From: Heptranchias perlo
Lineage: Eukaryota
NCBI RefSeq assembly: GCF_035084215.1
Contig: NC_090338.1
Location: 9,114,001 to 9,178,000, forward strand
DNA: 64,000 nt
Direction: 5' to 3'
Part shown: in pieces, positions 1 to 64,000 of the stretch
Layout: each line of letters opens with the position of its first letter
How positions within the stretch are numbered: position 1 is the first letter of the stretch
Notes under the pieces: generated by a model
Databases searched by the model: none
What the model was told of the DNA's origin: nothing
Seen by the model: the letters and a program-made list of their open reading frames with translations, nothing else
Program-made: the position numbers and the translations under genes

Positions 1-4
1 ACTG

Positions 5-78
5 ACTATCTATCTATCGATTGATCAATTGTTTTTGCTCGGTCTCTCTCTAAATATATATATATATATTCTATCTAC
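5..78. repeat. Compound microsatellite (CTAT)n/(CT)n/(TA)n
   Basis: ctatctatctatc, tctctctctc and atatatatatatata runs read directly. Confidence 0.7.
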
Positions 79-794
79 TAGTAGAACGGATTTGTGTATA
101 CATTTAAGGCAACGTGACTATAATCTGCAAGTCTAAATAATGCAAACAATATACATACTAAAAGAATTACATTGCTTATTATGTAGTGTTCAGTGCAGAA
201 TTAACTCTGGTCCCTTCGGGAATTCTGCCAAAGGTCCATTGAAGAATATTTCAAGCCTCATTAGGTTTGGACATTCAGTGGGAACTCCGGGAGGCAGTTT
301 TCACGCGAGTGCACAATAATGAGTTTAATAAGTTAATTACAAGTGCAAAAAAATCACAATACTGCCGAATATGCAGAATGTTTCTAAATGTAATAGTAAC
401 GATTTTATTTCCTATGCTGGTCGTATCAGCTGATTGTCCATCTCGAGGAGCTCGATTTTCATACACGTGAAATAAATTTACTGCTTTAGGAAAGGTCATT
501 AGTAATAGTCTGTTAATATTAGTGGCTACATCAGTGACAATATAATATCATCAGCGGTCATATTTTTTATGGAAAACAAGTATTCTATTTATCTGCATTT
601 AAAGCACATGGGAAGAAGGGTGAGCAAGATGTTTTGTAATATTTCACAATGCATAATTCTAGGGATTCGTAAATTCAACATCTGGGAGCATAAATGAATT
701 TGTTGATATTTGAAAACTAGAAACATAAGACAGAATCTTGATGGCTGGTTACAATAGCATTTTAATAGTACTGTATCTTTAAGACATACCAAAC

Positions 795-880
795 GTTCTG
801 CGCTGGATTTCTCCCTGTTGCTGTCCGCCACTGAGTACTGAAATGTGAGTGGAGAGCCTGCACACCCTCCACACAAAGAA
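795..880 (+). promoter_or_regulatory. Divergent CSE-like promoter block of Pcdh exon 1
   Basis: tgttgctgtccgccactgag..tgaaatgtgagtggagagcctgcacaccctcc aligns with tgtcgctgtccaccaatgaggtgaagatgttgagctggagatccagcaccactccc of the other four promoters; about 370 bp upstream of the ATG. Confidence 0.6.
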
Positions 881-1187
881 GCCACCTCTACATACATACA
901 CACAGCGCGCTGTGCTAACTAAAGTACAACATCGGAATTACAGATATCATTACAGTGCTACTGTCCACGTTGAGAGCAGATGGGAACAACGCTCCAATAA
1001 AAGGGAACATTTCCAGAGGACAAATGATTTTACTGAAACTATGTAAGAAATCTGAAGAATATAATGCATTCATTTAACCGCATTTGGAATAAGTTATCAG
1101 CCATTAAGTTCTGCCCGTGATTTTTTTTCACAAATTCTGTCAATAGTAATCAGAAGGCTGCAATATCTGCCCCCGACTGCCGTGGAA

Positions 1188-3752
1188 ATGATGACTGGAA
1201 AAGGATCGTGGACACTAACAAGGCAAGTGTTCTGCTTTATTGCTGCGTCCTGTTTTACTGATTTGATATCTGGACAGATTCGCTATTCAATTCCCGAAGA
1301 ATTAAAGCACGGCGCTTTTGTTGGGAATATTGCTGACGATTTGGGTTTAGATGTTAGTAAGCTATCAGCCAGAAGACTGCGCATCATTTCTGGTGCTACA
1401 AAACAATATTTGGAGGTAAATTTGGGCAATGGCATTTTGTTTGTGAATGAAAAAATAGACAGAGAGCAGCTCTGTGGTCTCAGCTTCACTTGCTTTCTGC
1501 ATCTAGAAGTTGTTATCGAAAATCCTCTCGAACTGTATCGTATTGAAGTGGAGATTCTGGATGTAAATGATAACTCCCCAACTTTCTTGAAGAAGGATCT
1601 CGCTTTAGAGATTATAGAATCTGCTTTGCCAGGCACGCGTTTCCCTCTCGAGAGCGCTCACGACCCAGACGTGGGTTCCAACTCTATCCGCACCTACAGG
1701 CTGAGTCCCAATGAACATTTTATCTTGGATGTGGAGACGCGGGGCGATCGTAGTAAATTTGCAGAGTTAGTGTTGGAGAAAACACTGGACCGAGAGCAGC
1801 AACAGATCCATCAATTGGTTCTGACTGCCGTTGACGGTGGAACCCCGGTTCGGACTGGCACAGCCCTGATCTCTGTCATTGTCTTAGACGCTAATGACAA
1901 CTTACCTGTCTTCGAACAGACAATTTACAAAGTTTCCTTGGAAGAAAATGCACCCAATGGGACATTGGTACTTAAATTAAACGCCAGCGATTTGGATGAA
2001 GGCTCCAACAGTGAGATAGTATATTCTTTCAGTAGTCATACTCCCCCGAGAGTGTATGAGCTGTTTAGTGTGGATTCCCATACAGGTGAAATTAGAGTTA
2101 AAAGCGTTGTAGACCACGAAGAATTGAATGTTTACGAAATCTATGTACAAGCCAAGGACAAAGGCGGCCCCTATGCAATACCTGTGCATTGCAAAATTCT
2201 AGTGGAAATAGTTGATGTAAATGATAATGCGCCTGAAGTGATCCTGACTTCATTATCAAGCCCAGTCATGGAAGACGCCATGACAGGGACAGTAATTGCT
2301 CTCATCAGTGTTACTGACCAAGATTCTGGAAAGAATGGGCAGATCAATTGTGAGATCTCTCAGGATGTCCCATTTAGACTACAATCGTCTTTTAAGAACT
2401 ATTACACATTAGTTACAGCCGACCTCCTGGACCGTGAAAGAGTTTCAGAGTACAACATCACAATTATGGCCATCGACTCGGGATCTCCTTCACTTTCTAC
2501 CAACAAGTCTATATTTCTAAAGGTTTCAGACGTGAATGACAACGCGCCAATGTTTTCGAAGCCTTCCTATACAGTATATGTCACGGAGAACAATGCACCG
2601 GGCGCTACTGTTTGTTCCGTGACAGCATTCGACCCTGATTCGCATCAGAATGCCTTCCTGTCTTATTCTATCCTAGACAATATGATCCAAGGATTGCCTA
2701 CGAGAACTTACGTTTCTATCAATTCGGATAATGGCAAAGTTTACGCATTACGCTCCTTTGACTACGAACAACTTAAAGATTTTCAAATCCAGATCCAAGC
2801 TCAAGATGCTGGATTTCCACCACTCAGTGGCAGTGCGAAAGTGAATGTGATTATCTTGGATCAAAATGATAACGTTCCCGTCATCGTCTCCCCACGGCCA
2901 AATAACGGTTCAGCTGCACTACAGACCGTGCCCCGATCTGCGGATCCCGGCCAATTAATGACCAAAGTCACTGCTACAGATGCAGATTCTGGGCAGAACG
3001 CAAAGCTCTCTTTTCAGTTACTACAGGCAACAGACCGTACTCTTTTCAACGTAGCGCTCTCCACAGGAGAAATCAGGACAACCCGGCGTTTCGGGGACAG
3101 AGACTTCCCTAAGCAAACGCTCCTCATCCTTGTGAAGGATAACGGACAACCATCCCTTTCAGCCACAGTCACCATCATATTTTTAATAATGGACAGCATT
3201 GCGGAAATTCTGCCTGACATCAGCGATTTGTCTGAAAATACAGAGCATAATTCTGCCTTAATATTTTACTTAATTATCACTTTAGGATCCATTACATTTA
3301 TATTCATTGTGGTCATTATTATCGTCGCTGCCATCAAATGCCACAAATACAGAAATAATGTCCATGATTGCAGCTCTCCTTTCGGGAATTGCTGTTGTCT
3401 TCAGCATTTGAATGCAGCAGATATTTTGAAAACATCTAAAATAAACTTTCAAGTAACGACTAGTTCTAAAGTGCCGCCTGACTTTTTAGAGGTCGGTGGA
3501 AGTGGGCCCCTCTCTCACACCTATTATTACAAGGTGTGTTTGACTCCCGAATCTGCCAAGAGCGATTTTACTTTCCTCAAACCATACAGTCCAACAAAAC
3601 CGAAGGTCGGCGCCAGCACTACTGACCCAGGTGGGGTCGAGCGGAATGGACATGCTCCAAAAACTTTAAACAACGATCTATCAAAGTCCAATTTCAAAGC
3701 CAAAGCTATTAAGTCTCGTAAGAGTGAGTGGGATGGAAATATATCCAGTCAG
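1188..3752 (+). CDS. PCDH: Clustered protocadherin variable exon 1 (signal peptide, 6 cadherin repeats, TM, variable cytoplasmic domain); C-type/PCDH10-like tail
   Basis: ORF 1182-3776, first ATG at 1188. GQIRYSIPEE..GAFVGNIA start, repeated DRE/DxNDN/DxD calcium motifs, hydrophobic TM (LIFYLIITLGSITFIFIVVIIIVAAI). Phase-0 donor CAG|GTGAGC at 3752/3753. Confidence 0.95.
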
Positions 3753-5864
3753 GTGAGCCATTTGTTTCTTCAATGATTAGTCTTTTTTAACTACACAGAT
3801 TTACTTTGTTTATTTTTAGGTTTCCATTTTGGGCTTTAAATCAACATCTGGCCCTTTTTTGCGTATTTACCTACTCATGTCACCCTACGCGGCAACTACT
3901 TTTCATCTAAGAAAAAGTTCTTAACTTCATGGGTTGTTTTTCGGTCTCATGTATTGTGCAGTTAATTGCGAACCTAACTTGAATTATTACTTCGGGTACT
4001 AACTTGATCTGACATTTATATACATCTAGCTGGTTCCTATTTCATATGATTTTTTGAAAACTGTTACAAAATAACACAGTTGAGCAGCCTAAAACTGTGC
4101 ATTATGGGGAAGGAATCAAATGTAAAACGGTTGCACTTAAAATGTTTTATTGATAATATTTTACGATGTACAAATCCTCTATTCATTATGTTAATGTAAA
4201 TTACAGTCTTCTAATAGGTACCATAATTGGATTGGTTGGGGTTTATATTTAACAACACATTATGTTTTCATTGGATGGTAATAAAGAGAGTGAGTTATAT
4301 TTGTCATCCATCTATTGACATTATTAAGCAGTTATGTCAATTAAGTTGACACATTATACTCTGATGTGCTAACAAGGAATGGGATTAGCTACTTTTCTAC
4401 TGCCATTTAAGGGACCGAAATGCGTTAAAATGTATTTTTAATGTGTATTCCAGTAAATAATTGATCATAGTACTATTCGATGCATCCTTAGAAAGGAATA
4501 AAGCGCATCGCATCCCATGCTGGCAAGTTCACAAACTTTCAGTGAATTAAGTATAATCGGTGTCACGTGTCGAACAAATAGCTTGCCATTATTTGAAGAA
4601 CGGCAGACGACCTATGGTTCTTTAAAAAACTGTTCACCAATGCAATAATGGAGAACAAGAGCTGATAATCAACTGTAGGTTAACCAATCTAGGTAAAGGT
4701 GGATCAATAAGTTTTGAGTGAATTTGTAATTTGAATTTCTATTACTGATTCCTTCCCATGTTCAACTAGATTCTTCCATACAGGCACCAAGTCAGTTTCT
4801 AAGAGGTAAATCCAGTCAGTATTATAATCTAGTTATGCAAAACAAATCTATGTGGATGGTAGTTGTTATTAAGCAAAGTGAATAGTGTAATTTGGATGTC
4901 TGTTGAGACGCACTTACGCAAGAGTTGTGAAACCAACAGCAGGAGGTAATGTCACAAAGCTTGGTTTTCCTAATACGCGTCGATGCGAAGCCAAGTTTCG
5001 AAAGGTCCAAACAGTTTTTAAGCTTAATTTTAACTGTTATCAGAGAGCCAACCACATCATCACCTTTCTCTTAATGTTCAAGTTAATCAGGATTTGGAAG
5101 CGGGTCAGTGTAGTTCTTCGTATGTATACAATTGCACATGCAAAGCGTCTCTTTGTCCCAGTAAAGAGGGGTAATTAAACCATTGGTCCTGGTCTCATAA
5201 CGTTCTCACCGCTCTTGGCCCAGATGGCTAAGTTCCATATATATATATATATATCCCTCCGCTCTCCCCGACGGTCACCTTTATGATATTGGTAAAGAGC
5301 TTTGCTGTATTCTATAATGCTAGTCACAGAATCATAGAATGGTTACAACACAGAAGAAGGCCATTCGGCCCGTCGAGGCCGGATTATGCGCAGTAATACG
5401 TTTTATCTCCACCACCAGGTGTGCTTATTCTCCGTAACCCAGACTTTAAAAAGCCCTCTGGTTCCTCCCATTCCCCTCAAGATATGGATCTTCAAATGTA
5501 CCATCGTCAATTGTGAGCTCCTAAATCTTTGTTAGTCCCAATTCACTTTTCATTGTCATTGTAATTTTGCTGCTGTTCACATTATCCCAAAGAAAAGTGA
5601 TTCTGCTTACACTTCCAATTATCCATCTTTTGCTTTTATATTGAATCTCTTTCTGGTTAATCAAATTGAGCTTCTGTTTGCCCCGTTCACTGGGTAGGCC
5701 AAACACATATATCTTACAGGCATATACCGAGTGCATTAGGATCAGTCGATGATTATCGATGGCATTGTACAATGGTATATCGGAGCCAGTCATGATCTGT
5801 GTTTCTGTGGGAAGATCTTGCCGGTAAGTTCGGCCTGAGAGTAAGCACATATAGCTGGATTAGC

Positions 5865-6152
5865 CATAATAAACCTTGGCTCTGTGATAACACTCTGAAA
5901 TCTGAGTCAGAAGGTCTTGTGTTCAAACGCAATCCAGAGATTTGATACCTAATCTCGGCTTGCACTATAGTGCAATATTGAGGCAGAGCTGCACTGTAGG
6001 TGGTGCTGCCTTTAGGCTGAGACGTTAAACCGAAGCCACGTCTGCCCGCTCTGCTGAATGTAAAAGATCGCTTGGCACTATTGGAAGATGAGCAAGCGAG
6101 TTCTTCTGGTGCCCTGGCCAAAATTTATTCCTCAACTAGAACAAATAAAAAA
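5865..6152 (+). mobile_element. tRNA-derived Deu-domain SINE (SacSINE1/AmnSINE-like), 3' truncated
   Basis: B-box-like gttcaaac, then the Deu-type core gctgcctttaggctgagacgttaaaccgaagcc..taaaagatc..ggcactatt; homologous copies on the - strand at 10490-10880 and 36270-36600. Confidence 0.65.
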
Positions 6153-6747
6153 CACAAATTAAACTTGCAGACAAAATGGCCAGCAAGTCAGCATAACCAT
6201 TGTTCTGCACTCCAGTCTCTGCCGGCATGAGGCCTGTGCAAAATTCGGCACCTGGCCTCATCTGCACTTGAACAGCACTTAATTTTGCAGACGCCAATTA
6301 GGTGTCCCGATGCAGCTAACCGGTTTGGAGGTCAGCAATTTGGTCTGGCTGTGATGCCAGCAGTCCTCAGGTCGGTCCCGGGAGGGGTGGGAGTGGGGCG
6401 AGCACAGGCTGATAGCAGACCACAGTAGTGCAGTGGAACCAGGAGGAGCACCTCCTAGCTCCACATTCAGGTAAGTAAAGAAGACAAACTTAGCACAGGC
6501 TCCAGTGGTTTCATTCGTCAAACTGAGTGGAGCATGAGCAACGCATATTCTGCTCTGTCTTTGCCCAGTTTGGTACTGGGTTCCTGAAAAAGGCGTTAGC
6601 CCCTTCATCAGCACAAGCAAAGGGCCTACCACCCATTTTGTCAGCGCCAGGCCTACTAGGAAACCATATCCTGCCAGTATTTGCAAAGGATACCAATGTC
6701 CGATTTGATCCCCCAGCCCTAGTTTTATGCCCATGAGTTGGGGACGA

Positions 6748-7423
6748 TTTTTTTTTATTCGTTCATGGGATGTGGGCGTCGCTGGCGAGGCCAGCATTTA
6801 TTGCCCATCGCTAATTGCGCTGAGAAGGTGGTGGGGAGCAGGCTTCTTGAACCGCTGCAGTCAGTGTGGTGAAGGTTCTCCCACAGTACTATTAGGAAGG
6901 GAGTTCCAGGATTTTGACCCAGCGACGATGAAGGAACGGCGATATATTTCCAAGTCGGGACGGCGTGTGACTTGGAGGGGAACGTGCAGGTGGTGGTGTT
7001 CCCATGTACCTGCTGCTCTTGTCCTTCTAGGTGGTAGAGGCCACGGGTTTGGGAGGTGTTGTCGAAGAAGCCTTGGCGAGTTGCTGCAGTGCATCCTGTG
7101 GATGGTACACACTGCAGCTACTTTGCGCCAGTGGTGAAGGGAGTGAATCTTTAGGGTGGTGGATGGGGTGCCAATCAAGCGGGCTGCTTTGTCCTGGATG
7201 GTGTCGAGCTTCTTGCGTGTTGTTGGAGCTGCACTCATCCAGGGAAGTGAAGAATATTCCATCCTGACTTGTGCCTTGTAGATGGTGAAAGACTTTGGGG
7301 AGTCTGGAGGTGGGTCACTCGCCACAGAATACCCAGCCTCTGACCTGCTCTTGTAGCCACAGTATTTATATGGCTGGTTTAGTTAAGTTTCTGGTCAATG
7401 GTGATCCCCAGGATGTTGATGGT
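6748..7423 (-). mobile_element. 5'-truncated copy of APE-RT LINE family B (3' end)
   Basis: Reverse tail ttttttattcgttcatgggatgtgggcgtcgctggc; ORF 6861-7325 MEYSSLPW..LDTIQDKAARLIG matches the other family B copies. Confidence 0.9.
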
Positions 7424-8266
7424 GCATGCCCACATGCAGCAAGACCTGGACAACATCCAGGCTTGGGCTGATAAGTGGCAAGGAACATTCACGCCAGACA
7501 AGTGCCAGGCAATGATCAGCTCCAACAAGAGAGAGTCTAACCAACTCCTCTTGACATTCAACGGCATTACCAACACCGAATCCCCCACCATCAACATCGT
7601 GGGGGTCACCATTAACCAGAAACTTAACTGGACCAGCCATATAAATACTGTGGCTACTATAGCAGGTGATAGGCTGGGTATTCTGTGGCGAGTGACTCAC
7701 CTCCTGACTCCACAAATACTTTCCACCATCCACAAAGCACAAGTCAGGAGTGTGATGGAATACTCTCCACTTGCCTGGATGAGTGCAGCTCCAACATTCA
7801 AGAAACTCGACATTATCCAGGACAAAGCATCCCGCTTGATTGGCATCCCTTCCATCACCCCAAACATTCACTCCCTTCATCACCGGTGCACCAGGGCTGC
7901 AGTGTGTACCATCCACAGGATACATTGCAGCAACTTGCCAAGGCTTCTTTGACAGCATCTCCCAAACCCGCGACCTCTGCCTCCTAGAAGGACACGGTCA
8001 GCAGGCATATGGGAACAACATCACCTGCATAGTCCTCTCCAAGTTACACACCATCCGGACTTGGAAATATATCGCCGTTCCTTCATCCTCGCTGGGTCAA
8101 AATCCTGGAACTCCCTACCTAACAGCACTATGGGAGAACCTTCACCACAAGGGTTGCAGCGGTTCAAGAAGGCGGCTCACCACCACCTTCTCAAAGGCAA
8201 TTATGTTTGGGCAATAAATGCTGGCCTTGCCAGCGACGCCCACGTCCCATGAACGTATAAAAAAAA
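7424..8266 (+). mobile_element. 5'-truncated copy of LINE family B
   Basis: ORF 7398-7952 (QQDLDNIQAWADKWQ..MEYSPLAW); ends gcaataaatgctggccttgccagcgacgcccacgtcccatgaac plus poly-A. Confidence 0.9.
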
Positions 8267-8647
8267 CTTTCTCCCCCACACCCTTGAAACCACTGACTTT
8301 CGTATAAAATCGTTCCAGGGGCGCTAACTGCGCCCAATTGGCCAAGTTGACGCGTGCGTCTGGAGGACAATTGTTACCCGGCTATTTTGCTGAGATGTAG
8401 CACAGATAACTCAACCTTGTCTTCACGCGAAATCGACGCACATGCACTTTCTTGCGACGACCTTTACTTCCTTGGTAAGCAGGCCACTCAATCATGACCC
8501 TTAGTGAATGTGTTCGCATTCATGTTCTTTATCACCTCCTGATTTATTGAGCTAACCGTTTAGATGTTGGGGCATGACTGAAATATGTGAAGGAGGTGCC
8601 TTTATGGTCACAGCATTTTCATGTAAGGATGCTTTGGAGAATTTAGA

Positions 8648-9360
8648 CAAGGGGTGTCAAACATACCGTCCTCCGGCCGGTTCCGGACAGTTTTATCTGC
8701 CCCGCAGACTTCTCCACAGAGGCGGACTGGCTATCGGGATATTTTACTGAGCGCCCTACGAAACCATGACAGGTGAAGTTGGATCTCTCGAACTTTCTAA
8801 ACTTCAGTCATTCCCTGGGCTCTGAGATATTTTACGGTCTCCTCGCACCCCCTCTCCGCCCCGCGCCGTTGAGTTCCGCACCTCAACACCGCTCATGCTC
8901 GCTGGTCGCCCAATCGTAGCTTCACATTTTCCCGCTCCCTCCAGCCGCTAGCGCTTTTGCAGTTCGAGTTTGAGCACTCAGCTTGCGCCGGTCCTTCAGC
9001 CGCCTGCACACATTCTAAAGTGGGGAGTCGTGTTCCTCTGCTCTTGCAGTTAAATTCTGTTTAAAATTAGATATATCTGATAATAATAGGGTGGAGCAGT
9101 GAAATGGAAAAGCAGAGGTAGTTCGACGGGAAGAGATTCAGCTTTGCCCCACGTGAAAAGAGGAGCAAAACATGAAAGCTGAAAAAAAAAGTTGAGAAAA
9201 AGTTGAAAAGCTGTTTAAATGAAGCGGACTGGGATGAGGAGGCGTTAGCTACATGCATCTCTCTGAGACCAAGTACAGAGAGCTATTACACTGAGAGACC
9301 AAATACGGAGGGCACTTACATCGTGAGACGAAATCCAGGAATAAATTATTACATCCTGTA
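8648..9360 (+). mobile_element. Degenerate hAT/Charlie-like DNA transposon end
   Basis: caaggggtgtcaaac..ccggccggttccgg..ttttatctgccccgc resembles hAT-Charlie termini; the partner end was not found. Confidence 0.35.
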
Positions 9361-9772
9361 AAATGGGAATCAGACTGTCTCAGTATGGGGAATAGTCATC
9401 ATAGCGAAGCCAGGTCCAGTGAAGGTGAAAGGCGGGCAATGGATGAAGATATTATGTGGAATCAGATGAGGACTGGTGAGACCTGGTGACATGTGTTTCT
9501 CAGAAGCCCTTTTCAGACATGCTGGTGATTGAATGTAACCAGCTCATGACCTGGCCTGTCTGTTCTTATGCCAAAATGCATGCCTGATGTTCCTGACTAC
9601 TTTTTCTCTGAGAAGTTGTGATGTGAAAGAAGGGAGGAAATCGGGTTGGTGCCAGAAGATTTCTTGAATGAACAATTCATGAGGCTGTTTTGTGACTGGT
9701 CTGCCTAAGGTATAAATATGAAATGATAAAGACACGTCCAATGACAATGGCGTTGCCAATAATTGTTACAAG

Positions 9773-9943
9773 CCTAACCCCTAACTCTAATCTTTATCCC
9801 TAACCCCTAACCCCTCACCCTAATCCCTAACGCCTAACCCTAACCCCTAAACCCTAACACTTAAACCTAATGCCTAACCCGAACCCCTAATCCTAACCCG
9901 TAAACATTACACCCTAACCACCAGCCCCAACCACTAACCTTAA
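9773..9943. repeat. Degenerate (CCCTAA)n telomere-like tandem repeat
   Basis: About 170 bp of ccctaa/cccctaa/cctaa variants. Confidence 0.85.
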
Positions 9944-10489
9944 ATCATACGGTGTCAATAGTGCGGTCATTGTGATGTTACCGGTGTTGCAGGTCGGCCA
10001 CGTTGTCAATAGTCTCCAAACGGGAAAAAAAATGGTCATCCAAAGAAACCTTGGAAAAAGCTCGAAGGAACTTCCTTTATTTGAACAGTGTTGAACACAT
10101 GCTGGCAAACTCCTTCCGCCGGGAAGGTCTGAGGAGATTAGCAGCAAGCCAGATATGGACTCAAAGGTGTATTTTTATACTTTGTTTTACGAATTACCCA
10201 GCAGATTTTAGGGTGTTGGGGCCTTCAGGCTGCTTCACTGCAGCTGCAGCCAAAAAACTCTAAGGTTGATGGCAAGGAATTTAGTGTTGCTCCACCTCCC
10301 CTTTCCCTTTGGCCATTGCAAGGCCTTGCTAGGGGAGAAGCTTGCGCTAGAAGTACGCATGGGCCACATTAATAGCCCAGGGCAGGAAATTCAGGCGATC
10401 GTATTGTTCAGCATTGAGGCAGAAGGTCGTCAGGAAAATCACCGCTGAATATTTCAAATTTGACAAAGTGGATCACGAAGGAAGAACGA

Positions 10490-10880
10490 GCTTGCATTTA
10501 GATAGTGTCATTCATGTCCTAGGGCATACCAAAGCATTTTGCAGCCAATGAATTAGTGTAGGCACCGCTTAATGCGGCTAAGCGTGACAGCCGAATTGCG
10601 CACAGCATGCTTCGACAAAGAGCAATAGATTGATTGGCTAATGTTTCTGTTTTCGTGGTGTTGATTGAAGGATGTTGGCCAGAACAGCAGTGGAACTCCC
10701 GCGTCCTTTTTAAAATAAGACCATGGAATCGTTTATGTTTAAAGTCTCATTCAAAAAATAACACCTCTGCAATGAAGCATTCACCCAGTGCTGCACTAAA
10801 GTGACACCCTAGATTATATCCTGAAATAATATTTGAATAAATGTCCTTCACATTTCGAGATGAGAGTGCTACCATTGAGT
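10490..10880 (-). mobile_element. Deu-domain SINE, degenerate
   Basis: Starts with the reverse tail cttgcattta; contains gcagccaatgaa and cagtgctgcactaaagtg, matching the other SINE copies. Confidence 0.55.
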
Positions 10881-12196
10881 CATCCTGACAGTTGAAACCA
10901 GCCATTGTTGGTCTTTAAGAGGTTCTGAGACGAAGTCGAAGGAACAAAGTGTATCTGTAAGATATGATATGGCTAGATTGGTCGTAAAAGTGGATTTGAA
11001 AAGAATCTGATGTTCCCTACACCCTACCATTGGTAATGTGAGACGCACCAATGAATTACTGGGCACAAGTAACGGCGCTTGTCATAGAATATATGAAAGA
11101 CACGAATTGCTTTTGATTTTGTAGTTTACAGGGACTATAGATCTAGCAGTGATTAGGACATGGTTCGAATATCCCACTTAGACAGTTGTAAAATAGAAAG
11201 GGTTTCATCAGCTGTGCCATTGGTGCTTAGTTGGGTATTGCGTAAATATTGAATGGATCATGGTTAGATTAGGTAACAAAGATGAGACCATTGCTAGCCA
11301 AGGGGATATACACATTTGCAAGACCATGGTGGTTCCTGATAGTGCAGAGTAGGGTTATAGACTTCACCATGTAGAAAAGAAACTGAGATCCATTGTGGTT
11401 TCAGGCAAGGATCTTGGTGTGTCAGCTCTAATCAAAGCAGGACATGTGGAGCAACAGTAAGTCATGTAGCAATGTCTTTTGGTATCAAACTTGCCAGGGA
11501 ACTCTGGATAGTGTGAAACAAATTGGACTGAAGGAGGTATATCTAGTGGACACCAACTGAGGAATTTGTGGAAGCACAGCTAGAGCTCAGATTTGGCGTA
11601 CAATCCCAGCTCAACAGATACTTTATCCAGGGAACAAGTTCTTGTCCATTAAAAGATGCCCGACGTGGCCTTAAAACAAGTCTACACCACACTTCATATT
11701 AATGATATAGTCTTATGTGTCTTGCCTAATCAAGAGAAGGTCATGAGTGCACTTGATCCATACGCCAGCTGGGGCCAATGAAAAAACCAGCAGATAAGGA
11801 CAGTGTTACAGCTTATGCAGTTCCTGGACACGATCGTCAGATAGAGTATCTTTTGAGGTAGTTTGTCAAATGCGGACAGTTTTATACCACTCAGGCCACA
11901 GCCAGGATCATCGGCATGCAGAGTATGTGTCCATGATAAGTCGCAGGGTATTAGAGGTATCAGGTAATGGCGTTGTATGTCTGTTGGGAATGTTTCCACG
12001 CATTCCATCGAGTCCTGAAGCGCAGAATGTCTTGCAGGCCATGGAGAGACGCTAGGCACAGTGCATATGGTCGTCACAAGCAAAGTTATGGAATAGCATA
12101 TGGGGGGCAGGGCTTTTTAAAATAGTAAGTAATATAACAAAACATTGTGTCTCGGTTCCATTATTTGTTGCATTTGTTCTTACTGGTTATAGCACA

Positions 12197-12485
12197 CTTC
12201 TACCACCTAGAAGGACAAGGGCAGCAGACACATGGGAGCAACACCACCTGCACGTTCCCCTCCAAGTCACACACCATCCCAACTTGGAAATATATCGTCG
12301 TTCCTTCATCGTCGCTGGGTCAAAATCCTAGAACTGCCTTCCTAACATCACTGTGGGAGAACCTTCACCACACGGACTGCAGCGGTTCAAGAAGGCGGCT
12401 CACCACCACCTTCTCAAGGGCAATTAGTGATGTGCAATAAATGCTGGCCTCGCCAGCGACGCCCACATCCAATGAACAAATAAAA
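12197..12485 (+). mobile_element. LINE family B 3' fragment
   Basis: ctaccacctagaaggacaagg..caataaatgctggcctcgccagcgacgcccacatcc, the same tail as other copies. Confidence 0.85.
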
Positions 12486-12539
12486 TCAAAGATAGGGCTA
12501 AAATTGACTCTGAAAGAATAAGCTTCATGACATTTATAC

Positions 12540-15500
12540 GAGCTACATTCACAAGATCACAAGATAATTGCAGATGAGGATGACCATACGGCCTATCTTA
12601 ATGTATTGATCCAGAAGCACCATGCACTCTCTCTATTGTAGTTTCCAATTGTTTCTTAAGTGATTCCACTACTTTATTGGGGAGTCGATTTCATGCGTTA
12701 ACCACGCCTTGTGTAAGAAAAATAAATCCTGATAGAAATCCAATATTTGCCTTTTATTACTTTTAAACTGTTTCCACCGTCCTGCTCTTGCAACTTAATT
12801 TGAAAAAAAACATTGTGGATTTTCCCTTTCCATACCTGAAATATCACCTCTAAGATACTTACTTTTAAGGCTGCAAAGCTTTAGTTTCTCTGTTGTTTCC
12901 TCATGGCTTAAAGCTCTACCATAAGGGATCAGCCACCTGGCTCTTCTCTGAAGTTCTTCCAGTGATTGCACGCTATCCTTGTGTTTCAGTGAGCAGCATT
13001 GGACACTGTAATCAAGGTGCGGTGCAACTACAGCACTATACATCTTGAACACGACATCCCATGACTGATGTTCCACTGTTTGGCTATTTAGTACAACTTT
13101 TTTTTAATTCATTCATGGGATATAGGCGTCACTGGCAAGGCCAGCATTTATTGCCCATTCCTAATCGCCCTTGAAAAGGTGGTGGTGAGCCGCCTACTTG
13201 AACCGCTGAAATCCGTGTGGTGAAGGTACTTCCACAGTGCTGTTAGGTAGGGAGTTCCAAGATTTTGACCCAGCTATGATGAAAGAACGGCGATATATTT
13301 CCACGTTGGGATGGTGTGTGACTTGGAGGGGAACGTGCTGATGGTGTTGTTCCCATGTGCCGGCTGCCCTTGTCCTTCTAGGTGCTAGAGATGCGGGTTT
13401 GGGAGGTGCTGTCGAAGAAGCCTTGGCGGGTTTCTGCAGTGCATCCTGTGGATGGTACACTGTGCAGCCACGGTGTGCCGTTGGTGAAGGGAGTGAATGT
13501 TTGAGGTGGTAGATGGAGTACCAAACAAGCGGGCTGCTTTGTCCTGGATTGTTTCGAGCTTCTTGAGTGCTGAAGCTGCACTCATCCAGGCAAGTGGAGA
13601 GTATTCCATCACACTCCTGACTTGTGCCTTGTAGATGGTGGAAAGTCTTTGGGGAGTTAGAGGTTGTGTCACTCGCCGCAGAATACCCAGCCTTTGATCT
13701 GGTCTTGTAGCCACAGTATTTATATCGCTGGTCCAGTTAAGTTTCTGGTCAATAATGACCCCCAGGATGTTGATGGTGGGGGATTTGGCAATGGTAATGC
13801 CGTTGAATGTCAAGGGGAGGTGGTTGGACTCTCTTCTGTTGGAGATGGTCATTGCCTGGCACTTGTCTGGCACGAATGTTATTTGCCACTTATCAGCCCA
13901 AGCCTGGATGTTGTCCAGATCTTGCAATATGCGGGCACAGACTGCTTCATTATCTGAGAATGGAACAGAACACTGTGCAATCATCAGCGAACATCCTCAT
14001 TTCTGACCTTATGATGGAGGGAAGGTCATTGATGAAGCAGCTGAAGATGGTTGGGCCTAGGACACTGCCCTGAGGAACTCCTGCAACAATGTCCTGGGGC
14101 TGAGATGATTGGCCTCCAACAACTACTACCATCTTCCTTTGTGCTAGGTATGACTGTAGCCACTGCAGAGTTTTCCCCCTGATTCCCATTGACTTCAATT
14201 TTACTAGGGCTCCTTGGTGTCACACTCAGTCAAATGCTGCCTTGATGTCAAGGGCAGTCACTCTCACCTCACCTCTGGAACTCAGCTCTTTTGTCCATGT
14301 TAGGACCAAGGCTGTAATGAGGCCTGGTGCTGAGTTGTCTTGGAGGAACCCAAACTGGGCATCGGTGAGCAGGTTATGGTGAGTAAGTGCCACTTGATAG
14401 CACTGTCGACGATACCTTCCATCACTTTGCTGATGATTGAGGGTAGACTGATGGGGAAGTAATTGGCAGGATTGGATTTGTCCTGCTTTTTGTGGACAGG
14501 ACATTCCTGGGCAATTTTCCACAATTTCAGGTAGATGCCAGTGTTGTAGCTGTACTGGAACAGTTTGGCTAGAGGCGCAGCTAGTTCTGGAGCACAAGTC
14601 TTCAGCACGACAGCTGGGATGTTGTCGGGGCCCATAGCCTTTGCTGTATCCACTGCACTCAGCCATTTCTTGATATCACGTGGAGTGAATCGAATTGATT
14701 GATGACTGGTTTCTGTGATGGTGGGGATATCGGGAGGAGGCCAAGATGGATCATGCACTCGGCACTTCTGGCTGAAGATGGTTGCAAACGCTACAGCCTT
14801 GTCTTCTGCACTCACTTGCTGGGCTCTGCCATCATTGAGGATGGGGATGTTCACAGAGCCTGCTCCTCCCATTCGTTGTTTAATTGTCCACTACCATTCA
14901 CGACTGGATGTGGCAGGACTGCAGAACTTTGACCTGATTCATTGGTTGTGGATTTGCTAAATCCTGTCTATGGCATGTTGCATCCGCTGTTCAGCATGCG
15001 TGTAGTTCTGTATTGTAGCTTCACCAGTTTGTTACCTAATTTTTAGGTACCCCTGGTGCTGCTCCTGCTTTACTCTTCTACACTCCTCATTGAACCAAGT
15101 TTGATCCCATTGCTTGTTGGTAATAGGAGAGTGAGAAAATGCCAGGCCATGAGGTTACAGATTGTGCTGAAATACAATTCTGCTGCTGCTGATGGCCCAC
15201 AGCGCCACATGGATGCCCAGTTTTGAGATGCTAAATCTATCCCATTTAGCACGGTGTTGATTGTTGCTCTGCATTGGTCGGATATGTTCAGTGTTGAGTC
15301 TACTAAGACTGCGATGTCTCTTTTAGCTTCGTCCTTAAATATTATCTTCCTATTTTCAGTATTTTGCATTTTTTTGAATAATTATTTTCTGCCATCGTCT
15401 ACCACACGCATCTTTTGTTGAACTCATTCTATAATTTCTGAGCTGCTTCCTCTGATTCCACAGCCCCTCCCAGTTTGATGTCAGCAACACATTTAACCAG

Positions 15501-16760
15501 ATTACAATTGTGTTTCCGTGTTTAGGTAATTTATGCAAAAAAAAACAGTAGTTATCTCCGTCTCCTGATCCCTGAGACTCTCCACTCAATGCTCCGTCAA
15601 ATTGACATAACTCCTTCAGCCAGTACTAATTGTTTTCTACCGGTAAACTTGTTTATCATCTATTATCAGGGTTCCCTCTGAATACTAATAGCTTTCTGTC
15701 TGACTAATAGGAAACGTTTTCGAATGCTTTTTGGAAGTTTATGTACAATATATGGTATAGCTTTCTACTTGGGACATCATTTGCTCAAAACTTCTAAGTG
15801 CATGGTCAAATATAATCATCCCCATCGGAATCCCGGTTGGCCTACTGTTTACTAATTCTTTATTGTACAGCTAATTACCATCGAGTTTACTCCTGGTAAT
15901 CAATTCCATTATTTTACATGGAATGGACGTGACACCAATAGGTCTGTAGATGCCTCTATTTGCTTTGTTACCTTTTTTGAATATGGACAACACATTGGCC
16001 CGTTTTCAGTTTAATGATATCTCCCCAGTGTCCATTAATTCTGTCACTATGGTTGTCAGTGCCTCACACATCTCCCCCCCCCCCCAACCCCGCCCTTAGT
16101 ATGTCCAGGATTTCTATCTCATTTCTTTCACGTTACTTTCACATTGATTATCTGTATATTTGCAGGGACCGTTGCTCACGTCTTCCCTTGTAAACACAGA
16201 GTAAATGATTATCCTTAATATGACTTATCTTGTGCTCACACTGAGTTTGAATTCTGTTTGCATTTCTTATAGTTTTTAGTTTTTCTCTGACTACGCTCGC
16301 TGCTGTAGTGCTGTTTTTTTTACGGTCCCGATTTGTGCCTTCTGCTATGCTGTTCTCCAGGTCTCTGTTCATCATCTTAATGTATTTCTGTATTTTCTTA
16401 TATTGATCCCATTAATCCCTTTCTCCGCTTCCCCTGCAAAATATGTAGATTTCACTTTTCCACTTTATGTCACTTCTAATTTGCTTGGTATTACATTTTG
16501 GTCATGTTTGTTTTTTCTGAACCTATTAATTTTTAATACAAATGTATCTTTCATGCCCAGCATTATACCTATAAAGATGTTCGACTTCCTCTTTTGAAGT
16601 GCTGTTGAACGACTTCTGCCAATCTACGTGTTTTAGTTGTCCCCCTATTCCATTGAATGGCACCTTTTCAAAGTTACATGCTGGTCTTACTGCTGGTCTT
16701 TGGTATTTCTTATCCCCAGATCATCTTAAATTTGATCTATCCACCAAGGATGCCACAGTT
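12540..16760 (-). mobile_element. Old CR1 LINE interrupted by a family B copy
   Basis: Minus-strand CR1 RT remnants: YSVQCCS..LEELQRRARWLIP (12795-13076) and ANVLSIFKKGNKANRGIYRPIGVTSIPCK (about 15905-16005); outer limits approximate. Confidence 0.6.
13098..15256 (-). mobile_element. LINE family B, RT-containing, frameshifted
   Basis: ORFs 14300-14872 (KTCAPELAAPLAKLFQYSYNTG), 13950-14198 (GVPQGSVLGPTIF, FADD) and 13385-13984; reverse tail at 13098. Confidence 0.9.
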
Positions 16761-17264
16761 AAATTTCACTACGGAGCTGCTCACAGGGAGTGAGAACCAC
16801 GTATCGTCTTTAGGTGCAGTGGAATTATAAATTGTTAGGGATAATTGGACTAGTGCACATTCAATCACTATTTTAAATCCATACAGTCTGTTCTTCGTAT
16901 TAAATAATACTTTGATTTCATATTATGACTAGGTTATCTCCCGTTTTGTTACACATAGGAATCGAAGAACCAAATGTATTCATCAGATGAATTTGGTTTA
17001 GATGGCGGGGATAATTGCAGTGGAGTAAGTTGTTAAAACCCAGCCCCAATTGTCAAACATTATATTGAGATCTAAGAGTTATATAATACTTCGATTCATT
17101 ATTTTTATTCATATCTAAATTGCAAACATTAGCAGAGAAGCAGAGTTGTTTGGAGCATAGGAGTTCCTCCACACTACAGGCTGAATAACTGGGAGAAACA
17201 GAACTGATTTGCTATAGCAACACCACAAGAGGGTGTAATTACAGCAAGACAACTTCACATATAT

Positions 17265-17790
17265 AGGACTTGATATTCCCCCGAGTGGACTTTTGGCGGC
17301 AAGCCGGCGGAACTCCTTGGCCGGCTGCCCCATAGTCCTGGCGGGAGTCGCGGTCTATTTTGAGATGCGGTGTTCATTAACATTGCCATTGCGAGCTGCT
17401 GCCAGAGATTGAGTGTCCCAGGACAACCCATTTCGGGCCGAAATAAAGTAGAGGCATGGCGGAGTGCCCGATCTCAGGAAGGGGCGAGTCAGAACGCCAC
17501 AAGCTCAGGCTGCTTCTTTGGAGCCTGGAGGAGCACTCCTCCGGGCTCCTCTTCTGCCGTGCCACCAGTTGATACTGATCAGAGCGCGCAAAGCAAACTG
17601 TCTGCCCATTTCAGTCCACAAATGACAGCCGGGATGTTTGCATTTTAAATTAGCCTAGCGCCTGACTCGGGCCCACTCTGGCCGCCCAGCAGTCGGCCCA
17701 GGGGAACATTGCCAGGGAATGGACTGTTTGCCTTTCCTCACCATGTTTGGGGTACTACCGACATATTTCCACTGGGCAGAATTTAAAATG
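17265..17790. mobile_element. GC-rich probable non-autonomous DNA element
   Basis: Abrupt GC-rich island in AT-rich DNA with weak inverted ends (gatattcccc..ggggaacatt); a similar style of sequence flanks the LINE pair at 6160-6747 and 8267-8350. Confidence 0.3.
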
Positions 17791-18299
17791 GAAAAGCTGA
17801 TAGTAAGTGCACAGTGAAATAGCAAAACTTGGAACAATTTGAGCGAGAGAAGTAGAATTGTTTGGACCATAGACGCTTATGTGTAGTACACACAAGGGAG
17901 CTGAGCGATGCAAAATTGAGGTAATGCAGCACCAGCATTGGCAGGACGATGTACTTGCAGTGTGACAAGTTTCCACATAAATGTGGACACAAAAATTGAT
18001 AATTGAAAATGTTGATGCAATAGCATGATTAAAAAATGTGAAAACGGGAAGTACGGCTTTGTACAAAGGAAGTACGTGCAGATATAATTTTCAAAAGATA
18101 TTCTAGATCCAAATACACAGATTTTATTATTTATTGATTTTGTTGTAAACTGGCTATTCCCTTTTGAATTGGAGAGGTCGGGTAACCAAAATCGCGCAAA
18201 TACCAATTATTCTTTTCCAGGATTTATAAAGAACATTTCAGTTTGATAGTGAGCATTGGGAACATCTTACGAAAAGAGATATGTTTCTAAAAAATATAT

Positions 18300-19000
18300 C
18301 AAGGACATTGGAGAAGTGAAGCCTTCAAGTGATGAATGTATGGACTGGGGTCTCAGTAGAATACAGCCAGTGATAGAAAGGTAAATAGAAGAAAGAGATT
18401 TTGGTAATAGAGCTCAAGACGGGCGTAATCTCATCTCAAAGCTCGTAAGGATCCTAAGGTTGCATACTTTGTAACTCACCTTAAGATGGAAACTTGGGAT
18501 TGGTGGGCTGTCTGTTAAGGCCAGAAGCAAGAATAGAAGTTAAAGAGAATTGGTTTTATAACATTCAGCTGAAGAACTTTTTGGGTCATACAAATCTTAA
18601 AATAAAACAGGCATTCCGAGAATGTGACAACTACCATTGAATGGATGGGGACGGGGTGGGTGCAGGGGTGTAGAGCATAAAGATATTAGTGTGCATCTGG
18701 AAGCTTACCCCATACCTCTGTATAATGTTGCCTAGGGCACCATGTAGATTATGATGCTGAATAGGGACATGGATAGGGTGACTGGGTGAGCAAAAGGCAT
18801 AAATGTATTGTCTGCATTGAGTTAATGAAGTGCAGGACCAGAAGAGAGGAGATCGATTGCAGGGGAGAGACATTTTGGACAGACTATATCATTACGTAGT
18901 GTTGAAAAAGGTCTGAGATTAGGATGAATAGATAATGTGGGGAACGTATGAGGACGGGGTAGCAATTGGGTAAAAAATTTAGAATTGTTTATGCTTGTTA
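18300..19000 (-). mobile_element. Degenerate L2-like LINE RT fragment
   Basis: Minus ORF 18631-18873 (LGNIIQRYGVSFQMHT..LY) resembles the L2 RT region preceding YADD. Confidence 0.45.
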
Positions 19001-19459
19001 GAATACTCTTGAAGCAGATAGCATGGCAATATATGGTATATATATATATATTATTGGCAGGTTTACATGGAGATAGAATCATAAAAGTTTACAGCTCAGA
19101 AAGAGGCCATTCGGCCTATCGAGTAAGTATCATCTGTTTGTTAGAGTAATTCGCAACTAATCTCTCAACCCACAGCGCTATATATATATCCCTCTATTTT
19201 AGATATGTATCCATTTTGTCTTAAAATAAACAATGGTCTCTTCTTCCATGATTGTCTGCAGTAGAACATTCGGTGCTGCAACAACCCTTCCCATATTGAC
19301 ATTGCGTTGAATTTGTATTTGTACTGCCCGGAGGAAAACAGCGGTACAGAATCAGCTGCCCGTTTATTGCCAGGTGGTAAAAGGGAAAATTCAGCATATC
19401 ACTTCTAACTCAGTCTTTTTAGTGATAATATTGAATTGTTTACTATTCAACACTGACGT

Positions 19460-20877
19460 CTTTAAAAGGGAGAAAGAGATAGACCGAGTAATTATAGACC
19501 AATCAGTCTAACCTCGGTGGCGAGCAAATTATTGGAATCGATTCTGAGGGAAAGCATAAATCATCATTTAGAAAGGCATGGGTTAATCAAGGACAGTCAA
19601 CACGGATTTGTTAAGGGAAAGTCCTGTCTGACTAACTTGATTGAATTTTTTGAGGCAGGTAACAAGGAGGGCCGATGAGGATAAGCGTTTGATGTTGTGA
19701 ACATGGATTTTAGCAAGGCTTTTGTCAAGGTCCCACATGGCAGACTGGTAAAAAGTAAAAGCTCATGGGATCCAAGGGAAAGTGGCTATTTGGATCGAAA
19801 ATTGGCTAAGTGGCAGGAAGCAAAAGTAACGGTTGACGGGAGTTTTTGGGAATGGAAGGCTGATTCCAGTGGGGCCCTGCAAGGCTCAGTACTAAGTCCC
19901 TTGCTTTTTGTCGTACATATTAATGATTTGGACTTGAATGTGTGGGGCTTGATCAAGAAGTTTGCAGATGATACAAAAATTGGCCATGTGGTTGATAGTG
20001 AGGAGGAAAGCAGGCAGAAAGTTATCAATGGACTGGTCAGGTGGGCAGAAAAGTGGCAAATGAAATGCAATAAAGAGAAGTGTGAGGTAATGCATTTGGG
20101 GAAGGCAAACAAGGCAAGGGAGTACACAATAAGTGGGAGGCTACTGAGAGGTGTAGAGGAACAAAGGGGCCTTGGAATGCATGTCTACAGATCCCCGACG
20201 GTAGCAGGACAGGTAGATAAGGTCGTTAAAAAGGCATACGGGATACTTTCCTTTATTAGCCAAGGCATAGAATATAAGAGCAGAGAGGTTATGCTAGAAC
20301 TGTAAAAAATCATTGGTTAGGCCACAACTTGAGTACTGCATATAGTTCTGGTCACTACATTACAGGAAAGATGTGATTGCACGAGAGAGTTTACAGAGGA
20401 GATTTACGAGGATGTTGCCAGGGCTGGAGAATTTTAGTTATGAGAAAAGATTGGATAGGCTGGGGTTGTTTTCTTTGTAACAAAGGAGGCTGAGGGAGAT
20501 TTAATTGAGGTATATAAACTTATGACAGGAATAGATAGAGGGGATAGGGAGGACATACTTCCCTTAGCAGAGGGGTCATTGACCAGGGGGCATAGATTTA
20601 AAGTAATTGGTAGAAGGATTAGAGGGGAGCCGAGGAGAATTTCTTTTTCACCCAGAGGGTAGTGGGGGTCTGGAACTCACTGCCTGAAAGGGTAGTAGAG
20701 GCAGAAACCGTCAACTCATTTAAAAAGTACTTCGATGTGCACTTGAAGTGCTGTAATCTACAGGGCTAGGGACCAAGTGTTGGAAAGTGGGATTAAGCTG
20801 GATAGCTCTTTTTCGGCCGGCACAGACACGATGAGCCGAATGGCCTCCTTTTGTGCCGTAACTTTCTATGATTATAT
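19460..20877 (+). mobile_element. CR1 LINE, 5' truncated, frameshifted RT
   Basis: ORF 19697-20305 MDFSKAFVKVPH..QGSVLSPLLF..KFADDTK; CR1 3' tail ggccggcacagacacgatgagccgaatggcctcc..ttctatgatt. Confidence 0.9.
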
Positions 20878-20889
20878 GACAACTCATCC

Positions 20890-21266
20890 AAAATGGGACA
20901 AGTAAAGAAACAAAAGATAAGCCTGAAGACATGTGACTGGCAACAGCAGAACAATTACCAATACCTGCTGTCTGAAAAAAATGGGAGCAGTGGTTATGAT
21001 TTGAAGTTATTCCTCTGTCAGGAATGTTGTAAAGTGTCTCATCAAAAGATGCTGTTCCTCCAGCTGCTGTTGAACTTATTTGGAACAGTATAGGAGGCCG
21101 AGGACAGAGAGGTCAGAGTGGGAGTGGGACGGAGAATTAAAATGACCAGCAACTGGAAGCTCAGGGTCAGGCTTGTGGATTGAACGGAGGTGTTTAGCAA
21201 AGATTGGGTTATGGCTTTTCCATTTTAATTCTCCGCTCCACTCCCACTCTGACCTCCCTGTGGCCT
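20890..21266. mobile_element. Penelope-like fragment with internal inversion
   Basis: Shares atgggacaagtaaagaaacaaaagat with 37756-37782; 41-bp inverted arms at 21104-21144 and 21221-21261. Confidence 0.5.
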
Positions 21267-21319
21267 AGCCAATGATTTGTAGAAATGTATCAATTATTTC
21301 TTAACCGTTTTACCGTACT

Positions 21320-22740
21320 GGACATAGGAAAGGCTACGGCCTTGACAACATCCCAGCTGTAGTACTGAAGAACTATGCTCCAGAACAGGCCGTGCCTTAG
21401 CTAAGCTTTTCCAATACAGTAACTATATTGGCATCTACTTGACAATGTGGAAAGTTGCCCAGGTATGTCCTGTCCACAAAAAGCAGGAAAATTGCAACTC
21501 AGCCAATTACTGCCTCATCAGCCAACACGTAACCTTCAGCAAGGGGACGGAAGGAGTGATCAACAGTGCTTTTAAAGTGGCATTTAATTACTAATAACTT
21601 GCTCACCTATGCTCAGTTTTGGGATCCACCAATACCATTAGGCTCCAGACCTCATTACAGTCTTCGTCCAAACATGGTGCAAGAGATGAATTCCAGAGAT
21701 TAGGTGAGACTGAATGCTCTTAACATCAAGGCAGCATTCGACTGAATGTGACAGCAAGGAGCTCTAGTAAAACTGAAGTCAATGGGGATCAAGAGAAAAA
21801 GACTCAGGTGGCTGAAGTCATATCTAGCACAAAGGATGATGGCTGTGGTAGTTGGAGGCCAATCATAAGATCAGAAGTTGGGCCATTCCCTTATAATTGT
21901 GCAGTGTTCTGCTCAATTTGCAATTCCTCACATAATGAAGCAGCCCATGCCTGCATGCAGCAAGACATGGGCAAAATCCAGGCTTGGGCTGATACGCAGC
22001 TAATAACAGTTGCACCACGCAAGTGCCAGGCAATGACCATCTCCAACAACAGAGAACATAACCACCTCTCCTTGCCATTCAATGGCATTGCCATCACAGA
22101 ATACCCCACTACCAACATCCTCGGATTCGCAATTGACCAAAAACTTTATTGGACCCGCCACATAAATTTCGTGGCTACTGGAAGAGGTCAGAGGCTCACC
22201 TTCTGACTCCCAAAGCCTGTCTACCGGCTACAAGGCACAAGTCAGGAGTGTGATGGAATAATCCCCACTTGATTGGATAGGTGCAGCTGCAACAACACTT
22301 AAGAAGATCGACACCATCCAGTACAAAACAGTCTGCTTGATTAGCATCCCATCAATTAGCTTAAACATTCATACCTCTACCACCAGTATGTTGTATCCAC
22401 AGAATGCACAACACGCGTCATCTTGGCTTCTTTAGTACCTCCCTTAGCTGCGACCTCCACCGCTAGAAGGACAAGGGCAGCAGGTGCATGTGAATACTAT
22501 CACCTTCAAGAACCCTCCAAGTCACACACCACCCTGACATATGCATATATTGCCATTCTGTCATTGTCGCTTGGTCAAAATCCAGGAACTCCCTACCTAA
22601 TAGCATCATGGGTGTACCATTGCCATGTGGACTGCAACGATTCAAGAAGAAAGCCCAGCACTACCTTTTCAATGGCGATAATGAAATGGGCAATAAATGC
22701 CGGCCTTGCCAGTGATGCCAACATCCTCAAGAATGATAAA
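21320..22740 (+). mobile_element. Old LINE family B copy
   Basis: Degenerate match (QQDMGKIQAWAD, KCQAMTISN); tail gcaataaatgccggccttgccagtgatgcc. Confidence 0.8.
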
Positions 22741-23269
22741 CAAAACTCTAGAATGTTTGCGTCTGCTATTCTTGGGAAACATTTCGAGGTACTCTTCAAT
22801 TAATTAGAAGAAGTGTTTTCTGACATGAGTTGTAAACTTGCCCTTTACTGATTCCTGTTCATGTTCTCGTGTCCTAAAGTGTGATTAATGTGAAGTTGAT
22901 CTCAAGATTAACCTTCATTATTCCACTAGGATATATTTATAATATAGTAAACTCTCATTCCTGCGCACACTTCTTATTTCAATGTTTTTTCCCCTTATAA
23001 ATTCCTACATACATATTTTTAAAACCTTTGTAAACTTATCACGCTGCAATTATACCATTTCGCCAAAGGTCACGTTTTAGTTCCTCGCTTTGCATCTCAT
23101 AGCCTGTTCTGCAGAGAGAGGTCCAAGAGCACACTACAGATCAAAGAATGTGATGGACATGGCGGAGGGAAGGCAATAAGCAGAATGGAGTTCGGCGGCC
23201 AGCTTAGCAGCACTGGAAGCAGGCAGGGAGACGAACAAATGTGGAGATTTTCCAAAGGGTAATATTTCA

Positions 23270-24650
23270 AGAGAACAAGGACATTGTTTCCAGTGGCAGA
23301 AGGGTCAGTAACCAGCGGTTACAGATTTAAGGTGATTGGCAAAAGAACCAGAGGCTACATGAGGAAACATTTTTTTCAGACTGAGTTATAATGATCCGGA
23401 ATGCATTGCCTGAAAGGCTAGTGGAAGCAGATTCAATAGTAACTTTCAACAAATACAGGACTATGGGGAAAGAGCAGGAGAATGGGACTAATTGGGTAGC
23501 TTTTTCAAAGAACCGACACAGGCACGATGGGCCGAATGGCCCCCTCCTGTTGTGTACCTATTACTGTATATACTATTAGTGGCTGAAAGGTGGCTGTTAC
23601 GAATGGTGGAGCAAAGAAAACGGGGAATAAAATAATAGAGCAGTTTCGGTACAGCAAGGGATGTATAAGGGGATATAAAGCTGAAGTTAGAGTTGGGTAA
23701 GCCCGTGGAAGTATTTGACGAAGACGCAAGAAACTCGAAATTGATTCGCGCGGCATGGGAGCGACTGCAGCCTAGCGAGAACCAGAGTACTGAAAGTTCA
23801 CAGCTTTAAGCATCTGATAAAGGTAAGGGAATACAATTTGGAATGGCCTATAATTTGTGAAATGAGAAAGATCATTACAGTATTAAGGCTAAGTCACTGA
23901 ATATATTCAAGGCTGAGTTAGATAATTTTTTGATCAGCAAGGGAGTCAAAGGATATGGGAAACAGGCGGGGAAGTGGAGTAGATGCCCGAATCAAATCAG
24001 CCATGATGTCATTGAATGGCGGAGCAGGCTCGAGGGGCCAAATGGCCTACTCCTGCTCCTATCTCTTATGTTCTTATGTAAATTGGGCCGGGCGATAACA
24101 AGTACATGGATTGGAGTCATGACAGCAGCGACAGAGAGATAGGAGCAGCGATAGACAGTATTGTGATGACTAAAGCAGGTGCTCTGGGTAATATAGGGAA
24201 ATAAGTATAGCTTGATTTACGCAGCATGTTCCGGTCCTGCACCTCTGTAGTTAGCCTGAGGTAGCAGCTGGAGAGATTAAGACCATAAGACCATAAGAGA
24301 TAGGAGCAGGAGTAGGCCATTCGGCCCCTCGAGCCTGCTCCACCATTCAATGAGATCATGGCTGATCTGATTTTTACCTCAACTCCACTTTCCCGCCCTT
24401 TCCCCATAGCCCTTGACTCACTTGCTGATCAAGAATTTGTCTTACTCAGCCTTGAGTGTATTCAATGACAGCCTCCACAGCTTTTTGGGGTAAAGAATTC
24501 CAAAGATTCAAGACCCTCTGGGAGAAGAAATTCCTCCTCATTTCCGTCTTAAACGGGCGACCCCTTACTCTGAGACTATGCCCCCTAGTTTTAGATTCCC
24601 CCATGAGGAGTAAGATCCTCTCAGCATCAACCCTATCGAGTCCCCCTGAT
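23270..24650. mobile_element. Cluster of CR1 3' fragments (two + strand, one - strand)
   Basis: Tails gaatggcggagcaggctcgaggggccaaatggcctactcctgctcct (24015-24080, +) and the reverse complement (24285-24650). Confidence 0.75.
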
Positions 24651-25159
24651 TAATTGCATTAAAAGAACGGGGGAATCGACAGAAGCCAATACAGGTGTTT
24701 CAGTTTTGTTTACATTAATCTGCAGGAAATGGCTCACTCAAGGTCTTAAATTGAAAAGTCAGCTGGAAAGTCTAACTACAGCCTTAGAATTAAAGAAGTC
24801 AAATAAGTAAAATTCTTTTTCATTAGCATTCATATTGAACGTGGTTCATGTTTTGGAGGCTCAGGGATGTAAGTTTTTCTAATCAACATTCACCATTCAA
24901 TCCTTTGGCACCATAAGTGAGCCTCAAAATCCTTCTCTGCATTTCCGGGCTTAGATCTTTCCCTTGTGCTTCGATCATCGGAGCTAAGCATAATCTTAAA
25001 GACATAGCTTGACTAGAACATAACCTAATTTCAGCCTCATTAAGTAAGACTTATACCGTAATCATTTTGCAATACATCGCAGCATTCTGGTTAATTCGTT
25101 AATTGTTCTGCAATATATGGTCAGGGATTGGTTTACTATCATTCACAGACCTCTTTATT

Positions 25160-26190
25160 TATTTTTATTTCCGCTCGAGATGTGGGTTACGCTGGCAATG
25201 TTGCATTTTACTGCTTATTCCAAGTTGTCGTGAGAAGGTAGCGGTAGTCCTTCTTATTGAATGCTGCCGTCTTTGTGATGATGATACTCCTACAATGGTG
25301 TTAAGTAGGGAATTCCACAATATTGACCTAGCGATGATAAAGAAATAGTAATATATACCCAAGTCAGAATGGTGTGTGATTTTGAGGGGAAGTTAGACGT
25401 AGTGGTGTTGCCACAACATTGTTGCTCTTGTCTTACTTCGTGATACAGATCGCAGGAGAGGGATGTGTTATCGAAATAACCTTGGTGAGTTGCTATGGTG
25501 TAACTGTAGATAAGGTATACTGCACCTAGAGTGCACCAGTGAAGTCAGAGAGGGGATGCCCAAATATTCTGCGCTGTATCGATTCTTGAGTGCTTTTTTG
25601 CGCACTCCCACCCAGGAGAATGTTACATATTTCACCAGCCTTCCAATTTCAGTCTTACGGATGACAGCAAGGCTTTGAGAAGTCAACATTAATTGAAAAC
25701 TACAAACCCTCTGCCCTGTTCTTGTGGCCATGGAGCTGATTAGGTAGATCCAGTTGTGTTATGGTCAATGGTCAGCTGATGGTGCGGGACTCAATGATGG
25801 TGGTGTCAATGAGTTCATAAGAACCTAAGAACAAAAGAAATTGGAGCAGGAGTAGGCCAAAAGGCCCCTGGAGTCTGCTCCTCCGTTCAATCAAATCATG
25901 GCTGATCTTCAACATCAACTCCACTTTCCTGCCCGATCCCCATATCCCTTTATTCCCCTAGAGTCAGGAGTTCAGGAGGCAGTGGTTGTGCTTTGTCTTG
26001 TTGGAGATGTTCATTGCCTGGCACTTATGTGGCATTAATGGTACCTTCCACTTGCCAGTCCAAACATAGGTGTTGTCCAATTCCTGCTGCAGCTCGTCAT
26101 GGGTTGCTTCATTGTCAGAACAGTTATTAATCGAGCTGACCACAGTGAAACGTTAGTAAAGAGTCCTGCTCCTGACTTTACGAAGGAGTG
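25160..26190 (-). mobile_element. Highly degenerate LINE family B with a nested CR1 tail at 25817-25965
   Basis: Patchy similarity to family B (ccttggtgagttgct, cattgcctggcactt); nested cataagaac..ggagcaggagtaggcc. Confidence 0.65.
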
Positions 26191-26404
26191 TAGCAGTGAA
26201 TTTAATGTTGAGGGCAGCTATTCCTACCTCTCATGTGGCATTCAGCTCCGGCATACATGTGCAGATGAAGGTTGTGGCATGTTATGCTTCTGTCATGATC
26301 CGAATTGAATGTCTAACCAAACAAGTAAACAACTAAACAATGGAAGCATATATCGAAAATAACGTATCAGAATAAATCAAACGTATGTTGTGTTGAAGCA
26401 ACGT

Positions 26405-26970
26405 ATGACCTCACCTGGAGAACTGTGTACAGATTTGGTTTCCTTATCTAAGGAAGGATATACTTGTCTTACAGGTGGTACAGCAAAGGTTCACCAGATT
26501 AATTCCTGGGAAGAGAGGGTTGTCCTATGAGGCGAGGTTGAGTAGAACAGGCCTATACTTTCTGGAGTTTAGAAGAATGAGAGGTGATCTATTTGAACCA
26601 TATAAGATTATGAGGGGGCTTGACAGGGTAGATGCTGAGAGGTTGTTTCCAATGGCTGAAGAGACTAGAATAAGGGGGCATAGTCGCAGGATAAGGGATC
26701 AGCCATTTAAGACTGAGATGAGGAGGCATTTCTTCACGCAGAGGGTTGTGAATCTTTGGATTTCGTTACCCTCGAGGGCTGTGGATGCTGAGTCATTGAA
26801 TATATTCAAGGCTGAGATAGACCAATTTCTGGACTCTAGGGGAATCACGGGTTATGGAGATCGGGCAGGAAAGTGGAGTTGAGGTCGAAGATCAGCCATG
26901 ATCTGATTGAATGGCAGAGCAGGATCGATGGGCCATGTGGCCTAGTCCTGCTCCCATTTCTTATGTTCTT
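26405..26970 (+). mobile_element. CR1 LINE 3' fragment
   Basis: ORF 26475-26882 VQQRFTRLIPG..LEFRRMRGDL..FFTQRVVNLW; CR1 tail. Confidence 0.9.
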
Positions 26971-27129
26971 AAGAATTATCTTTTTGTTCACTACCTATAT
27001 TTAGAAGAGCAAAGATTGTTCAATTGGGAAGTATGTACAGACACGTCGCGTTAAATTCACTTGTATTTCATGTGCACTTCTTCAATGATACAAAAGATAT
27101 TAATTAAGAAATATAGTAGGAACATGAAT

Positions 27130-27320
27130 TAAGGTTGGACAACGTTAATTATACCAGTAATACTGAAGGTGTTCAATAGAGGCACTGTTGCATTAAGAGT
27201 ATTTGGTGCTATTATTGGTCGGGTCTCTTTGTGTCGCTGTCCACCAATGAGGTGAAGATGTTGAGCTGGAGATCCAGCACCACTCCCTCAAAACCAAACA
27301 CTGCGCAGCATCAGAGAACC
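27130..27320 (+). promoter_or_regulatory. Pcdh promoter with conserved sequence element (CGCT box at 27235-27238)
   Basis: attattggt..tctttgtgtCGCTgtccaccaatgagg..ctggagatccagcaccactccc is conserved upstream of four paralogues; the CGCT-core CSE is established for clustered Pcdh promoters. Confidence 0.85.
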
Positions 27321-27534
27321 AGCCGGACTCATTTCCACACTCTCCATTCATTCTAAAAATGGACCTTGAGAAAACTAAGGATATTTGTATAAATCTTGTT
27401 GACTATTCTCTTCAAAACAACTAGTCGTCGGACGCAAAACGTAGATCTTAATGTGGCAAATAAGGTAATGAAGAATTATGTTCTCAGTACAATACTAAAT
27501 ACCGTACAATTTATTGACTCCTATTCGTACAGAA

Positions 27535-29997
27535 ATGGCCTCCTTCATGAATCGCTGCGTGTCACAATGGCAATGTTTATATTTAATAGTCGTATATATT
27601 TCAAATTCAGTTTGTGGGAACATTCGCTATTCAATTTCTGAAGAATTAGAACTTGGTGCCTTTGTTGGGAATATTGCTAACGATCTAAGGTTAGATGTAA
27701 ATCAACTGTCTGCTCGCAGGTTTCGGACTGTAACCGACCATAAAACGCAATACCTAGACGTTAATTTAAACACCGGAGCTTTGTTCATAAAAGAGAAAAT
27801 CGACAGGGAACAGCTTTGTGAACAAAGGCTCACGTGTGTACTGATGTTGGAAGCCGTGATGGAAAATCCTCTAAAGCTATACAGTTTTGAAGTTGAAATT
27901 CTAGACATAAATGACAATCCGCCCGTATTCCAAAAGAGCCAAATGCGTTTGGAAATTTCAGAAAGTGCATCACCGGGAACACGCTTCAGGCTTCAAAACG
28001 CGCATGACCGGGACGCCGGAACTAACAGTGTCCGCACCTACGAAATCAGTCAAAATGAGCACTTCGTTTTAGAATTACGAAGAGAAAGAATAGTTGCTCC
28101 GGAGTTAGTCCTTCAGCGACCTCTCGATCGAGAACAGCAGCCCACTCATCAGTTAACACTGACGGCGATTGATGGAGGCACCCCTCAGAGATCTGGAACC
28201 ACCCTGATCACCATTAATGTATTTGACATAAACGACAATGCACCAGTTTTTGAACAAAGCGTCTATCAAATCACCATTGCAGAAAACGTACCAAAAGATA
28301 CTTTGATTATGAAACTAAATGCACTAGATATGGACGAGGGCCAAAATGGTGAAATAATATATTCTTTTAGCGACCATACTCCCGACAGAGTACGTAATAC
28401 ATTTAGCTTGGATTCGAGAAACGGAGAAATTAGAGTAACTGGAACTGTGGATTTCGAAGAAGCACATGAATATCAGATTTGCGTAGAAGCTAAGGACAGA
28501 GGTCCGGATGCAGCGCCAGTATATTGTGAAGTTCTGCTAAAGATTGCAGATGTTAACGACAACGCCCCTGAAATTATAGTGAGCTCCATGTCCAGTCCAA
28601 TCCCAGAAAACGCTTCCCTGGGGACGGCGGTAGCTCTTTTAAAAGTAACAGACAGAGACTCTGAAGAAAGGGGAGATGTTACCTGCCACATTAGCAAAAA
28701 TACTCCCTTCAAGCTTGATAGTTCTTTTAATAATTACTACACACTGGTCGTCGATGGTGATATAGATCGTGAAGAAGTGTCCGACTATAAGATTAACATT
28801 TCATGTACTGATGCTGGCTCACCCCCGCTCTCCAGCTACAGAACAATCCCAATTGAACTTTCCGATATTAACGACAACACACCATCCTTTATGCAACCTT
28901 CATTCACAATGCATGTGACGGAGAATAATGCTGTTGGCAAGTCCATCGGTTCTGTGCCAGCGTTTGATCCAGATTCAGATCAAAATGCTTACTTGACTTA
29001 CACCATTTTGGATACCTTTATTCATGGCATGCCTACATCCACGTTCACCTCGATCAGTTCAGCCAATGGTGTGATGTTTGCGCAGCGCTCTTTTGATTAT
29101 GAGCAAATCAAAAAATTTCAAGTCCATGTGCAAGTAAAGGATGCTGGATCCCCTCCGCTTAACAGCACTATAACTGTGAATGTGATTATCGTCGATCAGA
29201 ATGATAATGTCCCTGTGATCCTATTGCCCTTGTCAAATAGAGGTTCCTCAGCAGAGGAGACAATGCCCAGATCTGCTGATCCGGGTTATTTAGTTGCTAA
29301 GGTGACAGCCACTGATGCTGATTCTGGTCAAAACGCTCAACTCTACTATCAATTACTTCAACCTACCGATGAAAGTCTGTTTACTGTGAGCCCTGAAACG
29401 GGAGAAATCTGGACCATCCGGCGTTTTGGGATCCAAAGCTCACGAAGGGAAAAAATCGTAATCCTGGTAAGGGATAATGGTAAGCCATCACTTTCATCCA
29501 CAACCACCATCAATTTGACAGTGTTGGATGAAGATACAGAAAATCCTTCAAATGTTGGTATGTTGGCGAACCCTGGACGATGGACATCTGATTTAAGACG
29601 TTATTTAATCATATCTTTTGGCACAATCTCTATCATTTTTCTACTGCCAATTATAATCCTCTCCATAAAGGTCCATAAAGGAAGGAATGCAATGAATGGT
29701 CACAGGTGCTCTTGGACGATACCATTTTCTTTTCTGTGGAGGAATTCGTCGCGTGGAATTGAAAAGGCTAGCATAAATCTCCCAATACCACCGCATTATG
29801 CAGATAACGAGACTGCTTCTGAAACATTTCGCTATGATGTGTGTCAAACTTTGAATTCAGACATGAAAGATTTCATGTTCGTGAAGTTACATGGCCCAAC
29901 CGCACCCACAATTAACATCAAGACTGGCGCATGTATGGCGAGTGTTAATGGAAATGCATCCGATTCTATCATGGCGGTAACGACTGAATCCCACGAG
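27535..29997 (+). CDS. PCDH: Clustered protocadherin variable exon 2
   Basis: ORF 27514-30057, ATG in gaaATGgcc context at 27535; six cadherin repeats, TM YLIISFGTISIIFLLPIIILSI; phase-0 donor GAG|GTGAGA at 29997/29998. Confidence 0.95.
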
Positions 29998-32759
29998 GTG
30001 AGATATATATTGAGGTTCAGCGCGCATATATTCTCCATGAATTTAAGCTGCCCATAATAAATCAGTGGTGTTTTTAAGTAGTTCAGCCTGCAGAGCTCCC
30101 TTTATCGCCATTATCTATTGAACCACTGGGGTTCTGAATGTATGCCACTTCAGAGATCCGGGACAAAGAACATAAATTGTGTCCTTGTACATGTAAGATG
30201 CTCTTTTATATATCAATATGTTCTTTCGTATATCACTAGCCTTCAGTTCTCCCCCCACCAGCCACCACCATCTTTTCGGTTCTCCAGTTATCAGTTCAGT
30301 TATGCCAATTTGGAGGCCTTGGTAGCAAGTCTAGCTTTACTCCCCAAGGTTTAGTAACCTTTCTCATTCCGTTAGGCAACCTTCGGCCTTCGATATCTGT
30401 GAGTAAACTCGTTTTTCGTTCCTTTTCGTTCTTTGCCCGTGTTAGTGTTTTAAAATTGAATATTCATTTGTTTATCTTGTTTGGTTAAAATGCCCCCTAT
30501 TCATGTTCCCTGGCTGATTTCTTTTTTGCATGAGTTGGAAGTTTTTATAGCTGATATGGAGTGATATACTTCCACGGTCGAATTTAAATTGTTGCAGTGC
30601 CTAATTGGATGGGTAGCCTTTTCCTGTATTTTTGGGGCTAATTTGCTGTGCTTATTTCGTAATTGGTTATCTACAATCGGTACACTCGTGGTGGAGATGG
30701 ATCATGCAGTATGTTACTATTTCTCATTTGCCCTTTTTGAGGGTCTTGTCGCTTGCACCTTTGGTTAAGGCTCAACCCCTTTCAGTTGCAGTCTTGTGGC
30801 TCTCTCCAGACATACACTGCCATTTTCACATTTAGCGAAATCTGTTACCTGGTGCTTTCTGCAGGATAACCCAAATATCCCTGTTTCGACATACATGAGT
30901 TTGGATGAGTGCCGTGACTTAGATCCTTTAAAGTTCTGTCACCTCTACCTTTCCTTCAAGAGAAATGTTTCTAGTTTCCCTTTGTTTGCAGCGTTATTAC
31001 AAAGCTGCTTCAATCTTCCCACGCTGGTCATTTTTGCTCCCTCTCCTTCCCTTTGATTACCACCCCCCCAAAAAAAAAATGCTGGAAACGACTTTACTTT
31101 ATGGTATATGCATTTTCCTTAGTACTACAGTATTGCTGAAAATTAAGCTCCATTATAAAAATAGAACAGTTAAAGTTTCAAATTGCGGAGTGCGTGATGA
31201 TGAAATATATGAAGTAGAAAGTCTTAGAACGCACTGCAGGTCCCACATGTATCTCATCGACCTAACAAACAGCTGCCATCAATCATTCTTGATGGCTATA
31301 CCGTTAGTCCATTTTCATGCGCAAGCATTCCTTGCCTTCGAATCTCCGTTGACCTCAGATGGCCGTCATACCTCTTCAGCATCGCAAAACACTGCGTTAA
31401 AAAGGCTACGGTTTTTTGTTCTTGCACAGAACGTTTTTGCTTCAATGGCTCTTAACGCTCTATAAAAACAAGGCCAGTTCAAAGTTGAATGCTGTTCCCT
31501 TATTTGGAGAGTCTCTTTTAGCACATCTATTACACTGCTGGACAGGACACAAAAAATATTTCAATGTAATCGGCCATCCCATGCTCCCTATGACCCCCAA
31601 CCTCTTTCTTTCTGTCCCGTCATCACATCTTTCCTGACTGTTTCGATTTTATACATAGAATTTCGGTCAACATTGTTCTGAAATTTCATCTTTTGTGCTT
31701 TCTAAACTTCAAATATCTGCCTTATATGCTCTTTCTCGTCCCGGTAATCCTACTTTGTTGAAATCAAGATTCATCCTGCTCTAACGTAGTTGTTCCCAAT
31801 AACTCAAAACTGTAGAACTTCTTATTTCCCTCAGTTTTGTTTCTGCATCCACAATTTTCAGTTTTAAAAGCCTAAGTTTGGTTTCAGTAAATTATTACTT
31901 CATGATTTATCCCTTCCTCTCAACTTTGATGGCTTTCTCCAATATGGGCACTGAAAGAAAGAATTATTAAAATCCATTATTGCTAAAAATGCAGCTTCCG
32001 TATTTTCAATACAAAATGAACTCTGTTTTATATCACCTTTATATGTGGATACCTGGCCAGTTCTAAAGGTACTAGTTATAAACAAGTGACTGTTCATAGT
32101 TTAACTGGCACAGCTAAGTTTTTTAGTATATACTTATTAATCTTATAAATTACAATTTGTACGAGTTAGGAACCAATAGAACCAAATGACACGGTCTGCA
32201 TTTGAAGGGTGTGTGTGTGTGGAGGGTGTGGGGGTGGTGGGGGGGCGGTGGGGGTGGTACTCAAAACGAATCTGTGGAAACATTCTTTCAGCGAGCGAGT
32301 GGTAAATCTATGGAGGATGCTTCATAGGGACGTGGAAGCAGAACGTGTTGATTCATTCAAATGCAAATTAACAGATTTATTCAAAAAATAATATTTTGGA
32401 AAACAGTATATGATTAATTCGAAGCGTAACATATGCTAAGTGCAGCATACTTGGGAAGAACATTGACTTTGTAATAAAACTTTCCAGACTGAGGGTTTCC
32501 TCGCCTCATGTCTGAGCCTGTTGTAAACTAATTGATAGAGATTGATTGCCATGATACGTCAACAATTCTATTATTATTGTATCACGTGACTACCAGGATA
32601 GTAGCAGGCGAACTATATGGACCTTGGTCTCTTTTTGTGTAGCAATTCTTATGTTCCTATAGGAACAATCTGGAGAACATATTAATAAGCCCACATTTGA
32701 GCTTTACAATGTTAAACCAAATTGTTAGCACAGATCTGTTTGAGAATATCAAAAGGTTC

Positions 32760-34230
32760 AGCATGTACTTTGGTATAGAGAGTATAATTTCAAAGTTTGC
32801 AAATGACATGGAACTCGGAAATGTAATCAACAATGTGAAGGATAGTAAAAGACTTCAGGAGGACATAGACAGACAGGTGAAATGGGCAAACACATGGCAG
32901 AAAAAAAATAACGCAGGGAAGTGTGAAATGATACATTTTGGTAGGAAGAATGAGGAGAGGCAATATAGGGTGCAGGAACAGAGACACCTGGGGGTGCACA
33001 TACACAAGTTGAGAAGGCTATTTAAAAAAACATATGGGATCGTGGGCTTCATTAATAGAGGCATAGAGTACAAAAGCATGGAAATTATGCTCAACCTTTA
33101 TAAAACTCTGGTTAGGCCGCAGCTGGACTGTTGTGTTCAATTCTGGGCACCACGATTTAGGAAGGATACCAAGGCCTTAGTTGGGTGTAGAAGAGATTTA
33201 CTCGAATAGTAAAAGGGATGTAGGGATTTTAGTTATATGGAGACACTGGAGAAGCTAGGCTTGTTCTCCTACGAACAGAGACATTTAAGGGGAGATTTGA
33301 TAGAAGTGTTCAAAATCCTGAACGGTTTTGATAGAGTAAATAAGGAGAAATGGTTTCCAGTATCAGAAGGGTCGGTAACCAGAAGTCACAGATTTAAGAT
33401 GATCGGCAAAAGAGCCATAGGCCACATGAGGAAACATTTTTTTATGCAGCGAGTTGTAATGATCTGGAATGCACTGTCTGAAAGGGTGGTGGAAGCAGAT
33501 TTAATAGTAACTTCCAAAAGGGAATTATATAAATATAAGCAGGGAATGGGACTAATTGGATAACGCTTTCAAACAGCTGGCACAGGCTTGATTGGCTGAA
33601 TGGGATAGATTGGGGAGCTTTAATGATGAGTGGCAGATGTAACTCTATGTAGAAAAATGCGAAGTATTGAGGTGGAGAAAGGATAATGGACAGTGGCAAT
33701 ACAAGAAGAAATGATATTATTATACAGGATAGGTCACAGGAGAAGAATGTGAGAGTGCTGCTGGCAGTGGGTGCAGTGAATAGCGACTGACTTAACCACT
33801 GGGACAAGGCACCTGAATTATGAGAAGTTCTGCAGAAGCTGGAAATGTATAATTTCAAGAGAAGGCTCAGGGATTATCTTACTGAAGTCTTGAAGATCCA
33901 AGAATATAACCATAAAAGCCAAAATGTAAAAATGGTTACAGATTCTACAACATGATGGCAAAGCTTCAAAATTCGATTAGAAAGGACGAAGAAGCAATTT
34001 AGGTCCAACTTTTTAACGCAGAAAGTGTTCACTGCATAGAATGAACCAGCAAGATAACCAGTGAAGGTCGATTGTATTAGCAAATTCAAGGGAATTCAAT
34101 AAACACCTGCGGGAGTGGGGGTTACAGAGGGAGATGAAAGATCTTTTGTGATGTAATGCGATGTGATCTACCCCCTGCGACGACCAGATGGACTGCAATG
34201 GTCTTTTCCGGTCCTGTACATTCTTATATT
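32760..34230 (+). mobile_element. Two adjacent degenerate CR1 3' portions
   Basis: ISKFANDMELG..LQEDIDR, LYKTLVRPQLDCCVQFWAP, LRGDLIEVFKI; a second decayed copy follows at about 33600-34230. Confidence 0.8.
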
Positions 34231-34664
34231 CCTGTGTTAGCAGCCTGATGTTTCCCAGGCCTTCATTTTGCACCACCATATTCCCTGTTCTAAATGTGAG
34301 TGGATGCCCCCAGTTAACACATCTGTTGGTTCTGTCAACAAATGTATCACAAACCTTTTCTCAGTGTAAGCATTCTCGGTTTTCGCAGTTTTCGATGCCT
34401 AATAACCTTATCAATTTAATTTCTCTTTTTCTTCAACCTCTGAAAACGCAGAATCTTTCCACAGTAGTGCAATGACTAAAGCTGTACACAGTATTCCGGA
34501 TGATGCTGAAGCAGTTTTCATAACCATTGCTGCCCATCCCTTCCCGGTTATGTTTTTAATCATTCAGATTTATGCTTTGGATTAAATAAGGTTCCAATGG
34601 TAGGGTATCTTCCCTGTGCACACAACTAACGAGCAGTCCAACTCTTCGCATTTGCCTGTTTCCT

Positions 34665-36600
34665 TGGAATGTCTCCAAGTGTTTTACAGCCAATAAAGTA
34701 CTTTTGCGTGTAGTCACTGTTGTACATCCTAAAAGAGCTGGCTCCAGAGACGGTGGATGCACTGTTTATGATCTTCCAAAATGCTCTAGACTCTGGAACG
34801 GTCCCAGTGGACTGGAAGGTAGCAAATGTTACCTCGCTATTCAAGAAGGGAGGGAGAGAGAAAACAGAGAACTACAGGCCAGTTATCCCGACATTTGTCG
34901 TCGGGGAAATGCTGGAATCCATTATTAAGGAGTGGTAACAAGGTACTTAGGAAATCACAATATGATTAGGCAGAGTCAACATGGTTTTATTAAAGGGAAA
35001 TCGTGTTTGTCGAATTCAATAGAGTTTTTGAGGCTGTAACTAGCAGGGTAGATAAAGGGGAACCAGTGGATGTAGTATATTTGGATTTTCAAAGGGCATT
35101 CGATAAGGTGCCACATAAAAGGTTGTTACGCAAGGTAGGGGCTCATGGGGTTGAGGTAAATATATTAGCAGGGATAGAGCATTGGTTTAAGGGCAGAAAA
35201 CAAAGAGTAGGGATAAATGCGTCATTCTCAGGTTGGCAGGCTGTAACTAGTGTGGTGCCGCAAGGATCATGCACGGGCTTCAGTTATTTACAATGACTTA
35301 GATGAAGGGACCAATTGTAATGTATCCACGTTTGCTGATGATACAAAGCTAGGTGAGAAAGCAAGCTGTGAGGAGGACACAAAGAGCCTGCAAAGAGATA
35401 TAGACAGATTAAGTCTGTGGGCAAGAAGGTGGCAGATGGAGTATAATGTGGGGAAATGTGAGGCTATTCACTTTGGTAGGAAGAATAGAAAAACAGAATG
35501 TTTGTTAAATGGTGAGAAACTATTAAATGTTGGTGTTCAGAGAGATTTGGGTGTCCTCGTACAAGAAACACAAACAGTTAGGATGCAGGTACATTAGGCA
35601 ATTAGGAAAGCAAATGGCATGTTGGCCTTTATTGCAAGGGGGTCGGTGTACAGGAGCAAGGAAGTCTTACTCCAGTTGTACAGGGCTTTGGTGAGATCTC
35701 ACCTGGAGTACTGCGTACAGTTTTGGTCTCCTTATCTAAGGAAGGATGTATTTGCCTTGGAGGCAGTGCAACGAAGTTTCACTAGCTTAATTCCTGGGAT
35801 GAGACGGTTGTCCTATGGGGAGAGTTTGAGTAGAATGGGCCTATACTCTCTGGAGTTCAGAAGAATGAGAAGTGATCTCACTGAAACATATAAGATTATG
35901 AGGGGGCTTGCAGAGTAGATGCTGAGAGATTGTTTTCCCTGGCTAGAGTCTAGAACTAGAGGGCATAATCGTAGGATACAGGGTTTGGACATTCAAGACT
36001 GAGATGAGGAGGAATTTCTTCACGCAGGAAGTTGTAAATCTTTGGAATTCTCTACCCCAGAGGGCTGTGGATGCTGAGTCATTGAATATATTCAAGGCTG
36101 AGAGAGATAGATTTTTGGACTCTGGGGAATCAAGGGGTATGGGGATCAGGCAGGAATGTGGAGTTGAGGCCAAAGATCAGCGACGATCTGATTAAATGGT
36201 GGAGTAGGCTCAAAGGGCCGAGTGGCCTACTCCTGCTCCTATTTGTTATGTTCTTATGTTCTTATGTTATAATGTAGAGAAATGTGGCAGCCAATTTGCG
36301 CATATCAAGTTCCCACAAACAGCAATGTGATAATGATGAGATAATCTGTTTTATTGATACTGATTAAGGGAGAAATATTGGCCAGGACACGGGGGGAGAA
36401 CTCTCCTGATCTTGTCCCAATAGTGCCATGAGATCTTTTCTGTCCAGCTGAGAAGGCAGACAGAGCCTCGGTTCAGCATCTCATCTGAAAGATGGCAGCT
36501 CCAATAGTGCAGCAATCCCTCTGCACTGTATTGTGCCAGCATGGATTATGTGCTCAAGTTTCTGGAGTGTGAGGTATGAGTGCTACCACTGAGCCAAGGC
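34665..36600 (-). mobile_element. Deu-domain SINE split by a CR1 insertion
   Basis: 34665-34723 (cagccaataaagtactttt..tagtcactgttgta) continues at 36270 (aatgtagagaaatgtggcagccaatttgcgca..). Confidence 0.7.
34724..36269 (+). mobile_element. CR1 LINE, 5' truncated, frameshifted RT
   Basis: WKVANVTSLFKKG, VDVVYLDFQRAFDKVPH, FADDTKLG, HLEYCVQFWSP; tail (ttatgttc)n. Confidence 0.92.
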
Positions 36601-37143
36601 TCTCCTGGCTGGCCTCCCGCCTTGCACCCCTTGTAAACTTGAGCTCATCCAAAGCTCTGCTGCCTATCTCCTAATTCGCACCAAGTCCTGTTCAGCCATC
36701 ATGCCTGTGCTCGCCAATCTACATTTGGCCCCAACCCGGCAGCACCTCGATTTTAACATTCTCATCCATGTTTTCAAATCCCTCCATGGCCCTGCCCCAC
36801 CATATCTCTGAAACTTCCTCTAGCCCTACAATCCTCCGAGATCTCTGTGCTCCTCCAATTCTGGCCTCTTGCGCATCCCCGATTTCCATCGCCCCACCAT
36901 TGGCAGCATTGCCTTCAGCTGCCCAGGCCCTAATCTCTGCAATTCTCTCCATAGAGAGGTAACCTCTCTGCCTCTTTCTCTCCTCCTTCAGGACGCTCTT
37001 TAAAACCTACTTCTTTGACCAAGCTTTTGGTCATCTGTCCTAATATCTCCTTATGTGGCTCGGTTTTGTTTGATTACGCTCCTGTGAAGCGCCTTGGGAC
37101 GTTTTACCACGTTAAGGGCGCTATATAAATGCAAGTTGTTGCT
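36601..37143 (+). mobile_element. L2-type LINE 3' end
   Basis: Ends aagcgccttgggacgttttaccacgttaagggcgctatataaatgcaagttgttg, a typical L2/SINE shared tail. Confidence 0.7.
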
Positions 37144-37475
37144 GTGTATCATGAACTAGAAATATACGCTGTTAAACAATTTGTTTTGTCGCTGAGCTAT
37201 ATCAGCCCTTAACACTAACAGTGGGGGAAGACTATCTGTTTAATTCTGGATTTGTATCGTTATACTACAGGTGATGTAGAATCCCGTAACTGAAACAAGG
37301 AAGAAAAGTAAACTAACAATCAATAACCACGATAATCTTCTTACAGAACAGGCCTTTGCTCAAGCTGCCGAATGAAGCAGCAGAAATTAAAGTTATATCG
37401 GTTTATAAATCTGCTTAATCTTAAATACAACCACAAGCTCCAATTTAATAATATTGAAATGTACGTTGGTTCAAT

Positions 37476-38030
37476 ATAAAACCAGAAAATGCTGGAAATA
37501 CTCAGCAAGTCAGGCAGCATCTGTGGAGAAAGGAACAGAGTTAACGTTTCAAGTCGATGACGTTTTGTCAGAACTGGAAGAAGTGAAAGATTTAACAGTT
37601 TATAAGCAAGTACAGAGCCAGGGAAAGCGGTGTGGGGGAGGGGGTGGGTGGAAGGGGAGGGGAAGAAGGAACAAAAGGGAAAGTCTGTGAAAGGGTGGAA
37701 GGAAGGAGTGATTAAATGACAAAAGGGATGATGGTGTAAGGCAAGGAGAGCAGTAATGGGACAAGTAAAGAAACAAAAGATGGGTCCAGAGAAGCTGTAA
37801 ATGGCAACACCAGAACCGTTAGCGCTCTGACTTCTCTGTCCCCGGCCTCCTACACTGTTCCAATAAAGCCCAACGGAAGCTTGAGGAACAGCGCACCATA
37901 TTTTGAATAGGCACTTTACAACCTTCAGGTCATAACCACTGCTCCCGTTTTTTCGTACAGCAGATGCTGGAAATAGTTCTGCTGTTGCCATTTACAGCTC
38001 GTCTAGACCCATCTTTTGTTTCTTTGCCTT
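37476..38030 (-). mobile_element. Penelope-like element end with an inverted segment
   Basis: Minus strand ctgacaaaacgtcatcgacttgaaacgttaactctg resembles a decayed hammerhead core; 37765-37816 is inverted at 37977-38025. Confidence 0.55.
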
Positions 38031-38239
38031 GATGTTTCCGCATCCAGTTAATCTTGTTTTCGTTGACGTATTCACCGTTTCATTGAAAGAAATACACAAC
38101 CTGCCACCCAAGAAAGTTGTTTAATTCAACATTTTATGCAGATGTTTCTGTTAAAATCTGTGCTAAGTTCCACATCAAATTTGTTTCATAAATAAGCCAC
38201 GAAAATGAATTGTATGACAAATAAAAGTGCAGCATCAAT

Positions 38240-38430
38240 TAAAGTTGCACAACGATAAATATGCCAAGTCATCCTAATCGTGTTTCAAAGAAGGCACCTT
38301 TGCTTTAAAAGTGCTTGTTGTTATTATTGGTTGAGTCTTTTTGTGTCGCAGTCTACCAATGAGGTGAAGAAATACGGCTAGAGATCCATCACCACTCCCC
38401 CAACACCAAACATTAAGCAGCACCCAGAAC
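38240..38430 (+). promoter_or_regulatory. Promoter of the Pcdh pseudogene; CSE core altered to CGCA
   Basis: attattggttgagtctttttgtgtCGCAgtctaccaatgagg..gagatccatcaccactccc. Confidence 0.8.
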
Positions 38431-38657
38431 CCATAGCACGCACTATTCCATATTTCCCAGTTACGTAGGAGAATAGGCGTAGGGAATTCTAAGGGGAACC
38501 GTAGAAATAATATTGGGCGATTCTAATCCTTGCAGCCTAAGTGTTGTTCTTCATCTGAAAAAGCAAGGTAATCAATAATTATCTGCTTGAAATAATACTA
38601 AATGCCGTAAATTATGGACACATCGAGCAGTTGTATTTACGGTAGTTTGGTCCCGTG

Positions 38658-41072
38658 ATGGCCGACCTGCTAAATTGCCTGATGCCACAATGGCGATTTA
38701 AAAAAAAATTATACTCCTCTGCATTTCGGTCTCAGTTTATAGAAATATTCGTTGTTCAATCTCTGAAGAATTGGAGCTTGGTGCCTTTGTTGGAAATATT
38801 TCTCAGGACCTGGACTTAGATGTAAGTCAGCTATCCACTGCGTCTGAATACAAGAAGAAGTATGTGGACGTGAACTTAAAAATGGAATATTACTCACAAA
38901 TGAAAAAATAGACAGGGAACAGCTTTTTGCGTACAGCCTCGGCTATGTGTTGCTTTTAGAGGCAGTGATATAAAATCCGCTAAAGGTAGATCGTATTGAA
39001 GTTGAGATTAGCAACATAAATGCCAACTCGCCTGTATTCGAGAGGAATGAATTTTGTTTAGGAATCTTGGAATTTGCCTCGACTGGTGAGCGTTTCCCAC
39101 AAAGAGCGCACATGAGCCGGAAGCCGGGACCAACAGAGTCCATACTTACCAGCTCAGCAAAAATGAACACTTCACTTTGGAACTACAAACGGACGGCGAA
39201 CAAACTGTGACCGCCGAGTTAGTCCTTGAACGACCTCTAGACCGGGAACATCAACCAATCCAGCAGTCAACCTTGACTGCGATTGATGGAGAAACGCCTG
39301 TGAGGTCAGGAACAACCCAGATTATTATTAGCATTTTTAAATATAAGCGACAATAAAACGATTTTCGAACAGAGCATCTATCAAATCGTCATTGCAGAAA
39401 ACCTACCAAAAGGATCTTTAGTGGTAAAGCTAAATGCCGTGGATTTGGACGGTGGACTAAATGGTGTGGTAACCTATTCTTTCAGGGAGTACACTCCAGA
39501 TAAAGTGCAGTGCCCTTTTAGTCTGGACTCCAGATCCGGAGAAATTTAAGTAACTGGCATAGTTGATTTTGAAGAGGAACAGAATTATGAGATTTTCCTA
39601 CAAGCTTAGGACAGAAGCCCAGCCGCTAAGCCAGTATACTCTAAAATTGTTAAAGGTTGCTGACAATAATGATAGCGCACCTGAAGTAAAGATAATATCC
39701 GCATCCAGTTCGATCAGAGCGCACACATTTGGGAAGCACAGTAACTCTTTTAAAAGTAACGGACCTCGAATCAGAAGAGAGGGGAAATGTTAACTGTTAC
39801 GTTGCCAGAAACAGTGCCTTTAAGCTTGATAGCTCCTTTAATAACTACCACAGTGATCACTGATGGCCACCTAGATCGTGAAAAGGTAACTGAGTACAAT
39901 ATTACCATTGTATGTTGGGATGCAGGCTCTACTCCACTCTCAACTCACAAACTCAACTCAGGTGTTAGATATAAACGATAGCGTGCCCGCTTTACGCAGT
40001 CTTAATTTACTACGTGTGTGACAGAAAATAACGATGTTGGTAAGTCTATTGGTTCGGTAACAGCATTTAATCCAGATTTGAGTCAAAATGGCCTTCTTTC
40101 TTATTCCATTCTGGACAGTCTGGTGCATGGCATGCCTGCGCCAACTTTCTTCACAATCATTTCAGCCAATGGTATGATGTTTGCGCAGCGCTCTTTTGAT
40201 TACGAGCAACTGAAAAATGTTCAAGTCTTTCTGGATATTATGGATACTGGATCCCCTCGGCTCAACAGCTACGTAACTGTGAATATGATCATCGTAGATC
40301 AGAATAAAAACGCCCCTGTGATCCTATCGCCCTTGTCAAATAGAGGTTCCGTAGCAGAGGAGACAATGCCCAGATCTGCGGATCCAGGTTACTTGGTTGC
40401 TAAGGTGACAGCGACAGATGCTGATTCTGGTCAGAACGCTAAACTTCACTACCAATTTCTACAGCCCATTGATGAAAGTCTGGGAACGGGACACATCTGG
40501 ACTATCCGCCGCTTTGGGATCATCGATTTGCTCAAAAAAACCTCGTAATTTTGGTGAGGAACAATGGAAAACCTTCACTTTCATCCACAGTCATTATCGA
40601 TTTGTCAGTGTCAGACAGTCATATAGAAACTGCACCCAATGTTTGTATGTTGGGGAACTCTGGACCATGGACACCTGATTTACGCCTTTATTTAATCATA
40701 TTTTTTCCATAATTTCGCTCGTTTTTCTCGCGGTTACTGTCATCTTTACCTTTAAGTTTCACAAAATTGCACATGGAATTAACGGTTATTTTTTGCTCTT
40801 GTGCCAAGCTATTCTGCCATATGTCCAGAGATTCACAAAAAGCTAGTATAAACCTTCCAATGCCACCACATTATACAGGCAACGAGACTCTTCCTCAAAA
40901 ATTGCGCTATGAAGTGCGCCCATCTTCAGATTCAATCATGAATGAATTAATGTATCTAAGCCTAAATGGGTCAACGGCACCCAAGATTCATATGAAGACT
41001 GGCGCATGCGTAGCTGAGGAAAATGGACACAGAACACATTCTAGGATTAACAAAACCACTGAGTTCCCTGAG
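38658..41072 (+). pseudogene. PCDH: Protocadherin variable-exon pseudogene
   Basis: Full-length homology from ATGGCC (38658) to GAG|GTGAGA (41072). Frameshift near the A9 run at 38700-38708, in-frame stops (about 38971 and 39547), small deletions. Residual ORFs 40018-40548 and 40767-41135 match the paralogues. Confidence 0.9.
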
Positions 41073-41194
41073 GTGAGATATGCCTTACGAGTTTATAGTT
41101 CTATGAGCCTATACTCCTCAATCAGTTTAAAGTGACAATGGTAATTTGTGAGCTTATTGAATTACTCCGCCTACACTGTTCAACTAAACTATAA

Positions 41195-41455
41195 TAAGAA
41201 CATAAGAACATAAGAAATTGGAGCAGGAGTAGGCCAATCGGCCCCTCGAGCCTGCTCCGCCATTCAATAAGATCATGGCTGATCTGATCCCAACCACAAA
41301 TCTAAAGAACACAAGAAGTCGGAGCAGGACCCGGCCACATAGCCCCTGGGCCCTCTCCGCCACCCACAGGGCATTGACCGATCCGAACTCAGCTTCATGT
41401 CCAATTTCCTGCCCGCTCCCCATAACCCCTAATTCCCTTTACTTCTAGGAAACTG
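41195..41455 (-). mobile_element. CR1 3' tail fragment with a partial tail duplication
   Basis: (aagaacat)n..ggagcaggagtaggcc, then a second aagaacacaagaagtcggagcagg. Confidence 0.7.
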
Positions 41456-42644
41456 ATATTGGCTGACTACATGGCTTGAATGCATAAATTCATTGATAAC
41501 AAATTATTATTTTGTTAGTTATATAAAGTCTGGATGAAACTGCACGCAATCCTAGTATACCTGTTAGAATCTCAAGAGGTACGATATGTTAACCTTTCTT
41601 GTGCAATCATAAATCATAACATTTTTCTTAACGGGCTACACAGGAAAATAGTAAGATATTTTCTCTGTAGTGTGCTGGCCCAAATATTATGCCTTTCCAG
41701 AGTTGTATATTTACTATCAAGGAGTCGGCACGTTGAAACTTAAACTGTTCCTTTACATTAATGTAACTTGTCTGGAGTTAAACGGCATAAGGTTTATGGC
41801 ATCAAAAAAAAAGATTTATCGGAATTTAAATTTCTACTTGCTTTCATATCTATAACATACAGAAAAACATGCCACAATGTCCACTACTCGTAGGATGATG
41901 TGCTGTCAGGCCGAATACAATGGAATGTTTCATACTTCAACTTATGTTAACATATTATCTTAATATGGACCCTATATACAGGATTTCTAAAAAAATAACA
42001 TTTTTTCAGGCAGGCAATCTTATTAAATTATCCTGCTTCTAAGATCAAAAGTCATTTTTCTTCTCAGGGTATAAAGAGACACTTTACTAAACTTGCATTT
42101 GCATTTTCAAGATGTTGTCAAATTGTTTTTCGGCACATGTGCACAGTAATAATCCAGCCACTTCTAAAGGTGGTGAATATAAATTAGTTTTGCATATTCA
42201 CACATGTTTACTACCACAAATATGTATATTTACGCACGTTTATTTATCTTCTGAATCACTATTTGTACAAGTTACAAAAGATCCTTGGAACTTATTATGG
42301 AGATATCCCCTGTCCTTACTACGTTGAGAAAAATAACTGTATTCGCTTAGGACGATTTGATATAGAACGGTCACTAATTTGTACAAACTGGGTTATATAA
42401 CTAATTCATCAACTAGCATTTGTTTTGGGACTTACGGAAATTTAGATAACGTTAGCTCATCTTTTCTCTTCTTAGATGCTGATTTACTTGCTGTCTATTA
42501 CATTTAAAAAATAACATTTTTATTTCTAATAACAGAAGCATGTACTGTGATAATATACAAATGGATTTCTAGAAATTCGTTTATTCCCCCGTAGATATTG
42601 GTAACAGCTGCTGAGCTTTTTTGGATATTACTCCTGGTTATTAA

Positions 42645-43542
42645 TGTCTAAGGAGCCCTGTTCCATTTTGCTCTGCATATGATTCAAGTATAGTGAAAGC
42701 TGCAGTGTTTCCTAGCAGGAGGGATCAGTGACACTTTGGCGGTCTCTGGCTCCGGATGCAGTTAACAGTAGAGCATTAGAGATGGCCTGGGCATACTTAA
42801 TGTGCCCACCTTGTTATGTCACAGTTAAATAGATAAAATGGTACACGATTATATAAAAAAAGACAGTTGCCTAAGTTATCTCAGTGAAGAAAAGGAGATA
42901 ATCTCCGAAAGCTTGTGATTTTAAAATAAATTTGTTGGACTATAACCTGGTGTTGTAAGATTCCTTACACTGGTTATTAATAGCAGTTCAAAATGACGAA
43001 AGAAATACTTGACACCAGATATCTGACAGTTGTAGTTCACAAATGAGAAAGTGTGGATTATGTGGATTTTTGTGGGTAATTGGCTGATGATTTTACATTT
43101 TTAAGAGTATTTCTTGTTCAAGTTACAAGATACATCTCTGGGTGATTATTTTGTACTCGTCAATTCATTGTTGTTAGTGCGTGGGTTATTTCCCAATTCT
43201 GTTAATCAGTGTGAATATCAGATACTCAAAATCCTTAATCACAATATCTAAATAATACATACGGCAACAGCATAATTATTTTCTTGTTGGCCTTTTTCTT
43301 CACTGAGATAACTTAGGCAACTGTCTTTTTTTATATAATCGTGTACCATTTTATCTATTTAACTGTGACATAACAAGGTGGGCACATTAAGTATGCCCAG
43401 GCCATCTCTAATGCTCTACTGTTAACTGCATCCGGAGCCAGAGACCGCCAAAGTGTCACTGATCCCTCCTGCTAGGAAACACTGCAGCTTTCACTATACT
43501 TGAATCATATGCAGAGCAAAATGGAACAGGGCTCCTTAGACA
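42645..43542. repeat. Perfect 249-bp inverted repeat (arms 42645-42893 and 43294-43542, 400-bp spacer)
   Basis: tgtctaaggagccctg...tcagtgaagaaaa is the reverse complement of ttttcttcactga...cagggctccttagaca; no mismatch seen. Confidence 0.95.
42894..42969 (+). mobile_element. Penelope-like 3' tail (about 76 bp) inside a TSD-flanked insertion
   Basis: ggagataatctccgaaagcttgtg..aataaa..gttggactataacctggtgttgtaagattccttaca; 12-bp direct repeat ctggttattaat at 42634-42645 and 42970-42981. Confidence 0.65.
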
Positions 43543-43544
43543 GA

Positions 43545-45360
43545 GCAACATAGAGCACAGAAGGAGCCCATTTGTCCCAAAATTGGTTGCCAGCTCTTTG
43601 CAAAAGTAATCCAAAATTAATACCATTGCCCTACTCTTTGTAATTTCTACTTGCTTCAAATACTTATCCATTATCTTTAAAAATGCAATATCTGCTTCAA
43701 CCACTCCTAGTTGCCACGCATTCCGTGCTACAACAGTATTCTGTGTAAAGAAACCTCCTCAACCTCTCACCTTTAGTGATTTAAAAAAATTAACCCATCG
43801 GCAGTGACTCTCCAAACCTAGGAAGTAATCTCTTCCTATTCACTATCAAAATGCTTCATAAATTAGAGAGGAAAACACTATTAAATCGCCTGATGGCAAT
43901 CTCTGCTTCAGTGGAAATAGCCCAATATCTCAACTCGCTCTTATAACTATAGTTACCCATCCTTGACACAATCTTGGCGAATCGACGTTGTACGTTCTTT
44001 ATGTCTTTAAAGGCCATTCTGACATAGGTCGCCCAAACTACTGAATTCCAACTGTGAATTAATCAATCTTTTGTACAAATTCATCGTTATTTCCGTGCTC
44101 TCATAAAAGATAGGAGCAGGAGTAGGCCATTCGGCCCCTCGAGCCTGCTCCTCCATTCAATGAAATCATGGCTGATCTGATTTTTACCTCAACACCACTT
44201 TCCCGCCTTTTCCCCATATTCTTTGATTCGCTTGCTGATGAAAAATTTGTCTAACTCAGCCTTGAATGTATTCAATGACTCAACCTCCACAGCTTTTTGG
44301 GGTAAAGAATTCCAAAGATTCACGACCCTCTGGGAGAAGAAATTCCTTCTCATTTCCGTCTTAAATATTCTATGCTGCTGGCCAACTCATGTTTTATCTA
44401 TCTGTACTCACTTTCACGGAATTATGCACTTGAACCCCCACCCGGTTCTCTGTTAATCCGCGCCATTCAACGTATTTCCATTGAATGTATGCTCCTGTTC
44501 CTTGACTTTCCTACAAAAATGTATTACCTTACACTTAGCCACGTTAAATTACATCTGATATCTGGCTGTGCTTTCCACTAACCTGTCTATTCCTGACGTA
44601 ATTTACAGTTCATCTTACTGCTTGTCAAACGTCCTACTTTTGTTTTGTCAGCAATTGTTGAGATGTTGGTCCATATACCCAAGTACAAATCATTTACATG
44701 TAACATAAACCGAAATGGACTTAGCACTGACCCCTGCGTACACAGCTTCCAACCCTTCTTCAGTCTAAGCAATACCCGTTTACGTAATTCTTTGTTTCCT
44801 GTCTGTCAATTAATTTTCTATCATGGTGCTAATTTCCCTCATACCATACGGCTGACTTTTTCTAATAAGGTTCTTGTGAGACATCGTATCAAAAGCCTTC
44901 TGAAAATCTATATGCACTACATCTACTTCATTCCTCTTATCTATCCAATCGGGCACTTCTTCAAAACAACTATTATATTTATTAAACAAGAGTTCTCGAA
45001 ATAGGAGGTATAGTTAATTCTTTAGAAGACCAAAGGAAGCAGGAAAGGGACATTGACAAAATGGGGAATGGGCAAACACGTGGCAGGTGGAATTTAATGT
45101 CAGTAAGCAAAAAACTACATCGGTGATTGTGCTTTGAATGTAAGTAGGCTCAGTGCAGTAGAAGAGCAGAGAGATTTGGGATTACAGATTCACAGGATAC
45201 CTCAGATTGATAAGGCTGTTAAAAATAATGAATCCTTAGCTTTATCACAAAAGGTAGAAAATATAAAAGCCAAAGGATAAAACGTTAATAAGATCACAGT
45301 TGGAGTACTATGGAGCTTTGATTGAATAGAATGCTACCTAGTATGAGGAAATACAAATAA
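43545..45360. mobile_element. Nested and adjacent CR1 fragments (mainly - strand; + strand from about 45000)
   Basis: 44102-44365 nearly identical to 24298-24555; minus ORF QGSVLSPF..ISTIADKTKVG; plus-strand CR1 remnant from 45020. Confidence 0.7.
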
Positions 45361-46409
45361 GTAAAAAACATGAAAAATGAACCAGAAAAAAAAATATACA
45401 TTTATTTGTCAGATCCTCAATGCCCTTTTAATAGAAAATATATTAATAAAAGTTATAACAGCACGTTTCTTTATATAGAATTAATACCTAGATGTTTAGC
45501 GAATTGCCATTGACTTATTCAACTTGTGTAACCATGTCCAGTAACGCTTGACATGAGGCCATTTTCTACTTTGTCACCTGTGGATCGAGCAAAGCTCTCA
45601 GAACGTTATTCCTTTCCTGAACTTTTTGAAGGCACGGTGATAAAATTTCCTTGGCATATCACAAGTTAGTGACATAATTCTGTTAATAAGAGTTAATTAC
45701 CTTTGAGCATGTTGGTTTGCCTTGATAAGTTGCTCATATGCAACACTTGGTTATTAATGGGCTTATATATGAAATCACTAGCAATAATATAAGCATTATT
45801 TTCAACTGGTTGCAATGACAAGATGCGAAATATATGTCAAGTGAGAATATTTGTTCAACGGACATTATACTGATTTTCATAGTTTTGTTTGGACGACTTG
45901 GGGAGCCAATGTTTTGTCGAAATACATTATTTTAATTTCTGCTTTGTTTCGTGGGATATTTTGTGAATTTCCCAGAATATTTCCTGAAGTTGCGCACAGA
46001 TATTTTCCCTTTTGATTTGCCTCCATGACAAGTTAGCCTTTCTAGCAGTTGAGGTGGTGTTTCTCGGGGTTGTAAGGTCTAGTGGATAGTGCATATCGGT
46101 TTGCTGGCATTACAACCATGTGTGCAACCGTATTTTAAAAATTATTATAAACGCTTTCATAAACAGATAAGTTAATAAACAAGGCATATAAACTATATTA
46201 CAGATAAACGAACTGCATTAATTCCTGTGCCACATTATTTACCTGCAATTTGGCCATGATAATCTGCCGTGAAGGACGTGGTTAGGTTAGTCAAAAAGGA
46301 ATAATGTCCGAAAAGGCGTAGACAAGACCACATTAAATTGAGCATTTAGCATAATTCACTAATAACCTAAATACATTAATAATACAACAAATAGAAATGC
46401 AATTTTAAT

Positions 46410-46570
46410 TAAGATTGCACAACGTTAAATATTACTGCTTTAAGAAGGGTTGGTGTTATTATTGGTCGAGTCTCTTTGTGTCGCTGTCTACCAATAAGGT
46501 GAAGCAATGTGGCTGGAGATCCAGCACCACTCCCACTACACGAAACACTACGCAATATCCGAGAATGAAC
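46410..46570 (+). promoter_or_regulatory. Pcdh promoter with CSE (CGCT at 46482-46485)
   Basis: attattggtcgagtctctttgtgtCGCTgtctaccaataagg..ctggagatccagcaccactccc; 303 bp before the ATG. Confidence 0.85.
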
Positions 46571-46784
46571 AGCACATATTTTTTCACGTTCTCCGTTTAT
46601 GCCTGAGAGGGCACCTTAGGATCTAACGAAGCTTTATTTAAGTCGTCCTGTCGATTCTTAGCAAACGAACTTTGGACTTAATATAGGTCTTCATCCGGAA
46701 AAGGAAGGTAGCGAACAACTAAGCTCTGGTGTACAATTTATCGGCGTCTTTGGCAGTAATATTGGTTGCGGGCTTTGTCTAGGA

Positions 46785-49235
46785 ATGGCCTACTTACGGC
46801 AAATTCTTTATTTGATACTTGTCTACGTTTCACATTCAGTTTATGGGGACGTTCGCTATCCAATTCCTGAAGAATTGCAGGATGGTGCCTTTGTTGGAAA
46901 TATTGCTAAGGACCTGGGGCTAGATGTACGACAGCTGTCCGCTCGCAAGTTTCGGATTGTATCTGAAAATCAAAAGCAATACCTGGGCGTGAATTTTAAC
47001 AACGGAATTCTGTTCATAAATGAGAGAATAGACAGGGAACAGCTTTGCGAACAGACCCTCGCGTGTGTATTGACTTTGGAATCTGTTGTAGAATATCCTC
47101 TTAAACTGTACCGTGTTGAGGTTCAGATTCTCGACATAAATGACAATCCACCCGTATTCCAAAGAAGCGAGAATCGCTTTGAAATATCAGAAATGGCATC
47201 GCCCGGAGCGCGCTTCCCACTTCAGAGCGCGCACGACCCTGACTCCGGAACCAACAGCGTCCGCAACTATCGACTCAGCCCAAGTGAGCATTTTATTTTA
47301 GATCTACAATCAAATAGCGAGCAAATTGTCACGGCAGAGTTAGTCCTACAGCAACCCCTAGACCGAGAGCAGCAAGCCACTCATCGGTTAACATTGACAG
47401 CAATTGACGGAGGCTCCCCGACGAAATCTGGAACCTGCCAGATTATAATAATTGTATCTGATGTAAATGACAATGTACCGGTTTTCGATAAGAACGTGTA
47501 TCGAATTGTCATTGCAGAGAACGTACCGAAAGGTTCTTTGATAGCGAAAATTAATGCTACGGATTTGGACGAAGGTACAAATGGTGAGTTGATATATTCT
47601 CTCAGTGACAACACTGCCGATAGAGTACGTAAACTGTTTAGCATAGAGTCCGAAAACGGAGAGATCAGAATAAATGAAATGGTGGATTTCGAAGAAGCAC
47701 AGAATTATGAGATGACGGTGCAAGCGAAAGACAAAGGGCCTGCGGCAGTGCCCGCGTACTGTAAAGTTCTAGTAAAAATTACTGATGTTAATGATAATGC
47801 TCCCAGAATAATGTTAACTTCTGTGCACAGTTCGATACCAGAGGACGCCTCAGCAGGGACTTTAGTAGCTACTTTGAAAGTAACGGACCGTGATTCCAAA
47901 GAAAGGCAGGTTGTTCATTGTCACGTCTCCAAAAATGTCCCCTTTAAGCTTGATAGCTCTTTTACTAACTATTACACAGTGGTCACCGATGGTGACATAG
48001 ATCGTGAAACGATGCCTGAGTACAACATTACCATTACATGTACAGACACGGGCAAACCCCCGCTTTCCACTAACAAAACCATCTCAGTTCCAATTTCGGA
48101 TGTAAACGACAACGCACCACGGTTTACGCGATCTTCCTTTACTATGTACGTGACGGAAAATAATGCCATTGGTGCCTCTATTGGATTTCTATCAGCGATT
48201 GATCCAGATTTAAATCAAAATGGCCGACTGTCGTATTCCATCCTGGATAGCCTTGTTCATGGCGTGCCTGTGCCCACGTTCGTCTCAATCAATTCCGCCA
48301 GCGGCGTGATGTATGCGCACTGCTCTTTTGATTACGAACAGGTCAATAATTTTCTGGTTTCTGTGCAAGCAAAGGACGCTGGATCCCCTCCGCACAGCAG
48401 CTACGTAACTGTGAATGTGATCATCCTCGATCAGAATGATAATGCCCCTGTGATCCTATCGCCCTTGTCAAATAGAGGCTTCGTAGCAGAAGAGATAATG
48501 CCCAGATCTGCCGATCCAGGTTACTTGGTTGTTAAAGTGACAGCTACAGACGTCGATTCTGGACAGAACGCCCATCTATTTTATCAACTTCGTCAGCCCA
48601 CCGACGAAAGTTTGTTTACAATGGCATCTGGGACGGGAGAAATCTGGACCATCCGCCGCTTTGGGATGAAGGATTCGCTCAAACAGAAACTCGTTGTCGT
48701 GGTCAGAGACAATGGAAAACCTTCACTTTCATCGACAGTCAGTATCAACTTATCAGTGTTGGATATTGATAGAGAAAGTGCATCTAACGTCGCTATGTTG
48801 GGAAACTCTGGACCATGGACGCCTGATGTAAGGCGTTATTTGATCATATCTTTTGGCACAATCTCGTTCGTTTTTCTTGTGGCTATTGCAATCCTCGCCA
48901 TTAAGGTTCAGAAAGGTGCACGTGGAGATCATGGCTACTGTTGCTCCTGCGGCATGCCATTCTGCTTCAAGCGAAAAGATTCGCTGCAAGGAGTTCAAAA
49001 GACCAGTGTAAACTTTCAACTCCCAGCCAATTATACAGATGTGTACGAACGGGAGACGGTCCCTCAAACATTTCACTATGACTTATGTCCAACTTCAAAT
49101 TCACCCATGAATGACTTCATGTTTTTAAAGTTACATGGTCCAGCGGCACCCATGATTAATATCAAAACTGGCTCGTTATTAATGGAACAAAATGGAAAGG
49201 AATCCAATTGTAAGGATACCATTCAATCACACAAG
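46785..49235 (+). CDS. PCDH: Clustered protocadherin variable exon 3
   Basis: ORF 46785-49268; six cadherin repeats, TM YLIISFGTISFVFLVAIAILAI; phase-0 donor AAG|GTGAGG at 49235/49236. Confidence 0.95.
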
Positions 49236-50833
49236 GTGAGGCGTGTAATAAATGTTCAAGTTCCATAATTCCTTGACAACTTAAGATGGTAATGGCAAAT
49301 TGGGGATCTGGTTGAATTGTCTAGTCGTTAATATCCAATTAACTAGTCGAAACCAAACTGATATTGCCAGGTTGCATTTTTTAATCGAACAATACTTAGC
49401 AGTAAAATACATTAATCTAGCAGTTACCGAGGTCCACGATTATTTCTTGTAAATTCCTGGCGATCAGAAATGCATTTTTATTATGAAATAATAACAAGTT
49501 AACGCGTTATCCATTTTCTGTTTAACATATTTTCGTAACATGATTCATCACGTTGAAACTTGAACTATTATGGTAATGTAAATGAGTACATGTTACGCAA
49601 TAATACTAAGTGGGTGTCTGTTAATAGAAGAGCTAGTGCTTACTGTTAAATTGTGTGTGCAGGGACACATACAGGACACTGGGGCTAAGGCAGATATATG
49701 GAGTTAGGTCACAGATGAGCTTATCTCATTGAATGGCGAAACAGGCTCGAGTGGTTAAATGGCCTACTCCTGTTCCTATGTTCCAAAAGCGAGAGTTGTA
49801 ATATTAAAGCAGAGAGAGAGGAAGAGCAGTGCGTTTAACAACCATGTCAATAGTACACAGAAGTCTTTTTGGTGATAGCAGCATATGGATGGAAGGAAAC
49901 GTGTGAAGTGAAAGGAATGATAGAAATTTGACTATACAGCGCCTATAGAAAGGATATGTGCAACAAACCATGGGAAGCCGCAGCACAGAGAATGAACATA
50001 GGCGGGGTCAATATTAATTTGTCCAAACCAGCGTTAATGTGGTAATAAGGGCCTCAAGTACATTAGCGCCCATTAACGCCAACGCTCCGGCCGAACCTTT
50101 TGAAAGGGGCCTACACCTAGATATGACATATGGTAAGTGTAACATACTTTGGAGGAAGGGATGACTTGTATATATGGTTCCCAAAACTTCCCATTGCTGG
50201 ACATTTCCTCACCTCATGTCTGGGTCTGTTGTAGACTAATTGATAGAGATTGATTGCCATGATTGGGCAACAAGTCCATTATTTGTCATTGGACTGCCAG
50301 GATGGTAGAAGGTGAACTAGGTGAACCTTGGTCTTTTTTCGTCCAACAATCCTAATAACAATTTCTACATATCACTGCATGGTCACAGTCTCAGGTTCCT
50401 GCTGTCAGAGTTAGGACCCTGATAGCAATTTTAAGAGACACTTGTGCAGCCTTAGCAGCGGTCATTAAACAGACCTCAGCTGGCAGCTCTGAAACAGCCT
50501 CACAAAATTAATACCCTGATATTCCCGTGGAGCTGGAAAGAGTGCTCCAACTGGCTCCACAAAAATACTGTGAGCAGCTACCAGCTCAGGCTCTTCTCTC
50601 AGCCTTGCCTTCACCCACTTCCCCCAGCTGCCACTGGTATCCCGTTGGCTAACATTTCTGTGGCCCAAAATTGGCGAGCTGCATCAGGAGGCCTGTTTGG
50701 TGTCGGCAGCTCGCCAGTCGGATTGAAATCAGGCTCAGGCCTTAAAATCACATTGCGTCTTCATTCTTCATCGTTGCAACGGGCAGGTGGTTGATGCACT
50801 GGGTGATCTGCCGACCAAACGTTTAAATCCACT

Positions 50834-51024
50834 GGGCATAAAATTCAATTTCGGCAAGGGTGAAAAACAAGTGTTAGCATATAGGCTGCACATTACACAT
50901 CACGCCTGATTTGCTTTTCTATGAATTTTAATGGAAGGCAAAATCCAGCGCGCTTTATTACTGGCGGGTGGATCAGCTACGCCCCATTTCGGGCCTCCGC
51001 CATAGTTGAATTTTGAGCAGCCCA
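50834..51024. mobile_element. Short MITE-like element
   Basis: Imperfect terminal inverted repeats: gggcataaaattcaatttcggc versus gccatagttgaattttgagcagccc. Confidence 0.35.
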
Positions 51025-51573
51025 TTATATCTGTCAATATTCCCCCTGAAGTAACTAGTAACTTATTAGTTTTATTCATAGCTCCCTATTTTTTCTGTAT
51101 GTTTACATATCCTAGCCGAGATTATACATATATATGTGTGTGTTTGTACTTTTGTATTTAGTCAGACCCTTTCCATCCAAAAAAAATCTTCTTTCTGTCA
51201 CTTAGCTGCAAAATACCCTTTAATGCCATTTTGTTTATTTGTAACAGCCTCCCAAGGAGATCCTTACAAAATGTATTTTGAAAATTTATATGCAAAATAT
51301 CTTCTCCCTTTATTTAATCTCCCTGCACTCCATTATTTCTTCAAAACAAACTCAATCAACTTGATCCAATATATTTACACATTATTGCTAACTGTCCAAA
51401 AGGGATCATAAATATAAGAACGTCACTAATAAATCCAATAAGGAATTCAGGAGAAACTTCATTACCAAGAGAGTGGTTAGAATGTGCAACTTGCAACCAG
51501 AGTTGTAGCACAGAAACTAGATAAGTACATGAGGGAGAAAGGAATAGAAGGATATTCTGATAGGATTAGATGA

Positions 51574-54500
51574 TTTTTTTTATTCTTGCATGGGATGTGG
51601 GCGTCGCTAGCGAGGCCAGCATTTATTGCCCATCCCTAATTGCCCTTGAGAAGGTGGTGGTGAGCCGCCTTCTTCAACCGCTGCAGTCCTTGTGGTGACA
51701 GTTTTCCCACAGTGCTGTTAGGAAGGGAGTTCCAAGATTTTGACCCAGTGACGATGAACGAACGGCGATATATTTCCAAGTCGGAATATGTGTGCGACTT
51801 GGAGGGGAACGTGCAGGTGGCCTTGTTCCCAAGTACCTGCTGCTCTTGTCCTTCTAGGTGGTGGAGGTCGCGGGTTTGGAAGGTGCTGTCGAAGAAGCCT
51901 TGGCGAGTTGCTGCAGTGCATCCTGTGGATGGTACACACTGCAGCCACGATGCGCCGGTGGTGAAAGGAGTGAATGTTTAGGGTGGTGGATACGGTGCCA
52001 ATCAAGCGGGCTGCTTTGTCCTGGATTGTGTCGAGCTTCTTGAATGTTGTTGGAGCTGCACTCATCCAGGCAAGTGGAGAGTATTCCATCACACTCCTGA
52101 CTTGTGCCTTGTAGATGGTGGAAAGGCTTTGTGGAGTCAGGGGGTGAGTCACTCGCCAAAGAATACCCAGCCTCTGACCTGCTCTTGTAGCTACAGTATT
52201 TATATGGCTGGTCCAGTTAAGTTTCTGGTCAATGGTGACTCCCAGGATGTTGATGGTGGGGGATTCGGCGATGGTAATGCCATTGAATGTCAAAGGGAGG
52301 TGGTTAGACACACTCTTGTTGGAGATGGTCATTGCCTGGCACTTGTCTGGTGCGAATGTTACTTGCCACTTATGAGCCCAGGCCTGGATGTTGTCCCGGT
52401 CTTGCTGCATGCGGGCACGGACTGCTTCACCATTTGAGAGGTTGCGAATGGAATTGAACACCGTGTAATCATCAGCGAAAATCCCCATTTCTGACGTTAT
52501 GATGGAGGGAAGGTCATTGATGAAGCAGCAGAAGGTGGTTGGACCTAGGACACTGCCCTGAGAAACTCCTGCAGCAATGCCCTGGGGCTGAGATGATTGG
52601 CCTCAAAAAACCACTACCATCTTCCTTTGTGATAAGTATGACTACAGCCACTGATGATTTTTCCCCCTGATTCCAATTTACTTCAATTTTACTAGGGCTC
52701 CTTGGTGCCACACTCAGCCAAATGCTGCCTTGATGTCAAGGGCAATCACTTTCACCTCACCTCTGGAATTCAGCTCTTTTGCCCATGTTTGGACCAAGGC
52801 TGTAATGAGGTCTGGCAGCAAGTGGTCCTGGCGTAACCCAAACTGAGCAGGTTATTGGTGAGTAAGTGCCGCTTGATAGCACTGTCGATGACACCTTCCA
52901 GCACTTTGCTGATGATTGAGAGTAGATTGATGGGGCGGTAATTGGCCGGATTGGATTTGTCCTGCTTTTTGTGGACAGGACATACCTGGGCAATTTTCCA
53001 CATTGTCGGGTAGATGCCAGTGTTGTAGCTGTACTGGAACAGCTTGGCTAGAGGCGCAGCTAGTTCTGGAGCACAAGTCTTCAGCACTACAGCCGGGATG
53101 TTGTCAGGGCCCATAGCCTTTGCTGTATCCACTGCACTCAGCCGTTTCTTGATATCACGTGGAGTGAATCGAATTGGCTGAAGACTGTCTTCGGTGATGG
53201 TGGGGATATCGGGAGGAGGCCGAGATTGATCATCCACTCGGCACTTCTGGCTGAAGATGGTTGCAAACGCTTCAGCCTTGTCTTTTGCACTCACGTGCTG
53301 GACTCTGCCATCATTGAGAATGGGGATGTTTACAGAGCCTCCTCCTCCCGTTAGTTGTTTCATTGTCCACCACCAATCACGACTGCAGAGCTTTGATCTG
53401 ATCCGTTGGTTGTGGAATCGCTTAGCTCTGTCTATAGCATGTTGCTTGCGCTGTTTAGCATGCATGGAGTCCTGAGTTGTAGCTTCACCAGGTTGGCACC
53501 TCATTTTTCACTCCGCCCGGTGTTGCTCCTGGCATGCTCTTCTGCACTCCTCATTGAAACAGGGTTGATCCCCTGGCTTGTTGGTAATGTTAGAGTGAGG
53601 AATATGCCGGGCCATGAGGTTACAGATTGTGCTGGAATACAATTCTGCTGCTGCTGATGGCCCACAGCGCCTCATGGATGCCCAGTTTTGATCTGCTAGA
53701 TCTGTTCTGAATCTATCCCATTTAGCACGGTGGTAGTGCCACACGATACGTTGGATGGTGTCCTCTGTGCGAAGACGGGACTTCATCTCCACGAGGACTG
53801 TGTGGTGGTCACTCCTACCAATACTCTCATGGACAGATGCATTTGTGACAGGTAGATTGATGATCACGAGGTCAACATTTTTTTCCCTCGTATTGGTTCG
53901 CTCATCACCTGCCCCTGGCCCAGTCTGGCAGCTATGTCCTTCAGGACTCGGCCAGCTCGGTCAGCAGTGATGCGACCGAGCCTCTCTTGGTGATGGACTT
54001 TAAAGCCCCCCACCCAGAGTACATTCTTTGCTCTTTGCTACCTTCAGTGCTTCCTGCAAGTGGTGTGCAACATGGAGGAGGACTGATTCACCATCTGAGG
54101 GAGGGCGGTAGGTGGTAATCAGCAGGAGGTTTCCTTGCCAATGTTTGACCTGATGCCTTGAGATTTCATGGGGTCTGGAGTCAATGTTGAGGACTCCCAG
54201 GGCCACTCCCTCCTGACTGTACATTACTGTACTGCCACCTCTGTTGGGCCTTTCCTGCCGGTGGGACAGGACATTCCCAGGGAAGGTGATGGAGGAGTCT
54301 GGCATGTTGCCTGAAGGGCATGATTCTGTGAGTATGGCTATGTCAGGCTGTTGCTTGACTAGTCTGTGGGACTGCTCTCCTAATTTTGGCACAAGTCCCC
54401 AGATGTTAGTGAGGAGGATTTTGCAGGGTCGACTGGGCTTGGATTGTCTTTGTCGTGTCTGGTGCCTAGTGGTCCGATGCCGGGTGGTCCATCCCGTTTT

Positions 54501-54861
54501 ATTCTTATTCTGACTTTTCGTAGCAAGATTTTAAAACTGAGTGGCTTGCTAGGCCATTTCAGAGGGCGATTAAGAATCAACCACATTATTGTGGGTCTGG
54601 AGTCACTAATAATCCAGAACAGGTAAGGAAAGCAGGTTCCCTTCCCGAAAGGGGGTTAATGAACCAAATGGGTTTTTACGACAATCCGGTCGGCTCACGG
54701 ACACCATTATTGATACTAGCTTTTTTTTATTCCAGAATTTTATTTAATTAATCGAATTTAAATTCGCCAGCTGCCGTCGGAGGATTTGAACTCATAACTC
54801 TAAGATTATTAGTCCAGGTCTCTAGATTTCTAGTCTAGTAACATAAGCACTATGCTACCGT
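51574..54861 (-). mobile_element. Near full-length LINE family B (APE endonuclease + RT) with a tRNA-like 5' head
   Basis: APE motifs ILLTNIWGL, PDIAILTE, SDHHTV; RT ORFs 52770-53504 and 51718-52488 (FADD); reverse tail at 51574; A box 54847-54857 and B box 54782-54791 on the - strand. Confidence 0.9.
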
Positions 54862-54869
54862 TGTTGGCA

Positions 54870-55515
54870 CAGGATCGCTCTTCAAGCCCCTCGACTGTTG
54901 GTGAGCTTAGACTCTAGTCTCCCATTTTTCACTGTAAGTCTTTCTCTTGTGATATTTTTCGACTGTGTAGTCGATATCACAATTCTAGCCATCAATTGCA
55001 AACTCTCCAGCATTGAAAGGATATCAGTTAGACATTATTTCAAACTCTGTTTTTCGTCTGACTGTCTCCCAGTTTCCTCTAATTGATTCCTATTTTCCTC
55101 TTTTAATTGTTTAATTCGTTCCTCACTCATAATTGCACATAAGTTGGCCACCCAAACAAGAGTCCTTTTGCCAATTCTCACCATCATCTTTTTATTTCGA
55201 ATTTGATCCCTTACCCATTCTACAGCTATCTCATAAGCCTCATCCTTCTCCACAATTTTGGAGATCAATTCCTCGGACGACTTTAGTTTCATTTTCAGTA
55301 TCTATTCTCATATTTCGACGACATTTGCCATGATCGCTTGTACTTAAAGAAGAACTTACTTCTGGAATTTGAACAATTTGCATCTTTTGAGATCAAATGA
55401 AGTCTGTCCACTTCTAATCGTTGTCTTTTAGATGTTTGATTTTATGTCAACACAAAACATTGATTAATCACATCCTGCCGCAGGTCACCAATTTGTAACA
55501 GATTCGGACGTGGGG
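54870..55515 (-). mobile_element. 5' fragment of an LTR retroelement (LTR end, PBS-like site, gag-like ORF)
   Basis: Minus strand ..tgttaca aat TGGtgacctgcggcaggat (55500-55472), then a charged coiled-coil-like ORF at 55035-55292. Confidence 0.4.
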
Positions 55516-55519
55516 CCAA

Positions 55520-58500
55520 CGCCTTTCCACCATCTTTAAGGCACAAGTCAGGAGTGTGATGGAATACTCTCCACTTGCCTGAATGAATGCAGCTCCAACA
55601 ACACTCAAGAAGCTCGACACCATCCAAGACAAAGCAACCCGCTTGATTGGCATCCAATCCACCACCCTAAACATTCACGACATTCACCACCGTTGCACTG
55701 TGGCTGCAGTGTGTACCATCCACAGGATGCACTGCAGCAACTCGCCAAGGCTTCTTCGACAGCACCTCGCAAACCCGCGACCTCTACCACCTAGAAGGAC
55801 AAGAGCAGCAGGTACGTGGCAACACCACCACCTGCACGTCCCCCTCCAAGTCACAGACCATCCCTACTTGGAAATATATCGCCGTTCCTTCATCGTCCCT
55901 GGGTCAAAATCCTGGAACTCTCTTCCTAACAGCACTGTGGGAGAACCTTCACCGTTCTCCCTCAGCTGATGAATCAGTCCTCCTCCATGTTGAGCACCAC
56001 TTGGAGGAAGCACTGAGGGTAGCAAGGGCACAAAACGTACTCTAGGTGGGGGACTTCAATGTCCATCACCAAGAGTGGCTCGGTAGCACCACTACTGATC
56101 GAACTGGCCGAATCCTGAAGGACATAGCTGCCAGACTGGGCCTGCGGCAGGTGGTGAGCGAATGAACATGAGGGAAAAACTTACTTGCCCTCGTCCTCAC
56201 CAATCTACCTGTCGCAAATGCATCTGTCGATGACAGTATTGGTAGGAGTGACCACCGCACAGTCCTCGTGGAGACGAAGTCCCGTCTTCGCACTGAGGAC
56301 ACCATCCAATGTGTTGTGTGGCACTACCACCATGCTAAATGGGATAGATTCAGAACAGATCTAGCAGCTCAAAACTGGGCATCCATGAGGCGATGTGGGC
56401 CATCAGCAGCAGCAGCAGAATTGTATTCCAGCACAATCTGTAATCTCATGGTCTGGCATATTCCTCACTCTAACATTACCAACAAGACAGGGGATCAACA
56501 CTGGGTCAATGAGGAGTGTAGAAGAGCATGCCAGGAGCAGCACCAGGCGTATCTAAAAATGAGGTGCCAACCTCGTGAAGCTACAACTCAGGACTACATG
56601 CATGCTAAACAGAGGAAGCAACATGCTATAGGCAGAGCTAAGCGATTCCACAACCAACGGATCAGATCAAAGCTCTGCAGTCCTGCCACATCCAGTCGTG
56701 AATGGTGGTGGACAATTAAACAACTAACGGGAGGAGGATGTTCTGCAAACATCCTCATCCTCAATGATGGCAGATTCCAGCACGTGAGTGCAAAAGACGA
56801 GGCTGAAGCGTTTGCAACCATCTTCAGCCAGAAGTGCCGAGTGGATGATCCATCTCGGCCTCCTCCCGATCTCCCCACCATCACAGAAGCCAGTCTTCAG
56901 CCAATTCGATTCACTCCATGTGATATCAAGAAACGGCTGAGTGCACTGGATGCAGTAAAGGCTAGGGGCCCCGACACCATCCCAGCTCTAGTGCTGAAGA
57001 CTTGTGCTCCAGAACTAGCTGCGCCTCTAGCCAAGCTGCTCCAGTGCAGCTACAACAATGGCATCGACCCGACAATGTGGAAAATTGCCCAGGTATGTCC
57101 TGTCCACATAAAGCAGGACAAATCCGATCCAGCCAATTACTGCCCCATCAGTCTACTCTCAATCATCAGCAAAGTGATGGTAGGTGTCATCGACAGTGCT
57201 ATCAAGCGGCACCTACTCACCAATAACCTGCTCAGCGATACTCAGTTTGTGTTCCGCCAGGACCACTCGATTCGAGACCTCATTACAGCCTTTGTCCAAA
57301 CATGGACAAAAGAACTGAATTCCAGAGGTGAGGTGACCGAGTGTGGCACCAAGAAGCCCGAGTAAAATTGAAGTCAATGGGAATCAGGGGGAAAAATCTC
57401 CAGTCGCTGGAGTCATACCTAGCACAAAGGAAGATGTTAGTGGTTGTTGGAGGCCAATCATCTCAGCCCCAGGGCATTGCTGTAGAAGTTCCTCAGGGCA
57501 GTGTCCTAGGCCCAATCATATTCAGCTGCTTCATCAATGACCTTCCCTCCATCATAAGGTCAGAAATGGGGATGTTCTCTGATGATTGCACAGTGTTCAG
57601 TTCCATTCGCAACTCCTCAAATAATAAAACAGTCCGAGCCCGCATGCAGCAAGACCTGGACAACATCCAGGCTTGGGCTCATAAGTGGCAAGTAACATTC
57701 GTGCCAGACAAGTGCCAGGCAATAACCATCTCCAGAAAGAAAGAGTCTAACCACCTCCCCTTGACATTCAACGGCATTACCATCACCGAATCCCCCACCA
57801 TCAACATCCTGGGGGTCACCATTGACCAGAAACTTAACTGGACCAGCCATATAAATACTGTGGCTACGAGAGCAGGTCAGAGGCTGGGTATTCTGTGGCG
57901 AGTGACTCACCTCCTGACTCCCCAAAGCCTTTCCACCATCTACAAGGCACAAGTCAGGAGTGTGATGGAATACTCTCCACTTGCTTGGACGAGTGCAGCT
58001 CCAACAACACTCAAGAATCTCGACACCATCCAAGATAAAGCAGCCCTCTTGATTGGCACCGAATCCACCACTCTAAACATTCACTCCCTTCAGCACCGGT
58101 GCACAGTGGCTGCAGTGTGTACCATCCACAGGATGCACTGCAGCAACTCGCCAAGGCTTCTTCGACAGCACCTCCCAAACCCGCGACCTCTACCACCTAG
58201 AAGGACAAGAGCAGCAGGTACATGGAAACAACACCACCTGCACATTCCCCTCCAAGTCACACACCATCCCGACTTGGAAATATATCGCTGTTCCTTCATC
58301 GTCGCTGGGTCAAAATCCTGGAACTCCCTTCCTAACAGCACTGTGGGAGAACCGTCATCACACGGACTGCAGCGGTTCAAGAAGGCGGCTCACCACCACC
58401 TTCTCAAGGGCAATTAGGGATGGGCAATAAATGCCGGCCTCGCCAGCGACGCCCACATCCCACGAACGAATAAAAAAAAAACATGGACTGCAGCGGTTCA

Positions 58501-58602
58501 AGAAGGCGGCTCACCACCTCCTTCTCAGGGGCAATTAGGGATGGGCAATAAATGCTGGCCTCGCCATCGACGCCCACATCCCATGAATGAATGAAAAAAA
58601 AA
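55520..58602 (+). mobile_element. Rearranged LINE family B: 3' fragment (55520-55953) + long copy (55956-58481) + duplicated tail (58482-58602)
   Basis: ORFs 56268-57365 and 57341-58417 (VPQGSVLGP, FSDD); short internal deletion near 57337; two poly-A tails. Confidence 0.92.
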
Positions 58603-59354
58603 TCAATGTCTCATTTATTAATAGTTAAATCAAACATGTAGAGTTGTCAAATATTAGAAGGCGGTAATAATACAACGTTTTAAACAATATAACCCCGTTA
58701 TTAGAAGACAGTAATAATACAGATATTAAAATGAAATTACCCCGATTGATCTCAGGACAGAGTTTGTAATATATTGGTGGCATAGTCATTTCGAGTTGTT
58801 TTCTGACAGGCTGATAATCTTCTCACAGTCTGGTCGATGTCTAACATCTTGTTCGATTTTTGTTGCAGAGGTTGTAATCTTCTGCATCTGGATGTTCTTC
58901 GCTGATTCCTCTGCACCAAGCTAAAAATGATGTCAGGTTTTTAAAGCCCGCTGGAAGGAATCTTAGGACATTTATGGGGTAGCTATTCATAAAAACCCTT
59001 ATAGAAATACAAGGGATTTTTTCCACAATACAACGTGACCAGATTGCACAAGACTCTTTGCAAGGTGTTTTTTTTTTACTAAATTCAAGATAACCAGTCG
59101 TCCTTTAATTGCTGTTCCACTTTTCCTGGGTCATTGTTCCTCTATAAATCATATAGTGCATAGTGTTCTTGCCACATACTGGGAATGACAAGATTCAGTC
59201 ATTAGTCAACGGTCTGTATTACAATTCAGCAAAACAGGTCAAAGGTCGGTATTTTACAATTCAGCAAATTAAACAGACACAGCCTGCAGAGCATGTTAGT
59301 TAATAGCATTAACAAAAAATGTCAATTTGTCCCTATTCCCAAAATTCTTATGGA

Positions 59355-61635
59355 TAGTACATACTGCAGCCACAGTATGTCCATGGTGGCTGGGGTGGTT
59401 GTTTATAGAAACATAATAAATAGGAGCAGGAGTAGGCCATTTGGCCCTGCTCCACCATTCAATATGATCATTGCTGATCCTCTGTCTCAATACCATATTC
59501 CTGCTCTCACTTCCTTCTGTGTCTAGAAATCTGTCTCCTTCTTAAATATATTCAGTGACTTGGCTTCCACAGCCTTCTGTGGTAGAGAATTCCACAGGTT
59601 CACCACCCTCTGAGTGACGAAATTTCTCCTCATCTCAATCTTAAATGTCCTACCCCGTATCCTGAGACTGTACCCCCTCATTCTAGACCCACCCCCCAGC
59701 TTGGGGGAACATCCTCCCTGCATTCAGTCTGTCTAGCCCTGTCAGAACTTTATACGTTTCAAAGAGATCCCCTCTCATTCTTCTAAACTCTAGTGAATAC
59801 AGGCCTAGTTGACCAATCTCTCCTCATACGACGATCCTGCCATCCCAGGAATCAGTATGGTGAATCTTCGCTGCACTCCCTCTATGGCAAGCATAGCCTT
59901 TCTTAGGTAAGGAGAACAAAACTACACACAATACTCCAGCTGTCGTCTTACCAAGGCCCTGTATAACTGCAGTAAGACGGGGTGCCATTTTAGTGGAATG
60001 TTTTTTTCCAGGATGGTGTCGACCTTCTTGAGTTTTATTACAGCTGCACCCATCCAGGAAAGTGGAGACTATTCCATCACACTACTGTGATGCGGTAGGC
60101 AATGGAAATGCTTTGGAAAGTCAGGAGGTGAACCATTTGCCCGCAGAATACCTAGCCTCTGCCGTGCTTTAGCAGTCACAGCATTTATCTGGTTGGTACA
60201 GTTGAGATACTGGTCAATAGTGAACAGCAAAATGTTGATGACGGGGGAATCGGCGATCATAATGCCATTGAATGCCAAGGCGTTAGGAGGGGGATTATAC
60301 TCCCTCTTGTTAGAGATGGTCGTTGCCTAGCACTTGTGTGGTGTAAATGCCACATGCCACTTATAAGTGCAAACCTGGATGTTGTTCAGGTCTTTCTTCA
60401 CGTGGGCATGTTCTGCTTCATTGTCTGAGGAATTGTGAATTGAGCAGAACACTGTGCAATAATCAGCAAACATCTCCACCTCTGACATTATGATGGAGGG
60501 AAAGTATGATAATGGAGCCTTCTCCGCTAGTTTGTTTCATAATTGTCCACTGCCATTCACCACATGATGTTGTAGTGTAGCACAGCTTTGGCCCGATCCA
60601 TTGGTTGTGGGATTGCTTAGCTCTTTCTACAGCACGCTGCATTCAAAGTTTAGTATGCATGTAGTTCTGTGTTGTAGCTTCGCTCGGTTGGCACCTCATT
60701 GTCAGGTATGCCTGACGCTGCACCTCTATGGTTCATTGAACGAGGATTGTTCATCTTGCCTGGTGGTGATGGAGGAGTGTGAGATATGCCGGCCTTTGAG
60801 GTTACATACAGATTGTGGTTTATACAATCCTGCTACTGCTGCCGATTGCTCACAGCGCCTCATAGATGCTCTGTTTTGAGCTGCTAGAGCTGATCTTAAT
60901 CTGTCTCACTTAGCACGGCGGTAGTGAGAATCCCTACGTGGTCAGTTTTTGGTAAAATATTAAGATGCCTATGTGGCAAAGAAGCAGAATGCAAAATGAT
61001 TAGAAAGGGTTAATTAGTTAGTAACTGAGATCGGTACAGGTGGCCTAGCCTCCTGCTGGGCCATATGTTTGCGTAGTCAGCAGGGTTGCATGGTCTTAGC
61101 AATGTAGAGTCTTTGATGTGATTCAAGGACTGGTCTGAATGTCTCCATGTTTATGGCAGATCAATATAGGTAACGAGCTTAGCCAAAGTTGAAAGACATT
61201 CCAGGTTGGGAGATAAGGAACAGAAGGGACAGGGAAGAACATTCCAAGTTGGAAGGTGAGGAAGTATCCCCTTTGATGTCTAACAGCAGCATGATCAGCA
61301 CATGGACGATCTATGATTGGCCGGCAATAATGTAACCTCGCATGGCAACCTGTGCCCGGCTTATGATTGGTGTTGACCCTCGTTAAGTATGTTCCAACCC
61401 TATTGATTTGTGTAAAAACGTGTGGATTTCTGTATGTTTTTGTTCTTGCTCTGCCAGCATAGAGGGACTCTATCAGGAGTCCAAATCAATGCTGCAGACT
61501 AAGAACCCTGCTATTAAAGATGTGTTGAACTTTAAAATGTATTCGACTTCAGTTTTTACTGAACCAGACTGAGGGGAAAGAATCCGGATCGTCAGTAGTG
61601 CCACACGACATGATGGAGGGTGTCCTCGTTGTGAA
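59355..61635 (-). mobile_element. Degenerate LINE family B with a nested CR1 (59405-59980) and a solo LTR
   Basis: Family B similarity at 59355-59400, 60010-60924 and 61595-61630; CR1 minus ORF 59523-59723 (FVTQRVVNLWNSLP). Confidence 0.75.
60925..61594 (+). mobile_element. Solo LTR (670 bp) with 4-bp TSD
   Basis: TG..CA termini (tgagaatcc / ggatcgtca), GTAG duplicated at 60921-60924 and 61595-61598, ATTAAA near 61513; splits the host LINE sequence gtag|tgccacacg. Confidence 0.75.
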
Positions 61636-62604
61636 TTTGACTATTTTTTTCTGCTTTTACTGAGCGTACACTTAACCAGTGCGAGAGATCATGCAGTTAA
61701 TTATCAATGGTCAGGAATGAAACACGGAGCCCAAAGAAAAAGGATAATGTTTTAAGCCCATCGTCAAGTTGATCTCTGATGTGCCTGTTGGTCTAAAACT
61801 CGTCAATTTGGATAGTTATTACTGTATGAATCCATAGATAGAAAAACATAAGGTGATTAGTTTGTCCTAATTTATTTGTGCAATGTTTTGTATCTCGATA
61901 TCTGAGTTCTTTTTATGACAGATGTGGAATGTTCAAAGCTCTCAGAATGCTAATCCTTTTTGGAGCTACTGAAGGCAAGGCAACGAGACTTTCTCCGGTC
62001 CAGGGTTATCCCAAGTTTTAATACATAACCCGTTAAAATAACATACTTTTATTCTTAACCAACATCCTAGAATTGCCCTGAACATCACACACACAGGCTG
62101 TGCACTTTCCTCAGGTTCAGGAGTTTTACATTACAGGAGTTGTAGATGGCAATTGTTGATACAGGGCAGAACAATGAACGGCGGTAGCATATAACGAACA
62201 TGCACTAAAAATGCTGTTACAAAATCCACACCTTCCTAACGCACATAGTAGAACAAAACCAATTCATTCTATTTGATGGCAGTGGATCAGGTGTACAACA
62301 GGTTTGGCAAATATTTTACTTACTGTCGCTACGTATACAGAAGGGCAATTGTGTGGTTTAATTGAAAACATTCTACAATTTAAAAAAAACTAGCGAAGCA
62401 TCCCGCAAATACACCGGTTAACCAAGTGGATGATTTAATATGCCTGTTTTTTATTTATCTAAAGTTTGACGAGAACGTTTTACTATGAATGCCATGAGTT
62501 AGGTTGTTTTTAGATGGTGTGAAGATATGACTAATATATATCAAGCATAATTCATCAATAAAGCAAAACGTTAAATAATACACGAAATGTGAGGGCATGT
62601 GTTT

Positions 62605-62790
62605 TAAGATTGCACAACATTAAATCCATCAAATCATCCTACTAGGGTCCAGTATAGGATGACTGCTTTAAGAGTGTTTGGTGCTATTATTGGTTGAGTC
62701 TCTTTGTGTCGCTGTCTACCAATGAGGAGATGAAATGTGGCAATAGATCCAACACCACTCCCATGAAACGAAACACTGCGCAGCACTGGA
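62605..62790 (+). promoter_or_regulatory. Pcdh promoter with CSE (CGCT at 62710-62713)
   Basis: attattggttgagtctctttgtgtCGCTgtctaccaatgagg..agatccaacaccactccc. Confidence 0.85.
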
Positions 62791-63032
62791 GAACAAACAA
62801 CGTTCATTGCTCCGTGTCCTCCATTTACGTCTTAGAGTGGCCTTGAGGCATTTTAAGACGATTTTTATAAAGAGTCCTGGCGATTCTAACCAAAACAATT
62901 CACCAGTGCACAGAACGGAGCGTTTGATCTCGAAACGCAAGGTAATAAACAATTGTGTTCTTCAAATAATACGAACTGTGATCAGAATTATCGTTCTATC
63001 CGACAACCGTTTTTTACTGTTCTCCTTCAGAA

Positions 63033-64000
63033 ATGGCCGATTTCATTAATTACCGGTTGTCAAAATGGCAAGTTCTTTGTGGAATACTTGTGTACATTTC
63101 GGATTCAATTTGCGGGGACATTCGCTACTCCATCCCCGAAGAATTAGAGCGTGGCGCCTTTGTTGGGAACATTGCTCGGGATTTGGGATTAGATCTGGCA
63201 CAGCTCGCGGCTCGCAGATTTCGGATTGTATCTGAACGCAAAGTGAAATACCTGGACGTGAGTTTCAAAACAGGAACATTGGTCATAAGTGAGAAAACAG
63301 ACAGAGAACAGCTTTGCCAACAAGCCCTGAAATGTTTAATGAGGTTGCAGGCCGTGGTTGAAAATCCGGTCAAGCTGTATCGTGTTGAAATTGAGATTAC
63401 TGATATAAATGACAATTCGCCCGTATTCGATAGAAGTGAATTCCGCTTAAATATCTCAGAAATGACGTCGCCCGGAGCGCGCTTCATGCTCCAGAACGCG
63501 CATGACCCGGACGCCGGGACCAACAGTGTCCGCACCTATCAACTCAGCCACAGTGAACACTTCGTTTTGGATCTACAATCAGATATGGAGCAAAGCCACA
63601 CACCCGAGCTGGTCCTTGAGCAACCACTCGACAGAGAACAGCGACCTTCTCATCGGTTAACGCTGACGGCGATTGATGGAGGAACCCCTCGCAGAACCGG
63701 AACCACACAAATTATCATCACCGTCATTGACGGGAACGATAATACGCCGGTTTTCGAACATGATGTCTATGAGATCACAATTGCAGAAGACGTACCGATA
63801 GGTGTTTTGATGTTGACGGTAAAAGCCATTGATGTGGACGAAGGCCTAAATGGTGAGGTGTTCTATTCTTTCAGTGACCGTACCCCCGATAGTCTACGTA
63901 AGGTATTCAGTGTGAATTCTGAAAGCGGAGAAATAAGAGTAATTGGTAACCTGGATTACGAAGAAACGCAAGATTATCACATTTCTGTACAAGCTAAGGA
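63033..64000 (+). CDS. PCDH: Clustered protocadherin variable exon 5 (partial, runs off the window)
   Basis: Hand translation from ATG 63033: MADFINYRLSKWQVLCGILVYISDSICGDIRYSIPEELERGAFVGNIARDLGLD..., open to the window end through EC1-EC3; absent from the ORF track because there is no stop. Confidence 0.92.
   Translation, partial: MADFINYRLSKWQVLCGILVYISDSICGDIRYSIPEELERGAFVGNIARDLGLDLAQLAARRFRIVSERKVKYLDVSFKTGTLVISEKTDREQLCQQALKCLMRLQAVVENPVKLYRVEIEITDINDNSPVFDRSEFRLNISEMTSPGARFMLQNAHDPDAGTNSVRTYQLSHSEHFVLDLQSDMEQSHTPELVLEQPLDREQRPSHRLTLTAIDGGTPRRTGTTQIIITVIDGNDNTPVFEHDVYEITIAEDVPIGVLMLTVKAIDVDEGLNGEVFYSFSDRTPDSLRKVFSVNSESGEIRVIGNLDYEETQDYHISVQAK

What the first reader, a model, noticed from the sequence alone, without database searches (positions are those of the whole stretch)
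27465..27532. Candidate conserved 5'UTR micro-intron ending 2 nt before the ATG of each variable exon
Seen: AAG|GTA donors at 27465 (GTAATG), 38568 (GTAATC), 46708 (GTAGCG) and 62942 (GTAATA). YAG acceptors lie exactly 2 nt before the ATG at 27532 (tcctattcgtacag|aaATG), 46782 (ctttgtctag|gaATG) and 63030 (tttttactgttctccttcag|aaATG). Introns would be 68, 75 and 89 nt with diverged interiors. Established: clustered Pcdh variable exons are normally first exons with no acceptor, which underlies the promoter-choice splicing model. Inference: these genes have a leader exon and an acceptor-bearing coding exon, so a leader or upstream exon could splice to a different variable exon. That would add a second layer of isoform choice. 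Exon 1 has a weaker candidate (GTAAGA 1043 to AG 1146/1153).
Basis: partly seen in the sequence, partly recalled or inferred. Interest (0 to 1): 0.75.

Follow-up and report, generated by a model that had tools for sequence, protein, structure and literature searches.

The report
Short leader intron in shark protocadherins
One group of shark brain cell-identity (protocadherin) genes keeps a conserved splice-donor motif 70-90 bases before the start codon, and in most copies a splice-acceptor-like site just before it, so these copies likely carry a tiny non-coding intron, while two copies that lost the acceptor are seen unspliced and nothing shows the proposed mixing of leaders between genes.

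Summary
The coordinates are right, but the title ('each variable exon') overreaches. The window holds part of a shark clustered-protocadherin locus. Of its five variable exons, three (ATG 27535, 46785, 63033) have donor and acceptor; 38658 is a pseudogene with the donor only; 1188 has no usable acceptor. In the 13-gene subcluster, A[AG]G|GTA is in 13 of 13 copies and is the most conserved 7-mer of the leader (0 of 150 neutral simulations reach it). YAG ends 2, 1 or 0 nt before the ATG in 10 of 13; it scores as an acceptor in 8 of 12 intact copies against 0 of 58 other genes, but AG conservation alone is not significant (P 0.17). Contigs from two studies run unspliced through the motif in the two copies that lack the AG; no AG-bearing copy could be tested. 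Best reading (0.55): a likely subcluster-specific 68-90 nt 5'UTR intron, lost where the AG was lost. Main rival (0.25): an unpaired U1 site. Cross-gene leader splicing has no support and would make no new protein (0.05).

The parts
27230..27247 (+). CSE (CGCT box) and CCAAT of the promoter of gene 27535
   Evidence: CSE naming from PMC4978886 passages
27462..27470 (+). Donor-like site AAG|GTAATG; holds an upstream ATG at 27468 heading a 57-codon out-of-frame ORF that overlaps the start codon
27465..27532 (+). Predicted 68-nt 5'UTR intron; acceptor TCCTATTCGTACAG (score 8.2, 98th percentile of window AGs), TTGAC branch-like motif with A at -16
   Evidence: splicing not shown
27535..29997 (+). 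Variable exon, ATG to predicted 3' donor GAG|GTGAGA
38342..38354 (+). CSE variant of the pseudogene
38565..38573 (+). Donor-like site AAG|GTAATC with no AG before the ATG at 38658
38658..41090 (+). Variable-exon pseudogene (stops, frameshifts)
46477..46494 (+). CSE and CCAAT of gene 46785
46708..46782 (+). Predicted 75-nt 5'UTR intron (donor 5.4, acceptor 5.1; competing AG 28 nt before the ATG, 4.4)
   Evidence: splicing not shown
46785..49235 (+). Variable exon, ATG to predicted 3' donor AAG|GTGAGG
62705..62722 (+). CSE and CCAAT of gene 63033
62942..63030 (+). Predicted 89-nt 5'UTR intron; strongest acceptor of the group (11.3, 99.9th percentile)
   Evidence: splicing not shown
63033..64000 (+). 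Start of variable exon (continues beyond the window, L003)
1040..1153 (+).

Best explanation
The conserved AAG|GTA motif is likely a real splice donor that would pair with the acceptor-like AG just before the same gene's start codon, removing a predicted 68-90 base non-coding intron in the copies that keep the AG, whereas the two copies that lost the AG are seen unspliced across it. Steps: (1, shown) every gene of this 13-member subcluster has its own CSE/CCAAT promoter block and the donor motif 226-240 nt after the CSE; (2, shown) 10 of 13 have YAG within 2 nt of the ATG; (3, inferred) U1 binds this first donor and the short intron is removed by intron definition to the home acceptor, fully or in part; (4, inferred) the 2.45-kb variable exon then becomes exon 2 and joins the single constant exon through its stronger 3' donor (that join is shown for the AG-less copies); (5, inferred) the benefit is an early splice signal for a very long first coding exon and removal of the upstream ATG inside GTAATG (8 of 13 copies), not new proteins. 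Promoter choice still decides the isoform.
For: Donor in 13 of 13; changes per column at -3..+4 total 2 over 7 columns against a mean of 2.0 per column, i.e. the peak sits on the U1-pairing register; 0 of 150 neutral simulations reach the 7-mer's conservation, 2 of 150 give any run of 4 invariant columns; GT kept in 13 of 13 in 0.2% of 1500 simulations. AG near the ATG scoring >=3 in 8 of 12 intact copies against 0 of 58 other genes (13 of those 58 have an AG there, all scoring <3). Three deep lineages have acceptors of 8.2, 9.6, 11.3, against 8.8 for the constant-exon acceptor used in contigs. All 10 are YAG though the distance to the ATG shifts. AG plus pyrimidine tract jointly P 0.013. Lengths 68-90 nt in the 10 AG-bearing copies. 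The only change at donor -2 is in the AG-less pair, and the other AG loss is the pseudogene (single events). A sawshark-labelled orthologue of the pair reads ..VRPEM where this genome has ..VRP*M, so the G was probably ancestral (inference from a protein model).
Against: No spliced junction was seen for any copy. In the two AG-less paralogues contigs of two studies bridge the whole candidate without gaps (X1 705-3363, X4 679-1301 on L012; donor 815, ATG 901) and no joint leaves 814: the donor persists there without visible use, although other AGs lie 59-71 nt downstream. AG retention alone is not significant (P 0.17; pyrimidines P 0.10; P 0.056-0.105 by expected losses) and a purine at -3 is favoured by start-codon context anyway (own knowledge). 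The donors lack +5 G and score 5.3-7.5, below the 3' donors of the same exons (9.8-12.5). The six middle copies have weak tracts (-1.1 to 5.4) and earlier AGs; 2 of 10 AG-bearing copies have no branch-like motif in range and most others have it upstream of an earlier AG. The interior is no more diverged than the leader (65% vs 64%). In gene 27535 splicing would put a weak-context upstream ATG (-14) into the same overlapping frame (arithmetic). Splice scores use a matrix recalled from memory.
Confidence: 0.55

Rival explanations
1. The motif is an unpaired U1 landing site near the 5' end that would protect the long variable-exon transcript from early termination; it is not spliced in any copy and the AG is a by-product of start-codon context.
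For: Donor far more constrained than acceptor; kept and read through in the AG-less pair; the sister subcluster keeps a separate AG|GTA[TC] motif in 13 of 19 genes at a similar distance from its CCAAT box with no AG at the ATG; a 5' splice site blocks Restrictor independently of splicing (PMC12211998, passages).
Against: That paper speaks of strong 5' sites and these are moderate. It does not explain tracts scoring 8-11 in three deep lineages or 8 of 12 against 0 of 58. The largest subcluster has a donor >=5 in only 6 of 27 leaders, so such a site is not required.
Confidence: 0.25
2. The block is a DNA or RNA factor-binding element of the promoter/leader that only looks like a donor.
For: Weaker conservation continues beyond the U1 window (+7/+8, +10 to +14, +17 to +20); the leaders hold other conserved blocks at 0.86-0.89.
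Against: The peak is exactly -3..+4; the TAAT core is broken in 2 of 13 copies that keep GTA; it leaves the acceptor enrichment unexplained. No factor was identified.
Confidence: 0.12
3. One reading: leaders splice at a meaningful rate to another gene's variable exon (or straight to the constant exon), uncoupling promoter from isoform.
For: Donors and acceptors exist in most copies; in scorpion sDscam multi-exon cassettes give some between-cassette joins (15 of 264 junction types were not neighbouring joins; PMC4835542 passages).
Against: No such joint in tables 5 and none among the 20 of 92 loose ends shown (contigs drop rare forms, so this is weak). Home acceptor 68-90 nt away against 8-24 kb. 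Leader non-coding: same proteins. A leader-to-constant join has no in-frame ATG.
Confidence: 0.05
4. Chance resemblance inherited from one ancestral gene, under no constraint.
For: All copies are paralogues, so the pattern arose once.
Against: Tree length 2.6 changes per site; retention of G|GTA in 13 of 13 in 0 of 1500 simulations, 0 of 150 for the 7-mer. Gene conversion was not modelled.
Confidence: 0.03

Closest known systems
Vertebrate clustered protocadherins (mammalian Pcdh-alpha/gamma; elephant shark delta, epsilon, mu, nu subclusters)
   Same: Tandem ~2.45-kb variable exons, each with a CSE promoter and a 3' donor, spliced to a shared constant region (PMC7811963 and PMC4978886 passages).
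   Different: Here a conserved donor, and in most copies an acceptor-like AG, lie in the leader; CSE to ATG is about 305-330 nt (about 200 in mouse and frog); the constant coding part is one 49-codon exon ending in a stop, not three exons. Which elephant-shark subcluster this is could not be fixed (Yu 2008 not held).
Chelicerate sDscam 5' cassettes
   Same: Promoter per cassette, cassettes of two or more exons, mostly joined within the cassette, with a minority of between-cassette joins and intron retention (PMC4835542 passages; PMC9258826 search listing only).
   Different: Unrelated gene family; the cassette exons are coding, so cross-joins change the protein, which a non-coding leader cannot.
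Non-clustered delta-1 protocadherins with a small or non-coding first exon before a large ectodomain exon (PCDH1, PCDH9, PCDH11; recalled, from no call)
   Same: An intron in front of a very large ectodomain exon.
   Different: Single genes, long introns, no promoter choice; not tested here.
Promoter-proximal 5' splice site / U1 protection (telescripting, Restrictor)
   Same: A donor motif in the first few hundred transcribed bases of a gene with a long first coding exon (PMC12211998 passages).
   Different: Shown in mammalian cells for strong sites; these sites are moderate and no function was tested.

Membership tests
Clustered protocadherin variable exon | Single large exon for ectodomain, membrane span and short tail, in a tandem array | tested here: met
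   ORFs of 827-862 aa; 103 of 110 matches lie in tandem on C14 7.68-9.50 Mb, + strand; cadherin Pfam domains on the identical protein P0001
Clustered protocadherin variable exon | Own CSE-type promoter element upstream | tested here: met
   TGTGTCGC[TA]GTC in 13 of 13
Clustered protocadherin variable exon | 3' donor spliced to a shared constant exon | tested here: met
   X2 and X4 contigs leave L012 at 3363 into letters that match once in the genome, C14:9328611, behind a tract and AG; shown for the last two paralogues, inferred for the window genes
Clustered protocadherin variable exon | Variable exon is the first exon (no upstream intron) | tested here: inconclusive
   Unspliced form present for the 2 AG-less copies; not testable for the 10 AG-bearing copies
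U2-type spliceosomal 5'UTR intron | GT donor under constraint at U1-pairing positions | tested here: met
U2-type spliceosomal 5'UTR intron | YAG acceptor with pyrimidine tract | tested here: inconclusive
   YAG in 10 of 13; strong in 3, moderate in 2, weak in 5; constraint on AG alone P 0.17, with tract P 0.013
U2-type spliceosomal 5'UTR intron | Branch point 18-40 nt before the AG | tested here: inconclusive
   Loose motifs only, positions not conserved
U2-type spliceosomal 5'UTR intron | Removed from mature RNA | not testable with these tools
   No contig covered an AG-bearing leader in the two lays allowed; for the AG-less pair only the unspliced form was seen
Leader/cassette cross-splicing system (sDscam-like) | Junctions joining one gene's first exon to another gene's exon | tested here: inconclusive
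   None listed, but contigs drop rare forms and most loose ends were not shown
Elephant shark mu or nu subcluster | Constant domain orthologous to a named subcluster | not testable with these tools
   Paper not held; search with the constant peptide gave 2 shark proteins, neither so named

The most novel reading that the evidence does not exclude
In this elasmobranch subcluster the variable exon is an internal exon behind a non-coding leader, and leaders splice at a real rate to downstream genes' acceptors, so that a neuron's isoform is set by promoter choice plus 3' splice-site choice; the sister subcluster (donor in 13 of 19, weak AG 59-68 nt later) may do the same.
Probability: 0.06. Interest if true: 0.75.

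Novelty: new variant of a known kind. Interest (0 to 1): 0.4.

Why it matters
The standard model holds that each clustered-protocadherin variable exon is a first exon whose cap-proximal donor is joined to the constant exons; one paper read here says this had not been validated experimentally (PMC4835542). A subcluster whose first donor belongs to a tiny leader intron, with natural AG-bearing and AG-less copies side by side, would be an exception and a ready comparison for how the variable exon's donor is chosen. If only the unpaired-U1 reading holds it is a neat but minor promoter feature. I found no mention of such an intron in nine searches, but the key shark and splicing papers are not held, and public RNA-based annotations of shark UTRs could not be seen.

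Tried and rejected
No RNA holder listed for 27200-30100; the four runs are guessed RNA and kept as contigs. Lay on 27200-30100: bins 27394-27490 had no cover and no joint was listed at the candidate, which is no evidence either way; its long 'skips' come from paralogue contigs. In one search the 603-988 'joint' comes from another gene's contig (L039; loose ends matched) and is not a splice. No silent stretch was laid as a DNA control; flanking bins were near empty, a weak check only. Gaps in X2 cover upstream of 824 prove nothing. Exon-1 candidate rejected. A conserved uORF as the reason for the motif: rejected, the ATG is in 8 of 13 and ORF lengths run 13-57 codons. N-termini of 54 and 36 database proteins gave no sign of a spliced leader; two NCBI models that fuse exons (P0001, P0121) look like prediction artefacts, and P0121 enters gene 9213021 about 54 nt before the ATG, not at the ATG-proximal AG. 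Earlier notes of the scan: nothing relevant. Papers not held: Yu 2008, Wang 2002, Wu 2000, Wu 2001, Chen 2013; Tasic 2002 seen only as a citation. No supplements were read; those of the shark papers may show UTR structure. No structure or complex prediction was run (not relevant). Minus strand: no ORF or recognisable signal at the motif by inspection; no antisense test was possible.

Full report
Setting. The window is G000:C14:9114001-9178000; a search with the first 100 residues of the gene at 27535 gave 110 matches, 103 of them in tandem on C14 between 7.68 and 9.50 Mb. A protein identical over 98% of the query is labelled Heptranchias perlo by NCBI, and close relatives come from other sharks and rays. 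I fetched 80 stretches, leaving out about a dozen mostly broken copies; with the window they gave 92 exon starts, of which 70 intact ones with a plausible ATG were scored. The window's genes at 27535, 38658, 46785 and 63033 are the first four of a 13-member group (C14:9141535-9316089) whose 12 intact members form one clade; the gene at 1188 belongs to another lineage.

Observation. But 38658 is a pseudogene with no AG and the exon-1 candidate has no usable acceptor. Across the group the motif A[AG]G|GTA is in 13 of 13 copies, 226-240 nt after the CSE; the AG ends 2 nt before the ATG in 3, 1 nt in 6, 0 nt in 1 and is missing in 3: the pseudogene and the last two genes, which read CCATAAATG.

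Is it more than chance? For the donor, yes. Leaders and candidate introns are about 64-65% identical on average and 45-68% between deep lineages. AAGGTAA is the most conserved 7-mer of the 262-column leader alignment; 0 of 150 neutral simulations with indels and realignment reached it, and 2 of 150 had any run of four invariant columns. Changes total 2 over positions -3..+4 against a mean of 2.0 per column, with weaker conservation further in. GT survived in all 13 tips in 0.2% of 1500 simulations. For the acceptor the case is weaker: AG retention alone P 0.17, pyrimidine content P 0.10, both P 0.013. Against the rest of the locus, however, an AG within 3 nt of the ATG scoring 3 or more occurs in 8 of 12 intact members and 0 of 58 other genes. 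The acceptors of 63033, C14:9285563 and 27535 score 11.3, 9.6 and 8.2, against 8.8 for the constant-exon acceptor; the donors score 5.3-7.5 against 9.8-12.5 for the same exons' 3' donors. All scores use a vertebrate matrix recalled from memory; gene conversion was not modelled.

RNA. Only assembled contigs of four guessed-RNA runs (two studies) were available. The lay on gene 27535 did not cover the candidate. Mismatch counts showed that the long contigs belonged to the last two paralogues, so the second and last lay went on L012 (donor 815, ATG 901). An X1 contig aligns 705-3363 with 158 differences and no gap and stops matching at the variable exon's 3' donor (its last 27 letters were not shown); an X4 contig aligns 679-1301 with no gap; an X2 contig covers 824-1037 without difference; no joint leaves position 814, and none of the 20 of 92 loose ends shown lies there. 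X2 and X4 contigs leave at 3363 into a sequence found once in the genome, 10 kb downstream, the start of a constant exon of 49 codons, so these runs hold spliced RNA. Hence in the two AG-less copies the unspliced form is present and no spliced form was seen; contigs cannot prove absence. This is what an intron predicts where the AG is lost, and also what an unpaired donor predicts; it does not test the window's genes.

How it most likely works. Shown: promoter block, donor, YAG, variable exon, strong 3' donor, constant exon. Inferred: U1 takes the first donor and a 68-90 nt intron is removed to the home AG, wholly or partly, most plausibly in 63033, 27535 and C14:9285563; the variable exon is then exon 2. 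The leader is non-coding, so proteins are unchanged; splicing would remove the upstream ATG inside GTAATG (8 of 13 copies; in 27535 it heads a 57-codon ORF overlapping the start) and give an early splice signal. Two single events fit coupling of the sites: the only donor -2 change is in the AG-less pair, and the pseudogene lost the AG; a sawshark-labelled orthologue model suggests the pair once had the G. I give this 0.55.

Rivals. An unpaired U1 site (0.25) fits the stronger constraint on the donor, the read-through, and a separate AG|GTA[TC] motif in 13 of 19 genes of the sister subcluster with no AG at the ATG; a 5' splice site can block early termination without splicing (PMC12211998, passages). 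It leaves the strong tracts unexplained. A factor-binding site gets 0.12, chance 0.03.

Comparison. These are clustered-protocadherin variable exons by every tested feature except 'first exon', which is open. Reviews read in passages (PMC7811963, PMC7339444, PMC4978886, PMC2926608, PMC2764143, PMC1852091, PMC7335077) describe promoter, large exon and constant exons and showed no leader intron under my search terms; nine searches found none. The elephant-shark paper and the original splicing papers were not held, and no supplements were read. The nearest working analogue is chelicerate sDscam, with multi-exon cassettes and a minority of between-cassette joins (PMC4835542, passages); non-coding first exons in delta-1 protocadherins are recalled, not checked.

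Verdict. A real, constrained feature of one subcluster; probably a short 5'UTR intron in some copies; splicing unproven; the second layer of isoform choice unsupported. New variant of a known kind, interest 0.4.

Noticed in passing
L019-L031 (C14:9396159-9500383), 112-122 nt before each ATG: The sister subcluster has its own donor-like motif AG|GTA[TC] in 13 of 19 intact genes, about 186-204 nt after the CCAAT box, mostly followed 59-68 nt later by a weak AG; a second candidate micro-intron or U1 site, not at the aligned position of the finding's donor.
   Followed up: partly
L081:1501-1650 (C14:9328611): The constant coding region of this subcluster is one exon of 49 codons ending in a stop; the same tail is on shark and ray proteins. 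Mammals have three constant exons.
   Followed up: partly
L039 (C14:8956754-8957150): Contigs of X2 and X4 from the last gene of the upstream group run across its CSE with 255 or more letters before it: possibly a start site or exon upstream of the CSE.
   Followed up: no
window 38342-41090: Variable-exon pseudogene that keeps its promoter block and donor motif; an NCBI model (P0001) wrongly appears to fuse its pieces onto gene 27535.
   Followed up: partly
L011, L012 (C14:9298937, 9316089): The last two genes before the constant exon are 96-98% identical in promoter, leader and coding start: recent duplication or gene conversion.
   Followed up: no
window 1188-3776: First gene of the region groups with the single genes at C14:7685139 and 7898987 and a gene on C1, not with its neighbours, and has a variant CSE; whether it uses the same constant exon is unknown.
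   Followed up: no
window 7398-7952, 13385-14872, 19703-20305, 32709-33209, 51718-53504, 56385-58417: ORF fragments that look like reverse-transcriptase pieces of LINE retrotransposons (label from recall, not searched).
   Followed up: no
upstream of all genes in L001-L031: A shared promoter layout GCTTTAAG - ATTGG - (CSE) - CCAAT - GATC; the sister subcluster keeps it but lacks the CGCT core.
   Followed up: no

Follow-up and report, generated by a model that had tools for sequence, protein, structure and literature searches.

The closest described counterparts of the insertion analysed here come from R2 and L1. Among the 5′ junctions made by R2 in PRINT, one named class is attributed to snap-back synthesis on the cDNA or on nearby rDNA (PMC11371274, PMC11204384). 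In tumours, 22 templated insertions were reported among ~3,600 solo-L1 insertions, with templates that were typically <250 bp and lay within 15 bp of the site (bioRxiv 10.1101/2024.08.27.596794). Work on L1 in cells added three further templated cases together with foldbacks, and proposed resection and cDNA self-annealing (PMC11702581).

Penelope-like elements (PLEs; background in PMC6155905) commonly carry an inverted 5′ copy of themselves, which has been interpreted as the product of self-priming with an antisense template (PMC8557442, PMC3846280), and the origin of their tandem and inverted structures has been described as undefined (PMC8557442). For the anole PLE, reverse transcription was reported to start internally, without primer homology, at AT-rich cuts and on uncleaved RNA (PMC11167929). 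The minimal hammerhead ribozymes of metazoan PLEs have a CUGANGA core, one extra base before stem II, G10.1-C11.1, palindromic positions 15.2-16.2 and a covarying stem II (PMC4209133).

Here we describe an insertion that we read, with a probability of roughly 60%, as a polymorphic PLE-type retroelement insertion with a snap-back 5′ junction. By analogy it appears to work like the R2 snap-back junction, a junction class already known from R2 and L1. A preliminary description of this DNA had proposed a retro-insertion flanked by a target-site duplication (TSD) and containing an exact inverted copy of 43294-43541, and the structure below bears this out; the R2 and L1 precedents, as well as the twin-priming alternative weighed below, were absent from it.

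Structure and setting of the insertion

The window, meaning the whole 64,000-nt stretch that was analysed, is a vertebrate clustered-protocadherin (Pcdh) locus, and its repeats give the impression of a cartilaginous fish. Single-exon cadherin ORFs lie on its plus strand at 1266-3647, 27571-30012, 46785-49265 and from 63069. A protocadherin variable exon that is frameshifted and broken across three reading frames occupies 38708-41093 on the plus strand, ~1.5 kb upstream of the insertion, which is located between this broken exon and the intact exon at 46785-49265. The ATG of the latter (46785), the next Pcdh start, is 3,243 bp from the far arm. Contig evidence was taken from four public sequencing runs of one sample in one study, possibly the source of the assembly, which contain 0.93 of the sampled words. 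The features of the insertion are as follows.

42634..42645, plus strand: left TSD copy, 12 bp; its last T doubles as the arm's first base (1-nt microhomology), and a contig ends here in 4/4 runs
42646..42893, minus strand: inverted copy of host 43294-43541, 248 nt, no mismatch; depth flat at 9.5-12.4 across 42700-42849
42892..42895, plus strand: inner junction AAGG, common to the reversed donor (43291-43294) and the element; its A run is one base shorter than the donor's; the family sequence upstream is known from loose ends before 42892
42894..42969, plus strand: 5′-truncated 3′ end of a high-copy PLE-like element, stopping at the family's usual 3′ boundary
42894..42918, plus strand: 3′ part of a putative minimal type-I hammerhead, by comparison of its features with PMC4209133 (stem II 42894-42906, GAAA 42907-42910, palindromic GC, UU, stem I 3′ arm 42915-42918); predicted cleavage after 42914; the core CUGANGA and the stem I 5′ arm are absent at the locus
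42970..42981, plus strand: right TSD copy
42982..43293, plus strand: unique host spacer, 312 nt, with flat depth; part of the loop of the inferred fold-back
43294..43542, plus strand: host donor of the inverted copy; a 591-nt contig ends at the repeat's last base in 4/4 runs

Sequence comparison showed that the 12-mer at 42634-42645 is identical to that at 42970-42981 and that the identity ends there, extendable on neither side; the chance of such a 12-mer at a fixed place is ~2e-7. Nine of its 12 positions are A or T. Between the two copies are 248 nt of arm (42646-42893) followed by 76 nt of tail (42894-42969). The arm equals the reverse complement of 43294-43541 over 248 nt with 0 mismatches, or 249 nt if the T common to 42645 and 43542 is counted, and in the predicted fold all 249 arm pairs form. 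With thresholds of ≥95% identity and E ≤ 1e-20, the window has no inverted pair other than these arms, which are separated by 400 nt. The donor had been placed 325 bp away; its inverted orientation stands, and its start lies 312 bp past the right TSD.

At the outer junction the microhomology is 1 nt. At the inner junction, GG follows a run of four A in the insertion but of five A in the reversed donor, so that the microhomology is 2 nt if exact, or 4 nt with a one-base slip. The microhomology claimed in the preliminary description is therefore present in imperfect form.

Other sequences in the window were noted in passing. A 6-mer is common to the target site (42633-42638) and the tail (42946-42951) and has 10 plus-strand occurrences in the window; it may reflect an endonuclease preference for tail-like DNA, or chance. 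Two related interspersed repeats, at 41185-41354 and 44097-44192, are 87% alike over 91 nt, the first starting with a short tandem; they resemble SINE or LINE ends. Decayed LINE-like copies with similar ORF fragments, all of one family and on both strands, are found at 6861-7997, 13194-14890, 51718-54530 and 56172-58417.

The tail family and its ribozyme

That the 76-bp piece is multicopy and PLE-like was confirmed. Each run yielded 5,750-5,977 records matching the region, with nearly all depth on 42894-42969; the summed depth over 42900-42949 was in the millions, against ~10 on the arm and spacer, depth being no measure of copy number. In each run, 183-206 contigs exit the element at 42969 into unrelated sequence, and hence this copy ends where many family members end. 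No second copy of the tail was found within the window. A 26-nt pattern from the tail gave 0 matches in viral contigs, and no long family copy was found there. The single match to a 20-nt pattern, in metagenome contig L001, was dismissed as chance, as the contig, of 53% GC, had only those 20 nt in common.

Loose ends before 42892 (64-69 per run) read a TCAC arm and then CTGACG. Together with the letters of the window they give a core CUGACGA, one extra A, stem II GGAGA/TCTCC and GAAA, followed further downstream by a palindromic GC, UU and a GTGA that pairs with TCAC as a 4-bp stem I; this hammerhead was read by eye, from loose ends with a consensus agreement of 0.60-0.74. From the loose ends before 42903 (22-25 per run), a further form of stem II can be deduced that has G-C in place of an A-U pair. 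A minimal hammerhead near the 3′ end of insertions is thus seen at the family level. The insertion itself is 5′-truncated, has a fixed internal 3′ end without poly(A), and is bounded by a short TSD at an AT-rich site. The AATAAA pointed out earlier is indeed present, but it is internal to the tail and no poly(A) follows it. From these features we assign the tail, by its sequence, to a putative PLE-type family; membership rests on the ribozyme and the end anatomy, and an ORF of the family, for which a telomerase-like reverse transcriptase and a GIY-YIG endonuclease would be expected, was not found in the viral and metagenome contigs.

Variation among family members was also observed. At 42931 this copy has T, where A accounts for about two thirds of the summed family depth, and at 42932 C accounts for about a quarter; this variation points to subfamilies. 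In other copies the last 35 nt (42935-42969) are tandemly repeated, with 1-3 extra letters at some joints. Joints returning 35 nt from 42969 were found in 3-5 contigs per run, a length that matches 30-40-bp PLE tails in size, and a second 3′ boundary near 42934 was not among the rows listed. These repeats may be the PLE tail, or may have arisen when the family inserted into a tail of its own.

The preliminary description had also seen a hammerhead core at the junction and had linked the template switch to the ribozyme. The GGAGA/TCTCC stem and GAAA do belong to the element. However, the copy is truncated just 5′ of stem II and has lost the real family core, while the TGANGA-like letters at the junction lie in the copied arm, which is host DNA; they have G in place of C3, and stem II is preceded by two surplus A. 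In the anole PLE ribozyme, C3G abolishes cleavage (PMC11167929). An Rfam scan of 41000-45000 gave three matches with E of 2.8-9.2, none of them a hammerhead, and the z-score of the junction fold was −0.92. An active hammerhead at this locus was ruled out by the G at C3, the two extra A, the donor-derived letters and the lack of an Rfam match. Nor does cleavage explain the switch, because the switch lies ~22 nt upstream of the predicted cleavage site. The product is inert both as an element and as a ribozyme.

Insertion and empty alleles in the sequenced sample

Contigs of the four runs were compared with the window over 41800-43290, the right arm and outer flank being judged via the left arm. 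In 4/4 runs the left-flank contig ended exactly at 42645. A 591-nt contig, also present in 4/4 runs, comprised 18 unplaced letters, 42970-43290 and the entire arm, and ended at the arm's last base; over 42970-43290 it differed from the window at 2 of 321 letters.

Unitigs (k=31) were simulated for three genotypes, both with and without the links that lead into the high-copy tail. An empty-only genotype gave a single unbroken contig, and an insertion-only genotype gave a left contig end at 42674 and a contig of 573 nt. Only the genotype carrying both insertion and empty alleles, with tail links dropped, reproduced the end at 42645 and the length of 591 nt. For this genotype the predicted depth ratio was 1.18, compared with observed values of 1.14, 1.37, 1.25 and 1.21. 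The extra depth at 42600-42699 was given no weight, its division between a junction contig and a flank contig being under-determined.

Because the graph was reproduced only when both alleles were present, the modelling indicates that the sample most likely contains both and that the insertion is polymorphic. The matching simulation assumes that tail links were pruned, neither tail junction being among the contig pieces listed, and it concerns contigs rather than reads; a near-identical paralog would yield an identical graph. The empty allele anticipated by the preliminary description is thus supported by the contig breaks and the graph simulation, and the only other version of the locus seen is fully empty. 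The same description had taken zero mismatches between the arms to mean a very recent event. Since zero mismatches still permit a divergence of up to 1.2% (95%), arm identity sets no more than this bound, and polymorphism is the better sign of youth.

Origin of the 5′ junction

The element's sense strand is the plus strand, and its cDNA would be attached to the bottom strand at the right. Continued from its 3′ end, this cDNA equals plus-strand 43294-43542; therefore the template would be the bottom strand of the same arm, folded back across a 400-nt loop. This supports the earlier statement that a continuing cDNA needs the minus strand as template. Snap-back junctions are recognised by sequence that adjoins the element's 5′ end and derives from the other strand of target DNA close by, as is the case here. 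A primer that copied its own strand would give the orientation observed, and of the two microhomologies the inner (2-4 nt) is longer than the outer (1 nt).

We propose the following course of events. A PLE enzyme supplied in trans would have cut both strands 12 nt apart at the AT-rich site, the spacing being that of the observed TSD. The 3′ end of the bottom strand would have primed reverse transcription at the family's usual internal start, where the copy ends (42969), and synthesis on uncleaved RNA would have halted ~78 nt on, at a position that lies 2 nt beyond hammerhead stem II. Once at least 561 nt of top strand on the right side had been resected or displaced, 2-4 nt of the cDNA 3′ end would have annealed at 43291-43295 of the strand to which the cDNA was attached, and slipped by one base. 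From there, 248 nt leading away from the insertion would have been copied by a host polymerase or by the reverse transcriptase (RT). Finally, the new end would have been released and joined to the untouched left end via one T:A pair, with fill-in fixing the TSD.

Several observations bear on this course. Other family copies fold back at 42894: loose ends of this kind occur in at least one contig of X1 and at least two contigs of X2, with none listed for X3 and X4, and they are the reverse complement of 42907-42921, exact in X2 and matching at 14/15 letters in X1. Judged by these sequences, some family copies may be palindromes centred on hammerhead stem II, although library artefacts or twin-priming joins would look alike. 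In a DNA fold, stem II forms at the 3′ end of the cDNA. The inner microhomology is at chance level, with three CCTT sites in 42982-43600, one of them nearer than the donor. The donor also resembles the lost half of the ribozyme, with 3 to 21 of 618 local sites scoring as well or better (top 0.5-3.4%, depending on gap cost); this likeness, and that between the arm end and the reverse-transcription start discussed below, depend on scoring, were chosen post hoc and serve as hints only. When the minus strand of 42890-43310 was folded as DNA, no pre-formed structure placed the donor next to the cDNA end (z 0.34). For polymerase-theta-type repair, 248 nt would be a long tract, which counts against snap-back synthesis. 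One event cannot show the direction of synthesis.

The strongest competitor, which we nevertheless consider unlikely, is twin priming. Here a second RT subunit would start at 43542 and extend the 3′ end of the top strand, its template being either the displaced top strand or nascent Pcdh pre-mRNA; both newly made strands would then be joined at AAGG/CCTT. Cutting and extension of both strands, with no need for primer homology at the start, are known from the anole PLE protein (PMC11167929), and the TSD is intact, as in L1 twin priming (PMC11702581). All Pcdh exons are on the plus strand. Furthermore, the last 8 nt of the element can be aligned, with a gap of 2 nt, to the arm's far end, and this match is equalled by 5 to 16 of 2,018 local sites (top 0.25-0.8%). 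For 10-15-mers, however, it is only in the top 2-7% (40 to 141 of 2,018 sites), and it was picked post hoc from ~8 comparisons; the anole protein, moreover, needed ~172 nt of its own RNA (PMC11167929). As a separate observation, likewise chosen post hoc, a perfect 6-nt match to the 3′ end of the cDNA occurs just once in 42-45 kb, within 43532-43542. The preliminary description had left the template open between a DNA strand and an antisense transcript. The orientation would also be explained if the RT had left the element RNA at the ribozyme and continued on a transcript antisense to the flank; RT switches to a different RNA are documented in R2 and L1 (PMC11371274, PMC11702581), and antisense templates have been proposed for PLEs (PMC8557442, PMC3846280). 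We nonetheless judge it improbable: the switch is away from the cleavage site, PLE insertion in vitro used uncleaved RNA (PMC11167929), no antisense RNA has been shown, and DNA gives the simpler account of a donor 312 bp from the nick.

The remaining explanations dispense with a single composite event. Templated inverted insertions form at any break (PMC11724301), and a later, unrelated break at an ordinary short PLE insertion might have been repaired with the inverted flank, leaving it at the 5′ end of that insertion. Yet the arm directly adjoins an intact left TSD and ends at bases common to the element, and the other version of the locus that was seen is fully empty, which makes two events very improbable. 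The least probable readings are that the structure arose in sequencing or assembly, or that it is a MITE whose terminal inverted repeats are long. Fold-back chimeras do occur in libraries, and the four runs represent one sample that may have been the assembly source; an empty-only genome nevertheless predicts an unbroken contig, whereas 4/4 runs break at both ends of the outer junction. As for a MITE, which the preliminary description had raised against its own reading, the flat depth of the arms is not that of MITE ends, the TSD flanks arm plus tail, and the second TSD copy lies between the arms.

Extending snap-back synthesis from this locus to PLEs generally is doubtful and is offered tentatively. 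The head-to-head inverted 5′ ends of PLEs might arise by DNA-level fold-back of target-linked cDNA, with stem II as a self-priming hairpin at which the RT tends to stop; a stop that overshoots the hairpin, here by 2 nt, would lead to folding onto the host flank. If this were true, a very abundant and still polymorphic family would keep seeding long perfect inverted repeats of unique DNA. An inverted segment of host flank separates cDNA snap-back from twin priming, and cases such as this one discriminate between them because element RNA cannot template host flank. With a high-copy family that has polymorphic insertions, junction counting in one long-read genome could test the origin. The allele also adds a perfect 249-bp inverted repeat within the protocadherin cluster, which in the predicted fold would pair fully in plus-strand pre-mRNA crossing it and could make this pre-mRNA double-stranded. 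As the junction class is known from R2 and L1, this single event is a modest finding and a useful lead on PLE inverted ends.

Compared with the minimal type-I hammerheads of metazoan PLEs, the tail family matches all listed marks, whereas the copy at 42894 lacks the core and the stem I 5′ arm and cannot be a ribozyme (PMC4209133). Like EN+ PLEs (PMC8557442, PMC3846280, PMC11167929), it has a head-to-head inverted 5′ segment and an AT-rich target, a TSD of similar size (8-10 bp in rotifer, 12 bp here) and a fixed internal 3′ end shortly past the hammerhead, and the 35-nt terminal unit repeated in some copies is comparable in size to their 30-40-bp tails. In those elements, however, the inverted piece is element sequence, whereas here it is host flank, which element RNA cannot template. 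A PLE insertion with inverted host flank was not found in the literature searched, at the level of listings and with a minor part of subscription papers covered.

The L1 templated insertions are alike in that a retro-insertion duplicates nearby genomic DNA. Their donors are typically within 15 bp, compared with 312 bp here, and the L1 cases are somatic; the supplementary figures of those reports may hold the same geometry. In R2 snap-back, as proposed here, formation of the 5′ junction appears to be preceded by DNA-templated synthesis on the opposite strand, for which the cDNA 3′ end serves as primer (PMC11371274, PMC11204384). In the R2 reports the templates are mostly the cDNA itself and sometimes nearby target DNA. 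Those cases involve engineered proteins, human cells and rDNA, whereas the present case appears to be a natural, inherited PLE-type insertion with a 12-bp TSD, in which the copied flank is fully resolved.

Follow-up and report, generated by a model that had tools for sequence, protein, structure and literature searches.

The 64-kb window analysed here (the whole stretch of DNA, 64,000 nt) contains on its minus strand, at 51574..54861, a near full-length, decayed copy of a 3.3-kb LINE, which is abundant in the genome (probably a shark's), encodes an endonuclease and a reverse transcriptase in one ORF and, judged by its sequence, belongs to the CR1 group. A tRNA-derived head with RNA polymerase III (Pol III) promoter boxes is a fixed part of this coding element and no chance fusion. 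On balance, we lean towards the reading that this head-bearing, single-ORF LINE is made by Pol III and translated without a cap or an AUG, from a folded leader at a GCU codon. A Pol III origin and translation via a tRNA-mimicking leader appear likely, because a SINE-type promoter is present, T runs are avoided and a start codon is absent. The first-pass annotation, which had interpreted the copy as an autonomous, Pol III-transcribed and non-canonically translated retrotransposon, is thereby partly supported; Pol III transcription itself is what we infer from the promoter boxes and the letters between them and the tail.

The coding LINE family consistently carries the tRNA-derived head

The window copy shows 91.6% identity to an intact-frame copy elsewhere and ends in a short 3′ UTR and A tail (51574..51635, minus strand) without a T-run terminator and without a target-site duplication. 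Sister copies truncated at the 5′ end are located at 55950..58480 (plus strand, no T4) and 13098..15256 (minus strand), and two 3′ fragments of the family lie head to head at 6746..8266 (6746-7424 minus, 7425-8266 plus). Older, more decayed fragments of the same lineage were found at 21317..22745 (plus strand, a 3′ fragment, 74-81% identity) and 59976..60926 (minus strand). The 5′-truncated copies, the A tail and the absence of LTRs are traits of non-LTR elements. A search for target-site duplications in 28 full-length copies yielded one clear 20-bp case and nothing systematic; in elements of the CR1/L2 group such duplications are usually short or absent. Next to the young subfamily an older one exists (77-84% identity), and searches started from the old window fragments returned mainly copies of the young family. 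The family is very abundant and sits inside gene regions, the window included. Additionally, short internally deleted derivatives consisting of the tRNA head, the LINE 5′ part and the LINE 3′ tail were detected (92 exact junction matches), which stem from many independent deletions. Assembled contigs contained the LINE family and leader-to-tail joints in four organisms, these contigs carrying no information on strand, start or level. Relatives were absent from metagenomes scanned with a single protein and from viral contigs scanned with an alignment.

The A and B boxes named in the first-pass annotation are both present and exact, on the minus strand at 54847..54857 (TAGCATAGTGC in the window copy; family form TAGCATAGTGG, beginning 8 nt past the family 5′ edge) and at 54782..54791 (GTTCAAATCC). 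On the same strand, a first anticodon-arm-like repeat (54822..54838) carries in the family an AGT triplet, which we take to be of the Thr type, and a second, duplicated repeat (54800..54817) is missing from about 9 of 80 young heads and from some short derivatives. The older subfamily possesses the same kind of head, and both boxes are kept exactly in the two subfamilies with variable spacing between them. In 77 heads the 5′ edge is sharp, with random letters upstream, followed by GGGTACGG and the A box. The family 5′ end lies 4 nt (GGGT, lacking in the window copy) beyond the one assigned initially. ARAGORN called no tRNA, neither in the 64-kb window nor in 22 related non-shark loci, and the Rfam tRNA model reached 15-24 bits on the head at a threshold of 29. 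The head described earlier as tRNA-like is therefore tRNA-derived rather than a tRNA gene.

A fusion of a SINE to this particular copy by chance was ruled out, as the head was joined to the ORF in all 39 other best matches, 27 of them contiguous across the full length. When the endonuclease alone was used as query, 13 of 29 loci extended to the head and 16 ended at scattered points, none with another common 5′ sequence. Likewise, 149 copies extending into the endonuclease with flanking sequence showed no alternative 5′ form. The first 365 nt of the LINE contain AATAAA twice, which would presumably endanger a Pol II transcript.

Coding constraint, the missing AUG and a folded leader

The single-ORF remnant (51636..54530, minus strand; stop TAG at 51638-51636) comprises a basic N-terminal stretch of 35 aa, an APE endonuclease and an RT. 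As previously noted, the endonuclease begins with KILLTNIWGL, here at 54425 and about 360 nt beyond the B box, without an ORF1 and without an in-frame ATG; FADD of the RT is found at 52479-52468. In the window copy the ORF is broken by stops and indels near 54032, 53875, 53385, 52845 and 51789. At least ten copies (nine beyond the first) contain an open frame of 972-973 codons, whose protein scored above cut-off for Pfam Exo_endo_phos, Exo_endo_phos_2 and RVT_1, matched L1 ORF2p and R2 in the PDB and has visible catalytic motifs, with endonuclease and RT within one ORF. Shared non-CpG variants were non-synonymous at 14 of 5997 possible sites and synonymous at 37 of 1942 (ratio 0.12), which shows that the 973-codon frame is under purifying selection. 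Because frames are intact and purifying selection is present, the proposed autonomy of this single-ORF retrotransposon of about 3.3 kb is supported. The element shares with SINE2 elements the 5′ tRNA-derived head with A and B boxes, while its length of 3.3 kb and its selected 973-codon ORF do not fit the definition of SINE2 as short, non-coding and non-autonomous.

No usable AUG was found for the ORF, its first Met not occurring before the endonuclease domain ends, and the AUG start expected of an APE-type LINE is thus missing. In 95 of 98 copies, one or two stops come after the sole in-frame ATG upstream, and an in-frame TAA (54531..54533, minus strand) closes the frame upstream in most young copies. 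Coding constraint begins at an in-frame GCT (54522..54524, minus strand): from there on, recurrent indels come in multiples of 3 and most of the common changes are silent; upstream of it, indel lengths are not multiples of 3. A Vingi/Ingi-like organization with a 2A peptide was rejected, the NPGP motif being absent from the N-terminal stretch.

Non-canonical translation, as suggested in the first-pass annotation, is supported, and a concrete candidate for its basis was found in a structured leader of about 165 nt (54522..54687, minus strand), a candidate IRES. It folds better than shuffled sequences (z -4.4) and contains two compensatory pairs. On the minus strand, the closing pair of a long irregular hairpin (54596..54668) reads U-A in the young subfamily but A-U in the old one; in an inner hairpin with a CUGCC loop (54622..54646), 97 of 132 young copies have A-U at one pair and 25 have G-C. 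An anticodon-stem-loop-like hairpin with the 7-nt loop CUAGCAA follows (54537..54562), whose AGC (54550-54548) is complementary to the in-frame GCT, the predicted translation start. Each AGC position is retained by no fewer than 128 of the 132 young copies and 22 of the 24 old ones, whereas the base next to the triplet and the 12-nt spacer are variable. The AGC:GCU pairing comprises 3 bp and lacks compensatory changes; GCU itself varies at its third base (G in 7 of 132), and the base at the U33 position of the loop is unconstrained. The probability of the anticodon-like hairpin was 0.61-0.76 in five of five young copies and 0.96, 0.04 and 0.0 in three old ones, two of which thus lose it when folded singly; with RNAalifold, 56 decayed copies yielded rival pairs instead of this hairpin. 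A candidate nested-pseudoknot pairing, AGGG:CCCU, is present in competition with the covarying hairpin. Two further candidates, a long-range GGAUUG-spacer pairing and another anticodon-like loop (UUAGGGA with CCCU), were discarded as inconsistent across subfamilies or out of frame.

By analogy, the leader may be an IRES of the dicistrovirus kind with a GCU start. In the parts of the type 6 IRES literature considered (dicistrovirus intergenic region; PMC10275262, PMC12221177, PMC13273307), 120-215 nt of structured RNA precede an AUG-less ORF, as is the case here, and further likenesses are a predicted anticodon-like hairpin at its end, a variable spacer rich in A and GCU/ACA codons; the leader lies directly ahead of its AUG-less ORF and has codons of this type. 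The known examples are viral, whereas the element described here is a retrotransposon in which L1.1, SLIV and SLV are not exactly matched and nested pseudoknots are represented by a candidate pairing only. No exact match to the L1.1a/L1.1b, SLIV and SLV motifs was found at the expected places, the CUGCC loop coming nearest; several viral subtypes also lack these motifs, according to the part of PMC10275262 used. Moreover, in most viral type 6 IRESs, as far as these sources cover them, GCU is the first codon decoded past the pseudoknot (PMC12221177, PMC10275262), whereas here it would be the paired codon. Searches for homologs gave no Rfam IRES match at E<=10, 48 matches of the 15-nt hairpin motif in viral contigs with wider similarity in none, a best but unconvincing hit (E 0.002 across 31 nt, A-rich) of the leader in 29 contaminated MAGs, and no similarity of leader or tail to 160 non-shark LINE loci.

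Sense T runs are rare in the LINE family

Sense T runs are specifically rare in this family. Its 191 segments (434,692 nt) contain 53 T4 runs, each in at most 4.4% of copies, and its commonest letters include no T4, as had been anticipated for the consensus. The three T4+ runs of the window copy (54536, 52610, 52481) are all private, as the first-pass annotation had stated for the latter two; the one at 54536, for which it had no sister copy to compare, occurs in 1 of 99 copies. The count of zero T4 given in that annotation for the plus-strand copy at 55956-58480 was reproduced, with exactly 4 TTT. The CR1 element at 34724-36269 used there as contrast does contain 6 T4+ runs; the comparison is confounded because this element is richer in T (0.264 vs 0.203).

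Base shuffling of the whole element gave P(T4=0)=0.013 and P(T3+<=7)=0.0003. Under synonymous codon permutation of the ORF, zero T4 compared with 2.0 expected (P=0.09) and six T3+ with 12.6 expected (P=0.0065), and runs of A, C and G matched expectation in the same shuffles. The absence of T4 alone is thus weak evidence, codon usage accounting for part of it; the depletion of T3 is not explained in this way. The observed/expected T3+ ratio of the family (0.47) was the lowest of 119, compared with 0.98±0.10 in 118 other LINE ORFs, after exclusion of 33 of 151 ORFs shorter than 1500 nt, three of which lack T4. LINE ORFs of equal T content from the same genome contain 2-12 T4 and no T3 deficit (ratio about 1). 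One own-genome control, L344 (T3+ 2 vs 12.7, T4 0 vs 0.5), was omitted because a TTC-rich repeat makes up most of its open frame, and the T-poor LINE L261 (1 T4 in 2859 nt) demonstrates that few T4 can result from composition. The nearest non-shark relatives with a 5′ region have an ATG start, no head and 7-10 T4 per kb. An internal T4 terminator, which SINE2 elements lack, is absent from the young family as well; the old subfamily is an exception at one site about 30 nt past the B box, where 6 of 16 coding-type copies and 7 of the 15 others carry T4+. Among source elements, none of 244 sites had a T4-creating variant where about 1.3 were expected, a number with too little power to show selection.

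Related elements, rival explanations and proposed mechanism

In an RT tree (FastTree), the ORF protein was placed among 27 compact ORFs of 940-1000 aa, including moth (Loxostege) and lancelet proteins, with weak node support. A compact single APE-RT ORF, an A tail and many internal-deletion derivatives are shared with CR1-Zenon/Persaeus as described in part of PMC6740152, and both the single ORF and the deletion derivatives were found here. In contrast to this LINE, Persaeus/Zenon are stated in that part to have neither tRNA homology nor a Pol III promoter (PMC6740152). CR1-Zenon-like LINEs are annotated in the whale shark, according to the section of 10.1101/443036 used. Bov-tA/Bov-B and SINE2-1_ACar/Vingi-2_ACar, as far as covered by the passages used (PMC5786205, PMC4494074), resemble the short derivatives in combining tRNA head, LINE 5′ part and LINE 3′ tail; in those pairs, however, it is a non-coding deletion derivative that acquired the head, the coding LINE itself being headless, whereas here the coding element is headed. 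Kojima (2018) regards protein coding as impossible for SINEs. The shark SINEs SacSINE1 (Deu domain) and HE1/HER1 are tRNA-headed with LINE-type tails like the short derivatives, but are described as non-coding and with an L2-2_CM or HER1 tail (PMC5499810, PMC3747384). No tRNA-headed coding LINE of this kind was found in the literature searched.

The head might instead be a SINE-derived passenger of a capped Pol II transcript, which starts from a promoter inside the leader and is scanned to a near-cognate codon, the scarcity of T reflecting composition or another constraint. LINEs are indeed regarded as Pol II transcripts in the part of PMC5786205 considered, zero T4 by itself has P 0.09, and one T4+ site occurs in part of the old subfamily. 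We nevertheless consider this explanation unlikely, given exact A and B boxes retained in two subfamilies despite variable spacing, a 5′ edge at the position expected for a type 2 Pol III start and a depletion limited to T and missing in same-genome controls. Many copies, and the old subfamily too, moreover have ACA or AAA in place of the sole good near-cognate, ACG after GCT, which also lies behind several AUGs. Such upstream AUGs could themselves serve as start, the ORF being entered by frameshift, read-through or re-initiation without any tRNA-mimicking IRES, and young copies do have an overlapping AUG-started frame of about 76 codons as well as an in-frame AUG-GCC-stop. However, common changes are silent in the main frame and non-synonymous in the overlapping one, both AUGs are changed in roughly one third of the old copies (ACG 8/24, GTG 9/24), and the in-frame AUG meets the one or two stops mentioned above in 95 of 98 copies, which makes this route quite improbable.

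Uncapped Pol III RNAs are poorly translated. It is thus conceivable that the Pol III RNA transposes but is never translated, protein being supplied in trans by host Pol II read-through copies or an unseen AUG-bearing master, for which the abundance of the family within gene regions would speak. To this we attach little probability, as every lineage along which the ORF was kept by purifying selection carries the head, another 5′ form was seen in 0 of 149 endonuclease-reaching copies with flank, and an in-frame AUG would be missing from a host transcript, too.

In the favoured reading, Pol III would initiate at the G 8 nt ahead of the A box, pass through 3.3 kb without T4 and, as in SINEs, end at the first flanking T run. 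The uncapped RNA would take on a ribosome via the leader, in which the AGC loop together with GCU may mimic a tRNA-codon pair, so that elongation would begin from GCU or just beyond. The LINE protein would then bind its own RNA at the 3′ tail and insert it by target-primed reverse transcription, and internal deletions would yield ready-made SINEs retaining head, leader and tail. The stricter proposal of a retrotransposon independent of both Pol II and cap/AUG, with a 3.3-kb Pol III mRNA and a factor-independent dicistrovirus-type IRES starting at GCU, is put forward tentatively, as possible rather than probable.

The classification of retrotransposons rests on a division into coding LINEs made by Pol II and non-coding SINEs made by Pol III, and the translation of AUG-less LINE ORFs is an open question (PMC3894237). 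For both, this family is a directly testable case, with two mutable boxes, a terminator prediction, a 165-nt leader and one predicted codon-anticodon pairing. If the favoured reading holds, a long Pol III RNA would act as a natural mRNA in a vertebrate. Factor-free initiation would extend beyond viruses, in which tRNA-mimicking leaders of such kind have so far been described, with a chromosomal vertebrate example of a dicistrovirus-type IRES. The compact 3.3-kb element would also be of interest for expression and gene-insertion tools. The family itself would represent a protein-coding "autonomous SINE", whose deletion derivatives would be complete SINEs from the outset and may retain the leader for ribosome docking, which would provide a functional origin for conserved SINE bodies.

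The window copy and its family

The copy at 54861-51574 (minus strand) aligns over its full length, at 91.6% identity, to the natural copy L059 from elsewhere in the 3.25-Gb genome analysed, whose reading frame of 973 codons is open. In the window copy this frame is broken by indels near 54032, 53875, 53385, 52845 and 51789 and by stops. A and B boxes as well as the endonuclease start at 54425 were found where the first-pass annotation had placed them, and its counts of T runs were reproduced. The closest named protein is from Heptranchias perlo (shark), with 80% identity over 27% of the query.

The headed LINE is autonomous, as had been proposed from the sequence. Its ORF product contains Pfam APE and RT domains, and an RT-profile search of the genome, which is blind to the 5′ end of the element, yielded nine further copies whose frames are open for 972-973 codons, as the retrieved sequences confirmed. 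Across 191 distinct segments, common non-CpG variants (in at least 8% of copies) account for 14 non-synonymous changes out of 5997 possible and 37 synonymous ones out of 1942, a purifying-type ratio of 0.12; for rare variants the corresponding values, 0.38 vs. 0.44, are close to neutral. The RT clusters with compact ORFs of 940-1000 aa at 33-40% identity, lancelet and moth proteins included; this grouping appears compatible with the CR1-Zenon lineage, a putative assignment. The family is real, abundant and recently active, and combines a SINE promoter with a coding LINE.

Large single exons, presumably of clustered-protocadherin type from their translation, lie at 27123-30006 and 46436-49172 (plus strand) and also at 38233-41081, 1278-3182 and 62604-64000; two of them have 836 and 837 open codons and another is broken. 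The window further contains an inverted repeat whose two 249-bp arms (42645-42893 and 43294-43542) are 100% identical and separated by 400 bp. At 58360-58604, about 122 bp from the 3′ end of the sister copy on the plus strand are duplicated in tandem, and another 3′ fragment lies directly ahead of that copy (55516-55953). A different LINE family with intact frames of 1296-1326 codons is clustered at about 7-kb spacing (L407-L409, L414; G000 contigs C38, C725, C1626, C424 and C13 at 73.36 Mb), which suggests a target-specific or tandem element. In the genome collection, many of the prokaryotic MAGs also contain intact animal LINE ORFs (L260-L339), as host contamination.

Head and scarcity of T runs

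Head and ORF are consistently joined: 39 other places match a query of head plus ORF start, all of them reaching at least base 551 of 562 and 37 beginning at base 9 or earlier, and 27 are contiguous across 3.3 kb. A headless endonuclease query yielded 29 other loci (two already among the 39), of which 13 extend to the head and 16 end at scattered points, with no alternative common 5′ sequence among the 29. Of 149 distinct copies reaching the endonuclease and having flank, a set enriched for heads because head-bearing queries were among its sources, 103 align to bases 1-15. Across 77 heads, sequence farther than 8 nt ahead of the A box is random, and the 8 letters adjoining the box are GGGTACGG or near it. 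The old subfamily, 77-84% identical to the young one, carries the same kind of head on the same ORF start. Judged by its sequence, the head is tRNA-derived; its D, anticodon and T arms can be aligned to the Rfam tRNA model, with scores of 15-24 bits against a cut-off of 29, and most copies have a duplicated anticodon arm.

Target-site duplication was clear in one of 28 copies (locus L040), and this 20-bp sequence recurs downstream. Short elements that combine head, leader and 3′ tail are common, one junction pattern giving 92 exact matches and its control pattern 0, and they have many different junctions; such joints are also found in contigs of four organisms. Two AATAAA motifs lie on the sense strand within the first 365 nt (L059 positions 120 and 359; window ~54735 and ~54503). 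By eye, CGGCAG at the 3′ end of the head is complementary to CUGCCG in an inner hairpin loop (region of L043:397-402 and 536-541, a further locus).

Sense runs of four T (T4) are absent from 19 of 27 full-length copies; 53 occur in 434,692 nt, each in at most 4.4% of copies apart from six in the A tail, and the family's commonest letters contain seven TTT and no T4. In base shuffles of the whole L059 element, the absence of T4 had a probability of 0.013 and at most seven runs of three or more T (T3+) one of 0.0003. When synonymous codons of the L059 ORF were permuted, the depletion claimed earlier held for T3+ (6 vs. 12.6 expected, P 0.0065) but not for T4 (0 vs. 2.0 expected, P 0.09); A, C and G runs match expectation. 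The T3+ ratio of L059, 0.47, is the lowest in a set of 119 LINE ORFs measuring 1500 nt or more (others 0.98 ± 0.10, next 0.75). Seven same-genome ORFs with T contents of 0.19-0.21, from about two other LINE families that we take to be Tx1/L1-like, contain 2-12 T4 at T3+ ratios of 0.93-1.37, and one same-genome CR1 ORF has five T4. The original comparison with a CR1 fragment is confounded by T content (0.264 in CR1 vs. 0.203).

Among non-shark relatives, the nearest for which a 5′ region is present (L180, L260, L307) start with ATG, have 7-10 T4 per kb and do not carry such a head. A closer non-shark relative, L261:34-2892, from contamination of a bacterial MAG, is T-poor (one T4 in 2859 nt) and has an ATG, its 5′ end being missing with almost nothing upstream of that ATG. 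Depletion is weaker in segments of the old subfamily, where 27.5 kb contain 21 T4 against an expected 54.6. About 30 nt past the B box, 6 of 16 coding-type old copies and 7 of 15 others have a run of four or more T, in a motif-based split that is wrong for about three rows; since T/A junctions mutate readily, this run may or may not date to the source element. Among 126 3′ tails, 17 (e.g., L385, L388, L389) begin with four or more T ahead of the A run rather than with the usual TA.

Reading frame and leader

In intact copies the first methionine lies at about residue 250, beyond the endonuclease, one copy having a private methionine at 123. Coding constraint sets in at about an in-frame GCT (54522-54524, minus strand), two codons inside the open frame. 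From there onward recurrent indels measure 3 or 15 nt, against 1, 2 or 18 nt upstream, and the basic N-terminal stretch is similar in length to that from methionine to endonuclease in relatives.

The leader, a candidate IRES at ~54522-54687 (minus strand), belongs to the first 449 nt, which fold better than shuffles (z -4.4). Compensatory changes were seen at two pairs: 20 old copies have A-U in place of U-A, and 25 of the 132 young copies have G-C in place of A-U. Over 56 copies, 91.5% of a 38-pair model is paired; its double-change cells number 24, against 10.8 in shuffles, but the pairs with such changes number only four vs. 4.4. As this pair count is no higher than in shuffles, covariation support for the leader consists of the two compensatory events.

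The loop of the last hairpin, CUAGCAA (7 nt), has the pattern of a tRNA anticodon loop; each position of its AGC (54550-54548, minus strand) is retained by no fewer than 128 of the 132 young and 22 of the 24 old copies. Nine of the 24 old copies have an extra G-C pair in the stem of this hairpin, and the GCT follows 12 nt past the stem, across a spacer whose letters differ between young and old. Single-sequence folding gave stem probabilities of 0.61-0.76 for five young copies; for three old copies they were 0.96, 0.04 and 0.0. With the decayed alignment as input, RNAalifold did not recover this hairpin. In shuffles, a hairpin with complementary triplet arises at 2.8e-5 per position, for a pattern defined post hoc. 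The 3-bp AGC:GCU pairing showed no compensatory change in the aligned copies; its C-G pair is broken in 21 of 56 cells, chiefly through G-to-A changes that follow a C, as would be expected for CpG decay after insertion. A second anticodon-like loop, UUAGGGA (~54650-54640), could pair with CCCU (~54566-54563) just ahead of the last hairpin; this pairing is out of frame and competes with a covarying hairpin.

PMC10275262 and PMC12221177 describe domain 3 of type 6 IRESs as mimicking a codon-paired anticodon stem-loop, and translation as starting AUG-free, mostly at GCU and in subtype 6f at ACA. The leader's hairpin-spacer-GCU layout is that of domain 3 as described there, and the leader may work like a type 6 IRES. 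The viral family is defined by nested pseudoknots and loop motifs, whereas the likeness seen here is one of domain 3 layout, so that the leader is not filed as a type 6 IRES.

Expression of the element

Vertebrate Pol III stops at four or more T, and Pol III RNAs are uncapped. In PMC4494074, internal oligo-T served to exclude Pol III for another family. The most likely of the mechanisms ranked, held with moderate confidence, is one in which Pol III would transcribe the headed LINE and the leader would start translation without cap or AUG. Taken alone, a non-AUG start of the ORF is very probable and Pol III transcription probable; the tRNA-mimic detail of the leader is tentative.

Transcription by Pol II with the head as a passenger appears unlikely. 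Translation from upstream AUGs through recoding is more doubtful: an in-frame ATG lies 27 nt ahead of the frame, and 95 of 98 copies have one or two stops after it; from GCT onward most of the common changes are synonymous for the ORF, which does not hold for the overlapping AUG frame. A Pol III RNA whose protein is supplied in trans ranks marginally lower still.

The literature compared comprised PMC5786205, PMC4494074, PMC3708506, PMC7245038, PMC3747384, PMC6740152, PMC11481361, PMC3894237, PMC10275262, PMC12221177, 10.1101/443036, 10.1101/2021.11.26.470093, PMC13273307 and PMC5499810. In a search of freely accessible literature, no description of a tRNA-headed coding LINE was found, and none of an IGR-type IRES in a retrotransposon; an entry for the family in Repbase or Dfam is possible. 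If Pol III transcription and the IRES were confirmed, the family would offer a credible route to something categorically new.
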